In this document: one piece after another, positions 1 through 64,000 of the stretch
Position numbering within the stretch: position 1 is the stretch's first letter
Layout of the letters: the number at the start of each line of letters is the position of its first letter
Assembly: GCA_905478415.1 (NCBI GenBank)
Contig: CAJQIG010000004.1
Span: 203,523 to 267,522 of the forward strand
Length of the DNA: 64,000 nt
Direction: 5' to 3'
Origin: an uncultured Patescibacteria group bacterium
GTDB lineage: Bacteria > Patescibacteriota > Microgenomatia > UBA1400 > PJMF01
The notes under the pieces: model-generated
The model's input: the letters and a program-made list of their open reading frames with translations, nothing else
Told to the model about the DNA's origin: nothing
The model's database searches: none
Translations under genes and position numbers: made by a program

Positions 1-267
1 ATTGGGAACTCTGACTTTGAGAATTCCATCAACAGCCAACACTCTAGAAATTTCTACCACTACTTTGACAAAGTCATCGTAAATAAAATGTTCGAGAATA
101 TCTTGTGCAATAACTTCAGAAACACTGGCATTTTTGTAAGGAAGTGGCTCCGATACATCATGGAGCACATCTGGTTTGACTGCAGCCACTGCATCAATAT
201 TGACATACCCAGGCCGGTGATCCAGGCCACAGCCCAAGTTGAGTTTTTGTAGTTTCATTTTTTTCAT
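1..267 (-). CDS. Class I SAM-dependent methyltransferase; 5' part only, the 3' end runs off the window start
   Basis: Reverse-strand translation from the ATG at 267-265 reads MKKMKLQKLNLGCGLDHRPGYVNIDAV... LNLGCG is the SAM-binding motif I. The frame is open to position 1. The start is tightly coupled to the stop of the upstream glycosyltransferase. Confidence 0.6.
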   Translation of the reverse strand, partial: MKKMKLQKLNLGCGLDHRPGYVNIDAVAAVKPDVLHDVSEPLPYKNASVSEVIAQDILEHFIYDDFVKVVVEISRVLAVDGILKVRVPN

Positions 268-268
268 C

Positions 269-1321
269 TTACTCCAGGATACCCCACAAGGTCAGATACT
301 TATTGGCCATGTTTTGCCATGTTTGTTGTCTTGCCCACTTTGTAGCCACCAAAGGAACTGCTAGCACCTTTTGGAGCTTTTTCACTATCTCTTTTGGGGA
401 TTCTACAACTGAAATCCATTTTGCAAATGGGGTCTTTTGAAGATACTCTTTTGTCAGCAAGTTGTGGTACTGAGCAATAACAGGAGTGCCCCCACTCAGA
501 GCCTCAATAATTGCCAAATACCTCGATACAAAAGCAACCTGATAGTCTGGAAAATGTTGGTCTGCCTGAACTACAAAACCATGAAATGTAACTGATAGGC
601 CATGTTTCTTCACGTACTGTATTGCTTTCTCTAGCTCAGGACCATCCCCATAGACATCAAGATGCCAACTATCATTTTTGTCTTGTAAAATCTTTAATGC
701 TTGAAGGTACTTGCAAATTCCATTATCAGCTGCAACTCTGCCAACAAACACCGCTATCTTTTCTCTTACTTTGACTGTCTTTCTTGGATGTGTAGTAACA
801 GCCCCAAACGATACCATTGTTGGCTGTATCCCATACCACCGTTGATGAAACCCACCGATACAAAGATTGCCTCTAGTAAAAAAGGTTGCAATCTGTCTCC
901 ATCGTCGATGCCATTTTAATGGCAACTCAGTCCCCTGATACCCATGAAAAGTCATGAATATTTTTTTACGTTTATATATGAGTAGTGGCAACAACGGAAG
1001 TAGCCACCAAAAGACATCGTGGACATGAATAATGTCTGCCACAAATAACACAGAGCGGTGCTGCCACATTCCGCGCCAGATAGTTATTTTATGTAAGAGT
1101 TTTGTTGCAGTATCAACTGGTATTCGAAAAATGGTAACTGCATTTTTTTCTTCTGATTTTGCTAGGTTGCTTGCATATTGTTCAGTAAGAATAGTAGTTG
1201 CTATTCCAGTTTTTTGTAGTTCCGTAGCTACTTGTTCAAGATGCTTTTCTACTCCACCCACATGTGGCCAATAAAAATGGGCTAAATGAACAACAGTTGT
1301 TTTTGTACCTGTCCGCGTCAT
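269..1321 (-). CDS. Glycosyltransferase, GT4-like (family 1 fold)
   Basis: 350 aa. The N-terminus is GT-B like (HLAHFYWPHVGGVEKHLEQVA). The C-terminus has the E...EALSGGTPVIA sugar-nucleotide binding signature. Confidence 0.65.
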   Translation of the reverse strand: MTRTGTKTTVVHLAHFYWPHVGGVEKHLEQVATELQKTGIATTILTEQYASNLAKSEEKNAVTIFRIPVDTATKLLHKITIWRGMWQHRSVLFVADIIHVHDVFWWLLPLLPLLIYKRKKIFMTFHGYQGTELPLKWHRRWRQIATFFTRGNLCIGGFHQRWYGIQPTMVSFGAVTTHPRKTVKVREKIAVFVGRVAADNGICKYLQALKILQDKNDSWHLDVYGDGPELEKAIQYVKKHGLSVTFHGFVVQADQHFPDYQVAFVSRYLAIIEALSGGTPVIAQYHNLLTKEYLQKTPFAKWISVVESPKEIVKKLQKVLAVPLVATKWARQQTWQNMANKYLTLWGILE

Positions 1322-1354
1322 GCTGCAACCTTTTGTCAGTTTCTTGTCAGATAT

Positions 1355-3205
1355 ATGTCGTTAAATACGACTATGACTTCATTGTACTACAGGGCCAGCA
1401 CATCCCTGAAAGAAAAATTATTTCTTTTACTCTTACGAATAGTATTGTTATTACAGTGCCTCATACTTATCTTGTGGTTAGCAAAACCTGCACAGGCTCA
1501 AACCTATGTGTTTGAAGATGACTTCAGTGCCGGATTCAGCAAGTGGCAGCCAACAAGGGATAGTGGACAGTACTGGGCAATTCATAATGAGACACTTTTT
1601 GGCACCATTAACAGTGGCTTCACTCTTTCAGAACTTGTCCCTCATGATGATTTTTGGAACCCAGATTGGCACAACATTATTTACGAACTTGACTATACTG
1701 CCCTAACTGGTGCCGATAAAAATATTTCATTCCATTTCGAAAATGTTGCCAACTGGTATGAGATTCATTTTAATAGTTCGGGAACGGAAGTGCTGCGCCT
1801 CAAAGATGGGACTGTTCCTTGGAAAGCCCACCGACCCACAACCCTTCAAAACAATACACCCTACCATTTCAAACTCATTCTCAATGAGGGTACTATCAGT
1901 TTCTATATCGACTCAATTCTTATCTTTGAAGAAACTGATCCCACTTTCGATAATAATTATGGAAAAATTGGACTCAAGGCAACTGCTGGCAGTGTAACGC
2001 CCACTCAAATCACGATTGATAACGTCACTGTCTCTCTAATTGAAGAAACTGATCCTCGCTTAGGAGTCAAACGCATCTCCCAACTAGATCCTCAGTGGTC
2101 CTCACTCGAATATGATACGGGCACAACTTGGGCCCCAGATGATCCCAGCATTAGCGCTTGGGGTTGTGCGCTCTCGTCTATGGTCATGATTCTTGATTTC
2201 CATGGCATCACCAAATTCCCAAGTGGAGAACTCATTACTCCAGCTACTCTTAATGCATGGCTCCTCTCACAACCCGATGGATACATAGGAGATGGATTAC
2301 TCAATTGGCTGGCAGTTACGCGATTATCCCAGCAAATCAATCAAGTTTTTGAAACACCAAAACTCGAGTTTAGTATTATTCGTGACAATCTACTTACAAA
2401 AGCAACTTCAGAACTAGTCGAGTTCCTTCGACCAGTGATTATTAACATTCCGGGACACTTTCTAGTAGCCGAAGGCATCACTCAGGTAGAAAATCCAGAT
2501 TTCTATATTCAAGATCCTGCTTTTAGTTACACGCTCCTCAGCGAGCACGAAAAAGAGCCTCTTTCCCTTCGAACGTTTACTCCCAGTTTTACTGACTTAA
2601 GCTATTTTCTTATACACTCACCGGCAACAATCGTCCCCACGCTTGCCCTACAGAAAGAAGATGAACCTCTACAGCTCGACCTACAGACAGAAGCATCAAC
2701 TCTCACAGCTATTACCACTACTGAAGCTGGGACTGCCACCTTTTCCACTAGTTCTTCACCAGCTCAAACCTTGTTGTACCTTCAAAAACCAGATTCTGGC
2801 ACCTACATACTTTCTTTTTCCGGTCCTATCGGAAGCACATACTCTCTAGAACTTTTTCTCTATACTGCAGACGGTACTGCTCAAATTGAAACACTGACTG
2901 GCATCTTTGGACCAAGGTCAGAACAGTATCAACTCACATTTTTAAAAGCAGCCGGCCCGCAACTCCTCAAACAACTCTTCAATTCTGATGACCTCTCTTC
3001 TGACCTCAGCTATTTTCTCGAAAATAAATCTATCACCTCTCACTTTATCTGGTATGAGCTCACCCGGCTGCTCTCACTCTTCGAAACATTTCCAAAACAG
3101 ACTCAAGAACTTAAAAATCATTTCCTGACACTTCTTGCAGAGCATGCTACCGATTTTGAATCAGATACTCTTACCTATTTACAGGCCAAAATTAAGCTTT
3201 TATAG
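1355..3205 (+). CDS. Secreted two-domain protein: DUF1080/LamG-like N-domain plus a papain-like C39-like peptidase domain
   Basis: The ORF is open from 1286, but the first 23 codons overlap the GT gene. The Met at 1355/1373 is followed by a hydrophobic signal peptide ending AQA|QT. The N-domain reads YVFEDDFS..FSKWQP..WAIHNETL (concanavalin-like). The mid region reads WGCALSSMVMILDFHG, which resembles the Cys box of Peptidase_C39_2/BtrH. Confidence 0.45.
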   Translation: MSLNTTMTSLYYRASTSLKEKLFLLLLRIVLLLQCLILILWLAKPAQAQTYVFEDDFSAGFSKWQPTRDSGQYWAIHNETLFGTINSGFTLSELVPHDDFWNPDWHNIIYELDYTALTGADKNISFHFENVANWYEIHFNSSGTEVLRLKDGTVPWKAHRPTTLQNNTPYHFKLILNEGTISFYIDSILIFEETDPTFDNNYGKIGLKATAGSVTPTQITIDNVTVSLIEETDPRLGVKRISQLDPQWSSLEYDTGTTWAPDDPSISAWGCALSSMVMILDFHGITKFPSGELITPATLNAWLLSQPDGYIGDGLLNWLAVTRLSQQINQVFETPKLEFSIIRDNLLTKATSELVEFLRPVIINIPGHFLVAEGITQVENPDFYIQDPAFSYTLLSEHEKEPLSLRTFTPSFTDLSYFLIHSPATIVPTLALQKEDEPLQLDLQTEASTLTAITTTEAGTATFSTSSSPAQTLLYLQKPDSGTYILSFSGPIGSTYSLELFLYTADGTAQIETLTGIFGPRSEQYQLTFLKAAGPQLLKQLFNSDDLSSDLSYFLENKSITSHFIWYELTRLLSLFETFPKQTQELKNHFLTLLAEHATDFESDTLTYLQAKIKLL

Positions 3206-3219
3206 GGTATACTATTCAG

Positions 3220-4290
3220 GTGAAAAAAACTGGCAAAACATTCTGGCATACGTTTGAAAAACCTATCATAGGACTCTCTCCTATGGATGGCGTGACTGAC
3301 CAGCCGTATCGCTTCATTCAAAAAAAGTATGGCCAACCGGATCTTCTCTACACAGAGTTCACTAATGTCGAAGGACTCTGCCACGGAGCTACACAACTCC
3401 TCAAAGATTTTATCTATGACGAATCACAGCGACATATCATCGCCCAAATTTATGGAAAAACTCCCAAATACTTTCGTCAGGTTGCCACTATTGTCTGTGA
3501 ACTTGGATTTGATGGTGTCGATATTAATATGGGCTGTCCTGCCAAAACAGTTGCAAGTTCTGGAGCTGGAGCTGCACTCATAGAAAACCCAGAGCTTGCT
3601 AAAGAAATCATTGTTGCCACGCAAGCAGGGGTCACTGATTTTTTAAATGGAAAAAGAGCTAAGGACTGTGAAGATATTACTCCTCAAATGGCCGCCCTCG
3701 TTTCTCAGCGAGCACAATCTGTTCCAAAAGAGGTTGCCGAAAGAACCGCTATTCCCGTTTCTATCAAAACCAGAGTTGGCTATCATCAGCCAGTCACCAC
3801 AGAGTGGATCTCATTTCTCCTAGAGTTTGAACCTGCAGCTATTGCCCTCCACGGCCGTACCCTTAAACAACATTACACCGGCCTTGCCAGTTGGGAAGAA
3901 ATTGCAGTTGCTGCAGAACTAGCTAAAAAAACCAATACTATTCTTCTTGGTAATGGAGATATCCCGTCACTCTCAGATGCCAAGGAAAAAATTGCTACCT
4001 ACAATGTAGATGGGGTCCTCATTGGCCGTGGCAGCTTTGGAAATCCGTACATCTTTAAAAGTGAACCAGAATCCTCTGATCCTTCACTGACTCAAATTGC
4101 TCTCGAGCACAGTCTCCTCTTCGAGGAGACCTATGGTAAGGACGAACGCTATAATTTTCTACCCATGAGAAAACACCTAGGTTGGTACGTAAAAGGTTTT
4201 AGAGATGCCAAGGAAATTCGTATTGCCCTTTGTCAAAGTAACTCAGCCCAAGAGGTAAAAAATATCTTGATAGAGTATAATTTGATCTAA
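3220..4290 (+). CDS. dus: tRNA-dihydrouridine synthase
   Basis: TIM-barrel Dus signatures: MDGVTDQPYR, DINMGCPAKTVASSGAGAAL, and a GNGDI..GVLIGRG C-terminal region. Confidence 0.8.
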   Translation: MKKTGKTFWHTFEKPIIGLSPMDGVTDQPYRFIQKKYGQPDLLYTEFTNVEGLCHGATQLLKDFIYDESQRHIIAQIYGKTPKYFRQVATIVCELGFDGVDINMGCPAKTVASSGAGAALIENPELAKEIIVATQAGVTDFLNGKRAKDCEDITPQMAALVSQRAQSVPKEVAERTAIPVSIKTRVGYHQPVTTEWISFLLEFEPAAIALHGRTLKQHYTGLASWEEIAVAAELAKKTNTILLGNGDIPSLSDAKEKIATYNVDGVLIGRGSFGNPYIFKSEPESSDPSLTQIALEHSLLFEETYGKDERYNFLPMRKHLGWYVKGFRDAKEIRIALCQSNSAQEVKNILIEYNLI

Positions 4291-4294
4291 CCTC

Positions 4295-4368
4295 GGTCGT
4301 ATAGCTCAGTTGGTTAGAGCGCGCCGTTCACATCGGCGAGGTCTCTGGTTCGAGTCCAGATACGACCA
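4295..4368 (+). tRNA. tRNA-Val (anticodon CAC)
   Basis: Cloverleaf folded by hand. Acceptor GGTCGTA/TACGACC (7 bp), D-arm GCTC-AGTTGGTTA-GAGC, anticodon stem CGCCG/CGGCG with loop TTCACAT, T-arm TCTGG-TTCGAGT-CCAGA, discriminator A. CCA is not encoded. Confidence 0.85.
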
Positions 4369-4371
4369 CGT

Positions 4372-4965
4372 ATGAAAGCAATCTACCTAGTCCGCCACTG
4401 TGACTACTCAAATCCCCGCAATATTCTTGTCGGCAGACTTCCTGTTGAGTTATCGCCAACTGGTTTAAAACATGCCGAACGACTCGCCAATTATTTTAGT
4501 GATAAAAAAATTGAAACTATTTATTCTAGTGCAGTCAAACGCTGTCAACAAACGAGTGAAATTATTAGTAACAAAACTATTCCTATCAGGAATGACCAAC
4601 GGCTGCTGGAAACCTTTTCTGCCTATCAAGGGTACTGGGGAGGATTTAACAAAACAACTCAAGAGTTAGACTGGACTAAGTTCTTTGACCACCGAGAAGT
4701 ACTAGGAGGGGAAAGTGCACACGATATTCAAGCTCGAGTTGTCTCCTTCTTCACAGAAATCCTAACTCAGCCTGCAGAAACCATTCTGATCTGTTCCCAT
4801 GGTGACCCCTTATATCTGCTCTACCTTCATCTGATTGGAAAAAAGGATGTTTCAGATGTTGCTATTTATGGAGAATTACCTGACTATCAACCAAAAGGTT
4901 CAATCAGAAAAATTTCTTGCAAAAAAAATAACACTTTCGAGATCTCCCCAATTGTTGAACTGTAA
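4372..4965 (+). CDS. Histidine phosphatase family protein (phosphoglycerate mutase/SixA-like)
   Basis: N-terminal LVRHCD catalytic RHG-type motif. 197 aa is typical of the family. Confidence 0.6.
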   Translation: MKAIYLVRHCDYSNPRNILVGRLPVELSPTGLKHAERLANYFSDKKIETIYSSAVKRCQQTSEIISNKTIPIRNDQRLLETFSAYQGYWGGFNKTTQELDWTKFFDHREVLGGESAHDIQARVVSFFTEILTQPAETILICSHGDPLYLLYLHLIGKKDVSDVAIYGELPDYQPKGSIRKISCKKNNTFEISPIVEL

Positions 4966-4979
4966 ATGCTATACTTTTT

Positions 4980-6647
4980 TTGATGTCAGGCATGATCACT
5001 TCTCTGAAAAAATATATCTTGTTCTTGTTGGGCATCGGTATTCTCGTCTACGTACCATCATTCACTAATCAACTCTTTTGGGATGATGAACAGTTTATCT
5101 ATAACAACCAGTACGTTCAAACCTTTGATATCCCAAAAATTTTTAGCACCAACACTACTGCAGGAGCTGGAGAAGTAAGTAACTATTATCGACCTCTCAC
5201 AACTCTCTCATTTGCATTCGATTATCAATTTTGGGGAGTAAACCCAATTGGTTATCACTTAACCAATACGCTCTTACATACTTTTGCCGGTGTAGTACTG
5301 TTTCTTTTCTTATTGTCTTTAGGGATGGCGAAAAAACCAGCGGTGACCATTGCTAGTATCTTCTTACTCCATCCCCTTCAGACTGAAGCAGTTGTCTATG
5401 CAAATTCTCGAGGTGATTCATACTATACTTTGTTACTACTCTTGGGACTGCTCTCATTCTCACATCTAGTACAAAAAAAATACCTTACGGCAACATTTTA
5501 TAACTTACGTTTTACTTTTTCTAAAACTTATTTGAGAGCGCTCACCCTCGTTTTCTTTTGTACCAGCATACTAGCTAAGGAAATTGCGGTTGGGAGCGTT
5601 TTGCTTTACCTACTCACCTTTCTGTTTTTCTTGGTACAGAAAAAAACTACTCAAATTAAAACTGGCAGTGTCACTTTGTTGAGCCTGATCGTAAGTTTTT
5701 TTGGATACTTTGCACTCAGATCTTCTCTCCTACAGTTTCAAGAAAATACAAATTTCTTTGCGGGAAGCCCCTATGGTGATTCTGTTCTTGTTCGAATTGC
5801 CACATTTTCAAAGGTCGCACTCATCTACCTGAGATTGATAGTGGCACCATTCAACCTTCATATGGAACGCACTACAGAAATCGTGACTACTCTTGCTTCA
5901 CCATTTACTGCTGCACTTGTTTTTCTAATTGGCATCACTCTGTTTCTCGGCTCAATAGAGTGGAAACAAAAGAATAGTACTTGGATCTGGTTTGGCATTG
6001 TCTGGTTTTTTAGTATGCTTGGCCCTGTTTCTGGAATCATTCCCATAAACGACATCATGTACGAACACTGGCTCTATGTCCCCATGATAGGTTTCTTTAT
6101 TTCCTTGTATGGCTGTTTATCACTGCTTTTCTGGAAGCTAAAAAACCCTTGGCCTCAAGTGACTAATTATCTGGTTGGTACTCTCTTGATCTTCTACAGT
6201 GTGTTAACTATTCGACAAAACTACCTGTGGGCTACTCCAATTCGCTTCTACTCATACATATTGACGTTCCAAGAAACAGCCCGGATCAGAAACAATTTAG
6301 CAATGGCTCATGCTGAAGAAGGAAATTTGATAGAAGCTATCGATAACTATCAAAAATCAATTGCCCTCTCTGATATCTATCCACAAACACATTACAACCT
6401 CGCCAGAAGTTACATTGCCTTGGGTGAAAATGAAAAATCTCTCACAGAACTTGAGACAGCAATCTCTATGCAACCAAAGTTTTTCATTGCGTACCCATTG
6501 ATTATCGAAGTGTTACTAGAACAAAAACAGTTTGATGCAGCATCTAAATATCTGGGCATCTTTAAGGAAGAATATCCAAACCACTCGCTCACTGAGCAAC
6601 TAACGTTACTCCTGGAAAAAACCAAAACATTAGACACTACAGAATAA
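4980..6647 (+). CDS. Polytopic GT-C glycosyltransferase, PMT/TMTC-like, with C-terminal TPR repeats
   Basis: Multiple TM helices. The loop motif YYRPLTTLSFAFDYQFWGVNPIGYHLTNTLLH matches the conserved PMT/TMTC loop. The C-terminal about 150 aa are TPR-like (AMAHAEEGNLIEAIDNYQKSIAL..YNLARSYIALGE). Confidence 0.5.
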   Translation: MMSGMITSLKKYILFLLGIGILVYVPSFTNQLFWDDEQFIYNNQYVQTFDIPKIFSTNTTAGAGEVSNYYRPLTTLSFAFDYQFWGVNPIGYHLTNTLLHTFAGVVLFLFLLSLGMAKKPAVTIASIFLLHPLQTEAVVYANSRGDSYYTLLLLLGLLSFSHLVQKKYLTATFYNLRFTFSKTYLRALTLVFFCTSILAKEIAVGSVLLYLLTFLFFLVQKKTTQIKTGSVTLLSLIVSFFGYFALRSSLLQFQENTNFFAGSPYGDSVLVRIATFSKVALIYLRLIVAPFNLHMERTTEIVTTLASPFTAALVFLIGITLFLGSIEWKQKNSTWIWFGIVWFFSMLGPVSGIIPINDIMYEHWLYVPMIGFFISLYGCLSLLFWKLKNPWPQVTNYLVGTLLIFYSVLTIRQNYLWATPIRFYSYILTFQETARIRNNLAMAHAEEGNLIEAIDNYQKSIALSDIYPQTHYNLARSYIALGENEKSLTELETAISMQPKFFIAYPLIIEVLLEQKQFDAASKYLGIFKEEYPNHSLTEQLTLLLEKTKTLDTTE

Positions 6648-6651
6648 GTCA

Positions 6652-7338
6652 GTGAGTCCCGCTACAGTACTTGATACTGTGTCTTTTTTTCATCCATTAC
6701 GAACTATCGTCAGTGTTCTGCTAACACTCTTTTTTCCTCATTGTTGCTGTCTCTGCAAAAAGCCCTTCACTCCACTCTGTGAATCCTGTGCAGATAAACT
6801 AGATTTTTGCACCCAGTTTGAAACGAAAATTTTTTACCCCAACAACAAACTACAAGCTGTATGCAGGTTTGATCGAAATTCACAAAAAATAATTCATACA
6901 TTTAAGTATCAAAACATTAAAGACCTTGCTTTCTCCATTGCTAAGCTGATAGTGCTTCATGTTCCACTTCCCCCAACAGACTTCGTTACCTCTGTTCCTC
7001 CCGATCCTCTCCGGAAAAAACAGAGAGGCTTTGATCATACTCAGCTGATTGCTCAAACCATAGCCCAGTACCTAGATACACCATATATTGAGTGTTTTAC
7101 TAAAAAAGAACAAACGCAAGCACAAGCAAAAACCAGATCAAAGGCAGAACGAGAGCAAAATATCAAAAATGCTTTTTCGATTACCACTTCGTTTATAACT
7201 ACAGATATTCTAAATGGCAGTTCTATTCTGCTAGTAGACGATGTCTGCACAACTGGTACAACACTACAATACTGCAATGCATTGCTAGAAGAGTGTGGTT
7301 TCACCACCTCAAATGTAGTTTTCGCCGTCAAAATATAA
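6652..7338 (+). CDS. comF: ComF-family protein: zinc ribbon plus phosphoribosyltransferase domain
   Basis: N-terminal CxxC...CxxC ribbon, and C-terminal PRTase motif LLVDDVCTTGTTL. Confidence 0.65.
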   Translation: MSPATVLDTVSFFHPLRTIVSVLLTLFFPHCCCLCKKPFTPLCESCADKLDFCTQFETKIFYPNNKLQAVCRFDRNSQKIIHTFKYQNIKDLAFSIAKLIVLHVPLPPTDFVTSVPPDPLRKKQRGFDHTQLIAQTIAQYLDTPYIECFTKKEQTQAQAKTRSKAEREQNIKNAFSITTSFITTDILNGSSILLVDDVCTTGTTLQYCNALLEECGFTTSNVVFAVKI

Positions 7339-7412
7339 TTGCATTTTCCATGTATTCATGCGCCAAACTTGAACTATAATAACAGGACTAGAAAATCAAT
7401 TGCTAGGCCGCT

Positions 7413-8855
7413 ATGAAAACATCAATAAAAATTGTTACACCAGGAAATTTTGCACCACACAAACACTGGTATCCCAAAGCACTTAATGCTCAAATCCACC
7501 CGCTCGTTTCCTACTTTATGAATATGGATAATGAACGAATTATTAGACGCTTTGCATATCTTAACCCATCTGTAAATGCAGATTATTTGAGTACACTATT
7601 GCAATATAAACCAAAGTACTTCAAGTGGGCTGGAGCTGACCTAATGCACACCACCACCACTAAGGGTAAAAAACAAATTGTGGTGATCGAAACAAACTCT
7701 TGTCCTTCTGGCCAAAAATCATTTCCGCTGCTTGATGAAAATAAGGAACAGGGTGGCTACAAGGAACTCATTGAAAAAACATTCCTACCGGTCTGGAAAA
7801 AAAGTCCCATTAAAACAGGTATCACCTGTGTCTTCTATGACAAAAATGAAATGGAAAATAGTGGCTATGCCGCCACAATTGCTGATAGCATTAAAAAACA
7901 AGTCTACTTAGTCGAGTATCATGAAAATGAATATGGCCAAACTGTTCGCTACAACTCTAAAACTAAAACACTTGAACTGCTGCTAAAAGACACATGGACC
8001 CCCATTAGAGCTATCTTCCGCTACGTGACCCAAAAACCTTGGAATCGCCTGCCATTGTTCTCCAAAACTAAAATCTTCAATCCTGTGATAGCTTGCTTAG
8101 CTGGCGGTCGAAACAAGCTCATGGCTTCAAAAGCTTATGACTTCTTAAATGCAGAAATTGCTGAAGCCGGACTTAAAATTCAAACACCAACAACCATTTG
8201 GGATGTTAATAAGAATGAAATTCCCCTCTGGATAGAGAAATTTGGTTACAAAGGAGTCATAAAAATTCCGTACAGCAACGCTGGCCAAGGTGTGTTCACC
8301 ATTGTAAACAAGCAAGAACTGGACGCCTTTATGGAACTTGAAATTCCGTATCAAAAATTTATTATCCAGAGGTTAATTGGGCATTATGCCTGGAGTTCTC
8401 AACATGAAAATGAACTCTTTTTTCAAGTTGGAACCATGCCAAGCAAACGCGGCAACAGCTATGTGTTTGACCTTAGAATGCTCGTCCACCATACCCCAGA
8501 AGGCATGAGGCCTCTTGGTTTATACAGTCGAAAAGCTGGCCTCCCCCTTACCGCAGATATTTCTGGAAAAGAATCAAAAGATGTCCTCATGACCAATCTT
8601 TCTGTCAAAAACGATGATGGTAGCTGGGATAGCGATGTCAGTAGACTGCTCCTCATGGATCAGCGTGACTTCAACAAAATTGGCATGAGCCTCGATGACT
8701 TAATTGAAGGCTATGTCCAGTCGGTACTCTGTGTCATTGCCATTGATAAAATGGCTCAACGATTAGTAAGTACTAAAAAGACATTTAAGAAAAAATTATT
8801 TACCTCACTTAATGATGATGAAACATTACTCAAGGAACTCTTCTCCCATGAGTAA
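7413..8855 (+). CDS. ATP-grasp-like ligase (YheC/YheD/TTL-like), function unknown
   Basis: 480 aa. Contains IKIPYSNAGQGVFTIV and FDLRMLVHH, typical of ATP-grasp B/C subdomains. The stop overlaps the next gene's start (ATGAGTAA). Confidence 0.4.
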   Translation: MKTSIKIVTPGNFAPHKHWYPKALNAQIHPLVSYFMNMDNERIIRRFAYLNPSVNADYLSTLLQYKPKYFKWAGADLMHTTTTKGKKQIVVIETNSCPSGQKSFPLLDENKEQGGYKELIEKTFLPVWKKSPIKTGITCVFYDKNEMENSGYAATIADSIKKQVYLVEYHENEYGQTVRYNSKTKTLELLLKDTWTPIRAIFRYVTQKPWNRLPLFSKTKIFNPVIACLAGGRNKLMASKAYDFLNAEIAEAGLKIQTPTTIWDVNKNEIPLWIEKFGYKGVIKIPYSNAGQGVFTIVNKQELDAFMELEIPYQKFIIQRLIGHYAWSSQHENELFFQVGTMPSKRGNSYVFDLRMLVHHTPEGMRPLGLYSRKAGLPLTADISGKESKDVLMTNLSVKNDDGSWDSDVSRLLLMDQRDFNKIGMSLDDLIEGYVQSVLCVIAIDKMAQRLVSTKKTFKKKLFTSLNDDETLLKELFSHE

Positions 8856-9738
8856 AACACCTTTTGGATGGCTTCTGGTTACAAAACATTCAAACGAGTA
8901 TAAAAAAAGACGTTTGATCGAAGAAGCTGAAAGAGCAGCTATCGATTTGCGAGTTGTCACTCCAGACCAATTTTTACTCCAAAGCACTTCTTCAAAAAAT
9001 GTGATCAGAGACATTCAGACAGGCACTCCAATCGAGGAACTGCCTACATTCGTAATTTCTTTAGTAGTAGTTGAGGAAAAAGATCCACAGGCATTTGTTC
9101 TGATGGAGCACCTTGCTGCTCTAGACTTATTACTCATCAATAACCCAACATCTGTCAGACATGCAAATGACAAAATGGCTACCTATCGAACTGCTGCTAA
9201 GATGCAAATCAGAATACCCACCACTTTTCTGCACATTCCAGGAACACTACTGACTCTGCAGGAGCACATTCAGTATCCCTGTGTCATAAAACCAAATAAA
9301 GGCCTGAAGGGAACAGGAGTAGAACTAGTACAAAATGTAGAAGATCTGACAACACACCTCAATACAGTCTCAGAACCAACACTAGTCCAAGAAGCCATTG
9401 CCGAAAGTAGCGGAAAAGATGTTCGTGTTCTTATGTTGGGAAATAAACCATTAGGATCCATGCTCCGAGAAAGTAACACTTCATTTACTTCAAATATTGC
9501 TACCGGGGGCTCTGCGAAAATGACAACTATTAATCCAAGCTACGTAGACATTGCCACTGCGCTCTTAAAAAAAATGACTATTACCTTCGGCTCAGTGGAC
9601 TTTCTCTATGGGAAAGATGAAATGGTGCTCTGTGAAGTAAATGCTAACCCGGGATTGAAAATGTTTGAAGCCGTCAGCAATCGTAATATCGCAAAAGAAA
9701 TTCTTCTCTACTGCACTAAACAAAGTCATACAAGCTGA
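8848..9738 (+). CDS. RimK-like ATP-grasp ligase (alpha-L-glutamate ligase family)
   Basis: Contains VIKPNKGLKGTGVELV, DVRVLMLGNKPLGSMLRE and MVLCEVNANPG, which are RimK/GshB-type ATP-grasp motifs. The start at 8848 is coupled to the upstream ATP-grasp gene. Confidence 0.6.
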   Translation: MSKTPFGWLLVTKHSNEYKKRRLIEEAERAAIDLRVVTPDQFLLQSTSSKNVIRDIQTGTPIEELPTFVISLVVVEEKDPQAFVLMEHLAALDLLLINNPTSVRHANDKMATYRTAAKMQIRIPTTFLHIPGTLLTLQEHIQYPCVIKPNKGLKGTGVELVQNVEDLTTHLNTVSEPTLVQEAIAESSGKDVRVLMLGNKPLGSMLRESNTSFTSNIATGGSAKMTTINPSYVDIATALLKKMTITFGSVDFLYGKDEMVLCEVNANPGLKMFEAVSNRNIAKEILLYCTKQSHTS

Positions 9739-9783
9739 AAAAAACCTCTTTTTCTGCTATAATAACCTCATAATCTAAAAAGT

Positions 9784-10202
9784 GGGGATGTACTGCTTTG
9801 ACGGAGTATGTTCATTAATATCTGCAGATCTTCTTTGACTAAGAAAGAAGTAAAACAGAGTCAAAACATAATTGCAAATAAAACTGCAAAAGGCATTTTA
9901 GATACTACCACTAATGCATTCGCATCAGTGTTCGGTACTAACTCTGCTCCTGCTTTCATCGCTGCATAAGCTTTGTAACAGGCGTGTATTCTTTTCATCT
10001 CATTGGCGTGAGGGAGTATGCGTAAACCCAGTCAATGTGACAAATAGTTTTCGTTCGTTGAAACTATCATAAGCAAATAGACGAAGATTGTGTCATGAAG
10101 GCTTGTTTGTTTTCCCTCTGACGCAACAACAAGGACAAACTACATCTGTAGATGATATTGGTGCTACTATTTCGGACGCGAGATCATTCCTCGCCATCTC
10201 CA
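9784..10202 (+). ncRNA. ssrA: tmRNA (ssrA), one-piece
   Basis: The 5' end reads GGGGATGTACTGCTTTGACGGAG (compare E. coli GGGGCUGAUUCUGGAUUCGACGGG). The 3' end reads ATTTCGGACGCGAGATCATTCCTCGCCATCTCCACA (compare E. coli AUUUCGGACGCGGGUUCAACUCCCGCCAGCUCCACCA). The 7-bp acceptor GGGGATG/CATCTCC has a G3:U70 alanine identity pair. The T-arm is GCGAG-ATCATTC-CTCGC. An internal open frame ends ...SAPAFIAA-TAA at 9967-9969, typical of a tag peptide. An intrinsic terminator follows. Confidence 0.85.
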
Positions 10203-10212
10203 CAACAATCAA

Positions 10213-10250
10213 AAGAAGAGTCTCGGGCAAGACTCTTCTTTATTTTTTTA
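10213..10250 (+). terminator. Rho-independent terminator of ssrA
   Basis: 11-bp perfect stem AAGAAGAGTCT / AGACTCTTCTT with loop CGGGCA, followed by TATTTTTTTA. Confidence 0.75.
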
Positions 10251-10367
10251 ACTGGTATCAAAAATTATAGCTTTAGTAGTTCCATCAAAATATGCGATAT
10301 GATCACTTTGATTCTAATTGATTTATTTATATGCCTTTAAGAAAAGAAACATGCTCATGATTCAGGC

Positions 10368-10396
10368 TTTACACGTTCACAAATTTAATAAATAAT
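10368..10396 (+). promoter_or_regulatory. Putative sigma70-like promoter for the surface-protein locus
   Basis: TTTACA (10368-10373), 17-nt spacer, AATAAT (10391-10396), about 11 nt before the ATG at 10408. Prediction from sequence only. Confidence 0.3.
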
Positions 10397-10407
10397 GGAT
10401 TTAAGAT

Positions 10408-11436
10408 ATGTCTAATAGAAAACACTTACTACTAGCTGCTGTTTTGTTTGTGGCTTTTTTTGCCCTCTTTCCTAAAAATGCTCAAGCTGCACAACTTACC
10501 GAGGCCTATGTCAGACTTGATCGACTCAAAGCCTCAACCACAACTGGTGGAACGGTATGCGCAAAATTAACAACAACAGGTTCTACAGATACAACTATAA
10601 AAGTAAGCTTTCCTTCAGGTTTTACTGTCGACTCTACAGCTAGCAACTGGACTGTAACCACAACCAATTTGCCGGCAGGTGCCTCAGCCATGCCTGGTAT
10701 TAGCACCGCCTCTTTAGTTGCAAGTCAAGATGTTACTTTTCCAATAACTGACATCTCTTCTGGTGCAACGCTCTACTGTTTCAATTTTACCGGAACCAGT
10801 ACCTTAACAAATCCCACAGCCGGAAATGATAAAACTGGCACCATCACCGTACAGGCAAGTGGACCAACGGAGGTTGATTCTGGTAACTTTGCTCTTTCAA
10901 TTATTTCTGACGACCAGGTAGTTATTACGGCTACCGTTCCAGCTACCTTTAGTGTGGCCCTTGGCACAAACACCCAAGCACTTGGAACGCTGAGTACTGG
11001 TTCTGTTTCGTCTGGATCTGGAGTCTCTGTTACCATTGGCACGAATGCAGGTAATGGTTGGATTGGTTGGGTACTCAGTGCAAATCAAGCACTTGATTCA
11101 GCTACTACAGGTGACACTATCGCTACAACAGGAACTGTTGATGATACTCCAAGTAGTCTCTCTGCTGGTACAGAAGGCTATGTACTTGATGCCGACTTAA
11201 CTACTGATTCTGCAACTGGGGGATCTGGAACTGTAACCATTGATGCCGAGTACTTAGGTGCCGACACTTCTTCGGGAGGTGCGTTGAGTGCAACTTTCAC
11301 TGAGTTTGCTACTGCAAATGGACCAACTGATGGAGATGTCATTACCTTGATCCCTAGAGCTGCCATTTCGGGTCTGACACAAGCTGCCACAGATTATACC
11401 GATACCCTTACCATTGTTGCTGCTGGACACTTCTAG
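10408..11436 (+). CDS. Secreted surface protein, paralog family A (WxL-like?)
   Basis: Sec signal peptide (..FPKNAQA|AQ). The conserved N-domain (YVRLDRLKAS, NWTVTTTNLPAGASAMPG, VTFP, TNPTAG) is shared with 21288..24146. A mid IGWVL motif, the C-terminal motif DYTDTLTIVAAGHF, and a Thr/Gly/Ser-rich composition are shared with 14171..15223. Confidence 0.55.
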   Translation: MSNRKHLLLAAVLFVAFFALFPKNAQAAQLTEAYVRLDRLKASTTTGGTVCAKLTTTGSTDTTIKVSFPSGFTVDSTASNWTVTTTNLPAGASAMPGISTASLVASQDVTFPITDISSGATLYCFNFTGTSTLTNPTAGNDKTGTITVQASGPTEVDSGNFALSIISDDQVVITATVPATFSVALGTNTQALGTLSTGSVSSGSGVSVTIGTNAGNGWIGWVLSANQALDSATTGDTIATTGTVDDTPSSLSAGTEGYVLDADLTTDSATGGSGTVTIDAEYLGADTSSGGALSATFTEFATANGPTDGDVITLIPRAAISGLTQAATDYTDTLTIVAAGHF

Positions 11437-11494
11437 TCTCTTTCTTCTGTTTGTCGTTTACTCTTTTGGCATGGTACGATATATTGAGTAATAG

Positions 11495-12604
11495 ATGATC
11501 AAACGTATGTCTTTCAACTCCAAAAAACTTCTTTTATCTCTTCCTGTCCTGATTATCCTGATCTTTTCAGCCACAACTGTCCGAGCTCAGGAAACTTCAA
11601 CAGCTAGTGCTGAGACAGAAGCAGCTGCAACACCTCCACCAGCCGCCATTCAACCAATAGACTTAACCGTTTCGCCCATCACTCTCAACTTAGCTACTGA
11701 TCCTGGTAAGGAGGTAACTTCGGCCATTAAAGTGTTTAACAATAGCACTGAAAAAGAGTATTTAGAAATCAAGTTAGCTAAGTTCACCGCTGACAGGACT
11801 GGTTCGCGTCCTCAGATTAGAGACTTCGAAGCAAGTGACTCCTATCAAGACTGGCTGCAATTTGAACGGACAACATTCGAAGTGAACCCCGGCGAGTGGG
11901 AAACTATTAATCTTACATTTGCTCCACCTGCAGAGTCGGCTCTGGCTTACTACTATGCAATTATCGTCAAAAGACAAGTTGATACCACTGACGATGCCGC
12001 CACAACCATTGTCACTGGAGCACCTGCCATTTTAGTGCTCGCAAATATTTATTCGCCTAATGCTATTCAAGAGTTACAATTAGTAGATTTTTCTATGAAA
12101 AAAAAATTCTATGAATACTTGCCAGCCGAGTTCGAAATAGATATAAAAAATACAGGTAATATTCATCTCAGCCCACTTGGAAATATATTTATTGACAAAG
12201 GAGATGATAAAGATATTGCCTTACTCTCTATCAATAAAGAAAACGGATTAGTACTTCCTGACTCACAACGAACCTACACAGCAAAATGGACGGAAGGATT
12301 TCCTGTGTACGAACCAGTCATCGAAAATGGTATTGAAAAAAAAGATGAGAAGGGAGAGACAGTCTACAAACTTAACTGGGACCTCTCTAAAATTAATCAG
12401 TTCCGTTTTGGAAAATACACTGCTAACCTTTTATTAGTCTATGATAACGGTGTGCGAGACATTCCCATAGAATCAGTACTGACATTTTGGGTTTTTCCGT
12501 GGAAGATACTATTGGTAGCTCTGCTCCTCGTAGTCTTACTTTCACTGGGAGTGATGTATCCGCTACTTGCGCTCTATGGTAAAGTTAAGAAAAAAGAAAC
12601 ATAA
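11495..12604 (+). CDS. Surface-anchored protein with signal peptide and C-terminal TM anchor (DUF916/DUF3324-like)
   Basis: Signal peptide (..TTVRA|QE). The Ig-like region IDLTVSPITLNLATDPGKEVTSAIKVFNNSTEKEYLEI resembles the conserved core of DUF916 cell-surface proteins. The C-terminal TM is WKILLVALLLVVLLSLGV followed by KVKKKET. Confidence 0.45.
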   Translation: MIKRMSFNSKKLLLSLPVLIILIFSATTVRAQETSTASAETEAAATPPPAAIQPIDLTVSPITLNLATDPGKEVTSAIKVFNNSTEKEYLEIKLAKFTADRTGSRPQIRDFEASDSYQDWLQFERTTFEVNPGEWETINLTFAPPAESALAYYYAIIVKRQVDTTDDAATTIVTGAPAILVLANIYSPNAIQELQLVDFSMKKKFYEYLPAEFEIDIKNTGNIHLSPLGNIFIDKGDDKDIALLSINKENGLVLPDSQRTYTAKWTEGFPVYEPVIENGIEKKDEKGETVYKLNWDLSKINQFRFGKYTANLLLVYDNGVRDIPIESVLTFWVFPWKILLVALLLVVLLSLGVMYPLLALYGKVKKKET

Positions 12605-12610
12605 TTCTAC

Positions 12611-13546
12611 ATGGTATATCGCTTCTGGAATTTTTTTTTAGTAAGTAGCTTACTGTTATTTTTAACAGCAACTGCTCCAATGGCTTTTGCACAAGAAAAA
12701 AACAACTTTTCGCTGACTATTCAACCAGCATACCAAGAAGTTGAGATACCTGAAGATAAGAATAGTGTCGAAACAACGATAACTCTGAAAAATCCTTCTG
12801 ATACAGCCCAACAAATGGAACTATTCGCCTTTGATTTTACCCAAAGTGACCATTTTGGCTCAATTGCTTTGCTCGATGGATTCACCGGCCAGTATGCTCA
12901 TACTCTAGCTTCCTTTTTATCCTTTGAAAAAGACAGTCTCATCATTGCTGCTCAATCTGAAGAAGAAGTCGTCATTAAAATTGAAAATAGAGCTACGCTT
13001 TCTCCTGGAGGTCACTATGCTGCCATAGTAGTTCGAGCAATTGAAGAACAAGGTGCCTCGCAGCAAAAAATACTTCCAGCTGTAACATCGCTTTTGCTGG
13101 TCAGAAAAAAAAGTGGTGAACGTATTAATCTATCCCTAAAAGAACTTAGTTGGCAACCAAAAGCACTGGTAACTCACTTTCCAGAAAAAATTGACTTGAC
13201 TTTCGAGAATGGGGGAAATGTCCATGTTGTTCCAAGGGGCACCGCAGCTATTACAGACATTTTTGGCCGCGTCGTGTTTCAGGGAACAGTTAACGAATCA
13301 AGTTTGTACCTCTTACCAGGAACAATGAGAACAATTTCTACAAACTTACAACAGTCAAGAACTTTTTTTCCACTGATGTTTTATTCTTTAGAAATACATG
13401 GGAGATCAAATGTTGGTGAAGCTACTTTTTCTTCCGAAACTAGTTTTCTGTACGTTGACTGGAAATTTGTTGTGCTTTTGTTGATCATTGTGGGAGCCAT
13501 TATTTTCAGAACGGTACAAAAGAAGAAAAGAAATGAAAAAAAATAA
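12611..13546 (+). CDS. Second signal-peptide plus C-terminal-anchor surface protein (DUF916/DUF3324-like paralog)
   Basis: Signal peptide (..MAFA|QE). Contains SLTIQPAYQEVEIPEDKNSVETTITLKNPSDTAQQMEL, the same pattern as the previous gene. The C-terminal TM is FVVLLLIIVGAIIF followed by a KKKRNEKK tail. Confidence 0.45.
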   Translation: MVYRFWNFFLVSSLLLFLTATAPMAFAQEKNNFSLTIQPAYQEVEIPEDKNSVETTITLKNPSDTAQQMELFAFDFTQSDHFGSIALLDGFTGQYAHTLASFLSFEKDSLIIAAQSEEEVVIKIENRATLSPGGHYAAIVVRAIEEQGASQQKILPAVTSLLLVRKKSGERINLSLKELSWQPKALVTHFPEKIDLTFENGGNVHVVPRGTAAITDIFGRVVFQGTVNESSLYLLPGTMRTISTNLQQSRTFFPLMFYSLEIHGRSNVGEATFSSETSFLYVDWKFVVLLLIIVGAIIFRTVQKKKRNEKK

Positions 13547-14147
13547 CGTTCCCATCACCAGTATTCTGTTCATCAGTGCTGCTATTAGCATCAGCATTGG
13601 TATTTTTTGGTATCTAAGTGGAAACTCTGAGCAAAGAGTCACGGGCGGTCTTTCTGATAGAACCCGGGAGTTCTTAACGTCTCAAAAAGCCAATACTGAT
13701 TCTCTTTGGCCAGACTACACTTTCGAAGAAGGTACTGAACAAAAACAATACCAATCAGTTGAAACTAATTGTTTTACTCTCGAAATGCCCATTCCTGTCA
13801 GGAATCTGAAAACAAGTATCGAACAAGAAAGCTGTTTAGTAAAAGCTACAATTGATACTCCACATGCATTTTTAACTATTAGTTCAGAGCCTGCTCCCAG
13901 CATCCACTCTCTATCAGATCTCTCTGCTGTCAAACTACGCACAACTCAGCCAGATGTGTACACCCAAGAAAAAAGAGAAGAACTTGATAGCCCCAATAGT
14001 ATTGTTTTTTCTACTACCACAGAGGTCGTGTATTTTTACTTAGAAAATGAAACCATTACTACGGTTGCTCTGTATGACCTAGCTACCATTAATTCAGATA
14101 CGTACCAACTCTTAACCAAAGTAGTGAAGTCAGTTGGTATCCAGTAA
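13533..14147 (+). CDS. Membrane-anchored hypothetical protein (N-terminal TM)
   Basis: ATG at 13533 gives MKKNNVPITSILFISAAISISIGIFWYL (TM) followed by a soluble domain. It overlaps the previous gene's end by 14 nt. The track ORF starts at 13488, but that lies inside the upstream gene. Confidence 0.4.
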   Translation: MKKNNVPITSILFISAAISISIGIFWYLSGNSEQRVTGGLSDRTREFLTSQKANTDSLWPDYTFEEGTEQKQYQSVETNCFTLEMPIPVRNLKTSIEQESCLVKATIDTPHAFLTISSEPAPSIHSLSDLSAVKLRTTQPDVYTQEKREELDSPNSIVFSTTTEVVYFYLENETITTVALYDLATINSDTYQLLTKVVKSVGIQ

Positions 14148-14170
14148 AGAAATCTATATACTAAGAACGA

Positions 14171-15223
14171 ATGAAAAAACCAGTTATACTCATGAGCCTG
14201 ATGTTACTAGCCTTTCCGGCCAGCACTAACTATGCTCTAAAAAGTTTTGATTTTAATGCCGGTGGTGATAATTCCTTGAGTTCTTCAAGCTATGCCATGG
14301 AAGGTGCAGTGGGTGAACTAGGGAGCGATCCACTTTCTTCACTCAACTACACTACGCTTCCCGGACTCCTGTATACACAAATGGTGAACACACCATCAGC
14401 CCCAACTGTTACCAATGCTGGAGACTTCACAAATAAACTGTTAGTCACTATTGCTACTGAAGGCAACCCCTCTGACACTACCTATGCCATTGCTGTTTCT
14501 GATGATAACTTTGTCACCACAGAGTATCTGCAATCAGACAATACGGTGGGTGCTACACTCGGAGCTGAAGACTGGCAAACCTATGCCGATTGGGGCGGAG
14601 GTAGTGGAGAGTTTGCAGTTGGGTTAGTTCCTAACACAACCTATTACTTCAAAGTTAAAGCTGCCCAAGGAGAATTTACTGAAGGCCCCTGGGGTCCGGT
14701 AGCATCAGTAGCAACTTCAGCACTGAGTATTTCATTTGATATTGATGTATCTGCAACGGACCAAGAGACAGCAGCTCCATACGCTGTTGCACTAGGAGAT
14801 CTGCAATCGGGAACCATTGTCACCAGTACCGAAAAAATATGGGTTGACCTAGCTACAAATGCACCAGGAGGAGGCTTTGTGTATGTCTTTGGTTCCAATG
14901 GAGGTTTGTTGAGTCAAAAAACAAGTCATACTATTTCAGCCGTGTCAGGAAATTTAAGTAGCTTAGATGAAGGTTTTGGAATCCAATACAACAGCCTTTC
15001 AGAAAGTAGTGGCGGACCAATGGTGGTTTCATCTCCATATGACGGAGCGGGAGAAGTTGTCGGTACTATCACCACAAACCCACAAGAGATTTTCAATACC
15101 TCTGCCACTGCAATTGCTGGCGGAAGAGCTTCATTTGTGACCAAAGCTAAAATTGATGACTTAACTCCAGCTGCAGCTGACTACACTGACACCATTACTA
15201 TTATTTCGACTGCTAGTTTCTAA
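14171..15223 (+). CDS. Secreted surface protein, paralog family A (WxL-like?)
   Basis: Signal peptide MKKPVILMSLMLLAFPAS. The C-terminus AAADYTDTITIISTASF and the mid KIWVDLATN motif are shared with 10408..11436. Thr/Gly-rich. Confidence 0.5.
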   Translation: MKKPVILMSLMLLAFPASTNYALKSFDFNAGGDNSLSSSSYAMEGAVGELGSDPLSSLNYTTLPGLLYTQMVNTPSAPTVTNAGDFTNKLLVTIATEGNPSDTTYAIAVSDDNFVTTEYLQSDNTVGATLGAEDWQTYADWGGGSGEFAVGLVPNTTYYFKVKAAQGEFTEGPWGPVASVATSALSISFDIDVSATDQETAAPYAVALGDLQSGTIVTSTEKIWVDLATNAPGGGFVYVFGSNGGLLSQKTSHTISAVSGNLSSLDEGFGIQYNSLSESSGGPMVVSSPYDGAGEVVGTITTNPQEIFNTSATAIAGGRASFVTKAKIDDLTPAAADYTDTITIISTASF

Positions 15224-15927
15224 TGAACAAGCACCATTCTGGACCCTTTTTTTTTAGATCTTTGCACTTTCTTTTGATTGTAGGTCTTTTTTTTATCTTG
15301 GGACCTCTCTTTCAAGTTTCTGCTTCTTCAGTAGGACCAAAAACTTCACCAGTTTTAGCCGGAACTGTCAAAGTTACTGCTGAAGTAGCTGTTTCACCTC
15401 AACAAAAGTTTTTGATAGCAAAAAACTCATCTCTCATACTACAAAATCAGGGAATACGTGTTGGAAAACCCACTAAACTACACATTACCCTCAGGGGGTA
15501 CCAAAACCAACTCAAACCTTTTCAGGATTTTTCTATAAAAATTGTGGATGCTGATTTTGGTGTCCTTCAAAGCTACTTAGCAAAGACTGACCACACAGGT
15601 ACTGCCACACTTACTTTTATTCCAAATGCTCTCAGTCAGAGAGGTTCTTTTATACAAATTGATGTATTTAATGATAGATATACAACCACACAAGCTATTA
15701 CTTTCAGTACTCAGTATATACAGAACCTACCAAAACTACAAAATAGTTCAGAAAAATCCTTAGTTTTAAATCCTGATAATCGGGTTATATTCGTATTCTC
15801 TACCAGAGGTAAAACTGCTATGCTTACAAGAGGTAGTTATGTATTTTTTACAACCAAAAACACCAGCTCTAAAGGTAATCCGTATCTTTTTGCTGCTCGT
15901 GATGGCCCTTGGACTGTTACTACTTAA
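15223..15927 (+). CDS. Secreted hypothetical protein
   Basis: The start overlaps the upstream stop (TAATG). Hydrophobic signal region LHFLLIVGLFFILGPLFQVSASS. Confidence 0.4.
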   Translation: MNKHHSGPFFFRSLHFLLIVGLFFILGPLFQVSASSVGPKTSPVLAGTVKVTAEVAVSPQQKFLIAKNSSLILQNQGIRVGKPTKLHITLRGYQNQLKPFQDFSIKIVDADFGVLQSYLAKTDHTGTATLTFIPNALSQRGSFIQIDVFNDRYTTTQAITFSTQYIQNLPKLQNSSEKSLVLNPDNRVIFVFSTRGKTAMLTRGSYVFFTTKNTSSKGNPYLFAARDGPWTVTT

Positions 15928-17926
15928 GAACCAGGCAAAGGCGGCCACTGGTATTTACAAAACTATAAACTTCCAAGGAAAAGTCGTAAATAGTGATGGC
16001 ACCAACGTTGCGGATGGAGATTATGATTTTGTCTTTTCTCTCTACACCGTTGACACCGCCGGCTCAGCAGTCTGGACCGAATCACGTACTACCGTTAACC
16101 AAGTCACCGTCACAGACGGTGTTTTTCGTGTAGCTTTGGGTGAGGTAACTACCTTACCCGGATCAATTGACTTTAATACTGATAATATTTACTTGGGTAT
16201 CAACTTCAATAGTGATGGAGAAATGACTCCTCGAGTTCGCTTCACTGCTGTCCCCTATGCTTTTAATGCTCTCAAGGTTGCAGGACTTACTGTCACTGAT
16301 ACCACCGGAACATTAACTGTTCCAGATGCCAGCACCATTGCCTTTTCAGGTGCCTTCGACACCACCTTTACGACTACCAACACAACTACTGTCACCCTTC
16401 CAACTACAGGAACGCTGGCAACTTTGGCAGGAACAGAAACGTTTACCAATAAAACTATTGGTTCAACCGGACTCACCTTTTCTGGCGCAACGACTGACAT
16501 TACCACAGGAACAAATGAACATTTTGTTATCTCTCCGAATGGCACTGGGAATGTTGGAATTGGATCAACAACACCAACCCAATTCTTTGAGGTCCAAAAA
16601 GATACAAATGGATATGCAGCAATGTTAATTGATAACGAAACAAATGACACACTCGCTGCATCAGGATACTTCTTTGAAAACTCTACTAGAGGTGGTGGTT
16701 TTGGACTTTATTCTGATAACTTTACAGGGGGTGGAGGCTTAAGTCACTTGGCGGGTAGAATGGCTACGGCTGGATACAATGGGTTAGAACCACTTGGTAT
16801 AGATCTTATTGCAAACCATGCTAGTGGAGATATCCGATTGTTTACAGGCGGTATTGCAACTTCGAATGAGCGTATGCGAATTGACTCTGCTGGAAATGTG
16901 GGAATTGGTACCACCACAACGAGCAGCTACAAACTTGATGTAACTGGCACTATCCGAGCCACTGGCAGCGTCCTCAGCTCTGATATTGATGCAGATACAG
17001 CCGGGGCTCTTACGATCGGTAACACCACGGCCACTGCAGTCTCTATCTGTAACTCTGCCGCCTGCGACACAATTTCCATTGGCAATAATGCTGACGCAGA
17101 TACCATTACTATTGGTGACTCTCCAGATGGACTAACAATCAGTAGTTCTGGCTTCAACTTAACTTCTGGAGGAGCAATTTCTGGTATCTCTACTTTTGCA
17201 AGTAGCGGTGACTGGACTTGGTCAGCTACCACTCCAACCTTAACACTCAACTCGAGCGAGACCCTCACAATAACAGATGGCACTGATAGTTTTGTGGTTA
17301 ACACAGCCAGTTCATTATTCTCACTTTCTGACGGCAGCAACAGCTTTACCTTTGATGCTGACACTGGGCCTAACTACACTGGAACTGCACGACCAACAAA
17401 AAAGATTGTCATTTCGCCAGAATATGCTGGTGGGACTTTAACAACCTTCTATGGAGCTGGTACCGATGCTTCAATAACTGGAGTCATGACTGCCGATGCA
17501 GAAACTACCGCCACTGACAGCCTCCGCACCTACTATGAATGGAGTAGTTCTCAGGGCTCACTAAACTACTACACCGTCGTAGTCAGGATAACACTACCTG
17601 AAGATTTCAGTGCATGGGCCCCTTCTAACGCCCTACAAGTTGACTTCACCACTGAATCAACAAACTCAGCAAATAACTTACTTAGCGCCTATGTATATCT
17701 AAGTAGTGACTCAACAACCGCAGTAGCCTCAGACGTAAGTAATGCAGCTGCTGGAGCCGAAACTTGGGAACAAATCACTGTTGATGACAGTGTTCTAGAT
17801 GACGCTGCTGCTCCAGAGTGGGATGCTGCTGGAGAAACGGCGCTCATTTACCTCAGAATGGGATCAACTGGCAACAATTTTGCGAGAGTTGGCGACATCA
17901 CCTTAAATTATGTTGCCCGGTTCTAG
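15839..17926 (+). CDS. Large secreted Thr/Gly-rich fibrous protein (adhesin/fibre-like)
   Basis: 695 aa. The N-terminal signal-like region is KVIRIFLLLVMALGLLLLKNQAKA|ATG. About 25% Thr plus Gly, with repeated TTxT/GT motifs. The 5' end overlaps the upstream gene; an alternative start is 15902. Confidence 0.5.
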   Translation: MYFLQPKTPALKVIRIFLLLVMALGLLLLKNQAKAATGIYKTINFQGKVVNSDGTNVADGDYDFVFSLYTVDTAGSAVWTESRTTVNQVTVTDGVFRVALGEVTTLPGSIDFNTDNIYLGINFNSDGEMTPRVRFTAVPYAFNALKVAGLTVTDTTGTLTVPDASTIAFSGAFDTTFTTTNTTTVTLPTTGTLATLAGTETFTNKTIGSTGLTFSGATTDITTGTNEHFVISPNGTGNVGIGSTTPTQFFEVQKDTNGYAAMLIDNETNDTLAASGYFFENSTRGGGFGLYSDNFTGGGGLSHLAGRMATAGYNGLEPLGIDLIANHASGDIRLFTGGIATSNERMRIDSAGNVGIGTTTTSSYKLDVTGTIRATGSVLSSDIDADTAGALTIGNTTATAVSICNSAACDTISIGNNADADTITIGDSPDGLTISSSGFNLTSGGAISGISTFASSGDWTWSATTPTLTLNSSETLTITDGTDSFVVNTASSLFSLSDGSNSFTFDADTGPNYTGTARPTKKIVISPEYAGGTLTTFYGAGTDASITGVMTADAETTATDSLRTYYEWSSSQGSLNYYTVVVRITLPEDFSAWAPSNALQVDFTTESTNSANNLLSAYVYLSSDSTTAVASDVSNAAAGAETWEQITVDDSVLDDAAAPEWDAAGETALIYLRMGSTGNNFARVGDITLNYVARF

Positions 17927-17939
17927 CACAAAAGATACT

Positions 17940-20900
17940 ATGCTCAAGAAAAAAATATTATTCCAAATTTCAAGTGTATTCTTACTCTTGGCTATTCTCT
18001 TAGGATATGTGCTCTTCAAAGGCACTCAGCCAGTCTATGCAAACATCTTTCATTTTTGGTGGAACGAAAACATTACTGAAATTGTCATCCCCAAAGATAA
18101 TTTTGATACCGATGAAAAAATCATTATGCATGTTGATGGGGCAGATAAAAAAAACATCACTGTTGAAGTAAAAGACCCTGCTGGTCATAGCATTGAGATA
18201 GACACCCGACTTTCTAACTCTTCAGATGGCACTGTCGTCACACTACTTCCACCAGAAACAATAACTCCAGGAAAATATACTGTAGAAGTGAAAAATAAAA
18301 AAGGAACGGTATTGAATACTAGTTTCAGTTGGGGAGTACTTGCTATAAATGTCAACCAAGCTCACTACAGACCTAATGATGAAGCTCAACTTTCGTTTGC
18401 TGTCTTGGATGAAAAAGGTGACATGGTCTGTGACGCCGACCTTGAGCTACAAATCATTCAAAAGGCCACCGGAATTATAGACACACTAACAACAAAAGAT
18501 GGCGATATTACCACTAACCCAGAATGTGCTATATATGGCGTCACATATAACCCAGACTATGAAGCCACCTACACTGTTGGAACTCCGGGACAATACACAA
18601 TGGAGCTAACAGCCACAACCACAAATGGTACATACACCGTTACAGACTATTTTGAAGTTGCCGAAACCCTCGACTTTATAGTCGAACGACAAACAGCAAC
18701 TAGAATTTACCCTGTGGTCAGCTACCCCGTTGAAATACGTATTATTCCTAATAACGATTTTAAAGGACAAATTATTGAGACTGTACCCAATACCTTTACT
18801 ATCGAAAAAACAGAAACAGCTGCCCTACAACCAAATCTCATTACGGACAGCTCTTCTACTGAGAAACAACTACTTTGGAATGTAGACTTACAAAAAGGGG
18901 TTGAGTATACTCTGGCTTATACCTACGACGCACCTGACATCAGTCCAGAACTCTTCAGCATTGGCCCCCTGCAAATCCTTGATACTACTAGTGACAAAAT
19001 CTTTTCCGAAAAAAGAAAGTGGAAAATTGCTGTCGATGCCGTCGCCTTTGATGCAGTCACAACTGACAGCGCTAGTGTTGGAAGAAGTAGTGCGTCATTC
19101 TCACATACTACAACTGGATCAGATCGGCTGCTACTCGTTTTTGTCTCTCTCTTTCATGGTAACGCTACTCCAGATGTAACTTCAATTACCTATAATGGCG
19201 TCAGCATGACTCTGGAAACTGAACTAGAAGTTGTTTCAAGCCGCCATATTCGAACATTTGTGTACAGCCTTGTAAACCCAGCCTCAGGATCAAATACTGT
19301 TGCTGTCACCTATGCTCAGTCGACACAGGTTGCAGATGCGGTTATGGCAATCAGCTACACTGGGGTAGATCAAACAACACCAATTCCAACAACTGCAACA
19401 AACTCTTCAACATCAGCTGCTGACCCCACAATTGACATAACCACTACAACTGCCAACTCCCTCATTGTTGCAGGTGCTACAGTTCGTGGTGGTGACACCG
19501 CCCCATTTACTCCAGGTACCGGTAGTACTGAACGCTGGGACTTTGTCACCGATACTAATGCTAATGTTGACCTTGGAACCTGGGGAGGTGAAGAATCAGC
19601 AGCCACAACTGGTACGTATACTGTTGATGCCACGGCCACCAATTCAGACTTTTACTCCATGGTTGCAGTTGAGGTAGCAGAAGTGGCAGCAGCTGGAGGT
19701 ATTACGGTGTCTGGTAATGCCTATCAATCTGGAACCACGGCTTTAACCGACTGTGATGGGACCACTCAAAACATAGCACTCCGAGCTGGAAGTACTACCT
19801 ATACCACCACCTGTAATGCTTCAACTGGTGCATGGTCCATTGGTAGCGTAACGCAACCAAGCTCAGGTGACGGACTCGTTGTTTGGATTGATGGCGAAAC
19901 TACTGACGGAGCACTTGTCACCCGCTACGATGGCACAGGCGACTCAACTGGAAATATTTTTTATGCAAATGCGCTCACTTTTACAAGTGATGATAGTACC
20001 GCTGTTAACAACGCTGATGCAGACACCTATGACAATGCTGATGATGCTGATATCCCCTACACTGTCTCCACCAATGCTTTGACCCTTAATAGTGGCCATG
20101 AACTACTTGTCTACACAGGTAAAACCTACGACCCAAATGGAACTGTTACCACTAATGCAACCGGTGGTAATCTTCATGTTGATGATAGCTCCACCGCATA
20201 TCTCGACACTGCCACTTCAACTATTGGTGCTGATGTTATAGTTGATAACGGAGCAACACTTAATATTGATGCCACAACAAACATTTCTGGTGGAGATATC
20301 ACCTTAACTGGAACAGGCCTTGTTTCCACTACTACTGGGACTCCAACTACAACTATTTCTGGAGCAGGCACTATAGGCGGCGGCACTGGCTCACTCACCT
20401 TCTATAACCTTGCGCTTGCAGGGACCGGTACCACAACACTAAACGCACCACTCACTACTGCTAATAACCTCACGATTGGTGACGGCACCAATGCTCATAC
20501 GCTAGATGTAGAAACAAACGACAAGGCTGTCGACACCAATGGAGCATTCACTATTGCTGCCAATGGAACCTATACTGCCTCATCCACAACAGATGTAACT
20601 GTACAAGGAAACTTTACCAATGGGGGCATTCTTACTGAAGGAACAAGCACCATTGTCCTAGACGGATCTACCACAGCTAATCTTGATTCTGGTTGCAGCA
20701 CCGTATCCACATGTACAACCAACAACCTGTATAACCTTACCTTGAATAAGTCGACGTCAGGAACTACGGTAACGCTTCTCAACACAGGGCTGAGAGTTAG
20801 CAATACGCTTGAAATTACTACTGGAACTCTCAACCAATCAACCCTCGATGTGCAACTGGAGGGCAGCTCAGCGCTGGGAGTCACGAGCAACGGTACCTGG

Positions 20901-21254
20901 TCAAATACATCTACCGGCAACCTTACCTTAGGTGGATCTGTTTCAATTAATGGCACTATGACCCTTCAGGGTAATGGGGCCAGTTGTGGTGATACCGACA
21001 GTATTGTCATCAGCTCAACGTCTGGTGGAACACAACAGACCTGGAATGGAACTGGCACAACCACTATTAATGATGTGACCATCTCAGACCAGTCAGGAAC
21101 GATGTTGATCAATGCCCTCAGTTCAACTAATGCCGGTAATGTAAACACAAACTGGAGTATCTTCGGTGGCTGTAGTACTACTCCCGACCCCAACGAGCTC
21201 CTTCGCCATGGCGAATGGTTTTCTGGTGAGGTGAATCAAAAATTCAGTTTTTGA
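17940..21254 (+). CDS. Giant secreted beta-helix-like repeat protein (adhesin-like)
   Basis: About 1100 aa. Signal and TM region MLKKKILFQISSVFLLLAILLGYVLF. Long runs of T/N/G-rich short repeats (TLNxxTxxxGG, NGTxT) are reminiscent of parallel beta-helix adhesins. Confidence 0.5.
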   Translation: MLKKKILFQISSVFLLLAILLGYVLFKGTQPVYANIFHFWWNENITEIVIPKDNFDTDEKIIMHVDGADKKNITVEVKDPAGHSIEIDTRLSNSSDGTVVTLLPPETITPGKYTVEVKNKKGTVLNTSFSWGVLAINVNQAHYRPNDEAQLSFAVLDEKGDMVCDADLELQIIQKATGIIDTLTTKDGDITTNPECAIYGVTYNPDYEATYTVGTPGQYTMELTATTTNGTYTVTDYFEVAETLDFIVERQTATRIYPVVSYPVEIRIIPNNDFKGQIIETVPNTFTIEKTETAALQPNLITDSSSTEKQLLWNVDLQKGVEYTLAYTYDAPDISPELFSIGPLQILDTTSDKIFSEKRKWKIAVDAVAFDAVTTDSASVGRSSASFSHTTTGSDRLLLVFVSLFHGNATPDVTSITYNGVSMTLETELEVVSSRHIRTFVYSLVNPASGSNTVAVTYAQSTQVADAVMAISYTGVDQTTPIPTTATNSSTSAADPTIDITTTTANSLIVAGATVRGGDTAPFTPGTGSTERWDFVTDTNANVDLGTWGGEESAATTGTYTVDATATNSDFYSMVAVEVAEVAAAGGITVSGNAYQSGTTALTDCDGTTQNIALRAGSTTYTTTCNASTGAWSIGSVTQPSSGDGLVVWIDGETTDGALVTRYDGTGDSTGNIFYANALTFTSDDSTAVNNADADTYDNADDADIPYTVSTNALTLNSGHELLVYTGKTYDPNGTVTTNATGGNLHVDDSSTAYLDTATSTIGADVIVDNGATLNIDATTNISGGDITLTGTGLVSTTTGTPTTTISGAGTIGGGTGSLTFYNLALAGTGTTTLNAPLTTANNLTIGDGTNAHTLDVETNDKAVDTNGAFTIAANGTYTASSTTDVTVQGNFTNGGILTEGTSTIVLDGSTTANLDSGCSTVSTCTTNNLYNLTLNKSTSGTTVTLLNTGLRVSNTLEITTGTLNQSTLDVQLEGSSALGVTSNGTWSNTSTGNLTLGGSVSINGTMTLQGNGASCGDTDSIVISSTSGGTQQTWNGTGTTTINDVTISDQSGTMLINALSSTNAGNVNTNWSIFGGCSTTPDPNELLRHGEWFSGEVNQKFSF

Positions 21255-21287
21255 GGATAGTCGTTCATTCCTCTTTGGGAAATCATA

Positions 21288-24146
21288 CTATTTTCCCAAT
21301 AATCGGGGTGATGTAATGTATACCAACCAAACAAGTACATTGAAGGTTGAAAGTACTAAAAAAGGTACTACTCTATAAAAACCCAAGTTTGAGATAAAGA
21401 GTACTTGAAACAACAACGAACTAAAAATAGATAGCTCGAAAAACACTCCCAAAACATTCCTCGCCACTTGAAGTATCTTATGTCTTATTTTTTTAGGCAC
21501 CGATTCAGACTTAGTCAAAAAAACTGTTGAAGTTATCAACTTTTCACCAATGTACTCTAGATACTCTTCATTAGTAACATATTCTTTAGCCGTTACTAAA
21601 TAACGAACATCACGTGCTACCAAGTGAGCATGAAACAACCCCTTGCGATTACTTTCTGTTTGGTACAGAGCTTTTTGACCATTTTTTTCAAAGAAAACAA
21701 CTTGAGCTCTACTGACTGGTTGTTTTGTCTGTTCATCAATCACTTTGCCATGAATCAATAGCTTATTTTTTGTAAACGGATGCAGTATAAATAAGACATG
21801 AACTTTAAGATAACGAACTAACTTCTTTGGAGAAATGTGTGTGCGAGCAGACAACGCAAAAATACTTAAAAACCCAAACAGCAGTAATGAAAAAATTTCA
21901 ATAAGTGCATAAAAAGTATTTGATGTTGCATATAAATCAAGCTGAGTAGTCAGTGAACGGTACATATCTTCAAGCGTAGTAGCATGATAAGAGATAAGTG
22001 AAACCAATGTCTGTGGAGCAGGGTGGAGATACACTCTAGGAAATTGTTGAGAAGCATCTGGTCCCAAGACAAACTCAACTGTTTGGGTCTCATATCCAGA
22101 AGCGTCAACTACAATTCGGTACTTTTCATGTGGGAGCACTACTCTTACTCTTCCTTCGTGATCAGTAAACAAAGGATTTGAAGAAAGAAATGTCTGCGGA
22201 TTCATCAGTTCGTACCTATTATTTTTTTCGTTAAAGCGATAGATATGTATGCGAGCCCGTTCGACTGGCAGCTGATCATTTGCATTCACAATAGTCAACG
22301 GGGCTGAGACATATAAATGAGAAACTGGAAATTCGAGGATGTTCCCCAAACGATCAAATACTTGTAAATATGAATCATAGTAACCAGGAACTTGAGGAAA
22401 TTCAACTTGCCCAGAGTATACCCCTGCGGTTGTTTCAAATAACTTCGTTTTACTTACTACCGGTGAAGTATAGGTATCATTTCCTTCGGCACCTAAAATT
22501 TGACTATTCACTACCACATAGTACACATGCTCTATCAACTGATCCTCCTGAAAAGAAAAAAAGACTTCATAGGGAAACGATGTTGGTAGCGATGCTACCT
22601 GATGTACCTTCTGACCAACGGTAGAAAGCACAGACAAATTTTTACTCAGCATAGTAACAGTTGATATATCTAGCTGGGGAATATTTCCAATATCTGCTGT
22701 CTTAAAAGTAAAGATATCTGAAGTTGCTTCTGCTCCATCTTCACTGGTGGCACTGACTCGAAAGTAGTAGTGCCTGCTTGGATCTAGATCACTGAGATTG
22801 AATAAGTGAGACTGAGAAAACGTAGTATCCTCTACCATGTTTTGTAAACTTGAAACTGTCTTTCCATACAGTACCCGTACCCGTGTGCTGGTGTCTGTCG
22901 TCACAAAAAGTGTTGCCGCTGTATTCGAAAGTTTTTTAACTTCAATACTTGAAAATACTGGCGACACTACTGGCACAACAACTGTTTGATTTGCCTCTTC
23001 TTCAGTAGTTAAACATGCTGTATTTTTGGGGTTCTGCTCGTTGCGACACCGACCCGTGACGTTATAACAGTAACCCGTTCTACATTCTGAGTTCTCTGAA
23101 CACGACGTATTGCATGACTTTTTTGTGGCTCCAACAGTCGGCGATGGTGTTGGACTTGGAGTGGGATCAGGCGCGTGCATAAATGACTGAGAGACCGTTG
23201 TATCACTGGTTACGGCTGGACTTAGCACCCGCCCGGAAACTGAAAAAGTTATTGGCAGTTCGTGTGCATAACTCTGTGATGTCTGTAAACTGAAGGTAAC
23301 TGTTTGACCCGTTGTGGTAGCTGGGAAGTTGGGAATCGTCCATGTAATAGTTCTATTAACTGTATCGATAATAGGTGCTGTCGCCCCATACGCGTCACTA
23401 GCACTACCAGTGACATAGCTCAAGATATCTATACTAGGTGACCCTTGACCACTTATCGTCCCTTGACTCCACTCTGCTTGCAAAGTCAGTGGGGTTGACT
23501 GAAGTAAGTCGGACCCATACGTTATTTGATACTCTAGCACCTCATTTTGATCAAAAGTTGAACTAGCAGTCAGGGATGCTATGTCGGCAGTAAAGTAGTA
23601 TGAAAGGGCTGGCACTTCTCCAGATATAACTACTTGATCATTAGCAATGACTGGCACCATACTCTCTGAACTACTTGAAACACTTGCAGCCACTAAGGTA
23701 GCACTATTCCAAAGGTAGTTTTCGCCCGCTCCTGCCGATGGGTTGGTAAAAATTCCGCCCGTAATATAAAAACCATATTGAGTACCTGCCAAAATATCAG
23801 CACTTGGAAAGGTAACTACTTGACCAGAAACATTCGTTGCCGTTCCAACTCCCGGCCAAGCAGAAACTCCCGCAGGAAGGTTTGTCACTGAAGTAGTAAA
23901 ATTACTCGAGTTTGCACTCACAGACCAAGCCGGACCAACCGTTATCTGCACACCATCTTCTGATACGGTTTCACTGGTAGTAGCTACTACCAGTATTCGT
24001 CCCGGATTTTGCCCAGCCGCCGCTCGATCTAGACGAATATACGAAGAGTTTAACTCCAAAGCATAGGCTGGTGTTAAGACAAATGACAAAACTAAGACAC
24101 TAAACACACAACTTGCAATAATTTTTTTTCTAAGAATATTGAACAT
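21288..24146 (-). CDS. Chimeric polytopic surface protein: family-A N-domain, Cys-rich module, FN3/Ig-like, CarboxypepD_reg-like domains, and C-terminal TM helices
   Basis: Signal peptide MFNILRKKIIASCVFSVLVLSFVLTPAYA. The N-domain YIRLDR..NFTTSVTNLPAGVSAWPG..VTFP..TNPSAG is homologous to 10408..11436. The Cys-rich stretch is CNTSCSENSECRTGYCYNVTGRCRNEQNPKNTAC. Two carboxypeptidase-regulatory-like beta-sandwich segments (IHIYRFNEKNN..; IHGKVIDEQTKQPVSRAQVVFF..). Three predicted TM helices near the C-terminus. Confidence 0.5.
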   Translation of the reverse strand: MFNILRKKIIASCVFSVLVLSFVLTPAYALELNSSYIRLDRAAAGQNPGRILVVATTSETVSEDGVQITVGPAWSVSANSSNFTTSVTNLPAGVSAWPGVGTATNVSGQVVTFPSADILAGTQYGFYITGGIFTNPSAGAGENYLWNSATLVAASVSSSSESMVPVIANDQVVISGEVPALSYYFTADIASLTASSTFDQNEVLEYQITYGSDLLQSTPLTLQAEWSQGTISGQGSPSIDILSYVTGSASDAYGATAPIIDTVNRTITWTIPNFPATTTGQTVTFSLQTSQSYAHELPITFSVSGRVLSPAVTSDTTVSQSFMHAPDPTPSPTPSPTVGATKKSCNTSCSENSECRTGYCYNVTGRCRNEQNPKNTACLTTEEEANQTVVVPVVSPVFSSIEVKKLSNTAATLFVTTDTSTRVRVLYGKTVSSLQNMVEDTTFSQSHLFNLSDLDPSRHYYFRVSATSEDGAEATSDIFTFKTADIGNIPQLDISTVTMLSKNLSVLSTVGQKVHQVASLPTSFPYEVFFSFQEDQLIEHVYYVVVNSQILGAEGNDTYTSPVVSKTKLFETTAGVYSGQVEFPQVPGYYDSYLQVFDRLGNILEFPVSHLYVSAPLTIVNANDQLPVERARIHIYRFNEKNNRYELMNPQTFLSSNPLFTDHEGRVRVVLPHEKYRIVVDASGYETQTVEFVLGPDASQQFPRVYLHPAPQTLVSLISYHATTLEDMYRSLTTQLDLYATSNTFYALIEIFSLLLFGFLSIFALSARTHISPKKLVRYLKVHVLFILHPFTKNKLLIHGKVIDEQTKQPVSRAQVVFFEKNGQKALYQTESNRKGLFHAHLVARDVRYLVTAKEYVTNEEYLEYIGEKLITSTVFLTKSESVPKKIRHKILQVARNVLGVFFELSIFSSLLFQVLFISNLGFYRVVPFLVLSTFNVLVWLVYITSPRLLGK

Positions 24147-24297
24147 AGTAGTCTGCTCCCATCATGACACATCCCTACCCTTGAGGTAAAGATGATAGAT
24201 CTAAAAAACCTTGTTCACCTTGGCAACTAGCGAGTTTGATAGCTTTTGAACTAATACTTGAAGTTTCAACAAAGAGTCAGTACTATAACCTCAGCCT

Positions 24298-25017
24298 ATG
24301 AAACTCCTTTCTTTCCAAAAACCATCCAAATTCAAAGTGGCAACTGTCTTTCTTGTTTTTGCTCTAGTAGCTAGCTCAACATATTTCTATGTTCAGTATA
24401 AAAACGAGCAAGCTAGTAATCCGGCCCGAGAAGTGCAAGAAACTACCGCTGCCGTTTCTAAGTTTATGGAACTCCCACAAAATGAAGAACCTAGTTTAGC
24501 CACGGTAACAGAAAAAGAAAAACTACAAGATCAAGAATTCTTCAAACAAGCAGAAAATGGTGATAAAGTTCTCATCTATATTGATGCTGGTAAAGCTATT
24601 CTCTATAGACCTTCAACTGGAAAAATTATTGATGTCACTTCTATTAATACTAACCCGACAGCAACCACACTTACTCCCGAAAATCCAAAAGAAGTAGTGG
24701 AGAAACCAATTGAAACACCCGTCATAGAGAAAAAACTAACTATTACTTTACTAAATGGATCTGAAACAACTGGTATTACCAAGGCTATTGAAGACAAAAT
24801 TGTATCTTCACTCGAAAACTTCACGGTAGTAAGTCGACAATCAGCCGAGAAAACCACCTATCAAGAAACTCTAATTGTTGATATTACAGGTGGAAATAAA
24901 GAAGCAACTGAATCCCTTCAGGCCACCATAGGTGGTGAAATTGGGGCCCTCCCCAAAGGGGAAATCTTACCTGATTCTGACATACTGGTGATTGTTGGTA
25001 CTAATCCAGAACAATAA
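24298..25017 (+). CDS. LytR_C domain membrane protein (LytR/CpsA/Psr C-terminal domain only)
   Basis: N-terminal TM. The C-terminal LTITLLNGSETTGITKAIEDKIVSSLENFTVV...TLIVDITGG matches the LytR_C pattern. Divergently arranged to the 952-aa gene. Confidence 0.5.
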   Translation: MKLLSFQKPSKFKVATVFLVFALVASSTYFYVQYKNEQASNPAREVQETTAAVSKFMELPQNEEPSLATVTEKEKLQDQEFFKQAENGDKVLIYIDAGKAILYRPSTGKIIDVTSINTNPTATTLTPENPKEVVEKPIETPVIEKKLTITLLNGSETTGITKAIEDKIVSSLENFTVVSRQSAEKTTYQETLIVDITGGNKEATESLQATIGGEIGALPKGEILPDSDILVIVGTNPEQ

Positions 25018-25126
25018 GATACTCTATCACCGTTCAAAAGGCAAGAAAAATAAAGGTGGCGCAGACCTTTGTCCTACGCCACCTTCACTAACATACCAAG
25101 CCAGACGGCCTGGTCTTACATGCCTA

Positions 25127-26107
25127 TTATTTCTTTTTCTTTAACCAATTAAGTATGAACAAGAGTGGTACCCAAAGTACCGAGTACACAGCCACCCAGA
25201 TCAAGAAGGTAATTAAGAAGTATCCATGATACCCCAATGACTCTAAAGCTCTGGTCAGATGTTCTCGTATACTCAGCTCGCTATTAGGATCAAAGTAGCG
25301 TTTGCTATCTGAAGCAGAGATTGAGATGGTGGCATACTCCACCTGCGTCTCGATACTATCAACGCTTGCTCGATACTGCTTAAGTTGAGACTCATACATC
25401 TTTACCCTATTTTCAAGCTGAATAACTTCAGTTCGAAACTGACGCCACTGCACAGAACCAGACTCTGCCTTCTCAAGATTTGTTTGGGCTACTTCAAGGT
25501 CAGCTTGCGTTTCAGCTAGCATCACTTCGGTCTCACTGACTCTGTCACTGGCACGAACATGTGAACCAGTTACATCACTCGAATTGCTACTACTGTTGAA
25601 AATTTCTTTAACATTTTCAGTCACACGAGTACTGGCCTCACTGAATTTTTCGACCGGTACTTTTGCAAATAGATTTCCAGAGTTCCATCGCGAACCTTGT
25701 GAAAAGTTGTCATTTAATACTACGCCATCGACACTGAGAATATACTCGCGCATTGAGCGCATATACCCTTGGACATCGTCCACAATAACACTATAGTTTG
25801 CAGAACGATCATACAATCTATTTTCAACATCTAATCCCAAGTCATCTTGATAGTAATAGGGCATACTGGTACCGCCCATCATTGGTTCAGCTTGAATCGC
25901 AACCTTTGAGTTCGAAAATCCATCCACCATCGGCATCGATTCTACAACTGCTCCTCCTCCATCCCGAGAAGGCATTCCCATGAAGCTTTCATCATACTCA
26001 TTCATGAAGGAAACACCACTCCGCCTCATTTTTAAAAACGTGGTCGCAAGTGATAACACTAACACCAGCACTACACCAAAAAGTATCATCTTCTTGTTTT
26101 TGTGCAT
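25127..26107 (-). CDS. Membrane protein with central coiled coil (DUF4349-like)
   Basis: Start taken at MHKNKKMILFGVVLVLVLSLATT (TM). Long coiled-coil region and a C-terminal TM (LITFLIWVAVYSVLWVPLLFILNWL). Confidence 0.35.
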   Translation of the reverse strand: MHKNKKMILFGVVLVLVLSLATTFLKMRRSGVSFMNEYDESFMGMPSRDGGGAVVESMPMVDGFSNSKVAIQAEPMMGGTSMPYYYQDDLGLDVENRLYDRSANYSVIVDDVQGYMRSMREYILSVDGVVLNDNFSQGSRWNSGNLFAKVPVEKFSEASTRVTENVKEIFNSSSNSSDVTGSHVRASDRVSETEVMLAETQADLEVAQTNLEKAESGSVQWRQFRTEVIQLENRVKMYESQLKQYRASVDSIETQVEYATISISASDSKRYFDPNSELSIREHLTRALESLGYHGYFLITFLIWVAVYSVLWVPLLFILNWLKKKK

Positions 26108-26129
26108 ACAGGTCCTTTCTGCTAAATGT

Positions 26130-28304
26130 TTATTCAGCTTTATTATTAACCATATACTCTGAAATTGCTGGCATATTAACTTCTCTAGGTTTACTACCCT
26201 CTTGCGGACCAACCATTCCAGCAACATACAGTTGATCTAAAATTCGGGCAGCTCGATTGTACCCAACGGAGAATTTTCGCTGAATCATTGAAGAAGAACC
26301 TTTTTGCTGTTGAGCAACATAGTGGACTACTTGATCAAATAACTCATCTCTATCACTTGCATCGCCGCCAGCACCCCCGCCTCCGACATTGACTTTATAT
26401 TTAGTAATGTCTTCTTCGTATTGCGGAGCTTGACCTTGTGACTTAATGAAGTCGATCAATGATTTAATTTCCTGGTCAGAAACATAGGTGCCCTGCACAC
26501 GCAGTGGCTTAGCCTGATCAGGTGGCTGGAATAGCATGTCACCTTTACCAAGTAACTTCTCGGCACCAGGTGAATCTAAGACCACTCGAGAATCAGTCAT
26601 AGACGAAACATTGAAACAAATACGACCTGGAATATTAGCTTTGATCAGACCAGTAATAACATCTACTGAAGGTCGTTGTGTAGCCAACACTAAGTGAATT
26701 CCGACAGCTCGAGCCATCTGGGCAATTCGAGTAATACTTTCTTCGACCTCCCCTGGAGCAAAGAGCATGATATCGGCTAGCTCGTCAATCACAATCACAA
26801 TATTTGGCATGGCTGCATAGCCTGCTAACTCGTTAAATCCAGTGATGTTACGCACTCCAACTTCGGCCAATTGTTTGTAGCGGCGTTCCATTTCGTCAGT
26901 GGCCCATTTCAGAGCTGAGACCACCTTTTTCGGTTCTACAATCACAGGAACGAGTAGATGCGGGATACCATTATATCCAGTCAACTCGACCCGTTTTGGA
27001 TCGACTAGAATAAGTTTAACTTCACTTGGGCTAGCTCTAAAAAGCATTGACGTCAAAAAGGTATTAACGGCCACCGATTTACCAGAGCCAGTAGCACCTG
27101 CGATCAACAAATGAGGCATTTTAGCAATATCGATCATAACCGGCTTACCAGCCACATTAATACCTAAAGCTGCAGCTAGTTTAGATGGATGCTGCTTCAT
27201 AGCTTTGCTGCCAAGCATCTTTTTGAGGGTCACATATTGAGCTGAGTAGTTAGGCACCTCAACTCCGACCAGAGACCTACCTGCAATTGGTGCTTCAATC
27301 CTTATTTGTCCACCAGGTGCAGCAAGGGCAAGTGCTAGGTCTGTAGCTAACCCAGTAATTTTTGAAAGTTTAGTACCTCGAGAAATTTCGAGTGCATATT
27401 GAGTAACCGAAGGTCCATAGTTAACTTCTTTCACTTCAGCTTTAATACCAAATGATGCCAACGTACTTTCGATCACATCTGCATTTGCGTTCACGTCACC
27501 GCGATTGGCCTCACCACCCTCAGAGTTAGAAAGAAGTGACAACGGTGGGTACTCCCAAACTAAAGAGTCAGCAGTGGGTTGAAGCGTGGTATCTGCTAGG
27601 TTGAGTTCTGAAGAACCGTCAGTTTTTGAGCTACTTCCTTCTGGAACAACAGCTGTGCCAACAACTTCTTCAGCTTGCGCAATATCCGCACCCGAGTTAA
27701 TACTAAATCCAGGTTTATCTTCTTTCTTAGAAAAAATTGAGAGTTTAGGGAGTGAAAATCCCTTAGCATTTTTAATATCTACATCTGTAATATCAGTTTG
27801 ATCCTTCTGCTTGGATTTTTTAAGTGGTTTCTTTTTCTCTGGAAAGAAGAGTTCTTTGAGCTCAGCAATTTCGTTGAGAGAAAATTGAGTCAAAATAAAG
27901 AAACCTACCACAGCAATGGTAAAAAATAAGACAAAAGTGCCAGCCGGGGAAATAAGGTCTCCAACATTTTGAGCTGTCTGAGTTCCGATCTCTCCAGTCC
28001 TAAAAGCTCCTAAAAAGCCAAGTAACACCAGCAAAGCACCAAGAAATACGTTTGGCCTTGACCAAGCCCACTTAGCTCTAAAGAGCATCATGCCTGCAGA
28101 AACAAATACAAATGGCAGTAAAAGTGAGGAAAAACCAATCTTTAGCTTGAGAAGTTCATTGAGCTGAGAGAGCAACTCTCCCTGCCCCGTAAAGGAAATA
28201 ACCAGAATAATGCCAATAGCTACAAAAATAGTTCCCAAAATTGCATGCACTGTCTCTGGTTTGAGTGCTAACTGCAGTGCTGATCTTTTTTTACGTCTAC
28301 CCAT
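26130..28304 (-). CDS. ftsK: DNA translocase FtsK/SpoIIIE
   Basis: Four N-terminal TM helices. Walker A LLIAGATGSGKSVAVN, and a C-terminal gamma-like domain. Confidence 0.9.
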   Translation of the reverse strand: MGRRKKRSALQLALKPETVHAILGTIFVAIGIILVISFTGQGELLSQLNELLKLKIGFSSLLLPFVFVSAGMMLFRAKWAWSRPNVFLGALLVLLGFLGAFRTGEIGTQTAQNVGDLISPAGTFVLFFTIAVVGFFILTQFSLNEIAELKELFFPEKKKPLKKSKQKDQTDITDVDIKNAKGFSLPKLSIFSKKEDKPGFSINSGADIAQAEEVVGTAVVPEGSSSKTDGSSELNLADTTLQPTADSLVWEYPPLSLLSNSEGGEANRGDVNANADVIESTLASFGIKAEVKEVNYGPSVTQYALEISRGTKLSKITGLATDLALALAAPGGQIRIEAPIAGRSLVGVEVPNYSAQYVTLKKMLGSKAMKQHPSKLAAALGINVAGKPVMIDIAKMPHLLIAGATGSGKSVAVNTFLTSMLFRASPSEVKLILVDPKRVELTGYNGIPHLLVPVIVEPKKVVSALKWATDEMERRYKQLAEVGVRNITGFNELAGYAAMPNIVIVIDELADIMLFAPGEVEESITRIAQMARAVGIHLVLATQRPSVDVITGLIKANIPGRICFNVSSMTDSRVVLDSPGAEKLLGKGDMLFQPPDQAKPLRVQGTYVSDQEIKSLIDFIKSQGQAPQYEEDITKYKVNVGGGGAGGDASDRDELFDQVVHYVAQQQKGSSSMIQRKFSVGYNRAARILDQLYVAGMVGPQEGSKPREVNMPAISEYMVNNKAE

Positions 28305-28445
28305 ATCTTTAGCTAACTATCCGCTACAATTAAATATTATAGGATGTAATGATCTTTGTCAATACCAGACTTAGTCTCACTACTCTAAACTCTACTATAC
28401 CCTAGGGACACCTCAAGAGACAATCCCAGCTTCTGTCTTCATTTA

Positions 28446-30104
28446 TTATAAATCGAGAATGACGGGAACAATCAATGGTTCTCTACGAATAATCTTATAG
28501 AGCTTGCGTGAAAGGCGTTTCTCGATTAATCGCTTGAGTTGCTCATCATTCTTATATTCTCTAGAGCTAGCAATCTTGGCTGATTCAGTCTTAATGAACT
28601 CAACTACTTCGTCCGCGTCCTTCATAAACACAAACCCTTTTGAAATAACTTGCATGTGTCCCAGATCAAATTCAGATTTTCTCCGTGGTAAAACCACAAC
28701 GACAATTCCTGATTGTCCCAAGGCTTTTCTATCAGCCAAGACAATTGGACCGACATCGCCAATACCTAATCCATCAATGATTTGAGGTTTCAGAGTAATT
28801 TGGTCAACAACACTAAAGGTTCTATTTGAGAAACCGAGCACTTCACCACTTTCTGGTAACAATGTAGTATTCTCATCATAGCCAAGTGCTTCAGCAACTT
28901 TATGGTAAAACAAGACTCTGTGTCGATCTGCACCACCAACTGGCATTAAATACTTTGGTCTGACTGCTTCAACAATAGCTTTCTGTTCTGGCAAACTGGC
29001 ATGACCAGATTTGTGAAGCCCGTGGTTAATGGCTGGATACACCACTTGGACATTATTTCGTGAAAGTTCATCAATGGCTCCGTAGAACGTAAGTTCGTTT
29101 CCTGGAATCGCATCTGCCGAAAAGACGACGGTATCTTGTGGCTTGATGTGCAAAATTCTGTGTTCACCAAAAACGGCACGCATCAGTGAGGATCCTTCTT
29201 GTCCCTGACTTCCTGCCACAATCACACAGAGATCATCGTCAGCAACTTGTTCGATGTGTTTCTTGTCGACTTTAAGACCTTCTGGAATTTCTAACTTACC
29301 AAGGCGAAGAGCCACTTCGACATTTTGCTCAACACTTCGACCAATAAATACTACTTTACGGTTATACTTTTTAGCTGCATTAATTGTCTGTTGAATTCTA
29401 TGCAAGTGAGAACTCATGAGGGTCATCACAAACTTACCGTGAGTCTGCTCCATGACTTCTTCGATGGCAGGACCAACGGTTGACTCTGACTCGACCCACT
29501 CATCGTACTCAATTCTGAGACAATCAATAAGCATCAAAAGAACTTCTTTATCCTTGAGAGCTTCGATCGCAGCCATGTCTGTTTTAATTCCATCAACTGG
29601 AGCTTGATCAAGTTTGAAATCACTGCCATGGTATACCAATCCTTCTGGGGTATCGATCACAATGTGGCGAGTGTCAGGAACTGAGTGAGTGACAGGAATT
29701 AGATAGGCTGAAAAATGGGTACCGATTTCAAATGATTCGGAGCCCTTAATAGTAGTAATTGTTCTGTTGACTTTACCATCACTCATACGCTGTTCTGCAA
29801 AACCTGCAGTTAAAGGAGACGCAAAGATTGGAAATTCTGGCAGCGTTGGCATGATGTATGGCGTAGCCGCAATATGATCATCATGTCCATGGCTCAAAAT
29901 CATACCCACAATTTTTGAACCTTCTTCTAGGCGTTTAAGTAAATAGCTTGTATCTGGAATGAGGATATCAACACCAGGCATATGAGTGTCTGGAAAGCCG
30001 ATTCCACAGTCAACAATTAAAATTTCATCTTCATATTCATACAAGAACATGTTTTGCGTTACATGCCCCATTCCGCCGAGCGGTACAATTTTTAAATTTT
30101 TCAT
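28446..30104 (-). CDS. rnj: Ribonuclease J
   Basis: Metallo-beta-lactamase HGHDDH motif, beta-CASP region, and a length of 552 aa. Confidence 0.85.
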   Translation of the reverse strand: MKNLKIVPLGGMGHVTQNMFLYEYEDEILIVDCGIGFPDTHMPGVDILIPDTSYLLKRLEEGSKIVGMILSHGHDDHIAATPYIMPTLPEFPIFASPLTAGFAEQRMSDGKVNRTITTIKGSESFEIGTHFSAYLIPVTHSVPDTRHIVIDTPEGLVYHGSDFKLDQAPVDGIKTDMAAIEALKDKEVLLMLIDCLRIEYDEWVESESTVGPAIEEVMEQTHGKFVMTLMSSHLHRIQQTINAAKKYNRKVVFIGRSVEQNVEVALRLGKLEIPEGLKVDKKHIEQVADDDLCVIVAGSQGQEGSSLMRAVFGEHRILHIKPQDTVVFSADAIPGNELTFYGAIDELSRNNVQVVYPAINHGLHKSGHASLPEQKAIVEAVRPKYLMPVGGADRHRVLFYHKVAEALGYDENTTLLPESGEVLGFSNRTFSVVDQITLKPQIIDGLGIGDVGPIVLADRKALGQSGIVVVVLPRRKSEFDLGHMQVISKGFVFMKDADEVVEFIKTESAKIASSREYKNDEQLKRLIEKRLSRKLYKIIRREPLIVPVILDL

Positions 30105-30134
30105 ATATATATTCCTTTTCTGTAAGAATAGCTA

Positions 30135-30947
30135 TTACTTTTTGTTTTTACGTTTTTTAGGGAGAGGAAACAATTGAATGTTATCACCCCACCCAACATG
30201 TAACCAAAGACCCCTAACCTTCTTTGCATGAGCAGATTTATCAAAGAAAAATGAAGCTACCGAAGCACTCAGGAAAAGAAAGAGTGAAAACCAGTAAGCA
30301 CCATGTGCTTGTCTAAACGGTGGATCAAATACAAAGTATAAGATAACGTGGAAAACAAAGATAATGATCAAGAGCAGTTTCATAATTTGCATGAAGTTTC
30401 CTTGGCCTGGATCTGAACCCCAGATTCCAATAAAAGTAAGCAAACCAAAGAATATACCACCGCCAAGTAATCCATAAAATTGGTACACAATATGCATTCC
30501 CTGAAAAGGAATAAAGATATTTACCAGTGCAATAAAAGCCATAAGTGTCATTCCACCAGACCAAATCACAATATGCGTCCAATGTAAGTGAAAGTATTCC
30601 GAAAGATGATATACGTCAAACTCGGGATCATGCGTTCGTTTTAACCAAAACGTCTTAGTAAGTGAGTGCATCGCCAAAGCTGCAAAGGTAAAAAAAGCTA
30701 AAACTGAAAAAATAGTATCAATAACAAATAAACCAGTCATATTAAGTTGAAAAGCTAGCTCACTTCGAAGTAAATAAAAGAGGAATGACTTCATCCATAC
30801 GTACAGCGTAGGAGTCAGTACAAAGAGGTACATAAACTGTACTAAATCTAAGCGAAAAATTTCCCGCCCTTTACCATCTTGAAATTTATAAATACCAAAA
30901 CCAAAGAGAGTGACTAAAAGTGGAATAGAAAGTAAAAGTAGCTTCAT
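30135..30947 (-). CDS. Polytopic membrane protein, unknown function
   Basis: About 7 predicted TM helices. No recognisable motif. Confidence 0.4.
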   Translation of the reverse strand: MKLLLLSIPLLVTLFGFGIYKFQDGKGREIFRLDLVQFMYLFVLTPTLYVWMKSFLFYLLRSELAFQLNMTGLFVIDTIFSVLAFFTFAALAMHSLTKTFWLKRTHDPEFDVYHLSEYFHLHWTHIVIWSGGMTLMAFIALVNIFIPFQGMHIVYQFYGLLGGGIFFGLLTFIGIWGSDPGQGNFMQIMKLLLIIIFVFHVILYFVFDPPFRQAHGAYWFSLFLFLSASVASFFFDKSAHAKKVRGLWLHVGWGDNIQLFPLPKKRKNKK

Positions 30948-30967
30948 AACTGTTGTGTAGGCATTTC

Positions 30968-31606
30968 TTAAAAAAGATGAGTAATTACTTCCTCAGAAAG
31001 GTTCTTTGTGGTTTTTTGTTCATCTACCCATGCGATGATCTTCTGTATTTTACCAAAATCTGCAGTAAAAGAGTTCTTAACTTTTGTAGCACGCAGCGCT
31101 GCTGCTGGATGATACATTGGCAATACATATTGCGTTGAACCATTCCATGTAACTCGATGCAATCGACCATGTACTTGAGAAATTTTTACATCTGGCAAAA
31201 ACTTGGCCATACTAAATCTCCCAAGGGTCACAATCAACCGAGGCTTAATAAGTTCGATTTCTCTATCCAAATAGGGTTTATATGCCACTATTTCTTGAGG
31301 AGAAGGGTCCCTATTTTCTGGTGGCCGAGCTTTAACAATATTGGTGATGTAGACTTCTTTTTCTTGTAAGCCTACCTCAGTCATCACTTTACGAAACAAT
31401 TTTCCAGAACGACCTACAAAAGGGCGTCTTTCTACCGTCTCGTGATATCCCGGAGCCTCTCCAATAAAGAATACTCTAGCTGTCTCTGGACCTTCTCCAG
31501 GTATAACTTCAGCAGCTGTTGAAACGAGTGGCAACTGAGCAAATGAAGCCTCTAGCACCTCTTGAAGCTTCTGAATCGTTGCAACTGAGCTAAGATCACT
31601 ATTCAT
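30968..31606 (-). CDS. Uracil-DNA glycosylase, family 4
   Basis: Contains GEAPGYHETVERRPFVGRSGKLF, matching the family-4 UDG motif GEAPG..E...G.PFvG.aG. Confidence 0.8.
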   Translation of the reverse strand: MNSDLSSVATIQKLQEVLEASFAQLPLVSTAAEVIPGEGPETARVFFIGEAPGYHETVERRPFVGRSGKLFRKVMTEVGLQEKEVYITNIVKARPPENRDPSPQEIVAYKPYLDREIELIKPRLIVTLGRFSMAKFLPDVKISQVHGRLHRVTWNGSTQYVLPMYHPAAALRATKVKNSFTADFGKIQKIIAWVDEQKTTKNLSEEVITHLF

Positions 31607-31663
31607 GTGTCTATCCTACCATAAAGCCTGAAAAAAATGAGTTTAACTCAAGAAATATAGAAA

Positions 31664-32725
31664 TTAGTACTGTGGAAGGAAAATTTTCTTATTATCCATG
31701 GTAATTACAATTTCTGAATACCCCTTTTCGACAATAATTCTGGCAGCTTTACGAACAGCTCCTTGCAGCGTTCGCTGCAACGTACGTATACCAGCATCAT
31801 ATCCAAGTGGTCGAGTAATGCTTGGCCAGATATCATCGGCAATTACTAGTTGTTCCGGTTTAAGTCCAGCTTCTTTTATAAGTCCAGGAAGAATGTATTT
31901 TTGAGCAATCACAATCTTTTCGTGATCGGTATATGATGGCATGGTGATTTTTTCCATACGGTCCATCACAGCGGTAGCAATAGCGACCGTATTATTAGCT
32001 GTGGCCAGAAAAATAGCGTGCGATAAATTAACTGGGTAATCAATAAATTCATCTCTAAAAGCCACATTTTGACTTGGGTCGAGTAACTCAACCAACACAC
32101 CCATAATATCTTTGTTGGCATCTTCACTCCCACGATCAATTTCGTCTAAAAGAATGACTGGATTCCGGACTCCTGCATCACAGATGCCTTTAATAATCTT
32201 GCCTGGTTCAGCACCGAGAACGAGCCGAGAATTGCCACGCAACTCTTTTGCCGAACCCATACCTCCAAAAGGAATTCTAACTAGTTCTCGGCCCAAAGCC
32301 TCGGCCAATGAGATTGCAAAAGTAGTTTTACCGGTACCAACTAGACCAACAAGCAATAAAATGGGAGCTCTAAACTCACCGTCACCAAAGTTTTGGTTTC
32401 GAAGTTTTAAAACTGAAACGTACTCAAGAAAACGATCTTTTACATCGTACATTCCGTAGTGGTGTTTCTCAAAGATTTCTATCGTTTTTTGAATATCGAG
32501 CGTATCTTGAGTCTCTTTTTTCCATGGAACTTTCAACACCCATTCGATGTACCGAGAAACTTTTTCATATTTTTCGTCATAGCTACCCAACGCCACACTT
32601 CTCTCGAGTGCAACAATATCCTTGTTGACCTTAGAACGCATTTCTTCAGGTAAATCTGTCACACTAGCAACTGTATCCTTGAGTTCTTGAATCTCTTTCT
32701 CTAGGATTTCTTTATAATCACTCAT
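31664..32725 (-). CDS. Lon-like AAA+ ATPase module without a protease domain
   Basis: Contains LLVGLVGTGKTTFAISLAEALGRELVRIPFGGMGSAKELRGNSRLVLGAEPGKIIKGI..NPVILLDEIDR, which is colinear with the Lon A-domain ([42 protein letters not shown]). The protein ends about 80 aa after the sensor-2 region. There is no Ser-Lys protease domain and no full LON N-domain. Confidence 0.6.
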   Translation of the reverse strand: MSDYKEILEKEIQELKDTVASVTDLPEEMRSKVNKDIVALERSVALGSYDEKYEKVSRYIEWVLKVPWKKETQDTLDIQKTIEIFEKHHYGMYDVKDRFLEYVSVLKLRNQNFGDGEFRAPILLLVGLVGTGKTTFAISLAEALGRELVRIPFGGMGSAKELRGNSRLVLGAEPGKIIKGICDAGVRNPVILLDEIDRGSEDANKDIMGVLVELLDPSQNVAFRDEFIDYPVNLSHAIFLATANNTVAIATAVMDRMEKITMPSYTDHEKIVIAQKYILPGLIKEAGLKPEQLVIADDIWPSITRPLGYDAGIRTLQRTLQGAVRKAARIIVEKGYSEIVITMDNKKIFLPQY

Positions 32726-32755
32726 AGGTTAATGGGTTTCTTATCTAGTTTGTTG

Positions 32756-33277
32756 CTACTTCTCTGAAAAATATCCAGCAAAATGGGCACCAGCATAGAG
32801 ACCGGTGATAATTAAAAACATGCCTCCAGCTAAAATAAGGAGAATGTCGTCAGAGCCTGTCTGTGGAAGTTCTTCTGGAATCTCGATACTCTCTCCCCCT
32901 TTAGTAGTAGCGCTGTCTGTACTTGGGTCAGCAACCGTTAAAGTAAACAGTATACTTTCTGTACCAGATGAAATTGAGACTTCGTATGAACCAGCTGTCG
33001 AAACTGACGTCGGTTGATACTGCCAAGATCCATCTACAGCAGAAGTGGTAGATGCCAATACTGAATCAATATCAAATGATACTATAGCTGAACCTGAAGC
33101 CGTACCAACCAGAAGTGGATTGTATCCTTCATGTGCCCAAGTTGATAAAGAACCACCGGTAGAAATACCACCAATAGTCGTCACTTCCAGTCCCTGAGCG
33201 AATGCGGCTGTTGGAAGCACAAAAGAGAAAATAGCAAATAACACGGGTATAACAATAGGTAGTAAATATCTTTTCAT
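32756..33277 (-). CDS. Small LPXTG-type cell-wall-anchored surface protein
   Basis: Signal peptide MKRYLLPIVIPVLFAIFSFVLPTAAFA. The C-terminus is LPQTG followed by the hydrophobic stretch SDDILLILAGGMFLIITGLYAG and a short tail ending in K. Confidence 0.45.
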   Translation of the reverse strand: MKRYLLPIVIPVLFAIFSFVLPTAAFAQGLEVTTIGGISTGGSLSTWAHEGYNPLLVGTASGSAIVSFDIDSVLASTTSAVDGSWQYQPTSVSTAGSYEVSISSGTESILFTLTVADPSTDSATTKGGESIEIPEELPQTGSDDILLILAGGMFLIITGLYAGAHFAGYFSEK

Positions 33278-33287
33278 AGTTCTTTCA

Positions 33288-34223
33288 TTATGACACACTT
33301 TTTACTTTTTCCATATCTCTTAAACGAAGTAAACCAGGTTTAGCACCAACATCTTGAACCACAGAAGCTGCATTTGCCACAGCCCATGCCACAGCAGTTT
33401 CGGGTAATTGACCGCGCAACTGAGCGGCAACATAGGCAGTAATAAAAGCGTCCCCAGCTCCGGTATCATCAATGGATTTGACTGATTTACTTGGAAAGTG
33501 ACGCGAAACTCCTTTTATGATGACTTCGCATCCTTTTTTACCTTCTGTAATCACAATTTGAGGAACATTGGCAACTATTTGATCACGAACTCCTTTTAAA
33601 AGGTTCCATTCTTCCCTATTCACAGAAAAAACCTCAGCCGGCACCGCTGTAATATGAATTTGTTTTGTCTTGAGAAGTGCCAACTCCTTACCACCAGGAT
33701 TCCAAGAAAGCTTATACCTCGGGTACTTTGCTAAGTGTTTGAAAAGTGTAGTGAGCGTATCTAATCGACCAGAAAGGCTCGACAGGTGAATCCACCGCGC
33801 TCGACCAATATGTTCGAGTGGTAAGTCCTTTGGATCAAGCATTGTTGATGCTCCTCGATGTACCAAGATTGTTCGACCGCCATCTCGTCCGATGAGGACC
33901 ACAGATCCCCCCGTTTCTTCTTTCCGTTCTTGAACCACTAAATTGGTGGCTACTTTATTCTTATGAAGATCATCTAATACAATCTTAGAAAAATCATCTT
34001 TGCCTGTTTCACTCACCGCTGCAACTCTGAAGCCAAGACGAGCAAACCCAACGGCTGTATTGCTACCACCGCCGCCACTTCGAATAGTAAAACTCTCGAC
34101 GTCAAGCTTAGCGCCATAGCGTTGGCAAAGCTCAACACCTTGATCTGTTTTACTAACATGAAAATTACTTGATACCACAAAAATATCTACAACAGATGAA
34201 CCAATAGTGATAATGTCGTACAT
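33288..34223 (-). CDS. PfkB-family carbohydrate kinase (ribokinase-like)
   Basis: C-terminal DTGAGDAFITAY motif, and an N-terminal GG dipeptide region. Confidence 0.75.
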   Translation of the reverse strand: MYDIITIGSSVVDIFVVSSNFHVSKTDQGVELCQRYGAKLDVESFTIRSGGGGSNTAVGFARLGFRVAAVSETGKDDFSKIVLDDLHKNKVATNLVVQERKEETGGSVVLIGRDGGRTILVHRGASTMLDPKDLPLEHIGRARWIHLSSLSGRLDTLTTLFKHLAKYPRYKLSWNPGGKELALLKTKQIHITAVPAEVFSVNREEWNLLKGVRDQIVANVPQIVITEGKKGCEVIIKGVSRHFPSKSVKSIDDTGAGDAFITAYVAAQLRGQLPETAVAWAVANAASVVQDVGAKPGLLRLRDMEKVKSVS

Positions 34224-34300
34224 GGGCAGGTACTTCTCTCTCTTTACGTACTGTCCTTAGTGTACTACAGGTAGGCACTGCTTTTCAAAGAGTAGTATTG

Positions 34301-34933
34301 TTACTTTTTTGGAGCTCGAGCAGGCAAACCACATCTGTCAGCTAATTCGTCGGAAAATTCTTTCAGAGCTGCGATCATCTCGTCCTCATTTGTCACAATC
34401 TTATAAACTTTAGCCTCTTTTTCACCGACAAAGAAATGATCGTTAACGACTCGAAGTAAATCGTGCCAAAATTCGCCATATAAAATCAATGGTTTGTGAT
34501 TGCCGTAGTAGAGATGAGCCAACAGCCATGCAGTTGCCCACTCACTCAGCGTACCCGTTCCACCTTCGAAACAAATAAAGGCATCAGCGTGATCCATTAG
34601 GCCAAACATTCGCTCAATATAATTTGATGTCTTGATTTCCACATCGGCTTCATTTTCGGTAAAACGACCTTCAAATTCGGGCATGTCTGTTGGGTAAAAG
34701 GTGACTACTAAGGTGTCGCCATCGGCTGATTCAGCTCCCTTGGTGGCTGCGTCCATTACTCCTGGGCCACCACCATTAACGATGGTGTAGTTATGATAAG
34801 CCAGGTAGCGAGCAACTTTGAAAACATCTTTATAGAGCGGATGGTTTTCATCAACATCAGCACTCCCAAAAATGGCAATGTTCTCGATTGTACATTGTCG
34901 CTGTGGCTTTGGAATTTTAATCGAAGTTTTCAT
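34301..34933 (-). CDS. LOG-family protein (TIGR00730, nucleotide 5'-monophosphate nucleosidase-like)
   Basis: Contains IAIFGSADV...IVNGGGPGVMDAATKGA and the PGGTGTLSE-like motif (FEGGTGTLSE). Confidence 0.7.
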   Translation of the reverse strand: MKTSIKIPKPQRQCTIENIAIFGSADVDENHPLYKDVFKVARYLAYHNYTIVNGGGPGVMDAATKGAESADGDTLVVTFYPTDMPEFEGRFTENEADVEIKTSNYIERMFGLMDHADAFICFEGGTGTLSEWATAWLLAHLYYGNHKPLILYGEFWHDLLRVVNDHFFVGEKEAKVYKIVTNEDEMIAALKEFSDELADRCGLPARAPKK

Positions 34934-34963
34934 TTCTGTCCTTTTTCTAGTGCAGTACAACCC

Positions 34964-35641
34964 TTATTTCATCATCCCGTCATATAACGAATCGAATGCT
35001 GCCTCAATATCTTTCGTGTTCCACAATACACTGCCAACCACTACTGTATCAACACCCAGTTCTTCAAGTTTAGAAAGGTGAACTGGCTTGACGCCCCCAT
35101 CAACAATCAACTCAATATCTGGGTTAACTTGATCAAGTAAGGCTCGTGCATCAGCAATCGTTTTATAGGTATGTTCGATAAATTTTTGACCTTGAAATCC
35201 TGCCTGAATACCCATGATTTGCACTACTCGGACATCTTCAAGGGCGCGACGGGAAAGTTCTTCAACTGGAGTATAGGCATCGAGTGAAAGACCTGGCAGC
35301 CAATGTTGCTTCTTTACCTCCTGAACAAAATCCTCTTGTGATGACATCCGTTCGACCTGTCCAATAATCATGTTAAAAGCAACTTCGTCTGCTAATTCCT
35401 TTGCCTCGTAGACATAATCGAGCGGCTCAATGGTCATGAGGTGAAGATCAACTTTAAGATCCTTGAAATTGAATCCGTACAAATCGAGCGGTGAAATAGT
35501 GACGTTGTCAGCATACTCACCGTCAAGTATATCCATCTGCACTGCATCGACCTCATACTCACTACTAAGGGAGTGGAGCAGCTCAAGCTGGTGAGCCACT
35601 ACTTCTGACTGATCACTCAAAATGCTGGGAAGTATTCTCAT
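34964..35641 (-). CDS. rpe: Ribulose-phosphate 3-epimerase
   Basis: Contains MRILPSILS, VDAVQMDILDG, and C-terminal DGGV..VVGS. Start taken at MRIL to avoid overlap with rpiB. Confidence 0.7.
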   Translation of the reverse strand: MRILPSILSDQSEVVAHQLELLHSLSSEYEVDAVQMDILDGEYADNVTISPLDLYGFNFKDLKVDLHLMTIEPLDYVYEAKELADEVAFNMIIGQVERMSSQEDFVQEVKKQHWLPGLSLDAYTPVEELSRRALEDVRVVQIMGIQAGFQGQKFIEHTYKTIADARALLDQVNPDIELIVDGGVKPVHLSKLEELGVDTVVVGSVLWNTKDIEAAFDSLYDGMMK

Positions 35642-35654
35642 AGTTCTCTCTCTA

Positions 35655-36116
35655 TTACCCTTCTGAAGGTGCTTCTTTCTTTGAAATTTTAGTAATTCTA
35701 CGAACATCTTCTGCCTCAGAAAAAAAGTGAGTATCTAGAAAGACGGTCACCATCTGCAGTGCCTGCTCATCTCTCAGATAGTCAGCTGCCAAAGCTAAGA
35801 CATTGCAGTTGTCTGACTTTCGAGCATGAGAAACTTGATCGGGTTTAAAACCTAACACACACCGAATTCCATCGACTTTGTTGGCGGCAATGCTTGCGCC
35901 AACACCCGAACCACACAGTACTATTCCCATAGTCTGAGGATCCTCACTACTTGCCACAGCTTCAGCTGCAGGAAAAGTATAATCTGGATAATCATCATCT
36001 GGATTAAATACGGTCGCGCCATGGTCAATTACTTCGTGACCAAGCGTTGCCAACTCTTCTCTGAGCCATTCTTTTAACTTAAATCCCCGATGGTCGGTGC
36101 CAATATGTACTGTCAT
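35655..36116 (-). CDS. rpiB: Ribose-5-phosphate isomerase B
   Basis: Contains MTVHIGTDHRGFKLK, LCGSGVGASIAANK and GIRCVL, with a length of 153 aa. Confidence 0.8.
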   Translation of the reverse strand: MTVHIGTDHRGFKLKEWLREELATLGHEVIDHGATVFNPDDDYPDYTFPAAEAVASSEDPQTMGIVLCGSGVGASIAANKVDGIRCVLGFKPDQVSHARKSDNCNVLALAADYLRDEQALQMVTVFLDTHFFSEAEDVRRITKISKKEAPSEG

Positions 36117-36172
36117 AGTATATTACCTCTTTCTGCCTCTATTTAGCGGCCCTTAGACCACTCTCGTAAAAA

Positions 36173-36514
36173 TTAATCAAAGCCAAGCTCTGCTCGAGCC
36201 TCTTCAGTCATCATATCAGGAACCCAAGGAGGGTCAAAAGTAAGTTCGACCGTGACATCTCGATTGACATCAAGACCTGGTAGGCCATCAAGCGCATCCT
36301 TAATAAGAGAGTCAAACATTCCCGCCAGCGGACAACCTGGAGTGGTGAGTGTCAGCAGTACATGCACCCAAGGTTTTGTGCCTTCAGACGTCTGAATATC
36401 ACGAGCATCAACTCCATACACTAAACCCATACTCACAATATCGATGTGTAGTTCTGGATCGAGAACGGTTGAAAGTCGCTCCATCACCTGTGCTTCTGTA
36501 ATCGTTGTACTCAT
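36173..36514 (-). CDS. DUF59/MIP18-family Fe-S assembly protein (SufT-like)
   Basis: Contains VLDPELHIDIVSMGLVYGV and a conserved TTPGCP cysteine. Confidence 0.7.
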   Translation of the reverse strand: MSTTITEAQVMERLSTVLDPELHIDIVSMGLVYGVDARDIQTSEGTKPWVHVLLTLTTPGCPLAGMFDSLIKDALDGLPGLDVNRDVTVELTFDPPWVPDMMTEEARAELGFD

Positions 36515-36554
36515 AGTGGTATTTTAGCGTAGTTCTGTGACTTTTAGAAACTAA

Positions 36555-36590
36555 AATCCCCCCGAGAGAATCTCGAGGGGATTTCAGTTT
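36555..36590 (-). terminator. Rho-independent terminator downstream of the 71-aa gene
   Basis: Inverted repeat CCCCCGAGAGAATCTCGAGGGG (9-10 bp stem), followed by a U-rich tract on the minus-strand transcript. Confidence 0.5.
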
Positions 36591-36605
36591 TATTTTAAAA
36601 GATAT

Positions 36606-36821
36606 TTACTTTTTGTCTTTGTCTGATCTCTTAAGAACAGGCATGTTGGTTCTCTTGGTTTCCATAACCTCGTAACCAGCTGGAACAGCTTCGAGTGACC
36701 CTTCACGAATATCGCGAGCGAAGAAGTAGATTCTTTGAATACGACCATTCTTGAGGGTAACCTCTTTGGTGTGAAGATAATACTTTTGTCCCTTAGCATT
36801 TGTGTAACTGAATGCGTTCAT
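36606..36821 (-). CDS. Small conserved hypothetical protein (71 aa, Lys-rich C-terminus)
   Basis: Clean ORF with a plausible terminator directly downstream. No motif recognised. Confidence 0.35.
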   Translation of the reverse strand: MNAFSYTNAKGQKYYLHTKEVTLKNGRIQRIYFFARDIREGSLEAVPAGYEVMETKRTNMPVLKRSDKDKK

Positions 36822-36961
36822 AATGCTCCTTTATTTTTCTTCCGCTTATTAGATGCGGATATTTACTACTTTTTTAGTGCCGATCAAGTTTTTTGCTTGT
36901 GTTTCTGGCACACTCACTTTTTAACAGTCTAGCACACTCGGCGTGCACATCAAGAAGCAAT

Positions 36962-37471
36962 TTATTCTGTTGCCTCTGGTGCTGCCAATATTGTGTGTAA
37001 CAATACCTCTGATTCTGAGTCAAGAAGTGTGGCTTCATCTCTCACTACAACTTCGAGTGGCAAAAGGTCAGCCGACAAGGCTGCACTGCCAACATAACCA
37101 CCTTTCTTCATCTGTAAATCAAATGCATGACGTGTTGTTTCAGAATCAACTTCTTTGAGCCATACTTGGTAATTTGTACCCTCATTTTCTGGAAGAGTTG
37201 CAGATACAGTAAACGTAACTTTATCATCAGCAACTTCATATCGTACAACACCCGATGAATCTTCAGAAGTACCTTCCATCTCAGCAGTTGTATAATCTCC
37301 AATACTTTCAAGCTCGGCCACTTGCTCCTCGGAAAGGTTTTCAATAATTACCCCTTCACTCAACAGACCTGCTTCCATTCGTTCGGCGCGCATGTTGTAC
37401 CACCTGAAAACGAGTAAAAATACCACACCCAGAACTAATGCTGGGAAAATATATGGCGAAATTTTTTTCAT
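36962..37471 (-). CDS. Membrane-anchored acidic hypothetical protein
   Basis: N-terminal TM (ISPYIFPALVLGVVFLLVF) followed by a Glu/Asp-rich soluble domain. Confidence 0.35.
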   Translation of the reverse strand: MKKISPYIFPALVLGVVFLLVFRWYNMRAERMEAGLLSEGVIIENLSEEQVAELESIGDYTTAEMEGTSEDSSGVVRYEVADDKVTFTVSATLPENEGTNYQVWLKEVDSETTRHAFDLQMKKGGYVGSAALSADLLPLEVVVRDEATLLDSESEVLLHTILAAPEATE

Positions 37472-37506
37472 TATGCCCTTCTTTTCTACTATCTTTCGAA
37501 GTCTCT

Positions 37507-38178
37507 TTATTCCGTTGACTCCGAACTACCTGTTACTATAGTTTCAACAGCCGAGAGCAGCTGCGGGGCAGAAGTTTGTACTCCATTCACGTAGAATGTC
37601 GGTGTTCCTGAAATGCCGGCTGTATTACCGTCACTTACATCTCTCTGGATCACTTCGAGTATTGATGGTTCGTTCATTCGTTCTTCAAGCTTAGCTGTAT
37701 CGAGCTCTAGAGCCTGAGCATAGCTTAGGAATGTTTGGAGTAGCTCAGCACCATTTGTACTACCACTCCACTCTGATTGTTTCTCAAATAGAAGGTCGTG
37801 TACTTCCCAAAATTTTCCCTGATCAGCAGCTGCCTCTGCGAAAACCGCTGCAGCTTGCGCATTAGGATGAATACTCACCAATGGATAGTGCCGATAGATG
37901 AATCGAACGTTTTCACCATACTCAGCCATCAGCTGAGTTACAAGAGGCTGTGCGGACTTACAAGCCGGACACTGAAAATCACTAAATTCAACAACGGTGA
38001 CTTGTGCCGACTCAGTAGCACCTTTCACATTTTCTGAACCATTAACGAGGACTGATTCTTCGAGAACCGTGTCACTTCCTGCAGTAGCATTCTGGTCACC
38101 AGAAAACATGAGCGTAACCCCAAAGATCATTAAGAGGGTTATAACAATGGTTCCAACTAAGAGTGGCATATTTTTCAT
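37507..38178 (-). CDS. DsbA-like thiol:disulfide oxidoreductase
   Basis: N-terminal TM. Contains a FSDFQCPACK CxxC thioredoxin motif. Confidence 0.75.
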   Translation of the reverse strand: MKNMPLLVGTIVITLLMIFGVTLMFSGDQNATAGSDTVLEESVLVNGSENVKGATESAQVTVVEFSDFQCPACKSAQPLVTQLMAEYGENVRFIYRHYPLVSIHPNAQAAAVFAEAAADQGKFWEVHDLLFEKQSEWSGSTNGAELLQTFLSYAQALELDTAKLEERMNEPSILEVIQRDVSDGNTAGISGTPTFYVNGVQTSAPQLLSAVETIVTGSSESTE

Positions 38179-38269
38179 ACGTTATCCTTATATATCACAC
38201 AATTACTAACCATGTCACCTGGTAAAATGCAGAGAAACAGAGGGCACTTACTATAATCAAATGTAAAAA

Positions 38270-38560
38270 CTATTGAGGCCATACTTGTTGACCTGTCTCA
38301 ATATCGGTCACAATTACCGCAGCAGTGGGGCAACTTTGAGCAGCTAAAAGCTTGGTCTGATCGTCATTTCCATCTTGTGACAAAATGATGGCAATACCTT
38401 CTTCGTCTAACTCAAATACTCCCGGAGCAATTGCTACACAACTACCAGCACTTATACATTTGTCTCGAATGACTTCGACTTTATACTTACCAACCATTTT
38501 TGTTTGCACCGTCTTATCATCAGTGTGAACTGTTTTCACTGTATTTGTGTCTTCTGCCAT
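38270..38560 (-). CDS. Ferredoxin (single [4Fe-4S]/[3Fe-4S] cluster type)
   Basis: Cys pattern CISAGSCV...CP, typical of small monocluster ferredoxins. 96 aa. Confidence 0.55.
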   Translation of the reverse strand: MAEDTNTVKTVHTDDKTVQTKMVGKYKVEVIRDKCISAGSCVAIAPGVFELDEEGIAIILSQDGNDDQTKLLAAQSCPTAAVIVTDIETGQQVWPQ

Positions 38561-38594
38561 AAAGCCTCCTGTATATACTTTTTTTTACTTGTTA

Positions 38595-39260
38595 TTAAAA
38601 AAACTTTTCATGATGGATGTGTTCTGGAGCTATCCCTTTATCTGTAAGCAATGTTACCACCGTTTCGATCATTGGTTTGCCACCACATAAATAGTACCCC
38701 GCATTTGGTACTAATTCGTGAGTACTTAAACAATCAGTCACGCGCCCTCTGCAAAGTGTCCAACCATCAACAGCTCTCGAAATGACGGGATGAAAATGAA
38801 AATTAGGAAAACGTTCAACTAAATCTTGGAACTCATTCTCCCAAAATAGTGAGTCAACATAGCGAAGTCCCCAATGCAAAGTAATCGGTCTTTTTTCTTG
38901 TTTTACTTGAAGTAAATCAAAGATTATCGATCTAAGTGGAGCAATACCAGAACCTGTCCCCACCAGAACAATCGCTTCTTCAGTTGGATCATCTTCAATC
39001 ACAAATGTTCCTAGTGGTGCCAATACTGAAACTTCTGTACCTAAGGGAATTGACTGCAAAAATTGCACCCCAACTCCAGCTGGGCTGACATCAATTGCTA
39101 ACTCAAATCCATGATCTATGTCGGGCCGACTTGCAATCGAGTAACTTCGACGAGTACCTGCTTCATCAACTTGAATCGAAACATATTGTCCAGCTTTAAA
39201 TTCTAGGGTACTTGGTTCAACCAACTCAAAGGTAACCAACATAAATTTTTCGTTATACAT
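38595..39260 (-). CDS. FNR-like FAD/NAD(P)-binding oxidoreductase
   Basis: RSYSIAS (the RxYS FAD-binding motif) and GTGSGIAPLRS NAD(P)-binding loop. Start taken at MYNEKF. Confidence 0.65.
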   Translation of the reverse strand: MYNEKFMLVTFELVEPSTLEFKAGQYVSIQVDEAGTRRSYSIASRPDIDHGFELAIDVSPAGVGVQFLQSIPLGTEVSVLAPLGTFVIEDDPTEEAIVLVGTGSGIAPLRSIIFDLLQVKQEKRPITLHWGLRYVDSLFWENEFQDLVERFPNFHFHPVISRAVDGWTLCRGRVTDCLSTHELVPNAGYYLCGGKPMIETVVTLLTDKGIAPEHIHHEKFF

Positions 39261-39320
39261 GATCCGCTCTTCAAGCTTGGCGGTACATTGTTGTGGTGGC
39301 ATATATCTTTCTAGGTTGTG

Positions 39321-39896
39321 TTAGTTTTCTTCCTGGTTGCTCAGTCCATCTTGCCAATTTCGACCATACCACACTCCGAGTGCCATTTTTGCTATTCCAG
39401 AATATTCTTCGGTCCTATCGACAAACCCATTCGTTAAAACCCCAATAAATCCTTGTTTCCTTCTGACATCACGGTGACCTGTTATTTGAGCCACAACTGG
39501 ACCCATCTCCTCACCATTTCTAATTTTAGTAGCTACAACTTCTGGAACAACAAAACGGGCTCCATTTGCCTCAGCGATGTTGCCATCTCGGTCAGCAACT
39601 ACTACCCAAACAGTTGACCACATTTGGCCAAACATCTCAGTCACTCCACCTTCGAGTCCGACTCCTAAAACTTCTTCATCTTCGAGAGCATCACCGAACT
39701 CTGCCAAGCCATCCTCTAACGCCGCCTTTGCGCGATTCAAGGCACCCTGCTTAGTCATCTCGTCACCCAATGGCTGTTCGTTCACACCACTGGGAACATC
39801 AAAACCTTTCACGGTAGCTGCTGACCAAGTGTCACTGGCCGCCACCGTCACGGCATTAATTTTAACTGGATTATGTGAGCCTACAAAGATATGCAT
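39321..39896 (-). CDS. Inosine/xanthosine triphosphatase-like (YjjX/NTPase_I-T family)
   Basis: N-terminal MHIFVGSHNPVKINAV and a G..NEQP motif, colinear with E. coli YjjX. Confidence 0.5.
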   Translation of the reverse strand: MHIFVGSHNPVKINAVTVAASDTWSAATVKGFDVPSGVNEQPLGDEMTKQGALNRAKAALEDGLAEFGDALEDEEVLGVGLEGGVTEMFGQMWSTVWVVVADRDGNIAEANGARFVVPEVVATKIRNGEEMGPVVAQITGHRDVRRKQGFIGVLTNGFVDRTEEYSGIAKMALGVWYGRNWQDGLSNQEEN

Positions 39897-39953
39897 GGTA
39901 CTGCCTTTTGTATCATAGGTACTGTCTTGAGATCAATGAGTGTAATGAGTAAA

Positions 39954-40586
39954 TTATTCATCTAGTAATTGGAGAAGTTCTTCGTAAGTATCAAGACTTT
40001 CAGCAATCTGGGCCATTTCTTGTTCTAAAAGCAGCAAGTTTTCCCCTCTAAACCGCCATTCATCTGAATCAGGAATTTTTCTCCAAGATCCGTCCTTATG
40101 TTCTTCGTAAGAAATTCCAGACTGCTCAGAATCAACTAAAATGCAATCTATTTCTGATGAAGGCCTACTCATGTTAATTCGAACTGAGTCCTCAGTACCA
40201 TTCGATTTTAGAGTTATTCGAATAGTTGCATTGGTAAAATTTTGGCTCGTACTGTTTTCATCAATCTGACCTTCTCTTTCAAAAAAATCTAAATTTTTTC
40301 CACTCATTCCTGCAGTACCAATAATTTCTTTAGCTCGGGTCATTATTGACTTTACTCTTGCCTCAACTGCTGTTATTTTTTCTTGTTCTGCTGCTGCTTC
40401 AGCCTCCTCAGCCATTTTTTTTTCTGCAGCTTCTACATCCTTAGCAACTTGTGCAGCTTTATTCTTTGCTTCAAAATCATTTGCTTCCATCACAGCTCTC
40501 AGCTTATCCGCCAACTGCGTAATTGATAATTTTTCTTCTTTTAGCGTGAGTGTTTCTAACTCAGGATACTTTTTTTGCTCGTTCAT
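39954..40586 (-). CDS. Hypothetical coiled-coil protein in the suf cluster
   Basis: Ala/Glu/Lys-rich helical N-half. The start overlaps the sufU stop by 4 nt. Confidence 0.4.
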   Translation of the reverse strand: MNEQKKYPELETLTLKEEKLSITQLADKLRAVMEANDFEAKNKAAQVAKDVEAAEKKMAEEAEAAAEQEKITAVEARVKSIMTRAKEIIGTAGMSGKNLDFFEREGQIDENSTSQNFTNATIRITLKSNGTEDSVRINMSRPSSEIDCILVDSEQSGISYEEHKDGSWRKIPDSDEWRFRGENLLLLEQEMAQIAESLDTYEELLQLLDE

Positions 40587-40960
40587 GCAACTTCCTCAAT
40601 AGCTTTACAAATACTTCCAAGACCCAGCATACTACATTTTATGCGTCCTGGCGAAATGGTATCGAAGTGTAAAAGTCCAAGAACATCGGCTAAACCAAGT
40701 TTTTGTATCTGTGACAATGTTTTACCTTTAACCGCTTCTGAAACAACACTCATGGCAGCTTGTGAAATAATGCAACCATCACCTTGCCAAGCAATTTCGG
40801 TTACTTTTTCTTCTGAATCAAGTTTGAGTTGGACCGTAATTTTGTCACCACACGAGGCATTGTATCCCTGGAACTCAAAATCGGGGTCTGTTAGCGTTCC
40901 ATAATTTTGAGGATTTTCGGCTGCTTCCAAGAGCACCTCTTGGTAGAGATCTTCAGTCAT
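40583..40960 (-). CDS. sufU: SufU/IscU-like Fe-S scaffold
   Basis: Contains YNASCGDKITV, GDGCIISQAAMS and IKCSML, which are the three conserved Cys motifs. Confidence 0.8.
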   Translation of the reverse strand: MTEDLYQEVLLEAAENPQNYGTLTDPDFEFQGYNASCGDKITVQLKLDSEEKVTEIAWQGDGCIISQAAMSVVSEAVKGKTLSQIQKLGLADVLGLLHFDTISPGRIKCSMLGLGSICKAIEEVA

Positions 40961-40968
40961 AATAGTGT

Positions 40969-42192
40969 TTACTTGCCAAATACTTGGCTAACTTTTTCAA
41001 ATCCAGTAATAAGTGTATCAACATCTGCTTTCGTATTATAGATCGCAAAACTCACTCGTGTAGTTGCAATCCAATCGTGAGCTAGATGCAGTGGCATAGT
41101 ACAGTGATGACCAGAGCGAACTGCAATACCTTGACTATCTAAAACCTGTGCCACATCGTGGGCATGGACGCCAGCATATAAAAACGAAACAGAACCAACC
41201 CTATTTGTAAGAGGACCCAAAATTTCTACGCTTGGAATCTGGGCCAACTTCTCGAGTGCATACGCAACTAATGTAGCCTCATGTTGGGCAACAGTTTCCA
41301 TACCAATGTTTGTAAGATACTCGCAAGCAGCAGCTAGTCCAACTGCACTGGCTACATCTGGAGTTCCAGCGGTAAAACGTTCGACTGGATCATCATGAAA
41401 CAGCGTATGATCTGCATGTACTTCGGCAATCATACCGCCTCCAAAAAGCCATGGATGCATCTCGTTTTTATCAAGTAACTCTTGACGAACTAACAAACCG
41501 CCACTGCCCATTGGGCCATACAGTTTGTGCCCGCTAAATGCAAAGAAATCAACTCCCAGTTTTGTAAAATCTACTAGCATATGTGCAACTGCTTGAGCCC
41601 CATCGAGTAACACTCGAGCGCCAACGTTCCGAGCTACCGAGACAACCCTTTGAACATCGAGCACCGTTCCCAATGCATTTGAAACATAAGTAAATGCCAT
41701 CAGCTTTACCTTTTGCGTATGAGACTCTAACCATTCATAATCCAACTCCCCATTTGCGTTCACTGGAACTACTTTCAGCTCAGCCCCGGTCATCTTGCAA
41801 ACCTGCTGCCAAACCACAAAATTAGAGTGATGCTCTAACTGAGAAGTTACAACTACATCACCTTTTGTAAGATTGTGAAGTGCCCAACCATACAGCACAC
41901 CATTGATGGCCTCAGTAGTATTTCTAGTAAGAATTAATTCTTGATTTTTGGCTCCTAAAAAATGAGTAATGGTGTTGCGAGCTTCCTCTAATGCAAGAGT
42001 ACTCTTGTCACTCAAAGAGTGAACACCACGATGCACATTAGCGTTTGACTGCTTATAGTAGTTTGCTATTGCATCAATAACTACATTGGGTTTTTGAGTA
42101 GTAGCAGCGTTATCCAAATAGACAAGTGGTTTACCATGGACTGAAGTTCCCAGTACTGGAAAATCATCTCTGCTGTTTTGTTGAAAAGACAT
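40969..42192 (-). CDS. sufS: Cysteine desulfurase SufS
   Basis: HHSNFVVWQ, SGHKLYGPMGSGGL (PLP lysine), and a C-terminal RSGHHC active-site Cys. Confidence 0.85.
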   Translation of the reverse strand: MSFQQNSRDDFPVLGTSVHGKPLVYLDNAATTQKPNVVIDAIANYYKQSNANVHRGVHSLSDKSTLALEEARNTITHFLGAKNQELILTRNTTEAINGVLYGWALHNLTKGDVVVTSQLEHHSNFVVWQQVCKMTGAELKVVPVNANGELDYEWLESHTQKVKLMAFTYVSNALGTVLDVQRVVSVARNVGARVLLDGAQAVAHMLVDFTKLGVDFFAFSGHKLYGPMGSGGLLVRQELLDKNEMHPWLFGGGMIAEVHADHTLFHDDPVERFTAGTPDVASAVGLAAACEYLTNIGMETVAQHEATLVAYALEKLAQIPSVEILGPLTNRVGSVSFLYAGVHAHDVAQVLDSQGIAVRSGHHCTMPLHLAHDWIATTRVSFAIYNTKADVDTLITGFEKVSQVFGK

Positions 42193-42310
42193 AGCTGTAT
42201 TGTAACATTCTTCTAAATAACTGATTTCTTGCTTTTACTCACTACTTCTGTATAATTCGGACCATAACAGTATTCTAAACTCCCCTGCCCAAACCGAGTG
42301 AAAGGTTTGT

Positions 42311-43021
42311 ATGTCCAACTACCATAAAGAACAACTTTTAGGACGTGTCCATGATCCAGAAAAAGTAGCCTTTATTAATACCCTTAACGACGACGAACTC
42401 AATGCCTTAGCTGGAATGTACACAACAGCTAGCTCCGAACTCATAGAAAATCACCCCCAAGCAGAACTCATGCATGCTATTCGCGTCATTTACTACCGAC
42501 AAGTTATTGATTGGGCAAGTGAAAAAGCAGATGAAACCCAAGCAGAGATTATCAAATTTATTGATTCACCAACATTTGTCCAATACCCAGATTTCCTCTT
42601 AGAGGACTCCTTTGTTTCAGCAATTAAAAACGAAATGATGCAAAATCACTCAAAAACCATCACCGACCTTCAAGGAAGTACGTTCTCAAAAGGGCCTGAG
42701 CTCGAAATTTTGGGAGCCAGACTAGTAGGTGATGCACCAAACCAGCGAGTTGAAATTCTTATGCTCTCCAATCAAATTAAACCATTCCCTGGTACTAATG
42801 AGTACATGATCTTTGAACAAGATCGTATGGATATTCCTCCCAAAGCACTTACTGGTTTACTAAAAAGAAACCCTACTGCCAGAACTCGTGGAAGAGGCAA
42901 TGAAGTATATATTTCTATGGAATCACCATATCCAGGACACTATGGAGAACCACAATATACTGAAGTTGTCATTGGACACTTTGGCGAAGATTCGATCATT
43001 ATCCCTATCGAGGATGTTTAG
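42311..43021 (+). CDS. Hypothetical protein
   Basis: Clean 236-aa ORF, the only plus-strand gene in a long minus-strand run. No motif recognised. Confidence 0.35.
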   Translation: MSNYHKEQLLGRVHDPEKVAFINTLNDDELNALAGMYTTASSELIENHPQAELMHAIRVIYYRQVIDWASEKADETQAEIIKFIDSPTFVQYPDFLLEDSFVSAIKNEMMQNHSKTITDLQGSTFSKGPELEILGARLVGDAPNQRVEILMLSNQIKPFPGTNEYMIFEQDRMDIPPKALTGLLKRNPTARTRGRGNEVYISMESPYPGHYGEPQYTEVVIGHFGEDSIIIPIEDV

Positions 43022-43046
43022 ATCAACAAAAAGTACTACACAGTAC

Positions 43047-43520
43047 TCAATTCAAGACTACAATTGCTGCATTCAAGAGTGAGGCAAAGCTAACCCATGC
43101 AATATAGGGAATAAGCAAATAAAAAGCTAGTTTTGATAGTGGTCGGAATTTTTTCATTGTCAAAACTATAAAAATCCATAAGACAATAATATTTACTAAA
43201 CCTAATAATGGCGACCTGAGTCCAAAAAATGAGAGAGACCAAAGAGTATTTAGTAACAACTGAACAAAGAAGTAGTAACTGGCTACTTGCACCTTTCTCT
43301 TCTTCCAACCCTGGATCCACACGAGAAACCAAGAAACTCCCATTAAAAAATATAATGTTGTCCAAACTGGCCCAAAGAGCCAATTAGGAGGTGAAAAAAA
43401 TGGTTTGTTTAGAAATACATACCAGGAAGAAATTGCCGCTGTGGTAAAAACAGCACCCACTACTCCGGCCAATTCTGACAAGGTAACTGCAAAAAACAAT
43501 TTCGATACTTTTTTTAGCAT
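43047..43520 (-). CDS. tspO: TspO/MBR tryptophan-rich sensory protein
   Basis: Five TM helices. Contains WLFGPVWTTLYFLMGVSWFLVW. Confidence 0.75.
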   Translation of the reverse strand: MLKKVSKLFFAVTLSELAGVVGAVFTTAAISSWYVFLNKPFFSPPNWLFGPVWTTLYFLMGVSWFLVWIQGWKKRKVQVASYYFFVQLLLNTLWSLSFFGLRSPLLGLVNIIVLWIFIVLTMKKFRPLSKLAFYLLIPYIAWVSFASLLNAAIVVLN

Positions 43521-43573
43521 ATAGTCAGTATGCAGTATATTGACTTGAAGAACAATGTGATAACATTCATTTT

Positions 43574-44056
43574 TTAGAGTTCCAAAAATCCCTCAACCAC
43601 CATATCTTCAGCCTGCTGGCGAGAAATTCCTCGGCTCTGAAGATAGAATAACTGTTCTTCCGGAATGCGACTAATACTAGCTGCGTGTGAGCACTTCACA
43701 TCATCAGTGAGAATTTCTAGATCGGGAATTGCCTCTGCAGTGGCCTGATCAGAAAGCAAAAGAACTCGCTCCGTTAAAAATGAATTACTATTTCCACATT
43801 CAGGATCAATAATGATTCGACCTACAAAACGGACTGCTGCCTGATCTCGCCCAACACCATGCAGTGTGGTATTTGCCAAGGTATTTGGAGCTTTGTGATG
43901 AATAATAACTTCGACCGAAACTTTATCACTACCTCGCACATCCCAAACGCCAGTAATAGTGACTTCAGCTCCAGGTCCAACAAGTTCAACTACATACTTA
44001 CCTGGATTTTTGAGCGTGATTTCTTTGTGGGTATCTCTTGGAATAGTAACGGTTTT
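43574..44056 (-). CDS. sufD: SufD-like protein, short form
   Basis: About 160 aa. The C-terminal beta-helix motifs of SufB/SufD (HGVGRDQAAVRFVGRII.D.....NSFLTERVLLL) are present. The N-terminal half of canonical SufD is missing. Confidence 0.6.
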   Translation of the reverse strand, partial: KTVTIPRDTHKEITLKNPGKYVVELVGPGAEVTITGVWDVRGSDKVSVEVIIHHKAPNTLANTTLHGVGRDQAAVRFVGRIIIDPECGNSNSFLTERVLLLSDQATAEAIPDLEILTDDVKCSHAASISRIPEEQLFYLQSRGISRQQAEDMVVEGFLEL

Positions 44057-44060
44057 CATC

Positions 44061-46619
44061 TTAGCCAATACTCCCTTCCATTTCGTGATCAATCAGGCGA
44101 TTCATCTCGACTGCATATTCCAACGGAAGTTTACGAACTAAATCTTCGATAAAACCATTCACAATCATTTTACGAGCATTTTCTTCGGTAATGCCGCGGC
44201 TCATTAGGTAGAAGAGCTGGTCATCACCAATTTTTGAAACAGTGGCCTCGTGTTGCACTTCGACTTGCGAGTTGAAAATTTTATCGACTGGGTAGGTATC
44301 AGAACGAGAGTGCCCATCTAGAAGTAATGCATCACAAATAACCGTGTTTTTCGAGTGATGTGCATTTGGACCCACACTTACAAGCCCGCGATAACTAGTC
44401 CGTCCGCCATCTTTACTAATCGACTTTGAAATAATAGTTGAGCTTGTATAGGGAGCTAAATGAATTGCTTTTGATCCAGTATCTTGATGTTGTCCTGCAC
44501 CAGCTAGGGCCATCGAGAGCGTTTCACCGCGGGCACCCTTTCCAGCCAAAATAAATCCAGGGTACTTCATGGTTACTTTTGAACCCATGTTAAAGTCCGT
44601 CCAAATCATCTGGGCATCTTGTTCAACGTACGCTCGTTTAGTAACTAAATTAAAAACATTTTTATACCAATTTTGAACTGTGGTGTATTGGCATGTTGCA
44701 CCTTTTTTAACGAAAATTTCAACAACTGCTGAATGGAGCGAACCACTGCTGAAGTTGGGGGCGGTGCAATTGTGAACTGCGACTCCACCTGCAACATAGC
44801 TTTCGTCATCGTTAACACTAAAGTTATACACAGAGATATTATTCACCGTTTCTGACTCGATTTTTCTCACTGGTGCATATAAGTAACCTTTATCAACAAA
44901 ATATGCTGTTGCTCTTTTCTTATTCCAGATTTTTGGCTGAATCGGTTGACCAACAATTTTTCCAAATGGAATCATGTATTCTCCACCGATGACTAGATTG
45001 TACATTGTTAATCTGTTTGTAGACCCTCTGTCTTGACTGTTTAATGAACTAGCCATACCTAAACGAGCTAGTATCATCCTACCCTGGAATGCTAAAGTTT
45101 TTGAGGTAGTGGAAATTCTAAACATTTCTTTAAAGCCATGTTTAGTCTGCCTTCGATAGTAATTTCCATCACCCTTATACCAAGCTGCTACTAATGAAGA
45201 TTGCTTACCATTAGACTCTTGCAGGACCCATTCTGGGATGGTCTTACTGCTTGAATGTGCACCAAACTGCTCAAAAAATCGACATAACCTAACCGAGCTG
45301 ACTACTACGTTTGTTCCATTATTTTTCTCATGGTGTAACTCCCTAACTCTTGTCTCACCAAAAACAGTGAAGAAAAGTTTTTTAACTTCTTCAATGTAAT
45401 CTCTTTCAGAACTATTGAAGGAAAAGTTTAAGTATGAACCAGCACTAATACTTCCTTCAGCCAGATAATATCCAATTAACTTAAATAGGTCTTTATTACA
45501 AGGAATTTCCAACTTTTCTAACTGCCAACCATATCTACCATTTCCCACCGGAACTTCATATAAAAGCGTATCTTGTACCTGTTCTGTTTGATCTATTGGG
45601 GTACAGACATAGTCACCTTTTTTTAGGTCTTTAACTGGGAGCCACTCACTCTTCCATTCTTTGTTTCGCTCATTCTTGTATTTTCTTTTGACTACCAAGA
45701 ATGGATGTTCTTCTGTTGCTTGTATCGTTTCTCCGGGCTGTCCTGTAACTGAAACAGTAAATAGTTCTCCCGAATAAGGTCTCACTTGAGTGTGGTATAC
45801 AGATTTATAAGTACCAGTATGAGTAAGTACCTTTGATTCTTTGCTAATATCTTCTATTTCCACTAACCCATCACTGGTTGTAATTTGAGTCCCTGCAGTA
45901 AAACATCCTTCAATATAATGCACACTCGCACCTTCATCTACAATAATGAGTGTCCGCTCAAACTGCCCAGCATTCTCAGCATTAATTCTGAAATACGTTT
46001 GCAGTGGCATTTTTACATCTACTCCTTTGGGCACATACACAAACGAACCCCCACTCCAGGCAGCTGTATTGAGAGCTGAATATTTGTTATCACCACTAGG
46101 AATTATTTTTCCAAAGTATTCTTGTACCAATTCTGGATATTTCTTTAAACCTTCATCCATCGATAAGAAAATCACGCCATCTTTTGCCCAGACATCTTTG
46201 AGTGAACCATACACAACTTCGCTATCGTACTGAGCTTTGACACCAGCTAACACGCCGCGCTCAGCTTCAGGAATACCCAGACGCTCAAAGGTTTCTTTGA
46301 CATCAGCGGGGACATCGTCCCAACTTTTTCCTTCACCTTTGCTCGCTTGTAGGTAATAGTGAATTTTATCGAAATGAATAGCAGATAAGTCAGCTCCCCA
46401 AGGAGGGTTTTTCTTAGCCTCAAACTGTGTAAAGGCTTTGAGGCGAAGTTTCAACATCCAATCTGGCTCTGACTTAAGGTGAGAGATTTCTCGCACCACT
46501 CCTTCAGAAATACCAGGCTTAGTAATGTGGGTATAGTCTGAAGTTGGAAAGGCATACCCATGCTCGTAGGCATCGGTGGCTTCAAAGTCGCTGGTAGTTT
46601 TTTGTGCAAATCGAGCCAT
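44061..46619 (-). CDS. sufB: SufB Fe-S cluster assembly protein, interrupted in-frame by an intein
   Basis: The N-extein ends ..ASVHYIEG and the C-extein resumes CTAPNFSSGSLHSAVVEIFV.., which are SufB core motifs. The 379-aa insert starts with CFTAG and ends VHN|C. Confidence 0.85.
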   Translation of the reverse strand: MARFAQKTTSDFEATDAYEHGYAFPTSDYTHITKPGISEGVVREISHLKSEPDWMLKLRLKAFTQFEAKKNPPWGADLSAIHFDKIHYYLQASKGEGKSWDDVPADVKETFERLGIPEAERGVLAGVKAQYDSEVVYGSLKDVWAKDGVIFLSMDEGLKKYPELVQEYFGKIIPSGDNKYSALNTAAWSGGSFVYVPKGVDVKMPLQTYFRINAENAGQFERTLIIVDEGASVHYIEGCFTAGTQITTSDGLVEIEDISKESKVLTHTGTYKSVYHTQVRPYSGELFTVSVTGQPGETIQATEEHPFLVVKRKYKNERNKEWKSEWLPVKDLKKGDYVCTPIDQTEQVQDTLLYEVPVGNGRYGWQLEKLEIPCNKDLFKLIGYYLAEGSISAGSYLNFSFNSSERDYIEEVKKLFFTVFGETRVRELHHEKNNGTNVVVSSVRLCRFFEQFGAHSSSKTIPEWVLQESNGKQSSLVAAWYKGDGNYYRRQTKHGFKEMFRISTTSKTLAFQGRMILARLGMASSLNSQDRGSTNRLTMYNLVIGGEYMIPFGKIVGQPIQPKIWNKKRATAYFVDKGYLYAPVRKIESETVNNISVYNFSVNDDESYVAGGVAVHNCTAPNFSSGSLHSAVVEIFVKKGATCQYTTVQNWYKNVFNLVTKRAYVEQDAQMIWTDFNMGSKVTMKYPGFILAGKGARGETLSMALAGAGQHQDTGSKAIHLAPYTSSTIISKSISKDGGRTSYRGLVSVGPNAHHSKNTVICDALLLDGHSRSDTYPVDKIFNSQVEVQHEATVSKIGDDQLFYLMSRGITEENARKMIVNGFIEDLVRKLPLEYAVEMNRLIDHEMEGSIG
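44769..45905 (-). mobile_element. Intein with LAGLIDADG homing-endonuclease domain inside sufB
   Basis: Block A Cys1 (CFTAGTQITTSDG), TxxH block B (VLTHTGT), LAGLIDADG-like motif LIGYYLAEGSI, and terminal VHN followed by +1 Cys. 379 aa, in frame. Confidence 0.75.
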
Positions 46620-46627
46620 TAAAGAGG

Positions 46628-47122
46628 TTACTCCGAAAATTTTTCTTGTGCATTCCGAAGCATTGGCACAATAAAGTTTTTACCGTAATCAAAATCATAG
46701 TCTCGGGCATCGTCGAATGGAACCCACTCAAACGCTGTATGCTCTTCACTGAGTGTCACTTCAGATTCATCAAAATCAAATGGAAGCTCTGCTACCCAAC
46801 CGGTTAAAACCGTAAACACTTCATTATAAAAAGTAGTATCAAAGTACACCATTGCATCACGATTAAAGTGTCCAGGAACAACTGTTATCCCCGTCTCTTC
46901 TTTTATTTCTCTAGAAATATCTGCCTGATGTAAGCTTGTTGTATTTGCCTGCTGAGTGGTTGGCCACTCTGAATTCCCTCCCGGAAGGTCCCACTTTGAA
47001 GGACGACTGGATGCAGTATCATCACGCTGCAACAATAACACTCTCCCTTTATGAACAACAACTGCTTTCTGTAAGAGTTTTACATTTTCAGTTAATTGAT
47101 GAGGGTTTCGAACTTCTGCCAT
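46628..47122 (-). CDS. NUDIX hydrolase
   Basis: Nudix box REIKEETGITV. Confidence 0.7.
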   Translation of the reverse strand: MAEVRNPHQLTENVKLLQKAVVVHKGRVLLLQRDDTASSRPSKWDLPGGNSEWPTTQQANTTSLHQADISREIKEETGITVVPGHFNRDAMVYFDTTFYNEVFTVLTGWVAELPFDFDESEVTLSEEHTAFEWVPFDDARDYDFDYGKNFIVPMLRNAQEKFSE

Positions 47123-47144
47123 ACGTTTCCTTTTGAATCACCGC

Positions 47145-47912
47145 TTACGCTGGTGTGACTTCGTTCCAATCTTTATATCCTTCTGCTTCAAGCTTATCAA
47201 CTAAATCTGGTCCACCACTCTTAACAATCTTACCTCTAACCATCACATGGACAAAATCTGGTTTAAGATACTCAAGAATTCGTTTGTAATGTGTAATAAC
47301 TAAGACACCAGTTTTATGCTTTTTGGTGACTTTTGTAACACCGGCAGCTACTTTTTTAATAGCGTCGATATCAAGACCAGAGTCTGTTTCATCCAACACT
47401 GCATAGGTTGGTTCGAGCACTGCCATCTGTAAAATTTCGAGTTGTTTCTTTTCACCACCACTAAAACCTTCGTTTAAACCACGGGTTAGCAGTTCTGGAG
47501 TAATTTTTAGCTCGGCTGCTAATGATTTGAGATGCTTTCGAAAGTCGATCACTTTTTTGAATTGTTTACTCTCATCTTCAGCAAAGCGAGCCTGATGAGC
47601 TTGACGCAAGAAGTTTTGAACTTTAACTCCAGGGACTTCTACAGGATATTGAAATGCTAAAAATAAACCAAGTTGTGCCCGCTCGTCAGGTGAAAGTTCA
47701 AGCAATGGTGTCCCATTCAAAGTAACTTCCCCACCAATGACTTCATAAGCTGGATGGCCAGCTAAAGTTGCGGCTGTGGTCGATTTTCCAGACCCATTTG
47801 GCCCCATAATAGCATGCACTTCTCCAGGCTTCACTGCTAGTGAAATACCTTTAAGAATGACCGTATCTTCAATTGAAACTTTGAGGTTGGAAATGGTGAG
47901 TTGCTGATTCAT
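47145..47912 (-). CDS. sufC: SufC Fe-S assembly ATPase
   Basis: Walker A GPNGSGKST, the ABC signature LNEGFSGGEKK, and a length of 255 aa. Confidence 0.85.
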   Translation of the reverse strand: MNQQLTISNLKVSIEDTVILKGISLAVKPGEVHAIMGPNGSGKSTTAATLAGHPAYEVIGGEVTLNGTPLLELSPDERAQLGLFLAFQYPVEVPGVKVQNFLRQAHQARFAEDESKQFKKVIDFRKHLKSLAAELKITPELLTRGLNEGFSGGEKKQLEILQMAVLEPTYAVLDETDSGLDIDAIKKVAAGVTKVTKKHKTGVLVITHYKRILEYLKPDFVHVMVRGKIVKSGGPDLVDKLEAEGYKDWNEVTPA

Positions 47913-47960
47913 ACATCCGTATTATAACGGAAATGATAGTGATGACTAGGGAAGATATCC

Positions 47961-49034
47961 TTATCTATGCACAAAGGTACTAAGGCTTTTTTTACCAGTA
48001 AAAATTGTTACCAATTTTGAAATTATTCTGCTAGCTGGACGATGTTTTTTTTGTTCAGACTCAAATTGAGGAGCTGGTTGCCATTGATTCTGCTCATCTC
48101 TCATTCGCCAGTGCATAGCACTAGTCGGATATTCTCTAGCAGGAACAAATGTTGTACTTCTATCTGATGAGCCTGGATTAATGAATGCAGTAATCTTTGT
48201 ATCTGCAATATATACCAATGTATGCGCATAAATACTACCCTGCCAATCATGCCAGACATGGTGAGCATCAAAGCCCAAACGGTTAAGAATACTGTAAAGA
48301 AACGGTGCTTGATGTCTACAGACTCCAAGAGCATCTGCCTCGATTATTTGAGTAATCTGATTAAATGTATCGGCTGCTCTTCCACGACCAATGTAGTCAT
48401 ACGGCATAACCTCATCAACAACATTAGCAGCAAGCAAAATAAGTGACTGCATCGTCTGCTTCTTTTCACTTAAGGCATGAAATCTTACAGTAATTTCATC
48501 TACTGCCGCGTCTACTGTCTTTGACTGATATTTTTCTGGATCAAGAATTGCAAAGTTATTATGAAAGATATATTGATCCACTTTAGGCAGCGGCAGTGTA
48601 ATATCTGTATCAGAATCAATGGGAGCTACTGCTTCGACTGGCTGAGCGACTAACTCTACATACTTATCTCTCAAACCATACGCACTAGGGACCAAATATT
48701 TATTAAGTACTTTGTGATTGGAGTGATAAGCATTAAAAATACGTTTTTTTACATCCACAGCACGAAAATTAGTATCACTTGCTGATGTTGGGATTGAGTC
48801 AATTAAGGTAATTGCCTGATATAACTGTCGCCAATTTTTTGATCTTTCAACGGCACGAGTATATACGGTATCTTGAAGCTGTTGTTCCTCCTCTTTTTTT
48901 TCATGCCTTTTTGGAGCGACTCTATCAGCTACACCATTGAAAACCCCTCTTATTTTGCTTCTTATTTTGGTAGCAAAAGCAACAAGCCTTTCTTTTTTGC
49001 TCATCCGGTTCTGTGATGATTCTAATTCATGCAT
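47961..49034 (-). CDS. Transglutaminase-like domain protein
   Basis: GVCRHQAPFLYSILNRLGFDAHHV matches the TGase-core Cys motif (G.C...A.l....R..GIpAR.V). There are downstream His/Asp candidates. Confidence 0.45.
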   Translation of the reverse strand: MHELESSQNRMSKKERLVAFATKIRSKIRGVFNGVADRVAPKRHEKKEEEQQLQDTVYTRAVERSKNWRQLYQAITLIDSIPTSASDTNFRAVDVKKRIFNAYHSNHKVLNKYLVPSAYGLRDKYVELVAQPVEAVAPIDSDTDITLPLPKVDQYIFHNNFAILDPEKYQSKTVDAAVDEITVRFHALSEKKQTMQSLILLAANVVDEVMPYDYIGRGRAADTFNQITQIIEADALGVCRHQAPFLYSILNRLGFDAHHVWHDWQGSIYAHTLVYIADTKITAFINPGSSDRSTTFVPAREYPTSAMHWRMRDEQNQWQPAPQFESEQKKHRPASRIISKLVTIFTGKKSLSTFVHR

Positions 49035-49086
49035 ATATGAATAATGGTATCACGAGTAGGTACGAAGATGTGTTGAGAGAATTCTT

Positions 49087-49650
49087 TTATTTTGAAAGAC
49101 TAAATCCGAGGGCAATTTCATTTCGAATATCTGCTTTTGTCTCGATATTTAAGATCTCTTCTAGAGAGAACCATGCAATGCCATCTGTTTCTTCAGTGTT
49201 TTGGGTAAATTCAAAACCATCTACAGCTTTGAGTAAATAGAAAAAACCGACATGCTGTTCACAGCCGCGTTTCCATTTTTTTGTAGGAACTCGTTTCGAT
49301 GTGTCTTCCGCTTGCATGCGCAAATCGTAGCTTTCGTGGTTAACCCAATGCACATTTGTGGAAATAGGATTAGGAAAGAAGGTGGAATCTTCACCTCCGC
49401 CAACTAATGACTCAACAAATGGATCGAAAGCAACGACCTTAACACCCGTCTCTTCCCAAAATTCGCGCTCTGCTGCTTGGTGGGGAAGCTCATCCTTATC
49501 AATGTGTCCTCCAGGGTTGAGCCAAATACCCAGTTTTTTATGTTTGACCAATAAGACCTTGCCTTCGTGGATGAGCATACCGCCCGCGGTATAACAGAGT
49601 TTTGGTTGTGGATTTTGAGAAGTCATAGTACTTTCTATTCTATCATTCAT
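49087..49650 (-). CDS. NUDIX hydrolase
   Basis: Nudix box REFWEETGVKV. Confidence 0.7.
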   Translation of the reverse strand: MNDRIESTMTSQNPQPKLCYTAGGMLIHEGKVLLVKHKKLGIWLNPGGHIDKDELPHQAAEREFWEETGVKVVAFDPFVESLVGGGEDSTFFPNPISTNVHWVNHESYDLRMQAEDTSKRVPTKKWKRGCEQHVGFFYLLKAVDGFEFTQNTEETDGIAWFSLEEILNIETKADIRNEIALGFSLSK

Positions 49651-49691
49651 TCCTTTTATAATTTTTTTTCAACCGGGTCTAGATAAAAAAA

Positions 49692-50276
49692 TTATAAAAG
49701 ACTCATCTGCACCCCAGCATCTTTTTGGGGAGTAAAACTAAAATCAACTTGTGCTTCAATTAAGCGATTCCATTTATTCTTAAATTTAACATGACCTTTT
49801 TGCAAACCATAATCATACACATCACGCGTCACCGCAACATCCTGGATACAATACTTTTCCAGTTTGTCCCACTCTTTATTCTTGAAGTATTTAATAGCAT
49901 CGAGCCCATCACCTGTTTTTCCAATGCCAAGTGTTTCGTGAGCGACTGCATCTAAACCAATTCGATGACCAACGCTATCTTTAATTCTACCCATGACATC
50001 CAGTGTTGGAATTTTTGAAATGTCAGCATTGTAATAATTAGTGAACGTGGGCATATCAAAACCATCAATATTAAACCCAATGACTACATCTGCTTTTTCC
50101 AATAAGGGAAATAAATTGGGCAAATCTTTCTCAAAGTAGCTCTGCATCTCACCTTTGCCAGTGAAACCTTCACGAACACAAACACCAACAAATGAAATTC
50201 CTAGTTTCTCGGGAAAAAATCCACCCACTTCGTCAAATGTCCGCTTCGTTTCGACATCTAGAATAACTTGCAACAT
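49692..50276 (-). CDS. DEDD-family 3'-5' exonuclease-like protein
   Basis: Exo I VILDVET, Exo II GFNIDGFD, and Exo III YCIQDVAVTRDVY (DEDDy). Confidence 0.5.
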   Translation of the reverse strand: MLQVILDVETKRTFDEVGGFFPEKLGISFVGVCVREGFTGKGEMQSYFEKDLPNLFPLLEKADVVIGFNIDGFDMPTFTNYYNADISKIPTLDVMGRIKDSVGHRIGLDAVAHETLGIGKTGDGLDAIKYFKNKEWDKLEKYCIQDVAVTRDVYDYGLQKGHVKFKNKWNRLIEAQVDFSFTPQKDAGVQMSLL

Positions 50277-50340
50277 ACACCCTTCCTAACGAGTAACAAC
50301 TCTTAGGCATCTATTTTTGTACTCAGTAAAAAACAACTTT

Positions 50341-50943
50341 TTACGCGGCGGCTTCAAATCGACGAGCAACCTCTTCCCAGTCTACAACATTCCAGAATGA
50401 AAGAATATAATCTGGTCGACGATTTTGATAGTTAAGGTAGTAGGCATGTTCCCAGACATCCAGTCCCAAAATTGGAGAGCCATCAAGTCCGGTGATATCC
50501 ATGAGTGGATTATCTTGATTTGGAGTTGATCCAACTGAAAGTTCACCCTCGTGCACAACGAGCCAAGCCCATCCGGAACCAAACTGTGTGGCTGCTGCTG
50601 TACTAAACTGAGTTTTGAATTCCTCGAACGAACCAAAGCTTTGAGTAATTGCATCAGCAAGAGCACCGGTTGGCTCTCCGCCACCTTGTGAGCTCATGAT
50701 TGACCAGAAGAGTGAGTGATTGTAAAAGCCACCACCATTGTTTCGAACAGCTGTAGATTCTTCTGAGACTTTAGCCAAGATTTCTTCAATGGTTTTTTCA
50801 GCAAGTGATGAGCCTTCAATAGCTGCATTCAGCTTGTCTGTGTATCCTTGATGATGCTTCGTGTAGTGAATTTCCATAGTGCGAGCATCGATGTGCGGCT
50901 CGAGGGCTGCAAATTCGTAGTTTAGTTTTGGGAGGGTGAACAT
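50341..50943 (-). CDS. sodA: Fe/Mn superoxide dismutase
   Basis: Contains [31 protein letters not shown] and a DVWEHAYY C-terminal motif. Confidence 0.9.
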
Positions 50944-50975
50944 AGGTTTCCTTTATTTGTAATTTTTGTTGACAA

Positions 50976-51746
50976 TTAGGTATCAAGCTCATCCATTTGA
51001 GTAGCTAGAGCAATTGCTTTTCTTTCTAACTCTGCCATCAGTTCAGCTACATACCCCTTAAATTCTGAAATAAATTTTTCTATATCTAGATCCTTGAAGA
51101 TTGGCTCAAACAAGTCATCAGCATATGTAGACTCCACTGGGACCCCTTCGCGATCAGTTTTATCATAAGAAACTACAATGGCTGTTTCTGCATCTCCCCT
51201 TCCATATGTACGCTTGTTTACCATATCTGCAATGGGGTGATCAACCTCTGGAAAAATAGAACCATAAAGTCTTGTCTCAAGATAATCAATGTCAATTTGA
51301 CTTCTAGCATCAAGTGAAAAAACCTTGTGTGGAAAAGCTTTCCTCCAAGGTGTTTCTGTTGTGGTATCAAAATTCCTCGAATTTACCTGACTTCCGAACT
51401 TTTCGTCTAGTTTCTGCATCAGAGTACGCCATTCTTGTTGATCAAAATCTCGGAATAATTGAAATTTTGCATCTCTTTTAGAATCTCCAGATACAATTTT
51501 ATTACGCAATGGGCTAACAATTTTTTGATAGTCAGCACGGAGAGTAAAAAATTCTTGAATTAACGCTTTTCGTTCGAGACCTCTGCTCGAAGGTCTTAAT
51601 TCAATTTGTTGGTACTTTTTTTCAATTTGTTGTCTTCTTTTTTGCTCTTGCTTGTATTCCTTCGCTTGATTTTTTTGAGCTCTCTGCTCTGCGTTTACCT
51701 GCTGTCTCGCTAACAAGTTTGACAGTCTAAATGGCATCTCTGGCAT
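50976..51746 (-). CDS. Hypothetical protein
   Basis: Clean 256-aa ORF with a basic, coiled N-terminus. No motif recognised. Confidence 0.35.
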   Translation of the reverse strand: MPEMPFRLSNLLARQQVNAEQRAQKNQAKEYKQEQKRRQQIEKKYQQIELRPSSRGLERKALIQEFFTLRADYQKIVSPLRNKIVSGDSKRDAKFQLFRDFDQQEWRTLMQKLDEKFGSQVNSRNFDTTTETPWRKAFPHKVFSLDARSQIDIDYLETRLYGSIFPEVDHPIADMVNKRTYGRGDAETAIVVSYDKTDREGVPVESTYADDLFEPIFKDLDIEKFISEFKGYVAELMAELERKAIALATQMDELDT

Positions 51747-51758
51747 ATCTCACCCTTT

Positions 51759-52238
51759 CTATCTTTTATCCTGAAGTTCAGCAAACTTCTTAACAAACTT
51801 TTGCGCATCCCCGTGCTCAAATCCATAGACACTGACTGAAGAATTCATCTGAGTAAACACTATCGCACTGATACCAAAAAGTTTATCGACAAAGTCTTGG
51901 TGCACATACATAGTGGCAATTTTTTGAATAGGAACGGTAAAGCTGTTACTGGTAAAACCAGTACTTTCTCCAGAAAGTTGAGTTTTAGTCAATTCAATGT
52001 AGCTCCCCTTAGCTTGTAAGACTGCATCAAAAACTCTTGAGAACCAGTAAGCAACTGTGGCAAGTATACTGAGTAAAAGCGCCAAAAACTGAACCATATC
52101 TGGTGCTACAAACTCAGCTGAGGCTAACAGAAATGAAAAACCAATCACTGCCACTACAAAGACCATAGCAGCTTTTTGCAGAGATTGAAAAAGGTGACTC
52201 ACAATCAAGGGCAGTACTTTTTTAACAGTTATCTTCAT
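51759..52238 (-). CDS. Membrane protein with bacterial PH (bPH_2/YdbS-like) domain
   Basis: Two TM helices followed by the YIELTKTQL...IPIQKIATMYVHQDFVDKLFGISAIVF pattern. Confidence 0.45.
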   Translation of the reverse strand: MKITVKKVLPLIVSHLFQSLQKAAMVFVVAVIGFSFLLASAEFVAPDMVQFLALLLSILATVAYWFSRVFDAVLQAKGSYIELTKTQLSGESTGFTSNSFTVPIQKIATMYVHQDFVDKLFGISAIVFTQMNSSVSVYGFEHGDAQKFVKKFAELQDKR

Positions 52239-52240
52239 AG

Positions 52241-52543
52241 TTATTTTTTCTTCTTTTCTAAGGTACCAAACATCCCCATAACTTCAAGTACTAAGTAGGC
52301 TGCAAACGAGTACACAAAAATAGCAAACAGAGTTGTGAACTCAAGTACAAAACGCCCTTTCACACTTGGTGACGGAAAAACATATTGAAACGGAGCTAAA
52401 AGCGGCTCGGTATTTTCGTACAACCAAGCAACGAACGGAGCGGCTGTACTCGCCCCAAATAAGCGGGCTACAAATCTAACTGAAAGTAAAAGCTCGATCA
52501 GTGAGACTAACATATAGGTCATATTTTGTAGTAAGCGACTCAT
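52241..52543 (-). CDS. Small membrane protein
   Basis: 100 aa, three hydrophobic helices, Lys tail. Confidence 0.35.
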   Translation of the reverse strand: MSRLLQNMTYMLVSLIELLLSVRFVARLFGASTAAPFVAWLYENTEPLLAPFQYVFPSPSVKGRFVLEFTTLFAIFVYSFAAYLVLEVMGMFGTLEKKKK

Positions 52544-52560
52544 GGTGCTCCTTTCTTTCT

Positions 52561-53433
52561 TTATTCTGTCTTTTCCTGTTCTTTAGCAGTGAACTCGTTT
52601 GTAATTCTCACTAGTTCCAACAAGTGATCTCGGCTCTGATGTTCAATCTCAGTTTCGAGCATCGAAACATCAACTGAGCCATCTGTCCCTTCGGCATGTG
52701 AAACTTTAGGCCAAAAGACATCTCCCATTAAAAATCCTTGAGCTCCACTTTCGAGACTGGCTCGAAGCTCACGCTTGCAGTCTTCATACTCACCGCTACG
52801 CGAAGTCAGTATCCAAGGAATATCAAGTTCTGCTGTTATGGTCACTGCTGCCAAACTATCTCCCAGATACTCAAGTGCAATCACATCACAGCTTTCTCTG
52901 AACTCCTGGACCGCGAGGAGCTGAGCTTCGATCATACCCTCTGGAGACGGCTTTTCGTGTGCTTGATGATATACCAAAAGTTCCAAAACAAATTCAATTC
53001 CTTCATACTGGCAGTAGTCATAAAACTCAGCCACCATTTGCTTTTTAATGGCTGCTTGCTGCTCGGCTGGGTGATAGTACAACTCGAGCTTAGCCACTGC
53101 ATAGTTATTAGCAATGTTCTCAACACTCCAGTTCTCAACTAAGCTAGGAACTACCAGGGGGTCAACTGCAGGAGTTTTTTTCTCAAGACTCAGCAAAGGC
53201 ACACAAGTGGCAGCAACAGTTTCTCGATGACGAAAGGAATGTTCTGGGGACAAAACCACCCCACTGACATGCTTGGTGTACACCTCAATCATTTTCTGGG
53301 TTAACTGTGAGACTATGGCAGCATGATCAGAATTGGACAGCTGCAGCTCCATTGCATCAGCCATAGCTGGGACTCGATCAAGTTCGAGCAGAGTAAACAT
53401 TCCTTCTTTAGTACGAAGCGCATCAATAGTCAT
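52561..53433 (-). CDS. Hypothetical protein
   Basis: 290-aa clean ORF. No motif recognised. Confidence 0.35.
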   Translation of the reverse strand: MTIDALRTKEGMFTLLELDRVPAMADAMELQLSNSDHAAIVSQLTQKMIEVYTKHVSGVVLSPEHSFRHRETVAATCVPLLSLEKKTPAVDPLVVPSLVENWSVENIANNYAVAKLELYYHPAEQQAAIKKQMVAEFYDYCQYEGIEFVLELLVYHQAHEKPSPEGMIEAQLLAVQEFRESCDVIALEYLGDSLAAVTITAELDIPWILTSRSGEYEDCKRELRASLESGAQGFLMGDVFWPKVSHAEGTDGSVDVSMLETEIEHQSRDHLLELVRITNEFTAKEQEKTE

Positions 53434-53487
53434 GCAGTTAGTATACTGGATTTTGATGCGAATGGCGAATTTGGGTGGGGAAAGAAA

Positions 53488-53516
53488 AGAGCGCCCGGCA
53501 GGATGCCGAGCGCTCT
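53488..53516 (-). terminator. Terminator hairpin downstream of pnp (repeat copy 1)
   Basis: AGAGCGCCCGGCA-GGA-TGCCGAGCGCTCT forms a 13-bp stem with 1 mismatch, followed by a U-rich stretch on the minus-strand transcript. The 25-nt core is identical to the copy at 57611..57635. Confidence 0.55.
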
Positions 53517-53549
53517 CTCAATTGCGACTTATTCTAAAAGCTCAGAAAC

Positions 53550-55844
53550 TTAGCGTCTTCCGCCTCTGTCTCCACCACGGTATCCGCCACCGCCACCTCG
53601 GCGATCTCGGCCACCGTTGAAACGAGGTCTGCCTCCTCCGTTGCCACCGCCATTGCGGTCACCACCTCGGGATTGAGCACGTTTTTCTTTCGCTTCTGCC
53701 TCTTGTTCTTCGGTCAACATAGTTAAACCGATTTTGCCATCATCTTTAATTTCGGCAATACGAACATGTACGGAGTCACCAACTTTTACCATTTCAGATG
53801 CATCTTGCACATACTCGGTGCTCATAGCACTGACGTGAACGAGTCCTTCTCGACCTGGCAAGTACTCTACAAAAGCTCCGTAGCCTTCAACTCGGGTAAC
53901 TGTACCATCAAAAGCTTCACCTGGTTCAACCACGCGCATCATGTTAGTGATGATGTTGTGAGCAGCGTCAATTTGAGCCTGGTCTGATGAAGAAATGTTG
54001 ACGATTCCGAGTTCATTCTCGTTATCTTCTTCAACATTAATGTCAGCACCTGTTTGCTCAATAATACCTTTAATAATTTTTCCTCCAGGACCAATAAGTT
54101 CACCAATGCGCTTTGCAGGAATGGTAATCTGGACCACTTTTGGAGCATATTCACTCAAAGTTGTTCTCTTCTCTGGAAGAGCCTTCATCATCTCATCCAT
54201 AATGTGGATGCGACCAACACGAGCTTGCTCAAGAGCTTGCTCTAAGACTGGGCGAGGAATACCTTTGAGTTTAATGTCCATTTGAATAGCTGTAATACCT
54301 TCGGTAGTTCCTGAAACTTTAAAGTCCATGTCACCAACGTGATCTTCAAGACCTTGAATGTCAGAGAGAACAATGAACTGTTTACCATCAGACATAAGTC
54401 CCATTGCAATACCAGAAACTGGACGCTTGATTGGAACACCTGCGGCCATGAGAGAAAGAGTTGAACCACAAACAGAAGCTTGTGAAGTTGAACCATTTGA
54501 ACTCATGATTTCTGTAAGCACGTGGATCGTGTAGGGGAAGTCTTCTTGTGAAGGAATAACTGGCATCAAGGCACGCTCTGCTAAAGCTCCATGACCAATT
54601 TCACGACGTTTTGCGAAACCAAATCGACCGGTACTACCAAATGAGTACGGAGGTGAACTGTAGTGATGGAAGTAGTGACTGGTGGCTTCCCCTTCAATAC
54701 TTTCGATCAACTGTCCAAGTGATGGGTTACCGAGTGTTACCACCGTAACGCCTTGAGTAGCTCCACGCTTAAACATTGCTGAACCATGCGTTCTTGGGAA
54801 TACATCGACTTCACTCCAGATATCTCTGATTTCATCAGTTGCTCTCCCATCAGGGCGAGATCCATCTTCGAAAATGAATGATCGGGCTGCAGTTTTGAGT
54901 GCTTTATCCATAGCTTCTGAAACTTGACCAGCTGTGTAGAGTTCATCTTCACCGCGACCTTCGTTTACTTTTGCAAGCACAACTTCCTCGAGTTCGCTGA
55001 CACCAGCTGCTTCTAGAGTAGCTTTCTTAACAACAGCAGCTCTCGTTTCTTTTTTGAATGTTGAAAAAATTGTATCTGCGAGAGTTTTAATTTCTGCTTG
55101 TGCAGCAGCATCATCTTCAGAGATAAGTTCGACTTTGTCTTTTCCGATTTCAGCCACAATTTCGTTGATAGCTGTACAGACTTTTCCAAGTTCTTCTTGA
55201 GCTTTTACTAACGCTTCAATCATAACTGGCTCTGAAATTTCGTTAGCACCAGCTTCTACCATCACAATGGCATCACCTGATCCTGAAACAATGAGATCTA
55301 AATCACCGCAGGTTTCTTGCTGGGTGATAGTTGGATTAAAAGTGAAGGTTTTATCTTCCTTATTGTATCCAAGCTTAAGACCAGCCATTGGACCATCAAA
55401 GGGAATTGATGAAATTGCTAAACCAAGAGCACTTCCAAGGAGACCAAGCATATCTGGGTTATTTTCACCATCAAATGAGAAAACAGTGTTGATAACTTGA
55501 ACTTCGTTAGTAATTCCTGCTGGAAATAATGGACGAAGTGAACGGTCGATAACACGAGCTTTCAAGATTTCCTTATCAAGTGGACGACCAGGTCGTTTCA
55601 CCCAACGTGAACCTTTAATAATTCCAGCTGCGTTTAATTTTTCGGTAAACTCAACAGAAAGTGGGAAGTACCCCAAATTAACTTTTCTGCCCAAACCAAT
55701 AGTGGTATGAACAACTGTTTCACCACAAGTGAGTAACACAGCTGCATCTGCTTGTTGTGCAAATTTTCCTACTTCGATAGTGATAGTTTTATCACCAAGC
55801 GTTATATCCCGCTTGTACGTTTTTGGGTACACAGGGTATGACAT
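53550..55844 (-). CDS. pnp: Polynucleotide phosphorylase with C-terminal RGG-rich tail
   Basis: Two RNase PH domains, KH and S1 domains (..GDSVHVRIAEIKDDGKIGLTM). The last roughly 60 aa read RGGDRNGGGNGGGRPRFNGGRDRRGGGGGYRGGDRGGRR. Confidence 0.9.
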   Translation of the reverse strand: MSYPVYPKTYKRDITLGDKTITIEVGKFAQQADAAVLLTCGETVVHTTIGLGRKVNLGYFPLSVEFTEKLNAAGIIKGSRWVKRPGRPLDKEILKARVIDRSLRPLFPAGITNEVQVINTVFSFDGENNPDMLGLLGSALGLAISSIPFDGPMAGLKLGYNKEDKTFTFNPTITQQETCGDLDLIVSGSGDAIVMVEAGANEISEPVMIEALVKAQEELGKVCTAINEIVAEIGKDKVELISEDDAAAQAEIKTLADTIFSTFKKETRAAVVKKATLEAAGVSELEEVVLAKVNEGRGEDELYTAGQVSEAMDKALKTAARSFIFEDGSRPDGRATDEIRDIWSEVDVFPRTHGSAMFKRGATQGVTVVTLGNPSLGQLIESIEGEATSHYFHHYSSPPYSFGSTGRFGFAKRREIGHGALAERALMPVIPSQEDFPYTIHVLTEIMSSNGSTSQASVCGSTLSLMAAGVPIKRPVSGIAMGLMSDGKQFIVLSDIQGLEDHVGDMDFKVSGTTEGITAIQMDIKLKGIPRPVLEQALEQARVGRIHIMDEMMKALPEKRTTLSEYAPKVVQITIPAKRIGELIGPGGKIIKGIIEQTGADINVEEDNENELGIVNISSSDQAQIDAAHNIITNMMRVVEPGEAFDGTVTRVEGYGAFVEYLPGREGLVHVSAMSTEYVQDASEMVKVGDSVHVRIAEIKDDGKIGLTMLTEEQEAEAKEKRAQSRGGDRNGGGNGGGRPRFNGGRDRRGGGGGYRGGDRGGRR

Positions 55845-56054
55845 ATAATCCTTTCCCCTCTGCCATGCAGAAGGAAGATGAGGTGAGAACTGTTGAGTAT
55901 TCTGGAGAAGAGATAATTATTGAAATGCTTCTCAATTACCTACTCTCTTGAATCCTCAGCTCTCCCGTCTTTTATTTTTACTAGGGGTAGTATACCAAAA
56001 AAGCTCCATGAATAGAACCCACAGAGCTTTTTGTTTCTATTTTTTAAAACCAAA

Positions 56055-56684
56055 CTATTCGAGACGCTTAACGAGTCTATTGTAGAACATTACATAACTG
56101 AGTCCTGCAACTGGAGCAGTCACAAACACACCTACAATCAATCCAAAAAGACCAAGGTATGCCAGCGCAATTGTAGCTCCAAAGAGACCCACAAGCTCCC
56201 ACTTCACACCATCTGTCATCTTTGCACTAGCTGCCAAAGCTTCTTTTGGACCCATCTTTTTATCAATAATTAAGAATGGAACAAAGTAGTACTTCAAAGA
56301 AAAGTAAATACCAGGCAAGATAAAGAGCAAGGTTCCACCGAGTACAATCAGCATCATCATGATAGTACCAATAACATAGTTAATGACTTGTGGGAACATA
56401 TCGGTAAATGTCTCAACAGTAATCTCTTTTCCTCGAGTCAAGTTAATATACCCCTGGACTACTCCCATACTAACCACCATCTGGGCCACCATGTACAGAA
56501 ATCCAACAAAAAGAGCCATCAGCCCAAAATCTTCACCTAATGCTTTCACTATCAGTGAATACACTACTGCAACTAAGACTGGAATGAGATACAGACCGTA
56601 CACCAAATGCCACTTTTCTTTAAATAAGTTCCAAGACCCATGAATAGCCTCCGAAATCGCAAACCCTGATACTGCTTTAGACAT
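56055..56684 (-). CDS. Polytopic membrane protein (GlpQ/UgpQ-membrane-domain-like?), function unknown
   Basis: Six predicted TM helices. No catalytic motif. Confidence 0.35.
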   Translation of the reverse strand: MSKAVSGFAISEAIHGSWNLFKEKWHLVYGLYLIPVLVAVVYSLIVKALGEDFGLMALFVGFLYMVAQMVVSMGVVQGYINLTRGKEITVETFTDMFPQVINYVIGTIMMMLIVLGGTLLFILPGIYFSLKYYFVPFLIIDKKMGPKEALAASAKMTDGVKWELVGLFGATIALAYLGLFGLIVGVFVTAPVAGLSYVMFYNRLVKRLE

Positions 56685-56843
56685 ATGTCCTTTCTGAAAA
56701 CATCTCTTGATACTGGATGTAGTACTCTAGGTATCAGTATACAACATCTTGTAGTAGCTGAATATATCTAGTAAAAAAAATAAAACTGGAGAGCGATAGT
56801 GAAGTGGGGAATCATTCAGACTTCCCCACTCTATCTTTAATAT

Positions 56844-57458
56844 CTAGAAACCAAGTCGCATGCTCATCACTCGTAAAAATAAGAAGCCAATGCATACGAC
56901 TACCAACAAAGGCAGCACCATCCAGACCTCAAAGGTAAAGGATGTCGAGTGTGAGCGGGTGACAACAGCCGGTGCTGTTGCCAAATTGAGGTTATTCATC
57001 AAGTGACCTGATTCGGCCATTTGTAACCCAAACTCAGCTGCCAAAGCTTCAACATATGGCGGTGGACAAGGGAATTGATCCGTTGTCTGCCAAACAAAGT
57101 TGCTGGCAACACCAAAGAACACTCCCATTCCTCCCTGCAGTACTGCTGGTTCAGAAAAATAGTCGTAACCTGGCAATCTATTCATTTGACTTTCAGTATC
57201 ACGAATCACATTTCCATCTGAGCCAGAGTCGTCATATAATACTTGAGCTCGACAATAACTCGGGCCACGCCCATTGTCATCTTGAAAAAAATGAAGCCCA
57301 CGAAATCGGGATCCAGCATTCTGAATCGCTTGCCGAATCAACTCTTCAGATCCAGGAGGCGGCAATGCCGCTTGTGCCTCGACCTGACGAATTGGAATCA
57401 CTAATGACGTAGACAAAAGTAGAATTGCAAAAAAAACGGATACGATCTTGTTTAACAT
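56844..57458 (-). CDS. Secreted, C-terminally anchored hypothetical protein
   Basis: Signal peptide (LLLSTSLVIPIRQVEA|QA) and C-terminal TM (VWMVLPLLVVVCIGFLFL). Confidence 0.35.
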   Translation of the reverse strand: MLNKIVSVFFAILLLSTSLVIPIRQVEAQAALPPPGSEELIRQAIQNAGSRFRGLHFFQDDNGRGPSYCRAQVLYDDSGSDGNVIRDTESQMNRLPGYDYFSEPAVLQGGMGVFFGVASNFVWQTTDQFPCPPPYVEALAAEFGLQMAESGHLMNNLNLATAPAVVTRSHSTSFTFEVWMVLPLLVVVCIGFLFLRVMSMRLGF

Positions 57459-57610
57459 AGTCTCTCCAGTTTTTAAAGAATAAAAGGGAAATGAATTTCC
57501 CTAAAAATATAATTTCTTATCCGCAATGAACAAGATTATGTCCTGTATTGTATCATAATGAATATTATAGGTCAATTTTAAATATGTCTTATGATGTTTT
57601 AGTACTAAAA

Positions 57611-57635
57611 AGCGCCCGGCAGGATGCCGAGCGCT
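57611..57635 (-). terminator. Terminator hairpin downstream of rpsO (repeat copy 2)
   Basis: Identical 25-nt AGCGCCCGGCAGGATGCCGAGCGCT hairpin, followed on the minus strand by a UUUUAGUACU U-tract. Confidence 0.55.
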
Positions 57636-57666
57636 GTTCATTGTAAATACACTTTTTTACTGCAAA

Positions 57667-57936
57667 TTATTTTGTCAGTTCCAAGCGATCAATAAGTTTT
57701 CGATATCTCTCTTCACTTCGACTGAGCAAGAAGTTGAGGAGACGACGTCTCTTGGCAACTTGCTTTAAGAGACCGCGACGTGAGTGATCATCTTTCTTAT
57801 GTGAAGCTAAGTGTGAGGTCAACTCTTGAACTGAAGCAGTCAATAAAGCCACCTGTACTTCAGGAGAACCAGTATCACCTTCGAAAAGTTGATAGTCCTT
57901 AATAACTTGAATTTTTTGAGCTTTTGACAAAGCCAT
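57667..57936 (-). CDS. rpsO: 30S ribosomal protein S15
   Basis: ATG at 57936 gives [60 protein letters not shown].., 89 aa. The track ORF extends further upstream in the same frame but is not conserved. Confidence 0.85.
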
Positions 57937-58074
57937 GGTATTCCTTTCTTCCCTTGCAAAGCGAGTCTTTAGTGAGCAACTGCTCAAACCAGCTAGGCAA
58001 AGTAACCGTTTATTTTGTACTTCCCTTGTTAGGGAGATCATAGTATATCATATATAAGAAGATTTTAACCTACC

Positions 58075-60279
58075 TCAAACTAATTCAGACAAAACATGCT
58101 GTATAAATACGCGCATTTCTTCAGGTTGTGTATACCTACCAAACCCTATGCGCAAACAGGACAGTCTATCATCACCCCATGGAATCGTAAAATGGGTTAT
58201 TCGTGTTGTATTAAGACCAAAACTATCACCTTTATCAAATTTACCGCCCATACCATCTTTATGCATTCTAAAAAATGATCCAAGAGCAACTCGAAACTTT
58301 TCACCGTTGAAATACTCTTTATACCAAGCTTTTTCTTTAAGTTCTAAAATATTTTTTGGAGGAAGCATAAACCCAAACATGCCATATGGTTGCCATTGCC
58401 ATCTTTCTTCAGGTGGCAGATGTCGTTGTTCATTCTCAATCTCTTCAGTAATAACCTGTTGTAAAACCCCAAACTGCTGACGCTGCTCAACCACTTCACT
58501 ATAACGAAGTAGCGGGACCTGAGTGAGCGAGTAAACTGGCAGATTTCCCATAGCTCTATTTCGCGCAGCTTCGACACGTTCTGAAGGCAGTGAAGCATTC
58601 CACACAGAGACCACTCCTAAAAACTCACTGCGCCCACCTCTTTGGTGTTTGGTGATGCTCGCCGATTCAATGAGAAGCAAGTTTTGAGGCAACTGAGCTC
58701 TATCAATGTATTTATTTTCAAGAAGATCATTTGTCTTATCAACAATGAGCATAAACTTTTCATCTGGATGCTCCTGGACTGATTGCAAAAAACGAGCAAG
58801 GTTGCTGCTACGATCTTCATAAAAGCTCTCAGCTCCATTTTTTTGTGGAGGATTTGGTTCTATACTGAGCAAAAATACGCGTGCGTCAGCTACTTCAACA
58901 GGTTCCCAATCTTGGTGTGGTTTTGATTCAAAATACCAGCCCTCATTTTTAAAGTAGGTCACCTGGACTGGATCAGACTCTAATACTTCTGAAACTAACT
59001 GCAAAGCTGTAGCATTTGCGGACGTACCACTTCGGGTCATGTACACATCTGGCTCAGTCGAACCTTCCCTAAAAAGATCTGTATAGTTATGTGTAACTTT
59101 TGCACTCAGAGCATCTACAAACCTTTGTTTTTCCAAAGGATCTGCCATAACAAATCGATTCAGATACACCAAAGTCTTACGGAGTTGCTGGCGCTTCCAT
59201 GGCTCATCAAATGCATACTTTTTGTCTTTCAACAGCGAAAATAAAAACTCTTGAGGAGGTAGCGAAAAATCCAACTGCTCACTCTTATCTTGTGCTCTTG
59301 TGTGAGGATTAGGCTCTGGATTATTTCTCTTGGCCTTCTGAAACAGCTGCTCATTGTAGTCTCGCATTTCAGTAGCTACTTGCTGGGTATTTTTCTGATC
59401 TTGGTTTGCTTCTGAGGTTGTATAGTCTTGTTGTAACACCGTCTGCTGAATAATTGGCGCTGACACACCAGCTAAAGAAGTAGTGATACCATTTATTTCT
59501 ATACTACTGGGCAAAAACACCTGAAAGTCAGTGTTAGCGACACAATGCACATAGGAACACTCTTCAGACATATCTGCCCGTAAATAGAGCCTTACAATTT
59601 TATTTTTACGAGTTCGGCTATCGGTTCCCATAGAGTGTGCTTCAGCATACGCTTTAAACTTTTTTGCACATTCGATAACATCCGAAAAAGCACTAAATGG
59701 TGATTCCCAAAGGCAATGTATATACACAAACTGATCGTCATCAGAATCAGCTGCCTCAAAGAGTTTTCTTATCTCCTTAAAAGAGGAAACACGGGTTGCC
59801 TCTTTTGTCTCAAGTTCACTAAAGTAGGCAGTTACATCAAGGGGATGCAAAAATTGATTTGAGTAGACATCTCGCATTGGTGTCTGAATTGTAGTCATTT
59901 CTGACCGTGAGTAGGCTGAACTTCCGTCACTGGAACTTTGACCAAAGTAGGTTCTGCCACTAATTGAATCAAATTGATTTAGAGCAGTCATTTCTGCCGT
60001 TAATGCGATTGCTTCATCAATACTTTTCGAAGGGAAAGCGGTGGATGAATCCAGCATCGAAGTCAGATACTCAAGCCAAATGTAGTAGAGTTCTAGCCAT
60101 TTTGCTAGAGTGCTCTCATCTGAATAGGCATATGCCTCAAAGTTAAACATCAACTTCCTGAGGTAATATGCTGTTGTTGCTAACTTTTGAGCATCAGAAC
60201 TCGTGACTCTTTCTTCATGAATCTCCGCTTCGGTAGGTGGAATACCCAGAGTAGCATCTGCTAACAACTCTTTTATCAT
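58075..60279 (-). CDS. Large hypothetical protein with C-terminal PLP-dependent (Cys/Met-metabolism-like) fold
   Basis: 734 aa. The C-terminal half contains TRSGTSANATALQ and SASITKHQRGGRSEFLGVV, which resembles the S-x-T-K-x-x-x-G-H-S-D PLP-lysine region of the CGS/CBL family. The N-terminal roughly 400 aa are unrecognised. Confidence 0.3.
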   Translation of the reverse strand: MIKELLADATLGIPPTEAEIHEERVTSSDAQKLATTAYYLRKLMFNFEAYAYSDESTLAKWLELYYIWLEYLTSMLDSSTAFPSKSIDEAIALTAEMTALNQFDSISGRTYFGQSSSDGSSAYSRSEMTTIQTPMRDVYSNQFLHPLDVTAYFSELETKEATRVSSFKEIRKLFEAADSDDDQFVYIHCLWESPFSAFSDVIECAKKFKAYAEAHSMGTDSRTRKNKIVRLYLRADMSEECSYVHCVANTDFQVFLPSSIEINGITTSLAGVSAPIIQQTVLQQDYTTSEANQDQKNTQQVATEMRDYNEQLFQKAKRNNPEPNPHTRAQDKSEQLDFSLPPQEFLFSLLKDKKYAFDEPWKRQQLRKTLVYLNRFVMADPLEKQRFVDALSAKVTHNYTDLFREGSTEPDVYMTRSGTSANATALQLVSEVLESDPVQVTYFKNEGWYFESKPHQDWEPVEVADARVFLLSIEPNPPQKNGAESFYEDRSSNLARFLQSVQEHPDEKFMLIVDKTNDLLENKYIDRAQLPQNLLLIESASITKHQRGGRSEFLGVVSVWNASLPSERVEAARNRAMGNLPVYSLTQVPLLRYSEVVEQRQQFGVLQQVITEEIENEQRHLPPEERWQWQPYGMFGFMLPPKNILELKEKAWYKEYFNGEKFRVALGSFFRMHKDGMGGKFDKGDSFGLNTTRITHFTIPWGDDRLSCLRIGFGRYTQPEEMRVFIQHVLSELV

Positions 60280-60318
60280 ACCTACAGTATAGGTTACTTT
60301 GAAAAAAAATGAGAGAGT

Positions 60319-61791
60319 CTAGTCTTCTTCAACGGTGTATGCAATCAGCATGTCGCCGACTTGAAAATCAAGTTTCTTTTGATGAAAAGTACAACCAAAC
60401 TCACTCTTGGCTTTGACTGAGTCGATCTCTTCTTTGCCATGCAACATAGACTTAATTTTTGGATCTGCGATAATTTCATCACCACGTTTCAGATGCAAAA
60501 GGTCGCGTTTTTTGAGTTCACCAGTTTTAACACGACAACCAGCAATGCGCTCACCCCTCATCTCAAAAATCTGTAAGATTTCGATTTCACCATGTACAAC
60601 TTCGTCAATGGTAGGCTCGAGCAGCTTGAGCTGTTGTTTTTGTAAGTCTTCGATTAATTTGTAAATAATTTTATATTCTCTAATCTTGACACCTTCTTTT
60701 TTGGCAAGGCGAATAAGTTTGTTTGGAACTTTCAGGTGAAATGCGATCAAGAGTGATTTACTAGCTTTTGCCATTTCGATATCACGTTCAGTGACGGTAC
60801 CCACTCCAAAATCAATGACAGCACTACTTTCATCATCAATAGTCTGCATAATGGCTTCGAGTGTTCCTTCGGTGTCTGCTTTAATGAGTAAATTGAGTTT
60901 TGGCTTTTCCTCAAAGTCAAGATCTGCCCACATATCTGCTTCTTCAGCTTCGACCGCTACTTCAGGTTCATCCGCAGTTTCAAGTACTTCTTCCTGAGCA
61001 TACTCAGCTGAGTGATCTCGCACCATTGAGCCCACTGTTGGCACGTCTTTAAACCCAATAATTTCGGCAGGATAACCTGGCTTTACATCGGTTAACTGTT
61101 CACCTTGTTCATTAGTCAATAACTTAACTCGGCCTTCTGCAGAGTCAGTATAGATATCTGTTCGAACAGATAGTGTCCCTTGTTGCACAATCACCGTTGC
61201 CATCGTTCCACGACGAGCATCTTTTGAAGATTCAACTACTACTGCTTCCAGTGGTGCTTGATCATCAGTGCTGAGATCAAGAATATCAGCCATTAAAATA
61301 ATCGTTTCGAGCAACTTGTCTACGCCGGTACCCTTGAGAGCTGAGATTTCGACAGTTTCAACATCTCCACCATACTCACTGACAACAATATCATGCTCAG
61401 CCAGTTGCGACTTAGCAATATCAGGGTTCACATCTGGTAAATCCATCTTATTTACGGCTACAATCACCGGTACATTACTCTTTTTGATGTGACGAATGGA
61501 CTCAATGGTTTGAGGTTTCACCCCGTCATTAGCTGCCACTACTAAAATCACCAGATCGGTAATCTGTGAACCGCGCTCACGCATTTTATTAAAAGCAGCG
61601 TGTCCTGGAGTATCGATAAATGTTAATGGCGTTCCCTTATAATTGATGTTGTAGGCACCAATGTGTTGAGTTATACCACCGGCTTCACGAGCGGTCACAT
61701 TCGTATGACGAATGTAATCAAGCAGCGTTGTTTTACCATGATCAACATGACCCATGATAGTAATAACTGGTGGACGTTTCTGTTGTGCCAT
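60319..61791 (-). CDS. infB: Translation initiation factor IF-2 (short form, G-domain onward)
   Basis: G1 GHVDHGKTTLLD, G3 DTPGH, G4 NKMD, and C-terminal beta-barrel domains. 490 aa, with no long N-terminal extension. Confidence 0.85.
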   Translation of the reverse strand: MAQQKRPPVITIMGHVDHGKTTLLDYIRHTNVTAREAGGITQHIGAYNINYKGTPLTFIDTPGHAAFNKMRERGSQITDLVILVVAANDGVKPQTIESIRHIKKSNVPVIVAVNKMDLPDVNPDIAKSQLAEHDIVVSEYGGDVETVEISALKGTGVDKLLETIILMADILDLSTDDQAPLEAVVVESSKDARRGTMATVIVQQGTLSVRTDIYTDSAEGRVKLLTNEQGEQLTDVKPGYPAEIIGFKDVPTVGSMVRDHSAEYAQEEVLETADEPEVAVEAEEADMWADLDFEEKPKLNLLIKADTEGTLEAIMQTIDDESSAVIDFGVGTVTERDIEMAKASKSLLIAFHLKVPNKLIRLAKKEGVKIREYKIIYKLIEDLQKQQLKLLEPTIDEVVHGEIEILQIFEMRGERIAGCRVKTGELKKRDLLHLKRGDEIIADPKIKSMLHGKEEIDSVKAKSEFGCTFHQKKLDFQVGDMLIAYTVEED

Positions 61792-61825
61792 AGTTCTCTT
61801 TTTCCTTTGTATCTCCGAAACTCAC

Positions 61826-63118
61826 TTATTCAGTTGGAGTATCGAGCTTAAAGTTATTTCTTTTTAGTAAACTTACTTCTTCATCTGCAGCTTCATATTC
61901 TTCAACACGAGTCATTAGGAGAGCCACCTGATCTTCTTCGAGCTCTGTACTCTCAACCCATTTGTTCTTAAATCGAGATAAGTCACCAACAGTGGTGAGT
62001 TTGTTATCAACGAGGAAAGACCTCGTTTCGTCAGTGATGTTATCAAAGGTATCAATTTCATACTCTTCTTCACCAGTCACAGCAGACTCAACTTTTCCAT
62101 CGGCAGATTTAATGGTAATTTTGAAGTTGGTCAGCTTAGCGGCTAAACGAACATTCTGTCCACCTCGACCAATAGCCAATGAAAGCTGATCATCGGGAGC
62201 AGTAACTTCAACCAATCCTTCTTCTTCCATAATGTTAATCTGCAAACCTTCAGCCGGAGCCAAAGCACCTTGTAAAAGAATCATCGGATTATCTGACCAA
62301 GGAATAATATCAAGTTTTTCATTATTCAGTTCTCGAATAACTTCTTGGACACGAACACCTCGTTGTCCGACACATGAACCAACTGGATCAACACCATCTT
62401 GGGTTGATCTGACAGCTAGCTTGGTGCGAACACCAGCTTCACGGGCAATAAGCGCAACTTCGACAGCCCCCGTTTGGACTTCTGGAACTTCACGCTCAAA
62501 CAGTTTGATAACTAAATCTTGGCTTGCACGAGAAACGATAATAGCTTGACCTCGGTGGGTTTCGCGAATCTCTTTGATTAAAACGGTAATTCGAGTATTC
62601 ACTTTGTAAAATTCACCGCGCATCTGTTCTTCTGGAGGCATGACACCTTGCCCACGGCCAAGATCCAAAATAACTTGTCGTCCATCCATTCTCAGAATCT
62701 GAGCAGTGATAATTTCTCCCATACGATCTTCGTACTCAGAGAGAATTTGATCTTTTTCAGATTCGCGAATTTTCTGTAAAATAACTTGCTTAGCAGTTTG
62801 GGCAGCAATGCGACCAAATCCAGCTGGAGTTACATCCTCTGGTTTTGAGTCATCCCACTCTAAAATTTCGGCAGTTTCTTCATCGATCTTTGTAACTGGG
62901 CATTTGAAAATCTTAGATTCACCAGTGTCTTCATTGAGATCAACGAAGTAGTACGAAGGTGCTTCTTCTTCATCAACAAACTGTTTACGGTACGCAGAGA
63001 CTAACGCCTGTTTAATGGCATTATAAATTGAGTCAGTGCTAATTTTTCTCTCATTCGCAATTTGCGTAATGGCAGCTGCGAACTCGGTACGAACAACTCG
63101 GCTATTGGCGTTTTGCAT
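61826..63118 (-). CDS. nusA: Transcription termination/antitermination factor NusA
   Basis: N-terminal NusA domain, S1 (..GEIITAQILRMDGRQVILDLG..), and two KH domains (GxxG: IGRGGQNVR). Confidence 0.85.
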   Translation of the reverse strand: MQNANSRVVRTEFAAAITQIANERKISTDSIYNAIKQALVSAYRKQFVDEEEAPSYYFVDLNEDTGESKIFKCPVTKIDEETAEILEWDDSKPEDVTPAGFGRIAAQTAKQVILQKIRESEKDQILSEYEDRMGEIITAQILRMDGRQVILDLGRGQGVMPPEEQMRGEFYKVNTRITVLIKEIRETHRGQAIIVSRASQDLVIKLFEREVPEVQTGAVEVALIAREAGVRTKLAVRSTQDGVDPVGSCVGQRGVRVQEVIRELNNEKLDIIPWSDNPMILLQGALAPAEGLQINIMEEEGLVEVTAPDDQLSLAIGRGGQNVRLAAKLTNFKITIKSADGKVESAVTGEEEYEIDTFDNITDETRSFLVDNKLTTVGDLSRFKNKWVESTELEEDQVALLMTRVEEYEAADEEVSLLKRNNFKLDTPTE

Positions 63119-63270
63119 ACAGATCCTTTTTTATTTCTGATTTTCTAACTAGTCTTACTATCGATACGAAAAAGAGCGCAGTCTCCTGAGCCCTCCCTTC
63201 ATACCAGATATTATTATACCAAAAAACGCAGTTTCTTCAAGAGAGAAACAATAAAACTACTCTACCATCA

Positions 63271-64000
63271 TTAGAGCGAAAATGAGACATCCTTTACTTT
63301 TTGATAGACAGCTTCATCTCCATAGTCAAATTTGCTAGGGGTAATCGAAATATACCCATTATTCATGGCACCAACATCAGTTGTAAGAGGTAACGACTTT
63401 TTCATAATCCGATCACCTTGATACCTAAAATGACCTGATGATTCTTTTGAAGCATCAATTTCCTTGTCTAAGGCATAAATATCTGCTAACTGTGAAATAT
63501 ATTGAGTCATCAATACTTTAGTTGCCGGCTTTTCTGGAAAGTTTATATTTAAAAATGATGCACCCCAAAAATCGTTTTCTAAAGCTTTTTCAAGTAATGG
63601 CAGTATCTGGGCTGTTGGATACTCTAGATAGTTGGCTAAGTCATCCTTACCAGAATGTTTCATGGTGAAAAATTTTGCTGGTAAATCCCAGCTGAAGGCA
63701 ATCGCTTTATCTGTCATGCCCCCCATCAAGCATCGAATAGCTCCACCCACGGTTCCAGAAGACGCTACTCCTGCCCCTAAGTTTCCTCCCCAGTTAACGC
63801 CTGAAATTACCAAATCGAATGATTCTTTAAAATACACCCGCGAAAACTCAATAGCATCAGCCGGAGTGCCATCAACCCAAACAGCAGGAACTCCATCTAC
63901 CATATCAGTTCCCCACTCAAACCCAGAATGAATATTAATTTTGCTTCCCACACCAGATTGTTGCTGCAGGGTCCCAGCAATTTGCAAGTTATATACATCT
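63271..64000 (-). CDS. surE: 5'/3'-nucleotidase SurE; N-terminus beyond the window end
   Basis: SGVNWGGNLGAGVASSGTVGGAIRCLMGG matches the SurE core SG[IV]N.G.N.G.....SGTV.AA.EG. The frame is open through position 64000. The track start at 63987 is a TTG and not a real start. Confidence 0.6.
   Translation of the reverse strand, partial: DVYNLQIAGTLQQQSGVGSKINIHSGFEWGTDMVDGVPAVWVDGTPADAIEFSRVYFKESFDLVISGVNWGGNLGAGVASSGTVGGAIRCLMGGMTDKAIAFSWDLPAKFFTMKHSGKDDLANYLEYPTAQILPLLEKALENDFWGASFLNINFPEKPATKVLMTQYISQLADIYALDKEIDASKESSGHFRYQGDRIMKKSLPLTTDVGAMNNGYISITPSKFDYGDEAVYQKVKDVSFSL

What the first reader, a model, noticed from the sequence alone, without database searches (positions are those of the whole stretch)
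7413..9738. Two translationally coupled ATP-grasp ligases downstream of comF
A 480-aa YheC/TTL-like ATP-grasp and a 297-aa RimK-like glutamate ligase share an ATGAGTAA overlap. Paired ATP-grasps usually build or extend peptide tails (RimK poly-Glu on S6, cyanophycin, tubulin-like tailing) or peptide-containing small molecules. No substrate gene is obvious nearby. Next to a PRTase-type ComF and a TPR glycosyltransferase, this could be a post-translational modification module.
Basis: partly seen in the sequence, partly recalled or inferred. Interest (0 to 1): 0.55.

Follow-up and report, generated by a model that had tools for sequence, protein, structure and literature searches.

The report
Unannotated permuted ATP-grasp ligase plus RimK
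Two overlapping genes encode ATP-driven amide-bond-forming enzymes: the second is an ordinary RimK-type glutamate ligase, while the first belongs to a large, strongly conserved, uncharacterised enzyme family found in bacteria, archaea and some eukaryotes, whose product is unknown.

Summary
ORF1 (7413-8855, 480 aa) and ORF2 (8848-9738, 296 aa) overlap by ATGAGTAA. The same tight pairing recurs in five related lineages.

ORF2 is a RimK-family alpha-L-glutamate ligase. It scores above the family cutoff but far below the cutoffs for S6 ligase, MptN, CofF and GshB.

ORF1 is not YheC/TTL-like and matches no Pfam, NCBIfam or PDB sequence. A confident AlphaFold model and motif order show a circularly permuted ATP-grasp. 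The ExN metal motif (residues 93-95) lies before the Lys/Gly-loop (284-293), and the closest folds are eukaryotic glutathione synthetases.

Its family has more than 3,600 members. It is 55-57% identical between this small-genome bacterium and Bacteroidota, and has archaeal and eukaryotic members.

In two independent samples of loci, the usual partner is an AstE/AspA-type zinc deacylase (46/66 and 31/38 loci). A second ATP-grasp is also common (33/66 and 14/38). Polyamine genes, MscS and an NhaR-like regulator recur nearby.

Best reading (confidence 0.42): a two-step ligase operon builds an acidic amide or peptide-like compound, and ORF2 adds glutamate. Protein tailing is not excluded. The ComF and TPR neighbours are local synteny only.

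The parts
7413..8855 (+). ORF1: 480-aa circularly permuted ATP-grasp ligase of an unannotated family
   Evidence: ORF and translation. No Pfam hit, and only faint rimK_fam and MptN fragments in swapped order. AlphaFold2 pLDDT 88.6, pTM 0.91. Best Foldseek matches are eukaryotic glutathione synthetases and 3n6x. More than 3,663 homologues and 899 representatives at the 50% level. Family-wide invariant residues are E93, K235, K284, G291, Q319, D353, R355, R373, T394 and N395.
8848..9738 (+). ORF2: 296-aa RimK-family alpha-L-glutamate ligase, a classical (non-permuted) ATP-grasp
   Evidence: Pfam RimK E 6.6e-29. TIGR00768 scores 153.1 bits against a cutoff of 143.4. PDB RimK structures 7qys/7qyr match at E 2e-21 and 4iwx at 2e-18. 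K148, the Gly loop, D251, E263 and N265 are conserved in four homologues.
8848..8855 (+). ATGAGTAA overlap: the ORF2 start lies inside the ORF1 stop region (translational coupling)
   Evidence: Read directly from the sequence. Tight junctions are conserved in L088, L090, L094 and L095.
8832..8837 (+). Shine-Dalgarno-like AAGGAA, 10 nt upstream of the ORF2 ATG
   Evidence: Read from the sequence. L088 has AAGGAAAAA at the equivalent position.
6652..7338 (+). ComF-like phosphoribosyltransferase. Upstream neighbour and context only, probably not part of the module
   Evidence: TIGR00201 comF scores 89 bits, below its cutoff of 233, and Pribosyltran also hits. Synteny is kept only in close relatives.
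9784..10205 (+). tmRNA gene directly downstream. It marks the 3' boundary of the operon and is not part of it
   Evidence: Rfam RF00023 at 95.7 bits and ARAGORN. A promoter-like site lies at 9735-9763 and a terminator at 10212-10241.

Best explanation
ORF1 and ORF2 form a two-gene operon of ATP-dependent carboxylate-amine ligases acting one after the other on the same acidic, amino-acid-derived compound.

ORF1 performs the family-defining ligation. Like other ATP-grasp enzymes, it would activate a carboxylate as an acyl-phosphate. By analogy with the glutathione-synthetase fold, this is probably the carboxylate of a glutamyl- or aspartyl-type substrate. It then joins that carboxylate to an amine, either an amino acid or possibly a polyamine. 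ORF2, a RimK-type enzyme, then adds one or more alpha-linked L-glutamates to the product.

In most other lineages ORF1's partner is an AstE/AspA-type zinc deacylase that would cleave the same kind of N-acyl-Glu/Asp bond. This gives a synthesis and removal pair, often with a GshB-like second ligase. The recurring neighbours suggest a role in salt, osmotic or charge homeostasis.

Shown: both folds, intact catalytic motifs, the coupling, and the conserved partnerships. Inferred: the order of action, the substrates, a small-molecule rather than protein target, and the physiological role.
For: ATP-grasp fold and circular permutation:
- The AlphaFold model has pLDDT 88.6.
- Foldseek matches human, yeast and potato glutathione synthetases at E 7e-10 to 1e-8, and 3n6x at 1e-8. 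Classical ATP-grasps match more weakly.
- The MptN model's C-terminal positions 246-273 hit ORF1 residues 72-102. The rimK_fam positions 94-170 hit ORF1 residues 248-322.
- hhalign aligns ORF1 246-322 with RimK 113-184.
- E93/N95, K284 and G291 are invariant or nearly so down to 27% identity.

Conserved coupling to a second ATP-grasp:
- Five lineages of the window clade keep the pair.
- 33 of 66 genome loci and 14 of 38 metagenome loci have a second ATP-grasp next to the ORF1 homologue.
- L090 has three ATP-grasps in a row.

Hydrolase partner:
- An AstE/AspA-like gene is adjacent in 46/66 and 31/38 loci.
- This includes an archaeon with AsnC/Lrp regulators and a Chondrinema plasmid carrying GNAT-AstE-ORF1.

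Small-molecule flavour:
- The Bacteroidota partner is GshB-like (1gsa E 1e-12; glutathione synthase model 118-127 bits, below cutoff).
- The nearest model for the AstE-like protein is DoeB.
- Arginine decarboxylase, agmatinase and a deoxyhypusine/homospermidine-synthase-like gene occur nearby in several different arrangements.
- MscS is a recurrent neighbour.
- A LysR regulator whose best match is NhaR lies directly upstream in 10 loci.

Other points:
- ORF1 also occurs in eukaryotes. The one eukaryote-like contig examined, L093, has neither partner nearby.
- No acidic-tailed or small conserved ORF lies nearby.
- From the literature: RimK makes poly-alpha-glutamate as well as S6 tails, as summarised in PMC12239564.
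Against: - No substrate or product has been identified. No member of the ORF1 family is characterised, and the literature searches found nothing.
- The only proven cellular role of RimK is protein tailing of S6. The S6 gene is not in the window, so that role could not be excluded.
- The window clade lacks the AstE-like partner. Context from Bacteroidota may therefore not transfer.
- ORF2 diverges very fast: 27% identity to L088, where ORF1 is 79% and the neighbours 49-75%. This sits oddly with a tight two-step pathway.
- The strong conservation of ORF1 could equally reflect a conserved macromolecular substrate.
- Ligase and peptidase pairs are also typical of protein-tail systems.
- Polyamine, MscS and NhaR-like neighbours are each present in only a minority of loci.
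Confidence: 0.42

Rival explanations
1. This is a protein-tailing module. [quoted passage not shown] ORF1 is a second 'writer' that adds or primes a residue on the same or another protein. The AstE/AspA-like, carboxypeptidase-fold enzymes seen elsewhere are the 'erasers', as with TTLL and CCP or RimK and RimB.
For: - ORF2 passes the RimK family cutoff and its best solved relatives are RimK proteins.
- The PHROG hit is annotated as an S6-modifying enzyme.
- ORF1 is the most conserved gene of its neighbourhood: 79% identity against 49-75% for the neighbours.
- L090 carries MATCAP, ATPgrasp_ST and 7TM-transglutaminase genes next to the pair.
- Ligase and peptidase antagonism is documented for RimK and RimB (PMC12239564).
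Against: - ORF2 scores 77 bits against the S6-ligase equivalog cutoff of 331. It evolves far faster than expected for an enzyme with a fixed ribosomal target.
- ORF1's closest folds are small-molecule ligases.
- The common second ligase is GshB-like, not RimK-like.
- AstE, AspA and DoeB relatives are, from established knowledge, small-molecule deacylases.
- No candidate substrate ORF is conserved next to the pair.
Confidence: 0.28
2. The two enzymes are functionally independent. ORF1 makes its own product, as it does where it occurs without a second ligase. ORF2 is a stand-alone RimK. The overlap reflects only the compact gene packing of a small genome.
For: - ORF1 occurs without any second ATP-grasp in half or more of the loci, and in L008 of the same clade.
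- The conservation of ORF1 and ORF2 is very unequal.
- The genome is tightly packed.
Against: - The adjacency with a gap of 8 nt or less persists in five lineages in which ORF1 identity falls to 65% and the flanking genes change completely.
- In Bacteroidota a different kind of classical ATP-grasp occupies the same position after ORF1 in 33 of 66 loci. This points to a recurrent functional need for a second ligase.
Confidence: 0.15
3. ORF1 is a polyamine-conjugating enzyme in the manner of glutathionylspermidine or trypanothione synthetase. It amidates an acidic amino acid or peptide, made or extended by the second ligase, onto putrescine, homospermidine or spermidine. The AstE-like enzyme is the matching amidase. 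This is a sub-case of the best explanation.
For: - SpeA-like, agmatinase and deoxyhypusine/homospermidine-synthase-like genes are linked to ORF1 in at least four different gene orders.
- 3n6x, annotated as a putative glutathionylspermidine synthase, is among the best fold matches.
- Polyamines are universal, which fits the occurrence of ORF1 in eukaryotes.
Against: - Polyamine genes are near ORF1 in only 13/66 and 8/38 loci, and none are near it in the window clade.
- E. coli glutathionylspermidine synthetase itself is not among the top 50 fold matches.
Confidence: 0.15

Closest known systems
Eukaryotic-type glutathione synthetase (human GSS 2hgs/8fbz, yeast 1m0w, potato 5oes)
   Same: It has a circularly permuted ATP-grasp fold of about 470-480 residues. 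The ExN metal-binding motif lies N-terminal to the ATP-binding Lys/Gly-rich loop. These are the best Foldseek matches, at E 7e-10 to 1e-8.
   Different: Identity is only 11-14% and TM-score about 0.43. There is no hit to the Pfam glutathione-synthetase models and no sequence-level PDB hit even with a family profile. No gamma-glutamylcysteine ligase is in the context, and the usual partners are an AstE/AspA deacylase and a second ligase.
Bacterial circularly permuted ATP-grasp proteins (COG2308 type; 3n6x Mfla_0391, 'putative glutathionylspermidine synthase')
   Same: The permuted ATP-grasp fold matches at Foldseek E 1e-8. Some database records label Tenacibaculum homologues 'circularly permuted ATP-grasp superfamily protein'.
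   Different: No Pfam model of any kind, including the CP_ATPgrasp models, hits ORF1. From my own recollection, COG2308 proteins sit with alpha-E and transglutaminase genes, and those are not the neighbours seen here.
RimK (ribosomal protein S6 : L-glutamate ligase / poly-alpha-glutamate synthetase)
   Same: ORF2 passes the RimK family model. It aligns over its full length with solved RimK structures and keeps the catalytic residues.
   Different: It scores far below the S6-ligase equivalog cutoff (77 against 331 bits). No RimB-type protease or S6 gene is nearby. It is coupled to a permuted ATP-grasp instead, and it diverges unusually fast.
Two-step peptide ligase pathways and ligase/hydrolase pairs (GshA-GshB; NAT8L / RIMKLA-B / aspartoacylase for N-acetylaspartate and NAAG; bifunctional glutathionylspermidine synthetase/amidase)
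   Same: These share the logic of successive ATP-dependent amide ligations paired with an AstE/AspA-family or other amidase. A GNAT-AstE-ORF1 arrangement occurs in Chondrinema, and ORF1 followed by GshB-like and AstE genes is common in Bacteroidota.
   Different: The first ligase here is a different, permuted ATP-grasp. No product is known. The window clade has no deacylase next to the pair.

Membership tests
ATP-grasp superfamily (ORF1) | ATP-grasp fold | tested here: met
   The AlphaFold2 model has pLDDT 88.6. Foldseek gives 36 PDB matches at E<=1e-3, all among the listed ones being ATP-grasp enzymes: GSS, synapsin, RimK, Ddl, PurK, LysX.
ATP-grasp superfamily (ORF1) | ATP-binding Lys followed by a Gly-rich loop, and a hinge Gln/Glu | tested here: met
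   The segment 281-GVIKIPYSNAGQGV-294 and Q319 carry the motif. K284, G291 and Q319 are invariant in 37 sequences down to 27% identity. This segment aligns to RimK 113-184 by hhalign and to rimK_fam positions 94-170.
ATP-grasp superfamily (ORF1) | Mg2+-binding E-x-N motif | tested here: met
   The motif is 92-IETNSCPSG-100. E93 is invariant and N95 is at least 90% conserved. It parallels ORF2's 262-CEVNANPG-269.
Circularly permuted ATP-grasp (eukaryotic glutathione-synthetase topology) | E-x-N motif lies N-terminal to the Lys/Gly loop, the reverse of classical ATP-grasps | tested here: met
   In ORF1, ExN is at 93-95 and the Lys/Gly loop at 284-293. In ORF2 the order is K148 then E263/N265. 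The MptN model C-terminus (246-273) hits ORF1 residues 72-102. The top fold hits are the permuted enzymes.
Glutathione synthetase, eukaryotic type (as a family member) | Match to the family's sequence models or to solved members at the sequence level | tested here: not met
   There is no Pfam hit at E<=0.01. Neither phmmer nor a family-profile hmmsearch against PDB finds any ATP-grasp chain. Identity in the fold alignments is 11-14%.
   No Pfam family is reported for ORF1 at E<=0.01. The precomputed Pfam field is empty for all 120 listed homologues.
RimK family alpha-L-glutamate ligases (ORF2) | Score above the curated cutoff of TIGR00768, with full-length alignment | tested here: met
   ORF2 scores 153.1 bits against a cutoff of 143.4, covering model positions 4-275 of 276. 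Pfam RimK gives E 6.6e-29.
RimK proper (S6--L-glutamate ligase equivalog) | Score above the NF007764 cutoff | tested here: not met
   76.8 bits against a cutoff of 331.
RimK proper (S6--L-glutamate ligase equivalog) | A ribosomal protein S6 with a C-terminal Glu-Glu in the same genome | not testable with these tools
   tblastn finds no rpsF in the 64-kb window. The rest of the genome could not be fetched.
MptN / CofF / LysX / GshB (other RimK-superfamily equivalogs, ORF2) | Score above each curated cutoff | tested here: not met
   MptN 100 against 350, LysX 93 against 276, CofF 57 against 300, GshB 56 against 272 bits.

The most novel reading that the evidence does not exclude
The ORF1 family is the 'writer' of a compound or modification not yet described. 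The product would be an acidic N-acyl or omega-linked Glu/Asp conjugate, possibly of a polyamine. AstE/AspA-type deacylases would erase it, and it would serve salt, osmotic or charge homeostasis in Bacteroidota, archaea, small-genome bacteria and several eukaryotic lineages. In the window's clade the eraser is absent and a fast-evolving RimK-type enzyme extends the product with glutamate.
Probability: 0.3. Interest if true: 0.75.

Novelty: new variant of a known kind. Interest (0 to 1): 0.58.

Why it matters
ATP-grasp ligases make glutathione, peptidoglycan precursors, cofactor tails, storage polymers and protein tails. ORF1's family is large. It has more than 3,600 sequences and about 900 clusters at 50% identity. 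It is 55-57% identical between distant bacteria and about 49% identical to a fungal member. It matches none of the Pfam, NCBIfam, PHROGs or PADLOC models, has no sequence relative among solved structures, and has no characterised member.

The family sits in a reproducible module with a deacylase and a second ligase. Recurring neighbours include mechanosensitive channels, polyamine synthesis genes and a regulator whose best match is NhaR. Together these give a concrete, testable route to a possibly new metabolite or modification involved in ionic stress. They also explain why a very reduced genome keeps this gene.

For annotation, the result corrects the label from 'YheC/TTL-like' to a permuted, glutathione-synthetase-like ATP-grasp. 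It also provides motifs for building a family model.

Tried and rejected
- PDB sequence searches with ORF1 alone and with a 40-sequence profile found only chance hits.
- I looked for informative domain fusions in long homologues. There were none. The Trichinella protein carries an RFC1-like AAA domain in its N-terminal part, which I take to be a merged gene model.
- PHROGs and PADLOC gave no hit for ORF1. ORF2 hits only a phage family annotated as S6-modifying. A defence or phage origin is rejected.
- ORF1 has no match in phage genomes and only one in a plasmid.
- There is no AstE/AspA homologue in the window.
- There is no S6 gene in the window. The only acidic-tailed ORF is IF-2, 50 kb away. 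No conserved small ORF lies around the pair.
- A functional link to ComF and the TPR protein is rejected, because that synteny is confined to the closest relatives.
- Literature searches on permuted ATP-grasps, AstE with RimK, homospermidine with ATP-grasp, and aspartoacylase with mechanosensitive channels found nothing on this family. The Iyer et al. 2009 amidoligase survey was not held.
- A first attempt to scan metagenomes with a 12-sequence alignment failed for lack of conserved stretches. A 4-sequence alignment worked.
- I considered glutathione synthesis itself. It is rejected as a membership claim, because there are no family-model hits and no gamma-glutamylcysteine ligase in the context.
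Full report
**1. The observation**

ORF1 runs 7413-8855 on the + strand and encodes 480 aa. The longest reading of the second gene starts at 8812 (308 aa). Homologues from related contigs align from the Met of MSKT... at 8848, which gives 296 aa ending at 9738.

The ORF1 stop (TAA, 8853-8855) and the ORF2 start (ATG, 8848-8850) share the string ATGAGTAA. An AAGGAA lies 10 nt upstream of the ATG.

Upstream lie a ComF-like phosphoribosyltransferase (6652-7338) and a polytopic membrane protein with C-terminal TPRs (4980-6647). No glycosyltransferase domain was detected in the TPR protein. Downstream the operon ends at a tmRNA gene at 9784-10205. That gene has its own promoter-like site and terminator. 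Base composition is the same as in the rest of the window.

**2. ORF2**

- Pfam RimK matches at E 6.6e-29.
- NCBIfam TIGR00768 (RimK family) scores 153.1 bits, above its cutoff of 143.4, over the full model length.
- The nearest solved proteins are Pseudomonas and E. coli RimK, at E 2e-21 and 2e-18.
- The catalytic Lys, the Gly loop and the D/E/N metal ligands are conserved.
- It scores far below the cutoffs for every specific equivalog: S6 ligase 77/331, MptN 100/350, LysX 93/276, CofF 57/300, GshB 56/272 bits.

ORF2 is therefore a RimK-family glutamate ligase of unassigned substrate.

**3. ORF1**

It has no Pfam family at E<=0.01 and no PHROG or PADLOC hit. It has no sequence relative in the PDB, even when searched with a 40-sequence profile.

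NCBIfam gives only two faint fragments, and they are informative. The rimK_fam positions 94-170 match ORF1 residues 248-322. The C-terminal MptN positions 246-273 match ORF1 residues 72-102. The order is swapped relative to a classical ATP-grasp.

An AlphaFold2 model built from 40 homologues is confident (pLDDT 88.6, pTM 0.91). Its best Foldseek matches are the eukaryotic-type glutathione synthetases (human, yeast, potato; E 7e-10 to 1e-8). Next comes 3n6x, a bacterial permuted ATP-grasp, at 1e-8. Classical ATP-grasps (synapsin, RimK, Ddl, LysX) follow at 1e-5 to 1e-3.

The sequence agrees with this. The segment 92-IETNSCPSG-100 is the ExN metal motif. The segment 281-GVIKIPYSNAGQGV-294 is the Lys/Gly-rich ATP loop. 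The latter aligns to ORF2 by hhalign.

E93, K235, K284, G291, Q319, D353, R355, R373, T394 and N395 are invariant in 37 family members down to 27% identity.

ORF1 is thus an intact, circularly permuted ATP-grasp ligase. It is not a YheC/D or TTL relative, and it is not a sequence-level member of the glutathione-synthetase family.

**4. The ORF1 family**

The word-indexed search found 3,663 proteins at E<=1e-3 among the 8,000 candidates scored. The exhaustive profile search found 899 representatives at the 50% level, 274 of them at E<=1e-30. Almost all are 'hypothetical'. A few are called 'ATP-grasp domain-containing' or 'circularly permuted ATP-grasp superfamily'.

Identity to Bacteroidota proteins (Saprospiraceae, Tenacibaculum, Lewinellaceae) is 55-57%. 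The closest relatives, at 65-82%, come from small-genome MAGs. NCBI labels these Pacebacteria or Woesebacteria, and in one case, implausibly, Pseudomonadales.

Homologues also occur in:
- an archaeon (32% identity);
- the fungus Podila (49%);
- the red alga Cyanidium;
- the nematodes Trichinella and Trichuris;
- the amoeboid Fonticula;
- the bdelloid rotifer Rotaria.

In a neighbour-joining tree the window clade is monophyletic and sister to the Bacteroidota group. The eukaryotic sequences are scattered.

**5. Is the pairing meaningful?**

Within the window clade, the ORF1 homologue is followed by a RimK-type gene at a gap of 8 nt or less, or with an overlap, in L088/L089, L090, L094 and L095. 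The flanking genes change completely among these loci. Only L008 lacks the RimK gene.

The two genes evolve at very different rates. Identity of each window gene to its L088 counterpart:

| Gene | Identity |
|---|---|
| GT4 glycosyltransferase | 51% |
| 639-aa protein | 52% |
| Dus | 75% |
| TPR protein | 56% |
| ComF | 49% |
| ORF1 | 79% |
| ORF2 | 27% |

ORF2 has only seven detectable relatives in the word-indexed search, at 38-50% identity apart from its own cluster representative.

**6. Family-wide context**

I examined two independent samples of ORF1-family loci.

| Feature near the ORF1 homologue | 66 genome loci with at least 2.2 kb of downstream flank | 38 metagenome loci of more distant members with adequate flank on both sides |
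|---|---|---|
| Classical ATP-grasp | 33 (immediately downstream) | 14 (within two genes) |
| AstE/AspA-type zinc deacylase | 46 (within next two genes) | 31 (within two genes) |
| Both | 29 | 12 |
| Either | 50 | 33 |

The core module is therefore ORF1 plus an AstE/AspA-like enzyme, with a second ligase as a frequent accessory.

In Bacteroidota that second ligase is GshB-like (glutathione synthase model 118-127 bits, below cutoff; 1gsa E 1e-12). It is only 23-27% identical to the window's RimK-type ORF2. Two different kinds of classical ATP-grasp thus occupy the same slot after ORF1.

Recurrent further neighbours, in several different gene orders, are:
- arginine decarboxylase, agmatinase and a deoxyhypusine/homospermidine-synthase-like gene;
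- MscS channels;
- a LysR regulator whose best model is NhaR (131 bits, below cutoff), directly upstream in 10 loci;
- AsnC/Lrp regulators in the archaeon;
- a GNAT acetyltransferase in Chondrinema.

L090 has three ATP-grasp genes in a row, with a MATCAP, ATPgrasp_ST and 7TM-transglutaminase set beside them.

**7. Interpretation**

I favour a two-step ligase operon, at confidence 0.42. ORF1 would form the family-specific amide bond on a glutamyl- or aspartyl-type carboxylate. ORF2 would append alpha-linked glutamate. Elsewhere an AstE/AspA-like enzyme would undo the bond. The physiology would relate to salt, osmotic or charge balance.

Grounds for preferring a small-molecule product:
- ORF1's structural neighbours are small-molecule ligases.
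- The alternative partner is GshB-like.
- The known chemistry of AstE, AspA and DoeB is small-molecule deacylation (established knowledge).
- The regulators and neighbours point to amino-acid and ion metabolism.
- On the one eukaryote-like contig examined (L093), ORF1 has neither partner nearby.
- No candidate substrate ORF is present.

The main rival is protein tailing (confidence 0.28). It is supported by ORF2's RimK identity, ORF1's strong conservation, the MATCAP and transglutaminase context in L090, and the known RimK/RimB writer and eraser logic (PMC12239564). I could not test S6 because rpsF is not in the window.

Independent function of the two genes (0.15) is disfavoured by the persistence of the junction and by a second ATP-grasp recurring in that position.

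A polyamine-conjugation version (0.15) is a sub-case of the main explanation. It is supported only by minority gene linkage.

**8. Novelty and score**

The kind of system, an ATP-grasp amidoligase operon, is known. The ORF1 family, its permuted architecture without any family model, its cross-domain distribution and its conserved deacylase and ligase module are not described in the libraries or papers I could search.

I rate it a new variant of a known kind, with interest 0.58. It is not startling, but it offers a well-defined route to a possibly new metabolite or modification.

Noticed in passing
window 9784-10205 (+): A tmRNA gene lies directly after ORF2 (Rfam 95.7 bits). Its predicted tag peptide is unusually long, 31 residues: ANKTAKGILDTTTNAFASVFGTNSAPAFIAA. 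It has its own promoter-like site (9735-9763, overlapping the ORF2 stop) and a terminator (10212-10241).
   Followed up: partly
window 44061-46619 (-): The SufB gene is interrupted by an intein with a LAGLIDADG homing-endonuclease domain (Pfam SUFBD_core, Intein_splicing, LAGLIDADG_3, Hint_2).
   Followed up: no
window 60319-61791 (-): IF-2 is short, at 490 aa. It is the only ORF in the window with an acidic C-terminus (...TVEED), and it lies next to NusA. I did not examine whether it could be a RimK-type substrate.
   Followed up: no
window 10408-17926 (+): A run of co-directional genes (342, 369, 311, 219, 350, 234 and 695 aa) follows. The first two have no Pfam or NCBIfam hit, and the same genes carry no precomputed Pfam domain in the identical contigs L001/L002. 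The first has a signal peptide and is Thr/Ser/Gly-rich. These are probably surface or pilus-like proteins of a small-genome bacterium.
   Followed up: no
window 8848-9738 compared with L088 9445-10335: ORF2 is only 27% identical to its positional counterpart in a relative, whereas ORF1 is 79% and neighbouring genes are 49-75%. This reflects either very fast evolution or replacement by another RimK-type gene.
   Followed up: partly
L090 9424-17443 (GCA_900089805.1): In this relative a third ATP-grasp (ATP-grasp_4, 405 aa) follows ORF1 and RimK. A MATCAP peptidase, an ATPgrasp_ST gene, a 7TM inactive-transglutaminase and a transglutaminase-core gene lie beside them, resembling the Pseudomonas rlo operon logic. 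A LAGLIDADG gene sits in an otherwise gene-free stretch upstream, possibly an rRNA intron.
   Followed up: no
L077 5751-6728 and L029 6611-6910 (also L013, L058, L061, L075, L084, L085): In Bacteroidota a deoxyhypusine/homospermidine-synthase-like gene is repeatedly followed by a small (about 99 aa) protein with a very acidic C-terminus (...EEEIEGEEQDD) and no family hit.
   Followed up: no
P0150, P0154, P0157/P0305, P0172, P0183, P0212 (homologues of window 7413-8855): ORF1 homologues are present in Podila (fungus), Rotaria (bdelloid rotifer), Cyanidium (red alga), Trichinella and Trichuris (nematodes) and Fonticula. They are scattered in the tree. The pattern suggests repeated horizontal transfer or patchy retention.
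   Followed up: partly
L174 5941-6810 and nine other metagenome loci: A LysR-type regulator whose best NCBIfam match is NhaR, described there as a transcriptional activator (131 bits, below cutoff), sits directly upstream of ORF1-family genes on the same strand.
   Followed up: partly
window 6652-7338 (+): The ComF-like PRTase also matches the PADLOC models PsyrT and ShosT (E 1e-15 and 3e-10). This probably reflects only the shared phosphoribosyltransferase domain.
   Followed up: no
window 1286-3205 (+): A 639-aa protein has weak Peptidase_C39_2 and Laminin_G_3 hits and is divergently placed to a GT4 glycosyltransferase. It is conserved in synteny in L088 and L008.
   Followed up: no

Follow-up and report, generated by a model that had tools for sequence, protein, structure and literature searches.

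A standard one-piece tmRNA gene (ssrA) with a long tag and a variant T-loop in a Patescibacteria (CPR) chromosome

The closest described systems are the one-piece tmRNAs of the Rfam family RF00023, such as SsrA (10Sa RNA) of E. coli, in which the elements follow each other in the order acceptor, helix 2, PK1, reading frame, helix 5, PK2-PK4, T arm and acceptor. The tag of E. coli is specified by 10 encoded codons, and Mycoplasma tags are of about 27 amino acids and are read by Lon. One-piece tmRNAs are typically of ~350 nt (PMC1168896), within published ranges of 250-425 nt (whole RNA) and 48-126 nt (mRNA-like domain); the tmRNA of Chlamydophila psittaci has 425 nt (Burks et al. 2005, PMC1168896). 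In addition, A84-U85-A86 of E. coli tmRNA are cited as the nucleotides that set the frame, and the tmRNA T-loop is described as highly conserved (PMC1168896).

We have analysed a stretch of 64,000 nucleotides from an uncultured Patescibacteria group bacterium, here called the window, and have found such a gene at 9784..10202 on the plus strand. With a probability of about 0.96, we consider it to be the chromosomal ssrA of a Pacebacteria-like Patescibacteria (CPR) bacterium, encoding a standard one-piece tmRNA. Its identity as a tmRNA is supported by two independent RNA-gene finders, by covariation in syntenic relatives and by conservation of the tag frame, which all agree with the proposal of an initial annotation that a tmRNA with its own terminator lies in a gap free of ORFs. 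This gap is 669 bp long, as the neighbouring ORFs stop at 9738 and begin at 10408.

The RNA shares with E. coli SsrA and the one-piece family the order of elements given above, the G3:U pair, the discriminator A, the GCA (Ala) resume codon, the A-U-A at positions -6 to -4, and a tag ending with hydrophobic residues followed by AA. On the other hand, it has 419 nt instead of about 350 nt, its tag has 31 residues instead of 10, its T-loop is AUCAUUC and not UUCGAUU, the analogue of the D-loop is one nucleotide shorter than in the Rfam model, with UG in place of the GG of the consensus, the CCA is not encoded, and smpB is not adjacent. In length and tag size it falls within the range documented by the long tmRNAs and tags of C. 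psittaci and Mycoplasma, though the sequence relationship to these is limited to the family core. Overall, this is a member of a known family and an ordinary housekeeping gene whose mild oddities are the 31-residue tag and the variant T-loop, and none of the peculiarities of T-loop, D-loop, CCA or tag length breaks a defining feature of the tmRNA family.

Both gene finders that had been suggested as a check were positive. ARAGORN placed a tmRNA at 9784..10203 (+) and read its tag as ANKTAKGILDTTTNAFASVFGTNSAPAFIAA, and the covariance model RF00023 matched 9784..10205 with 95.7 bits (E 4.8e-36) over model positions 1-374 without truncation, which is far above what chance would give. The gathering score of the family is 47 bits, and full-length tmRNAs commonly score higher than this one. 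The model of the permuted two-piece tmRNA, RF04321, gave no match in the window, and a permuted gene is ruled out by the collinear arrangement, with the 5' acceptor strand at 9784 and the 3' one at 10195. The only other RNA-family match of ARAGORN and Rfam in the window is a tRNA-Val at 4295..4369. The textbook ends with a G3:U70 pair described earlier are indeed present: the RNA starts from 9784 with GGGGATGTACTGCTTTGACGG and ends with ATTTCGGACGCGAG-ATCATTC-CTCGCCATCTCCA, of which the last base is 10202, and the two ends form a stem of 7 bp. The features of the locus are as follows.

9735..9763 (+), promoter-like site: CTGAAA, a 17-nt spacer and a TG-extended TATAAT, from a consensus scan (10/12 matches, with TG)
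9784..10202 (+), mature tmRNA (ssrA), 419 nt up to the discriminator A, from ARAGORN and Rfam RF00023
9784..9790 (+), 5' strand of the acceptor stem, GGGGAUG, pairing with 10195..10201 (CAUCUCC) over 7 bp, read from the sequence
9802..9829 (+), 5' strand of helix 2 (2a-2d), pairing with 10144..10174, in place of an anticodon arm
9830..9864 (+), pseudoknot PK1: S1 9830-9834/9846-9850; S2 9835-9840/9859-9864
9868..9873 (+), resume context AUAAUU, aligned to the Rfam consensus AUAAuUGCaA
9874..9969 (+), tag frame called by ARAGORN: resume codon GCA, 31 codons, stop UAA at 9967-9969
9949..9982 (+), helix 5: 9949-9952/9979-9982 and 9961-9963/9969-9971
9983..10037 (+), pseudoknot PK2: S1 9983-9995/10010-10022; S2 10001-10007/10031-10037
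10044..10085 (+), pseudoknot PK3: S1 10044-10051/10060-10067; S2 10054-10059/10080-10085
10087..10140 (+), pseudoknot PK4: S1 10087-10095/10119-10127 and 10099-10101/10115-10117; S2 10105-10110/10135-10140
10178..10194 (+), T arm: GCGAG, loop AUCAUUC, CUCGC; 5-bp stem and 7-nt loop
10212..10250 (+), intrinsic terminator: 12-bp hairpin (10212..10241) with the loop CGGGCA, then A and T7

Relatives were retrieved by searching with the RimK-like protein encoded upstream and then by examining the contigs of its homologues. Three distinct RimK-like homologues (46-50% protein identity) have a tmRNA directly downstream, as located with Rfam RF00023 (102-108 bits):

L039 2345..2754, tmRNA
L040 6006..6417, tmRNA, with identical copies in L041 1322..1733 and L042 2528..2939
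L045 1074..1501, tmRNA

Together with the tmRNA of the window these make four sequences, which are 76-81% identical. RimK-like homologues without an adjoining tmRNA were found in L043, L044, L047 and L048. In the window, the region 7413..9738 (+) contains a 480-aa ORF with a faint rimK-family match and then the RimK-like ATP-grasp ORF, and this pair is kept directly upstream of ssrA in L039, L040 and L042. ARAGORN reported no tmRNA in L039, L040, L041, L042 or L045. It is thus blind to three of the four clade members whereas Rfam/Infernal detects all of them, and annotation pipelines built on ARAGORN would miss the ssrA of most of this clade.

From the four sequences, we have derived a secondary structure of 108 pairs, consisting of the acceptor, helix 2a-d, PK1, the tag frame, helix 5, PK2-PK4 and the T arm. 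RNAalifold yielded the acceptor, the T arm, helix 2 and a single hairpin per pseudoknot, and the second stems of the pseudoknots were found by a search for conserved complementary segments. Standard pairing is seen in 98.8% of the cells (108 pairs in four sequences), a percentage that is inflated, as the structure comes from the same four sequences. The both-sided changes are not inflated in this way: they occur in 21 pairs, whereas sliding the 3' partners by 1-3 columns leaves 1-6 such pairs, and none of 500 shuffles reaches the observed values. Compensatory changes are present in helix 2, S1 of PK1, helix 5, both stems of PK2, S1 of PK3 and both stems of PK4. The acceptor stem is invariant in all four sequences, so that covariation is uninformative there either way.

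Helix 2 is paired in 100% of the cells over its 26 pairs, two of which are compensatory (alignment columns 28:400 and 36:391), and helix 5 shows one compensatory change. In PK1, a G:C to U:A change has occurred in S1, and S2 is paired in 95.8% of the cells. PK2 has four compensatory pairs in S1, and one pair of its S2 occurs as U:A, C:G and G:C. For PK3, five of the eight S1 pairs are compensatory and S2 is 100% paired. In PK4, four compensatory pairs lie in S1 and three in S2, the latter stem having two unpaired cells and an overlapping alternative. All of PK1-PK4 can be drawn as H-type pseudoknots. The initial annotation had named pseudoknots that do not fold and the lack of a tag-resume context as possible grounds against a tmRNA, and we find four pseudoknots and a resume context that aligns to the consensus.

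The A-U-A of the resume context is kept in 4/4 sequences, and we take it, at positions -6 to -4, to be the counterpart of the frame-setting A84-U85-A86 of E. coli tmRNA. The 53-codon open frame at 9808..9969 that had been reported to end with SAPAFIAA-UAA is present by translation (MFINICRSSLTKKEVKQSQNIIANKTAKGILDTTTNAFASVFGTNSAPAFIAA*, i.e., 53 codons and a stop). The tag had been thought to be drawn from this frame, and this is so, but it comprises the last 31 codons only, starting at the GCA at 9874. Its stop codon is located in the apical hairpin of helix 5. The tags of the three relatives are AKQTANILDTTTNTLRSAFGMPNYALAA (28 aa), ANKTAKGILDTTTNTLTSVFGNSYAPALAA (30 aa) and ANKSAKSILLDTRDAVASAANSLFGAEYAPAIAA (34 aa). 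All four tags, being 28-34 aa long, end with AA and share a conserved N-terminal block ANK-AK-IL-DT...FG. The four members are open in the GCA phase only, with stops in the other two frames, and all indels are multiples of three. This single open phase, together with length differences in multiples of three, indicates that the tag segment is translated.

The same frame accounts for the size of the RNA. The length of about 419 nt had been taken as a sign of extra pseudoknot insertions, but we have found exactly the four usual ones, and the 96-nt tag frame (with the stop), ~60 nt above that of E. coli, suffices to explain 419 nt against the typical ~350-360 nt. The size of this tmRNA is therefore high yet within the documented range.

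The alanine identity pair, with G3 opposite U, lies in the acceptor stem and is followed by the discriminator A at 10202, after which the genomic sequence reads CAA. The T-loops of the four members are AUCAUUC in the window and GUCACAC, AUCAUUC and GUCAUUA in the relatives. Thus positions 54/58 are A/U, G/C, A/U and G/U, where the Rfam consensus has the nearly universal U54/A58; the common pattern is RUCAYNN, i.e., a purine at 54 and a pyrimidine at 58. The tRNA-Val of the same window has a normal UUCGAGU T-loop.

We have further scanned 185,579 species genomes and a metagenome collection with the T-loop pattern GGACG-N4-ATCATTC-N4-CC-NN-CTCCA. Among the species genomes, the exact AUCAUUC loop occurs in one standard tmRNA (Saccharibacteria, L010) and in one permuted tmRNA. 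The metagenome scan gave a handful of tmRNAs from unrelated lineages, and the remaining matches are due to chance. The AUCAUUC T-loop is hence rare as an exact string, yet not restricted to the clade of the window. Apart from the identical L028, these pattern scans revealed no close relative, and the loci of Akkermansiaceae, Ktedonobacterales and Methylobacter that they retrieved contain no tmRNA.

The tmRNA of the Candidatus Saccharibacteria MAG L010 (CAYIJQ010000069.1), likewise a member of Patescibacteria, and that of the related metagenome copy L026 resemble the tmRNA of the window in the AUCAUUC T-loop and in length (414 nt for L010 and ~390 nt for L026). Their long tags, ANKVARAVLSPIQLGDLQFAYAKA and ANKVARAILSPIQMADLQFAYA, also start with ANK. 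On the other hand, they are barely alignable with it outside the tRNA-like domain, and the gene directly preceding ssrA is an SmpB-like ORF in L010 and the RimK-like gene in the window. The tags of these two Saccharibacteria-type tmRNAs, of 22-24 aa, are long as well, a hint that such tags may be widespread in Patescibacteria.

Several other elements came to light in these scans. In L020 (742..2428) and L031 (1362..7785), tmRNAs with an AUCAUUC T-loop and the tags VERQFALAA and AERQFALAA, respectively, lie amid closely packed tRNA genes (8 and 20), a layout that recalls large phages. The permuted model RF04321 matches, again with an AUCAUUC T-loop, at L007 876..1140 and L025 5682..5934, the former contig being the Prolixibacteraceae MAG OY781040.1, of Bacteroidota type. 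L017 contains, at 1845..2246, two adjoining matches, one of 151 nt to the tRNA model and one of 140 nt (49.1 bits) that covers the two ends of the tmRNA model. This is either a tmRNA-like element of unusually small size or a tRNA that is interrupted.

The long tags and the R54/Y58 T-loop are small data points on the drift of the tRNA-like domain and the tag in bacteria with reduced genomes; they open no new question and merit a line in a comparative survey. The long tag may contain signals for some protease that is not ClpXP. A more far-reaching reading, which we regard as rather improbable, would be that the clade has remodelled the tRNA-like elbow (purine 54/pyrimidine 58 and UG in the D-loop) together with its tags of 28-34 aa, that the SmpB/EF-Tu interface has co-adapted, and that the tag is recognised by some other protease or adaptor than ClpXP/SspB. 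If true, trans-translation would exist in CPR bacteria in a lineage-specific form. The window also encodes, at 31664..32725 (-), a 353-aa AAA+ protein with a Lon lid domain, in which the Lon protease domain was undetected and which is possibly relevant to the proteolysis of tagged proteins.

The promoter-like site and the strong terminator are plausible transcription signals, as judged from their sequences. The predicted -10 hexamer TATAAT ends at 9763, 20 nt 5' of the mature end, and the -35 hexamer is weak; a TATAAT- or TATACT-like hexamer stands at equal distance in L039 and L045. Downstream, the perfect 11-bp hairpin with U7 noticed in the initial annotation forms the core of a 12-pair hairpin, followed by A and T7. 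This hairpin folds with -15.8 kcal/mol (z = -6.3), and none of 200 shuffles is equally stable.

Every step of the mechanism is what we infer from membership of the tmRNA family. A promoter of sigma-70 type belonging to the gene itself would drive ssrA, and its own intrinsic terminator would stop transcription. Given the distance of 20 nt between the predicted -10 hexamer and the mature 5' end, a short leader should be removed by RNase P, which would trim the precursor at 9784, and nucleases would trim its 3' end. From the genomic CAA after the discriminator, it follows that the CCA should be supplied by the CCA-adding enzyme. AlaRS would then charge the tRNA-like domain with alanine by recognition of the G3:U pair and the discriminator A. 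When a ribosome has stalled on a broken mRNA, the tmRNA would enter its vacant A site together with SmpB and EF-Tu, the nascent chain would pass to the alanine, and the ribosome would resume at the GCA at 9874, translate the 31-residue tag and terminate at the UAA in the hairpin of helix 5. The ribosome would thereby be freed, and the hydrophobic ...AFIAA end (...A(F/L/I)(I/A)AA in the clade) would mark the tagged protein for proteolysis. Helix 2 and the four pseudoknots would surround the reading frame as the usual scaffold.

A working gene of this kind has to be distinguished from a decayed, non-functional or mobile-element-borne tmRNA copy, such as phage or island cargo or the remnant of an attachment site. 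tmRNA genes are known targets of integration and some phages carry tmRNAs. Moreover, the T-loop of the window is off the consensus, the genes at 10408..21254 are almost without family matches, and the phage-like tRNA arrays described above include tmRNAs with the same T-loop. However, the gene is complete over the whole model, and in four lineages at the same chromosomal position all helices have been kept by compensatory change and the tag frame has been kept too. We have searched the whole window for repeats of the 3' end with a 31-mer (<=3 mismatches) and a 17-mer (<=2 mismatches), and a single copy of each was observed. In addition, there is no integrase among the ORFs scanned, neither end matches IMG/VR viral contigs, and no step in G+C occurs at the site. 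An island or prophage integrated at the 3' end of the tmRNA is accordingly rejected, and we consider a decayed or mobile copy very unlikely as a whole.

The idea that the locus is a small protein gene, either the 53-codon ORF from ATG 9808 to UAA 9969 or a 45-aa ORF on the minus strand, with tRNA-like ends by coincidence, can appeal to the open frame and to a gene caller that placed the latter ORF opposite to the RNA in two assemblies, but it is hardly credible, as the ATG lies inside helix 2, the first 22 codons make up helix 2 and PK1 where the changes in the relatives are compensatory for pairing, conservation of the frame begins only at the GCA resume codon, and the full-length covariance-model match (E 4.8e-36) would be left unexplained.

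Returning to the ssrA gene, we have examined how it is represented in public data. Among public metagenomes, 21 contigs encode the 342-aa protein that follows downstream, and the largest of them has 658 kb (ENA ERZ23498645 scaffold_2). In all six copies that we retrieved, the 601-bp stretch that includes the tmRNA gene matches the window with 100% identity (seven assemblies altogether). Public gene calls for the matching contigs contain proteins only, and in two assemblies they include the 45-aa ORF on the minus strand inside the RNA, which is almost certainly a false protein call; it corresponds to 9861..9998 (-) of the window and to 2454..2591 of both L001 and L005. The value of the present result is mostly one of annotation, in that an uncultured Patescibacteria genome obtains its correct ssrA and the spurious ORF call is removed.

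As to the lineage, the nearest named homologues of the PNPase show 65-79% identity and are labelled Patescibacteria group, Candidatus Pacebacteria or Woesebacteria. A few NCBI labels among the PNPase homologues (Pseudomonadales, Pacearchaeota) look like those of mis-binned MAGs. A weak, sub-threshold match of one downstream ORF to a pilus protein of CPR type adds to this placement. The organism thus appears to be a Pacebacteria-like member of Patescibacteria (CPR), on the basis of the labels of neighbouring sequences and not of a phylogeny. The rest of the window is ordinary chromosome, with nusA-infB, rpsO-pnp, sufS/sufB/sufC/nifU, ftsK, RNase J, SOD and enzymes of the pentose-phosphate pathway. 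No smpB, the gene of the obligatory partner protein, was found in the 64-kb window, where the tblastn matches to two SmpB queries had E > 2 and the ORFs scanned contain no Pfam SmpB match; this counts against the reading as a working ssrA.

Nine ORFs on the same strand follow ssrA at 10408..21254 (+), almost without family matches. Sub-threshold matches point to the CPR-type pilus protein PamT (14171..15223), the N-terminal domain of a Bdellovibrio adhesive fibre (15839..17926) and MG2 (17910..21254), and these ORFs probably encode surface or pilus proteins. Farther downstream, the SufB gene at 44061..46619 (-), of 852 aa, is split by an intein that includes a homing-endonuclease domain of the LAGLIDADG type (Hint/Intein_splicing and LAGLIDADG_3), and a separate 172-aa SufBD-core ORF (43574..44092) comes after this intein-bearing SufB. 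The GC skew is negative in all 2-kb bins of 1..64000, and the genes are mostly on the plus strand from 1 to 21 kb and mostly on the minus strand from 21 to 64 kb.

Follow-up and report, generated by a model that had tools for sequence, protein, structure and literature searches.

What do nine consecutive genes, each encoding an exported or membrane-anchored protein, build on the surface of an ultrasmall CPR (Patescibacteria) bacterium with a small genome? They span positions 10,408–24,146 of the window, the 64,000-nucleotide stretch of DNA analysed here, and a sequence-only reading had proposed that they specify a dedicated surface fibre or attachment system. The present analysis supports that proposal. 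The most likely product of the locus is a thin adhesive pilus related to, but diverged from, the Pam pili, which are CPR-restricted and were identified in Candidatus Mycosynbacter amalyticus (bioRxiv 10.64898/2026.03.03.709456; NCBIfam NF058579, NF058581). We put at roughly 0.7 the probability that it is a Pam-type, CPR-specific, usher-less, chaperone-assisted donor-strand-exchange pilus operon with accessory adhesins. As Pam pili were first described in 2026, such a system can no longer be called undescribed.

Gene content and export signals

The nine ORFs lie where the sequence-only reading had placed them, and gene calls in three public assemblies of this species agree with them. Each begins with a hydrophobic signal or anchor, an N-terminal hydrophobic 19-mer being present in every product, and Pfam and NCBIfam searches returned no enzymatic domain in any of the nine. 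The features are as follows:

10368..10396, plus strand: promoter-like site TTTACA-17-AATAAT (consensus scan, 10/12 matches)
10408..11436, plus strand: P1, candidate major pilin, 342 aa
11495..12604, plus strand: P2, membrane-anchored PapD/WxLIP-like pilus chaperone, type 1, 369 aa
12611..13546, plus strand: P3, membrane-anchored chaperone, type 2, paralogue of P2, 311 aa
13533..14147, plus strand: P4, small N-anchored protein, clade-specific accessory, 204 aa
14171..15223, plus strand: P5, PamT-like candidate tip/initiator subunit, 350 aa
15223..15927, plus strand: P6, secreted protein, this species only, 234 aa
15839..17926, plus strand: P7, candidate tail-fibre-like adhesin, 695 aa
17910..21254, plus strand: P8, large secreted/anchored Thr/Gly-rich protein, candidate lineage-specific accessory adhesin, 1114 aa
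21288..24146, minus strand: P9, candidate pilus terminator and membrane anchor, 952 aa
24298..25017, plus strand: P10, N-anchored, LytR_C-like in relatives, beyond the nine genes first delimited

Stop/start overlaps at 13533, 15223 and 15839 are as had been described; a fourth, of 17 nt between P7 and P8, had been overlooked. The P7 start at 15839 is preceded by the SD sequence AAGAGG. The promoter thought to drive the genes does exist as a site, downstream of the tmRNA terminator hairpin (10212–10241), but its 10/12 match is no evidence of function, because the region holds no more promoter-like sites than shuffled sequence would (24 observed vs 28.7 expected) and its -10 element ends just 11 nt before the ATG. 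P10 probably belongs to the locus: homologues lie downstream of the gene cassette described below in 18 of 41 related loci, with 34% identity in Saccharibacteria (S159) and 41% in locus L008, where the homologue adjoins that of P9; relatives of P10 match Pfam LytR_C weakly. The small LPXTG protein noticed elsewhere in the window is present (LPQTG, 32756–33298, minus strand), but lies about 9 kb outside the cluster.

Pilin-type subunits and their putative chaperones

P1 consists of a signal peptide, an N-terminal beta-sandwich domain, a conserved linker and a C-terminal domain ending in DYTDTLTIVAAGHF. The linker (residues about 164–180, ISDDQVVITATVPAT) is a candidate donor strand, with the C-terminal domain as the putative acceptor. 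More than 1271 homologues were found, all unannotated Patescibacteria proteins, the 120 best of them sharing 58% identity or more. Conservation in the family peaks in the linker and C-terminal domain, the regions most conserved in PamA and PamB (bioRxiv 10.64898/2026.03.03.709456), and the C-terminal motif picked out earlier proves to be its most conserved stretch (DYTDTLTIV). The AF2 model of P1 (pLDDT 87.8) has two beta domains, the near-invariant linker appearing as a low-confidence coil, and its fold matches are generic beta-sandwiches.

Conservation this strong would suit any abundant structural protein, and P1 might accordingly be pictured as the lattice protein of an S-layer-like coat, or as one of a set of unrelated secreted adhesins acting independently of its neighbours, a picture compatible with its generic fold and with the export of all products. 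We regard this as decidedly improbable. No SLH or S-layer domain was found with Pfam and NCBIfam, leaving the S-layer-like part of the sequence-only reading without support. The sharing of the N-domain and linker by P1 and P9, and of the C-terminal domain by P1 and P5, would be unexpected among independent adhesins, and the Pam model matches and chaperone-like fold set out below also count against it, as does a five-gene cassette that keeps its order from one CPR class to another and so points to a single machine.

P1 and P5 had been taken for paralogues, which holds for the C-terminal domain (30% identity over 153 aa; hhalign 99.4%, E 3e-21) but not for the N-domain and linker, shared by P1 with P9 instead. 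P5 comprises a signal peptide, a conserved N-terminal segment, an inserted FN3 domain and the pilin C-terminal domain, and lacks the DDQVVI half of the linker. It matches PamT (NF058579) at E 1e-4, with 21.7 bits against a cut-off of 240, and no curated Pam cut-off is reached by any window protein. Across its family, 25 of 64 members match PamT (best 4.6e-11) and 7 match CPR_Pam_pilin_C (NF058581; best 1.2e-10), the two models falling on separate regions of the proteins; the P5 module is also found C-terminally in proteins of 584–1300 aa. With E relaxed to 0.1, the C-domain model still matches none of 50 diverse P1-type pilins, those of Saccharimonadales among them, so the link of P1 to PamA and PamB is indirect.

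P2 and P3 are predicted to be two-domain beta-sandwich proteins with a chaperone-like fold, modelled for P2. In P2 a signal peptide precedes the two domains, and a C-terminal TM helix is followed by a basic tail (KVKKKET); the corresponding helix of P3 is followed by KKKRNEKK. In Foldseek the P2 AF2 model (pLDDT 88.5) matches CsuC, CfaA, Caf1M, YadV and WxLIP of E. faecium, with E from 1e-10 to 1e-7 and target TM 0.45–0.62. The PF06030 (WxLIP_PGBD) check gave matches in 14 of 55 P2-family members (best 1.6e-6), and no chaperone-family member matches a Pam model. P2 has an orthologue in Saccharibacteria at 40% identity; P3, which is 23% identical to P2 over 260 aa (E 3e-8), has its own there (S317c, 30%) and was found in 38 of 41 loci.

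These results bear on the parallel with Firmicute WxL/Csc loci, and on the reading in which P2 and P3 bind single copies of P1 or P5 by strand insertion, giving a non-filamentous complex of surface adhesins. For P2 and P3 the parallel stands: both have the WxLIP architecture, and the P2 model matches WxLIP structures 9i1y and 9i25_C, the latter entry described as ‘bound to long WxL’ (E 6e-10 to 7e-9, target TM 0.42–0.47). A typical WxL cluster combines a single WxLIP with two partners (PMC10599100), and one or two WxLIP-like genes per two C-domain proteins here approximates that arrangement. The parallel fails for P1 and P5: PF13731 (WxL) is unmatched in P1–P9 and in 114 P1/P5-family members, no dual WxL motif is conserved, and the single W-V-L of P1 reads W-V-K in most of its family. 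Chaperone-usher chaperones match P2 equally well or better (target TM 0.51–0.62), and the P5 family matches models of Pam proteins, which form filaments by cryo-EM (bioRxiv 10.64898/2026.03.03.709456; PamA/PamB structures 25PZ, 25QA). In addition, the extra N-domain and conserved linker of P1, also present on P9, fit a polymer with a terminator and not a 1:1 complex. A non-filamentous WxL/Csc-like assembly is thus unlikely.

A candidate terminator, putative adhesins and a conserved cassette

P9 begins like a pilin, with a signal peptide, pilin N-domain and linker (NDQVVISGEVPA), and has nothing further in common with the pilins. Unrelated beta domains, a Cys-rich module, FN3, CarboxypepD_reg, a TM helix (747–765), a second CarboxypepD_reg domain and a C-terminal TM hairpin (about 898–944) follow, the CarboxypepD_reg match being to Pfam at 1.6e-11. 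Its similarity to P1 is evident by BLASTP (35% over 179 aa, E 9e-21) and hhalign (probability 100%, E 3.6e-40), the latter alignment running slightly beyond the linker, to P1 residue 186. The family comprises 121 proteins of 900–950 aa with conserved architecture, and the homologue in L008 occupies the same convergent position. P9 is a candidate pilus terminator and anchor; an RbmA-like PamR was identified in none of the nine proteins.

P7 and P8 had been described as giant Thr/Gly-rich repeat proteins; both are Thr/Gly-rich, but neither contains tandem or internal repeats. P7 has a conserved N-terminal domain (residues about 30–145) and a variable C-terminal part, and matches NCBIfam Bdello_MAT_N (E 5.8e-8; 32.7 bits vs a curated cut-off of 60). 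This domain follows immediately after the chaperones in 39 of 41 loci. P8 combines Ig-like (MG2) domains (Pfam, 5e-6, sub-threshold), a region resembling phage minor tail proteins and a C-terminus that is probably beta-helical; a homologue was found in a single one of the 41 loci. P4 has no family match and no profile similarity to pilins or chaperones, and is limited to close relatives (L008, 29%; L054; L077). P6 is called in the same-species assemblies, with no homologue in any related locus and no family or profile match.

That P7 matches a chimeric fibre N-domain, that GTA_spike_fiber and Peptidase_S74 are present as well in S1214, its orthologue from Saccharibacteria, and that P8 residues 355–599 match PHROG minor tail protein families (4e-12) might together suggest a degraded prophage or tail-fibre module. 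This is very improbable: no other phage gene is present, base composition does not set the locus apart from the remaining window sequence, the cassette sits on the chromosome and is conserved among numerous CPR species, and 2.9 million IMG/VR contigs yielded no pilin relative.

Nor does the locus stand alone: sequence comparison finds clear orthologues across CPR. A five-gene cassette (P5, P1, P2, P3 and the P7 N-terminal domain) is complete in 36 of 41 judgeable loci, drawn from Saccharimonadales, Moraniibacteriota, Berkelbacteria and relatives. Most lineages have the order P5-P1-P2-P3-P7; here it is P1-P2-P3-P4-P5-P6-P7. Locus L004 of Saccharibacteria is gene-for-gene orthologous and adjoins an MFS transporter, a neighbour also found in M. 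amalyticus and close relatives (bioRxiv 10.64898/2026.03.03.709456). The earlier judgement that the sequences are too diverged for an orthologous cluster is correct with respect to Csc but not within CPR.

For a Pam-type pilus, assembly can be envisaged as follows. Sec would export every component, and the anchored chaperones P2 and P3 would hold freshly exported subunits, supplying what the incomplete C-terminal Ig-like domain of each one lacks. P5, which has an acceptor domain and lacks a complete donor linker, may start the fibre at its distal tip. P1 subunits would then join successively, the linker (V-x-I-x-A-x-V) of each inserting into the C-terminal domain of the previous one. Membrane-fixed P9 combines a pilin N-domain and linker without offering an acceptor; it would stop elongation and keep the fibre attached to the cell. 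P7, with its conserved N-domain and variable C-terminus, and P8 would be adhesins of a fibre-like kind that probably serve to recognise the host.

Comparison with known systems

Like the Firmicute WxL/Csc systems, the locus is monoderm with all parts secreted. P2 and P3 share the WxLIP layout of signal peptide, two Ig-like domains and TM helix, and PF06030 matches in the P2 family are weak but recurrent. WxLIP (= DUF916/DUF3324) is predicted to contribute a strand to the WxL protein it pairs with (PMC10599100; PDB 9i25, 9i1y). WxL proteins are not known to polymerise, however, WxLIP and WxL are proposed to bind peptidoglycan (PMC10599100), and P1 and P5 lack the WxL domain and dual motif, with no LPXTG CscD in the cluster.

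Chaperone-usher pili (archaic Csu, class 5/alternate CFA/I) resemble the locus in the fold of P2 (CsuC, CfaA, Caf1M, YadV), in subunits with a putatively incomplete Ig-like acceptor domain and conserved C-terminal strand, and in the proposed logic of tip subunit, major subunit and terminator. They differ in that the locus has neither outer membrane nor usher, its chaperones are TM-anchored and not soluble, the putative donor is an internal linker between two domains and not an N-terminal extension, and the proteins have no sequence similarity. P7, likened by sequence only, has the N-terminal domain of Bdellovibrio mosaic adhesive trimer (MAT) fibres, as do its orthologues, and shares with MAT and phage tail fibres a conserved N-terminus and highly variable C-terminal part; a Peptidase_S74 module ends its Saccharibacteria orthologue, as in phage fibres. 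Its context is an epibiont's probable pilus operon, unlike that of a predator or phage.

Pam comprises the pilins PamA/B/E/T, the chaperones PamC/D and the tether PamR; its pilins are two-domain proteins with a donated linker strand, PamT is a single-domain tip pilin, and the two PapD/FimC-like chaperones have a C-terminal TM helix, with a tail-fibre-like gene co-localised (bioRxiv 10.64898/2026.03.03.709456). The differences are that P5 contains an inserted FN3 domain and falls well short of the PamT cut-off, that Pam has the order PamC-B-R-D-E-A-T, that one major pilin type replaces PamA, PamB and PamE, that the anchor candidate P9 is polytopic, 952 aa long and equipped with an entire pilin N-domain, whereas PamR is RbmA-like and 33 kDa, and that the window yielded no ATP-synthase signature motif. 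The locus is most likely a variant of Pam, given that the Pam models miss the P1-type pilins, that the genes come in another order and that P9 occupies the place of PamR. The two systems are alike in being CPR-restricted, with all parts Sec-exported and no usher; in pilins built of an N-terminal beta-sandwich, linker and C-terminal domain (PamA and PamB being compared by published description); in a PamT-like subunit and a pair of PapD-like chaperones, each with a C-terminal TM helix; in an adjacent tail-fibre-like gene; and in a membrane-tethered component with a strand that could cap the fibre.

Gene content and borders of the locus

The nine ORFs of the locus (10408–24146) lie where the sequence-only reading had placed them. 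Three public assemblies of the species, including a 658-kb scaffold, have these genes called as well. They encode a candidate major pilin (P1), two candidate membrane-anchored chaperones (P2 and P3), a candidate tip subunit (P5), two small exported proteins (P4 and P6), two large Thr/Gly-rich, fibre- or adhesin-like proteins (P7 and P8) and, on the minus strand, a polytopic candidate anchor (P9). With a probability of roughly 0.7, the locus is a pilus system of the Pam type, the kind found in Ca. Mycosynbacter amalyticus (PamA/B/E/T pilins, PamC/D chaperones and the tether PamR).

That all products are exported or anchored was borne out by a hydropathy scan, which found a hydrophobic N-terminal segment in 9/9 proteins; P2 and P3 also have a TM helix near the C-terminus with a Lys-rich tail behind it, and P9 has three more TM segments besides its N-terminal one. 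The gene set is also non-enzymatic, as had been proposed: Pfam and NCBIfam show no enzymatic domain in P1–P9, with CarboxypepD_reg in P9 the sole above-threshold match across the locus. The upstream border is marked by two features:

9784–10205, upstream of the locus: tmRNA gene (Rfam, 95.7 bits)
After the tmRNA gene, to 10241, directly upstream of the locus: terminator-like hairpin of 12–13 bp

Because of these, the locus is taken to begin a new unit. The promoter proposed for it does match the consensus, but the match is indistinguishable from chance and ends 11 nt before the ATG. The window also holds a tRNA at 4295–4368. In public gene calls P7 begins at the position matching 15902 (674 aa). 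The start at 15839 (695 aa), which makes P7 overlap P6 by 89 nt, is favoured for its good Shine-Dalgarno site (AAGAGG) and because the signal peptide is better. Beyond the locus, on the minus strand, a DUF4349 ORF with its longest start (25127–26227) overlaps the end of an FtsK ORF (26130–28304) by ~98 nt, its true start probably being an internal MHKNKK.

Modular kinship and predicted folds

The proposed paralogy of P1 and P5 holds for the C-terminal domain (30% identity over 153 aa, E 3e-9; hhalign of the family profiles, 99.4%, E 3e-21), but not elsewhere. P1 and P9 have the signal peptide, N-terminal domain and linker in common, and nothing else (35% over 179 aa, E 9e-21); their family profiles align at 100% (hhalign, E 3.6e-40), and the alignment stops at P1 residue 186, a little beyond the linker. 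Read from these alignments, P1 consists of N-domain, linker and C-domain; P5 of a different N-terminus, an FN3 domain and the C-domain; and P9 of the N-domain and linker followed by a large unrelated ectodomain and membrane segments. P3 is a paralogue of P2 (23% over 260 aa, E 3e-8). No similarity for P4 or P6 emerged from Pfam, NCBIfam or profile searches, and hhalign ruled them out as hidden pilins or chaperones.

The homologues of P1 number more than 1271; none is annotated, those that bear a name are from Patescibacteria, and identity is at least 58% for the best 120. Taken over all searches, named homologues are mostly from CPR bacteria (Patescibacteria), and several MAG labels look wrong. 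The AlphaFold (AF2) monomer model of P1 (pLDDT 87.8) has two all-beta domains separated by mature residues 137–153 (ISDDQVVITATVPAT), a low-confidence coil that is near-invariant across the family although unstructured in the model. Among 50 diverse P1-type pilins, conservation is 0.92 in the C-terminal strand DYTDTLTIV, 0.83 in WVxSAN, 0.81 in the first C-domain strand, 0.73 in the linker and 0.57–0.68 in the N-domain. Conserved, with alternating hydrophobic residues and partnerless in the monomer model, the linker has the look expected of a donor strand and may well be one. The model is compatible with the Pam pilin design in its two domains and unstructured linker. In PDB sequence searches, single queries with P1, P5, P7 and P8 and family profiles for P1, P2 and P5 yielded FN3 for P5 and nothing else, in libraries that lack the Pam entries 25PZ and 25QA.

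The secreted, non-anchored proteins P1, P5, P7 and P8 all end in Phe (…AAGHF, …STASF, …YVARF and …KFSF, respectively). A terminal aromatic is invariant in the P1 family, being F, or Y in the Saccharibacteria copies, and the Saccharibacteria P7 orthologue is without the conserved Phe. This residue may be a chaperone-recognition feature.

P7 and P8 had been described as giant Thr/Gly-rich repeat proteins; the Thr/Gly richness is real, but the repeats are not, as neither tandem nor internal ones were found. The conserved N-domain of P7 is similar to Bdellovibrio MAT fibres (NCBIfam) and its C-terminus is variable, carrying Peptidase_S74 and spike-fibre domains in the Saccharibacteria orthologue. 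P7 and P8 are probably host-binding fibres, and the variable C-termini of P7 are candidate host-range determinants. P8 residues 355–599 match phage ‘minor tail protein’ PHROG families (4e-12 and 1.7e-8), and the equivalent large protein in another related locus (L008) has DUF2341 instead.

The P2 model (pLDDT 88.5) comprises two beta-sandwiches and the C-terminal TM helix; in domain 1 a disordered loop separates two long strands. Its best Foldseek matches with meaningful TM-scores are the pilus chaperones CsuC, CfaA, Caf1M and YadV (target TM 0.49–0.62) and the E. faecium structures 9i25 and 9i1y (0.42–0.47) of WxLIP, the DUF916/DUF3324 protein of Firmicute WxL/Csc surface clusters. Pfam WxLIP_PGBD (PF06030, DUF916) matches 14/55 P2-family members, though not P2 itself, and PF11797 (DUF3324) shows a faint match in P8 only, among P1–P9. 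A non-filamentous surface complex of the WxL/Csc type is the serious alternative, since P2 and P3 resemble WxLIP as much as they resemble chaperone-usher chaperones. Part of the parallel that the sequence-only reading drew with these clusters may hold: a WxLIP combines DUF916 and DUF3324 with a TM helix, and P2 resembles such proteins in architecture and fold. A WxL/Csc cluster, however, has at least two proteins with the WxL domain and its pair of Trp-x-Leu motifs, and PF13731 was found neither in P1–P9 (E≤1) nor in 50 P1-type and 64 P5-type relatives (E≤0.05); P1 and P5 as WxL-domain proteins were accordingly rejected. In addition to the missing domain in these 114 relatives, an N-domain and linker common to the membrane protein P9 fit a polymer better.

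The LPXTG protein invoked for the same parallel is real, but lies ~9 kb and several genes away rather than in the cluster as CscD would. It is the only one in the window and outside the cassette conserved in related genomes:

32756–33298, minus strand: protein of 180 aa with signal peptide, LPQTG, TM segment and short tail, a sortase-type substrate

Related loci in other Patescibacteria

A 40%-identical P2 homologue led to a Saccharibacteria locus, L004, that is orthologous gene for gene. Identities to the window are 35% for P5, 40% for P2, 30% for P3, 32% for the P7 N-domain and 34–35% for two P1 homologues; a gene like P10, the N-anchored gene beyond P9 (24298–25017, plus strand), is also present. 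L004 adjoins an MFS transporter, a neighbour seen too in M. amalyticus and close relatives (bioRxiv 10.64898/2026.03.03.709456). Its two pilin genes are in tandem and 59% identical to each other, and another Saccharibacteria contig (JAQBRY010000004.1; L015 and L026) bears two P1-type pilin loci ~12.7 kb apart, so pilin multiplicity differs between lineages. In L007 (11150–14236), two tandem near-identical P2-like genes and apparent fragments of a third copy precede the P3-like gene.

Scanning one genome per species gave 150 pilin loci. The 78 retained come from Saccharimonadales, Moraniibacteriota, Berkelbacteria, Paceibacteria and unclassified Patescibacteria, and the labels of some MAGs are implausible. 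P5, P1, P2, P3 and the P7 N-domain are all present in 36/41 loci with enough flank, in the order P5-P1-P2-P3-P7 in 30 and in that of the window in five; P10-like genes lie downstream of the cassette in 18 of the 41. P4, P6 and P8 are clade- or species-specific. The P9 family (121 proteins of ~900–950 aa) has a conserved architecture, and in a relative with a 73%-identical P1 its member is again convergent to the operon and beside a P10 homologue. An S-layer or a loose group of adhesins, as might be suggested by so many secreted proteins, does not explain this fixed five-gene cassette or the chaperone fold, and a prophage remnant is excluded by genomic context, base composition and the finding of no pilin relatives on viral contigs.

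Many of the representative MAGs bearing the cassette are titled ‘uncultured Bdellovibrionales / Pseudomonadales / Gammaproteobacteria’ (L035, L037, L038, L042, L050, L054, L077 and others). In one, CAZKVV010000003.1, P1 is 76% identical to that of the window, and the taxonomic labels look wrong. The PamT-like P5 module also forms the C-terminal ~335 residues of proteins of 584–1300 aa (P0242, P0243, P0261, P0271 and P0275), which might represent tip subunits with large adhesin domains attached.

Proposed assembly model and comparison with Pam pili

The analysis shows the homologies, folds and synteny; we infer polymerisation, an order of assembly and an anchoring role for P9. Subunits would be exported by Sec, and their incomplete C-domains capped by the membrane-anchored chaperones P2 and P3. 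P5, with an acceptor domain only, would nucleate the distal end, after which each added P1 would insert its linker into the C-domain of the preceding subunit. P9, fixed in the membrane and offering a donor linker but no acceptor domain, would then terminate and anchor the fibre. PapH in P pili is analogous to P9 in this role. Fibre termination and anchoring have been proposed for PamR (bioRxiv 10.64898/2026.03.03.709456).

A large part of bacterial diversity consists of CPR bacteria, which live attached to other microbes by means that are little understood. If the cassette builds pili, Pam-type pili would not be peculiar to Saccharimonadia; several CPR classes would share a conserved machine of five genes whose main subunit escapes current annotation models. 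The P9 family offers a concrete solution, open to testing, for how a pilus without an usher stops and fastens to a single membrane, and the sequence and fold link between chaperones and WxLIP suggests a shared origin of WxL/Csc surface clusters and CPR pili. More tentatively, the locus invisible to Pam models and the Firmicute WxL/WxLIP clusters would belong to one ancient family of monoderm, usher-less systems with membrane-anchored chaperones, in which donor-strand complementation would either hold single adhesins (WxL) or build pili (Pam); P9, polytopic and starting with an entire pilin N-domain and a donor strand, would be a pilus terminator of a new class, capping the fibre and anchoring it in a single step. 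Both the chaperone-WxLIP link and the terminator-anchor hypothesis for P9 go beyond the Pam preprint, which does not mention WxL or draw the connection between chaperones and WxLIP (bioRxiv 10.64898/2026.03.03.709456).

The locus was compared with M. amalyticus through NCBIfam models and the preprint description, and no window protein passed the curated Pam cut-offs. P5 matches the PamT model NF058579 at 21.7 bits (E 1e-4), far under the equivalog cut-off of 240 bits. An exhaustive search of its family gave 611 representatives, and when 64 full-length members were tested, 25/64 matched PamT through the N-terminal ~90 residues (best 4.6e-11) and 7/64 the Pam pilin C-domain model NF058581 through the last ~145 residues (best 1.2e-10). 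These separate matches mark P5 as a homologue of PamT that carries an FN3 insertion, rather than as an equivalog. Neither P1 (E≤1) nor any of 50 P1-type pilins (0/50 at E≤0.1) matched NF058581 (CPR_Pam_pilin_C, cut-off 55 bits), nor did Pam models match 55 P2-family chaperones or the orthologous Saccharibacteria locus. Kinship of P1 with PamA/B would thus run indirectly through the P5 family, the P1 C-domain resembling that of P5, and that of P5 the Pam pilin C-domain.

The sequence-only reading had called the system undescribed, a claim that has lapsed since the description of Pam pili in 2026. Chaperone-usher pili have an outer-membrane usher, and no usher domain was found in any locus protein (Pfam, NCBIfam). 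CPR bacteria are generally regarded as monoderm. The Pam system is reported to be restricted to CPR bacteria and to lack an usher; its parts include PamT as a tip pilin of one domain, a pair of PapD/FimC-like chaperones retaining the C-terminal TM helix, PamR as the membrane tether and a co-localised tail-fibre-like gene (bioRxiv 10.64898/2026.03.03.709456). In the text of the preprint PamC is a chaperone of the FimC/PapD kind whose gene belongs to the pam operon, but Supplementary Table 1 gives the label pamC to QHN42421.1 (119 kDa) (bioRxiv 10.64898/2026.03.03.709456). This is probably a slip, since QHN43268.1 (36.5 kDa, adjacent to pamB) fits better.

ATP synthase, a Pam neighbour, left no signature motif in the 64-kb window, and Pfam and NCBIfam searches of the locus identified no homologue of PamR (RbmA-like, with two FnIII domains, an N-terminal strand and a C-terminal TM helix); P9, a protein of another kind, could fill that role. 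As a variant of Pam, the locus has a main pilin family invisible to Pam models, another gene order, a PamT-like P5 with an FN3 insertion and a different anchor protein. Its parts list is that of Pam: in the pilins of both, conservation is highest in the linker and the C-terminal domain (50 pilins for the P1 family), P2 by its fold and P3 as its paralogue, each with a TM helix and a basic tail, correspond to the two chaperones that keep a TM helix, and P7 may be the counterpart of the tail-fibre-like gene.

What the first reader, a model, noticed from the sequence alone, without database searches (positions are those of the whole stretch)
10408..11436. Paralogous secreted family with shared N-terminal and C-terminal modules (10408, 14171, and the N-terminus of 21288..24146)
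The sequence shows directly that the N-domain of 10408 (YVRLDRLKAS...NWTVTTTNLPAGASAMPG...VTFP...TNPTAG) recurs in the 952-aa minus-strand protein (YIRLDRAAAG...NFTTSVTNLPAGVSAWPG...VTFP...TNPSAG). The last 17 residues of 10408 (AATDYTDTLTIVAAGHF) are almost identical to the end of 14171 (AAADYTDTITIISTASF). Both also carry a W-x-(x)-L motif (IGWVL, KIWVDL) upstream.

This is domain shuffling within one locus. The C-terminal motif looks like a Trp-less variant of the distal WxL motif (Y-x-G-x-I-T-W-T-L).
Basis: seen in the sequence. Interest (0 to 1): 0.7.

Follow-up and report, generated by a model that had tools for sequence, protein, structure and literature searches.

The report
CPR donor-strand pilus subunits sharing modules
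The three secreted proteins really do share domains, and they are best read as the shaft, tip and membrane-anchored base subunits of the chaperone-assembled 'Pam' pilus recently described in ultrasmall CPR bacteria, so this is a new example of a known system.

Summary
The N-terminal half of the 342-aa protein (10408..11436), including a short linker, recurs at the start of the 952-aa minus-strand protein (35% identity, E 9e-21). Its C-terminal half recurs in the 350-aa protein at 14171 (30% identity, E 3e-9; profile-profile 98.9%). No other ORF in the window carries either module.

The locus is a conserved Patescibacteria (CPR) operon:
- a two-domain pilin;
- an acceptor-only subunit whose N-terminus weakly matches NCBIfam PamT;
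- a tail-fibre-like protein.

This matches the Pam pilus described in a 2026 bioRxiv preprint. The module sharing fits donor-strand assembly: CTD only is the cap, NTD+linker+CTD is the shaft, and NTD+linker with membrane helices is the base.

Profile tests do not support the C-terminal domain as a WxL domain (hhalign P 0.14-0.33). The chaperone-like partners, however, are clear homologues of the WxL-interacting protein (DUF916/DUF3324) of Gram-positive bacteria. I found this link in neither paper I checked.

Verdict: a new member of a known kind, of moderate interest.

The parts
10368..10396 (+). Promoter-like site (TTTACA-17-AATAAT) just upstream of the pilin gene.
   Evidence: This is a consensus match only; the number of such sites in the region is not above chance.
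10408..11436 (+). Shaft pilin, 342 aa: signal peptide (res 1-27), NTD beta-sandwich (28-166), linker or donor strand (167-180), CTD (181-342) ending ...DYTDTLTIVAAGHF-COOH.
   Evidence: AF2 gives pLDDT 84, two all-beta domains and an unstructured linker. There are 1,271 homologues; those with reliable organism labels are CPR, and the top 120 are 58-84% identical. Conservation peaks at the linker and the C-terminal strand.
10906..10947 (+). Linker segment (res 167-180, SDDQVVITATVPAT), the inferred donor strand.
   Evidence: It is among the most conserved segments, yet AF2 gives it low confidence and no secondary structure in the monomer. The motif (N/D)DQ[IV]x[IV][TS]AxVP is shared with the 952-aa family.
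11495..12604 (+). Membrane-anchored PapD-like chaperone (WxLIP/DUF916-DUF3324 homologue), 369 aa, with a C-terminal TM helix at residues 336-368.
12611..13546 (+). Second membrane-anchored chaperone-family protein, 311 aa, with a C-terminal TM helix. It may be a second chaperone or a PamR-like anchor.
   Evidence: hhalign against the 11495 family: 99.9%, E 3e-32. Against WxLIP proteins: 99.6%, E 4e-24. TM segment at 276-305. It occurs in single copy in related loci.
13488..14147 (+). Small protein with an N-terminal membrane anchor and unknown role. The likely start is the internal ATG near 13533.
   Evidence: Hydrophobic segment at 20-45. Found in only 9 of the 79 related loci, all of which share this window's gene order (tip gene downstream of the chaperones); at least five of the nine rank among the more distant loci by pilin identity. 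No family hit.
14171..15223 (+). Acceptor-only subunit, the inferred tip or cap, 350 aa: PamT-like N-terminal segment, FN3-like domain, and CTD (res about 186-350) ending ...DYTDTITIISTASF-COOH. It has no pilin NTD and no linker motif.
   Evidence: CTD homology. NCBIfam PamT hit on residues 12-69 at E 1e-4, with family members reaching 9.5e-9. Weak FN3 hits. There are 70 such proteins in the 79 loci.
15223..15927 (+). Secreted 234-aa protein of unknown role, in the same operon.
   Evidence: N-terminal hydrophobic segment. No family hit.
15839..17926 (+). Tail-fibre-like protein, 695 aa. The first 240 residues or so are conserved and the C-terminus varies between loci.
   Evidence: NCBIfam Bdello_MAT_N, E 5.8e-8. 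Present next to the pilus genes in 52 of 79 loci, with lengths up to about 2,380 aa among complete ORFs. The Pam preprint reports a tail-fibre-like gene in the neighbourhood.
17910..21254 (+). Large secreted protein, 1,114 aa, last gene of the + strand run. Whether it belongs to the system is uncertain.
   Evidence: Weak MG2, filamin and other Ig-like hits. A homologue was seen in only one related locus.
21288..24146 (-). Donor-only subunit, the inferred base or anchor, 952 aa: signal peptide, pilin-type NTD plus linker (res about 30-180, window 23607..24059), Ig/FN3 and CarboxypepD_reg domains, and TM helices at 744-769 and 898-947. It has no CTD.
   Evidence: BLASTP E 9e-21. NTD+linker HMM E 2e-26, covering HMM positions 2-152 of 155. 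Linker motif conserved. Pfam domains. TM segments. The same architecture occurs in L070, L074, L075 and L078.

Best explanation
The locus 10408..24146 encodes a Pam-type pilus of a Patescibacteria (CPR) bacterium. All subunits are exported by Sec.

Inferred mechanism. The 342-aa protein is the shaft pilin. Its conserved linker (res 167-180), lying between the N-terminal beta-sandwich and the C-terminal domain, is donated as a beta-strand into the C-terminal domain of the neighbouring subunit (donor-strand exchange). The membrane-tethered PapD-like chaperones 11495 and 12611 hold the C-terminal domains until exchange happens. No outer-membrane usher is needed in a monoderm cell.

The shared modules follow from this logic:
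- The 350-aa protein has the acceptor domain but no donor linker, so it can only sit at the distal end, as a cap or adhesin.
- The 952-aa protein has the pilin N-domain and the donor linker but no acceptor domain, and it has membrane helices. It can only end a filament at the cell-proximal side and tie it to the membrane.

Shown here: the module homologies, the two-domain fold of the pilin, the chaperone fold and its membrane helix, and the conserved operon.

Inferred here: the strand exchange itself, the polarity of the filament, and the cap and base roles.
For: Module homologies are specific to these three proteins.

Pilin. AF2 predicts two beta domains joined by a linker that is unstructured in the monomer. 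That linker is among the most conserved segments, together with the C-terminal strand. The Pam preprint reports the same for PamA and PamB.

C-terminus. The protein ends in F in 92/95 pilins and 65/67 tip proteins, with D-Y exactly 14 residues from the end.

Architectures. Only three occur across the 79 loci: 97 with NTD+linker+CTD, 70 with CTD only, and 4 large proteins plus 1 fragment with NTD+linker only.

Links to Pam. The tip family matches the NCBIfam CPR_pilus_PamT model over its N-terminal 70 residues or so, down to E 9.5e-9. The operon order (tip, pilin x1-2, chaperone x1-3, fibre) is conserved in Moraniibacteriota, Saccharimonadia, WWE3, Andersenbacteria and Paceibacteria. The preprint 10.64898/2026.03.03.709456 describes exactly these parts: NTD-linker-CTD pilins, TM-anchored FimC/PapD-like chaperones, an acceptor-only tip, a membrane-anchored terminator and a tail-fibre-like neighbour.
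Against: - No direct comparison with PamA or PamB was possible. Their structures (PDB 25PZ, 25QA) are not in the libraries and I had no sequences.
- The PamT hit is far below the model's cut-off (22-35 bits against 240) and covers only the N-terminus.
- I could not inspect the model for an open groove, and no multimer prediction was possible.
- The 952-like protein was seen in only a few related loci (7 by BLAST, 4 of them with the N-domain), so it is not a universal part.
- The preprint's terminator PamR is a different, RbmA-like protein, which 12611 may resemble.
Confidence: 0.72

Rival explanations
1. A WxL/Csc-type cell-surface complex rather than a filament. The C-terminal domain would be a divergent WxL domain that sticks non-covalently to the cell wall. 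The 11495 and 12611 proteins would be WxLIP-type membrane anchors that bind and present it, and the variable N-terminal domains would contact the host.
For: - WxL clusters also pair a small WxL protein and a large WxL protein with one WxLIP.
- A co-linear, low-confidence alignment puts G-W and Y-T-x-T-L-T in register.
- A Trp-less WxL-like protein lies next to a DUF916 gene in Arthrobacter.
Against: - Pfam WxL gives no hit in 75 members.
- A WxL HMM shows no enrichment.
- Deep profile-profile comparison gives P 0.14-0.33.
- The distal Trp and the residues after it are absent, and the protein ends 14 residues after D-Y.
- CPR proteins of this architecture have been seen as filaments by cryo-EM.
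- The two readings may not exclude each other if WxL proteins are themselves held by strand complementation.
Confidence: 0.15
2. Unrelated surface proteins (an S-layer or adhesins) that share Ig-like domains through ordinary duplication, with no assembly relationship between them.
For: - The domains are generic beta-sandwiches by fold search.
- The pilin is very highly conserved and probably abundant, as S-layer proteins are.
Against: - The strict three-architecture pattern.
- The conserved linker shared only with the donor-only protein.
- The fixed C-terminal end.
- The constant pairing with PapD-like chaperones.
Confidence: 0.08
3. The similarity is only compositional (Thr/Gly/Ser-rich low complexity).
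For: The sequences are rich in T, S, G and A.
Against: - Composition-adjusted BLASTP gives E 9e-21 and 3e-9.
- The module HMMs hit no other T/S-rich surface protein in the window, including the fibre and the 1,114-aa protein.
- There are dozens of invariant columns.
Confidence: 0.01

Closest known systems
Pam pili of Candidatus Mycosynbacter amalyticus (PamA/PamB pilins, PamC/PamD chaperones, PamT tip, PamR anchor; bioRxiv 10.64898/2026.03.03.709456)
   Same: - CPR-restricted and Sec-exported.
[quoted passage not shown]
- Conservation is highest at the linker and the C-terminal domain.
- Two PapD/FimC-like chaperones each carry a C-terminal TM helix.
- There is an acceptor-only tip subunit, with a weak match to NCBIfam PamT.
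- A tail-fibre-like gene lies nearby.
- There is no usher.
   Different: - Only one shaft pilin gene here, where M. amalyticus has PamA, PamB and PamE.
- The tip carries an FN3-like insert (350 aa against a 241-position PamT model).
- The candidate base subunit is a 952-aa multi-domain membrane protein with a full pilin N-domain, not an RbmA-like PamR.
- No ATP synthase genes were seen next to the operon in the part of the window I annotated.
- Sequence similarity to Pam models is marginal, and direct comparison with PamA/PamB could not be done.
WxL / Csc cell-surface clusters of Bacillota (WxL domain PF13731, with WxLIP = DUF916 PF06030 + DUF3324 PF11797 + TM helix)
   Same: - The partner protein is homologous: two Ig-like domains plus a C-terminal TM helix.
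- Clusters hold a 'domain-only' client and an 'N-terminal extension + C-terminal domain' client.
- AF2 in PMC10599100 predicts that a DUF916 strand inserts into the WxL domain, which resembles chaperone strand complementation.
   Different: - The C-terminal domain does not match WxL profiles.
- It lacks the distal Trp-x-Leu and any residues after it.
- No LPXTG CscD-like protein is present.
- Here there is a conserved inter-domain linker, and a donor-only protein shares it.
Chaperone-usher pili of Gram-negative bacteria (Pap/Fim, CFA/I, Csu)
   Different: - There is no usher and no outer membrane.
- The chaperones are tethered by a TM helix.
- The donor strand is an internal linker between two domains, not an N-terminal extension.
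- The subunits have two domains.

Membership tests
Pam (CPR-type) pilus system | [quoted passage not shown] | tested here: met
   AF2 shows beta domains at 32-166 and 181-340 and a linker at 167-180 with no structure in the monomer. The signal peptide ends AQA|A. Whether the CTD is an incomplete Ig fold could not be checked.
Pam (CPR-type) pilus system | FimC/PapD-like chaperones that carry a C-terminal transmembrane helix, encoded in the operon. | tested here: met
Pam (CPR-type) pilus system | Tip subunit PamT: an acceptor domain without a linker (NCBIfam NF058579, cut-off 240 bits). | tested here: inconclusive
   14171 has the CTD and lacks the NTD and linker. It scores only 21.7 bits, on residues 12-69; relatives reach 35 bits. 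It is not an equivalog member but is partly homologous.
Pam (CPR-type) pilus system | Sequence or structural similarity to PamA/PamB (PDB 25PZ, 25QA). | not testable with these tools
   No PDB sequence or fold match. The entries are not in the libraries, and the preprint and its supplement give no sequences.
Pam (CPR-type) pilus system | Filament assembled by donor-strand exchange. | not testable with these tools
   No multimer prediction was available and there are no experimental data. The support is indirect.
Pam (CPR-type) pilus system | Restricted to CPR, with a conserved operon that includes a tail-fibre-like gene. | tested here: met
   Reliably labelled homologues are Patescibacteria classes. 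Several MAG titles name other phyla, which I did not verify.
WxL domain (Pfam PF13731) | A match to the WxL profile at or above the gathering score (25 bits). | tested here: not met
   No hit at E<=1 in 31 pilin and 44 tip family members. My own WxL HMM shows no enrichment. hhalign of deep alignments gives P 0.14-0.33.
WxL domain (Pfam PF13731) | Two Trp-x-Leu motifs, the distal one in Y-x-x-x-L-T-W-x-L followed by a short tail. | tested here: not met
   The pilin has G-W-x-x-W-V but its distal motif is D-Y-T-D-T-L-T-I-V with no Trp. The tip has no Trp at the proximal position. The protein ends 14 residues after D-Y.
WxL / Csc cluster | An adjacent WxLIP (DUF916 + DUF3324 + TM helix). | tested here: met
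Classical chaperone-usher pilus | An outer-membrane usher, and subunits with an N-terminal extension donor strand. | tested here: not met
   No usher-like protein in the locus. The conserved strand is internal.
Sortase-assembled Gram-positive pilus | A C-terminal LPXTG sorting signal and a pilus sortase gene. | tested here: not met
   No C-terminal LPXTG. No sortase among the locus or flanking proteins scanned.

The most novel reading that the evidence does not exclude
Pam pili of CPR bacteria and the WxL/Csc surface clusters of Bacillota and Actinomycetota may be branches of one ancient monoderm system, built on a membrane-tethered PapD-like chaperone (WxLIP = PamC/D-like). The C-terminal domain here would then be a very divergent, Trp-less WxL domain. 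WxL proteins of Enterococcus, Listeria and lactobacilli would be held, or even polymerised, by donor-strand complementation rather than simply binding peptidoglycan. The chaperone half of this is shown here. The client-domain half is not.
Probability: 0.3. Interest if true: 0.75.

Novelty: new member of a known kind. Interest (0 to 1): 0.5.

Why it matters
CPR bacteria are a large, mostly uncultured part of bacterial diversity that lives attached to other microbes, and their attachment organelles are only now being identified. This locus shows the Pam-type operon in a lineage whose proteins carry no annotation. Its three architectures give a simple sequence rule for finding shaft, cap and base subunits in metagenomes: NTD+linker+CTD, CTD only, NTD+linker only.

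It also connects the Pam chaperones to WxLIP (DUF916/DUF3324). That family is found in Enterococcus, Listeria and lactobacilli and is linked to virulence and gut adhesion. The connection suggests a testable assembly mechanism for WxL surface proteins.

Tried and rejected
- Pfam and NCBIfam scans of the nine locus proteins gave no family for the pilin.
- PDB sequence searches with the pilin profile, two Saccharimonadia pilins and the chaperone profile found nothing useful.
- The AFDB library was not available, so WxL models could not be compared by fold.
- No solved WxL domain exists in the PDB copy.
- tblastn of the CTD against plasmids found no match.
- The CTD-as-WxL idea was tested five ways, all negative:
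  - narrow profile-profile comparison;
  - comparison with an Arthrobacter intermediate, P 0.045 over 30 columns;
  - HMM against ORFs;
  - Pfam;
  - deep profile-profile comparison after collecting 150 WxL representatives.
- Type IV pilin, sortase pilus and classical chaperone-usher readings were rejected: no class III signal peptide, no LPXTG or sortase, and no usher.
- The promoter and terminator scan was not above chance.

Full report
**1. Observation**

The three ORFs are at the stated coordinates. BLASTP with composition-based statistics aligns residues 4-179 of the 342-aa protein (10408..11436) with residues 6-180 of the 952-aa minus-strand protein at 35% identity, E 9e-21. It aligns residues 191-342 with residues 207-350 of the 350-aa protein (14171..15223) at 30% identity, E 3e-9.

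I built family alignments (A1 pilin, A3 tip) and searched module HMMs against every six-frame ORF of the window:
- The NTD+linker module hits only 10408 and the 952-aa protein (E 2e-26).
- The C-terminal module hits only 10408 and 14171 (E 4.5e-13 and 2.8e-14).
- Nothing else scores below E 0.05, although the window holds several other Thr/Ser-rich surface proteins.

The similarity is positional and specific. The last 17 residues are 10/17 identical. The two 'W-x-L' strings are not at aligned positions.

**2. What the locus is**

All nine proteins from 10408 to 24146 have an N-terminal hydrophobic signal. The pilin has 1,271 detectable homologues. Those with reliable names are Patescibacteria, and the top 120 are 58-84% identical, which is unusually conserved for a surface protein.

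A scan of one genome per species returned 79 loci from Moraniibacteriota, Saccharimonadia, WWE3, Andersenbacteria and Paceibacteria. They hold the same gene set: a 14171-like gene, one or two pilin genes, one to three 11495-like genes, one 12611-like gene, and a fibre gene whose first 240 codons or so are conserved.

NCBIfam gave the first lead. The N-terminus of 14171 weakly matches 'CPR-type pilus protein PamT', and relatives reach E 9.5e-9. That led to the preprint 10.64898/2026.03.03.709456. It reports cryo-EM structures of filaments from Ca. Mycosynbacter amalyticus built from PamA and PamB. The parts it describes are:
- FimC/PapD-like chaperones PamC and PamD with a C-terminal TM helix;
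- an acceptor-only tip, PamT;
- a membrane-anchored terminator, PamR;
- a tail-fibre-like gene nearby.

**3. Tests of that reading**

*Pilin.* AF2 with 31 homologues gives pLDDT 84 and two all-beta domains (32-166 and 181-340). They are joined by residues 167-180, which have no secondary structure and low confidence in the monomer. Yet in 95 family members the linker (169-182) and the C-terminal strand (331-342) are the most conserved segments. The preprint reports the same for PamA and PamB.

The C-terminus is fixed. F is the last residue in 92/95 pilins and 65/67 tip proteins, and D-Y lies exactly 14 residues from the end.

*Architectures.* In the 79 loci only three kinds of protein carry the modules:
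- 97 with NTD+linker+CTD (about 340-400 aa);
- 70 with the CTD only (about 350-420 aa);
- 4 large proteins (718-941 aa) plus one fragment with NTD+linker only.

The linker motif (N/D)DQ[IV]x[IV][TS]AxVP is conserved in pilins and in the donor-only proteins. After it the two families diverge.

**4. Mechanism**

Most likely this is chaperone-assisted donor-strand exchange without an usher. The linker of each incoming pilin completes the C-terminal domain of the previous subunit. On this reading:
- 14171 (PamT-like N-terminus + FN3-like domain + acceptor domain) can only cap the distal end and may carry adhesive function.
- The 952-aa protein (pilin N-domain + donor linker, then Ig/FN3/CarboxypepD_reg domains and TM helices at 744-769 and 898-947) can only terminate the proximal end and anchor it in the membrane.

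This polarity and these roles are inferred, not shown. An alternative is that 12611 is the PamR-like anchor. In that case the 952-aa protein, seen in only a few related loci, would be an accessory base subunit.

One further point is speculative. Domain 1 of the chaperone ends in a strand (res 150-160) with invariant YYY and an invariant Arg160. That is roughly where PapD, from my knowledge of that family, has its G1 donor strand and the Lys112 that binds the subunit's C-terminal carboxylate. I could not superpose the structures.

**5. Limits**

- PamA/PamB coordinates (25PZ, 25QA) are not in the libraries, and I had no sequences. Direct membership could not be tested.
- No multimer modelling was possible.

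**6. The WxL idea**

*Client domain: tested and not supported.*
- Pfam WxL gives no hit in 75 members.
- I fetched WxL clusters from Lactiplantibacillus and Enterococcus plasmids and collected WxL homologues and 150 diverse representatives.
- hhalign of narrow and deep alignments gives P 0.1-0.6.
- A WxL HMM does not rank pilin or tip proteins above background among 2,863 ORFs.
- A forced co-linear alignment does place G-W and Y-T-x-T-L-T in register over 155 columns, but it is not significant.
- An Arthrobacter plasmid has a small, distally Trp-less WxL-like protein (Pfam WxL E 5.5e-4, below cut-off) next to a DUF916 gene. Its link to the CPR domain is weak (P 0.045).

*Partner protein: a clear link.*
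- 8 of 40 members of the 11495 family hit Pfam WxLIP_PGBD (DUF916), one of them above the gathering score (37.7 against 27.3 bits).
- hhalign of the 11495 and 12611 families against DUF916/WxLIP proteins gives 99.1% and 99.6% over both domains.
- The WxLIP paper (PMC10599100) reports an AF2 prediction that a DUF916 strand inserts into the WxL domain, but it does not use the word chaperone.
- The Pam preprint does not mention WxL or DUF916.

So the CPR chaperones and WxLIP belong to one family. Whether the client domains are also related stays open.

**7. Verdict**

The finding is real. It is explained as a new member of the recently described Pam pilus system, with a clear module logic. The WxL reading is partly right for the system and unproven for the domain. 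Interest is moderate, and the WxLIP link is the part worth following.

Noticed in passing
window 9784..10241: A tmRNA gene (Rfam 95.7 bits) lies at 9784..10205. A 12-13 bp hairpin with a T-run follows at 10212..10241, directly upstream of the pilin promoter-like site.
   Followed up: no
window 15839..17926; L019, L034, L049, L058, L072 and others: The fibre protein matches the N-terminal domain of the Bdellovibrio 'mosaic adhesive trimer' fibre family (E 5.8e-8). Across related loci about the first 240 residues are conserved, while the rest varies from about 350 to more than 2,000 residues. This looks like a swappable host-recognition fibre next to the pilus genes.
   Followed up: partly
L082:5221-5727 (Arthrobacter caoxuetaonis plasmid NZ_CP099467.1): A 169-aa secreted protein lies next to a DUF916 gene. 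It has the proximal G-W motif but ends ...NYTATIVHSVI, with no distal Trp. It scores below the Pfam WxL cut-off (20.4 against 25 bits). Trp-less WxL-like clients therefore exist outside Bacillota.
   Followed up: partly
L083:4898-10644 (Deinococcus psychrotolerans plasmid NZ_CP034185.1): A DUF916-like protein without an obvious C-terminal TM helix sits between small secreted proteins and a 1,058-aa protein rich in beta-strand-like repeats. This could be a chaperone-usher-like version of the same chaperone family in a diderm.
   Followed up: no
L001-L008, L012, L014 and others (record titles): Many third-party-assembled MAG contigs that carry this CPR-type operon are titled 'uncultured Pseudomonadales', 'Bdellovibrionales' or 'Gammaproteobacteria'. 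One protein is labelled Undibacterium. These are probably wrong taxonomic labels or mis-binned contigs, which I did not verify.
   Followed up: no
window 10408..11436 (Cys51, Cys124): The pilin has exactly two cysteines, both invariant in the family and both in the N-domain, so a disulfide is likely. The Pam pilins also have paired cysteines. The homologous N-domain of the 952-aa protein lacks them.
   Followed up: no
window 7413..9738: A 480-aa protein with no Pfam match overlaps the start of a RimK-like ATP-grasp ligase gene just upstream of the tmRNA. The pair also occurs on other contigs that carry the identical pilin.
   Followed up: no
window 14171..15223, residues 16-77 and 240-276: An HMM of the tip protein's PamT-like N-terminal segment also picks up a second, weak match inside its own C-terminal domain (residues 240-276). 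This hints at an internal repeat or strand mimicry.
   Followed up: no
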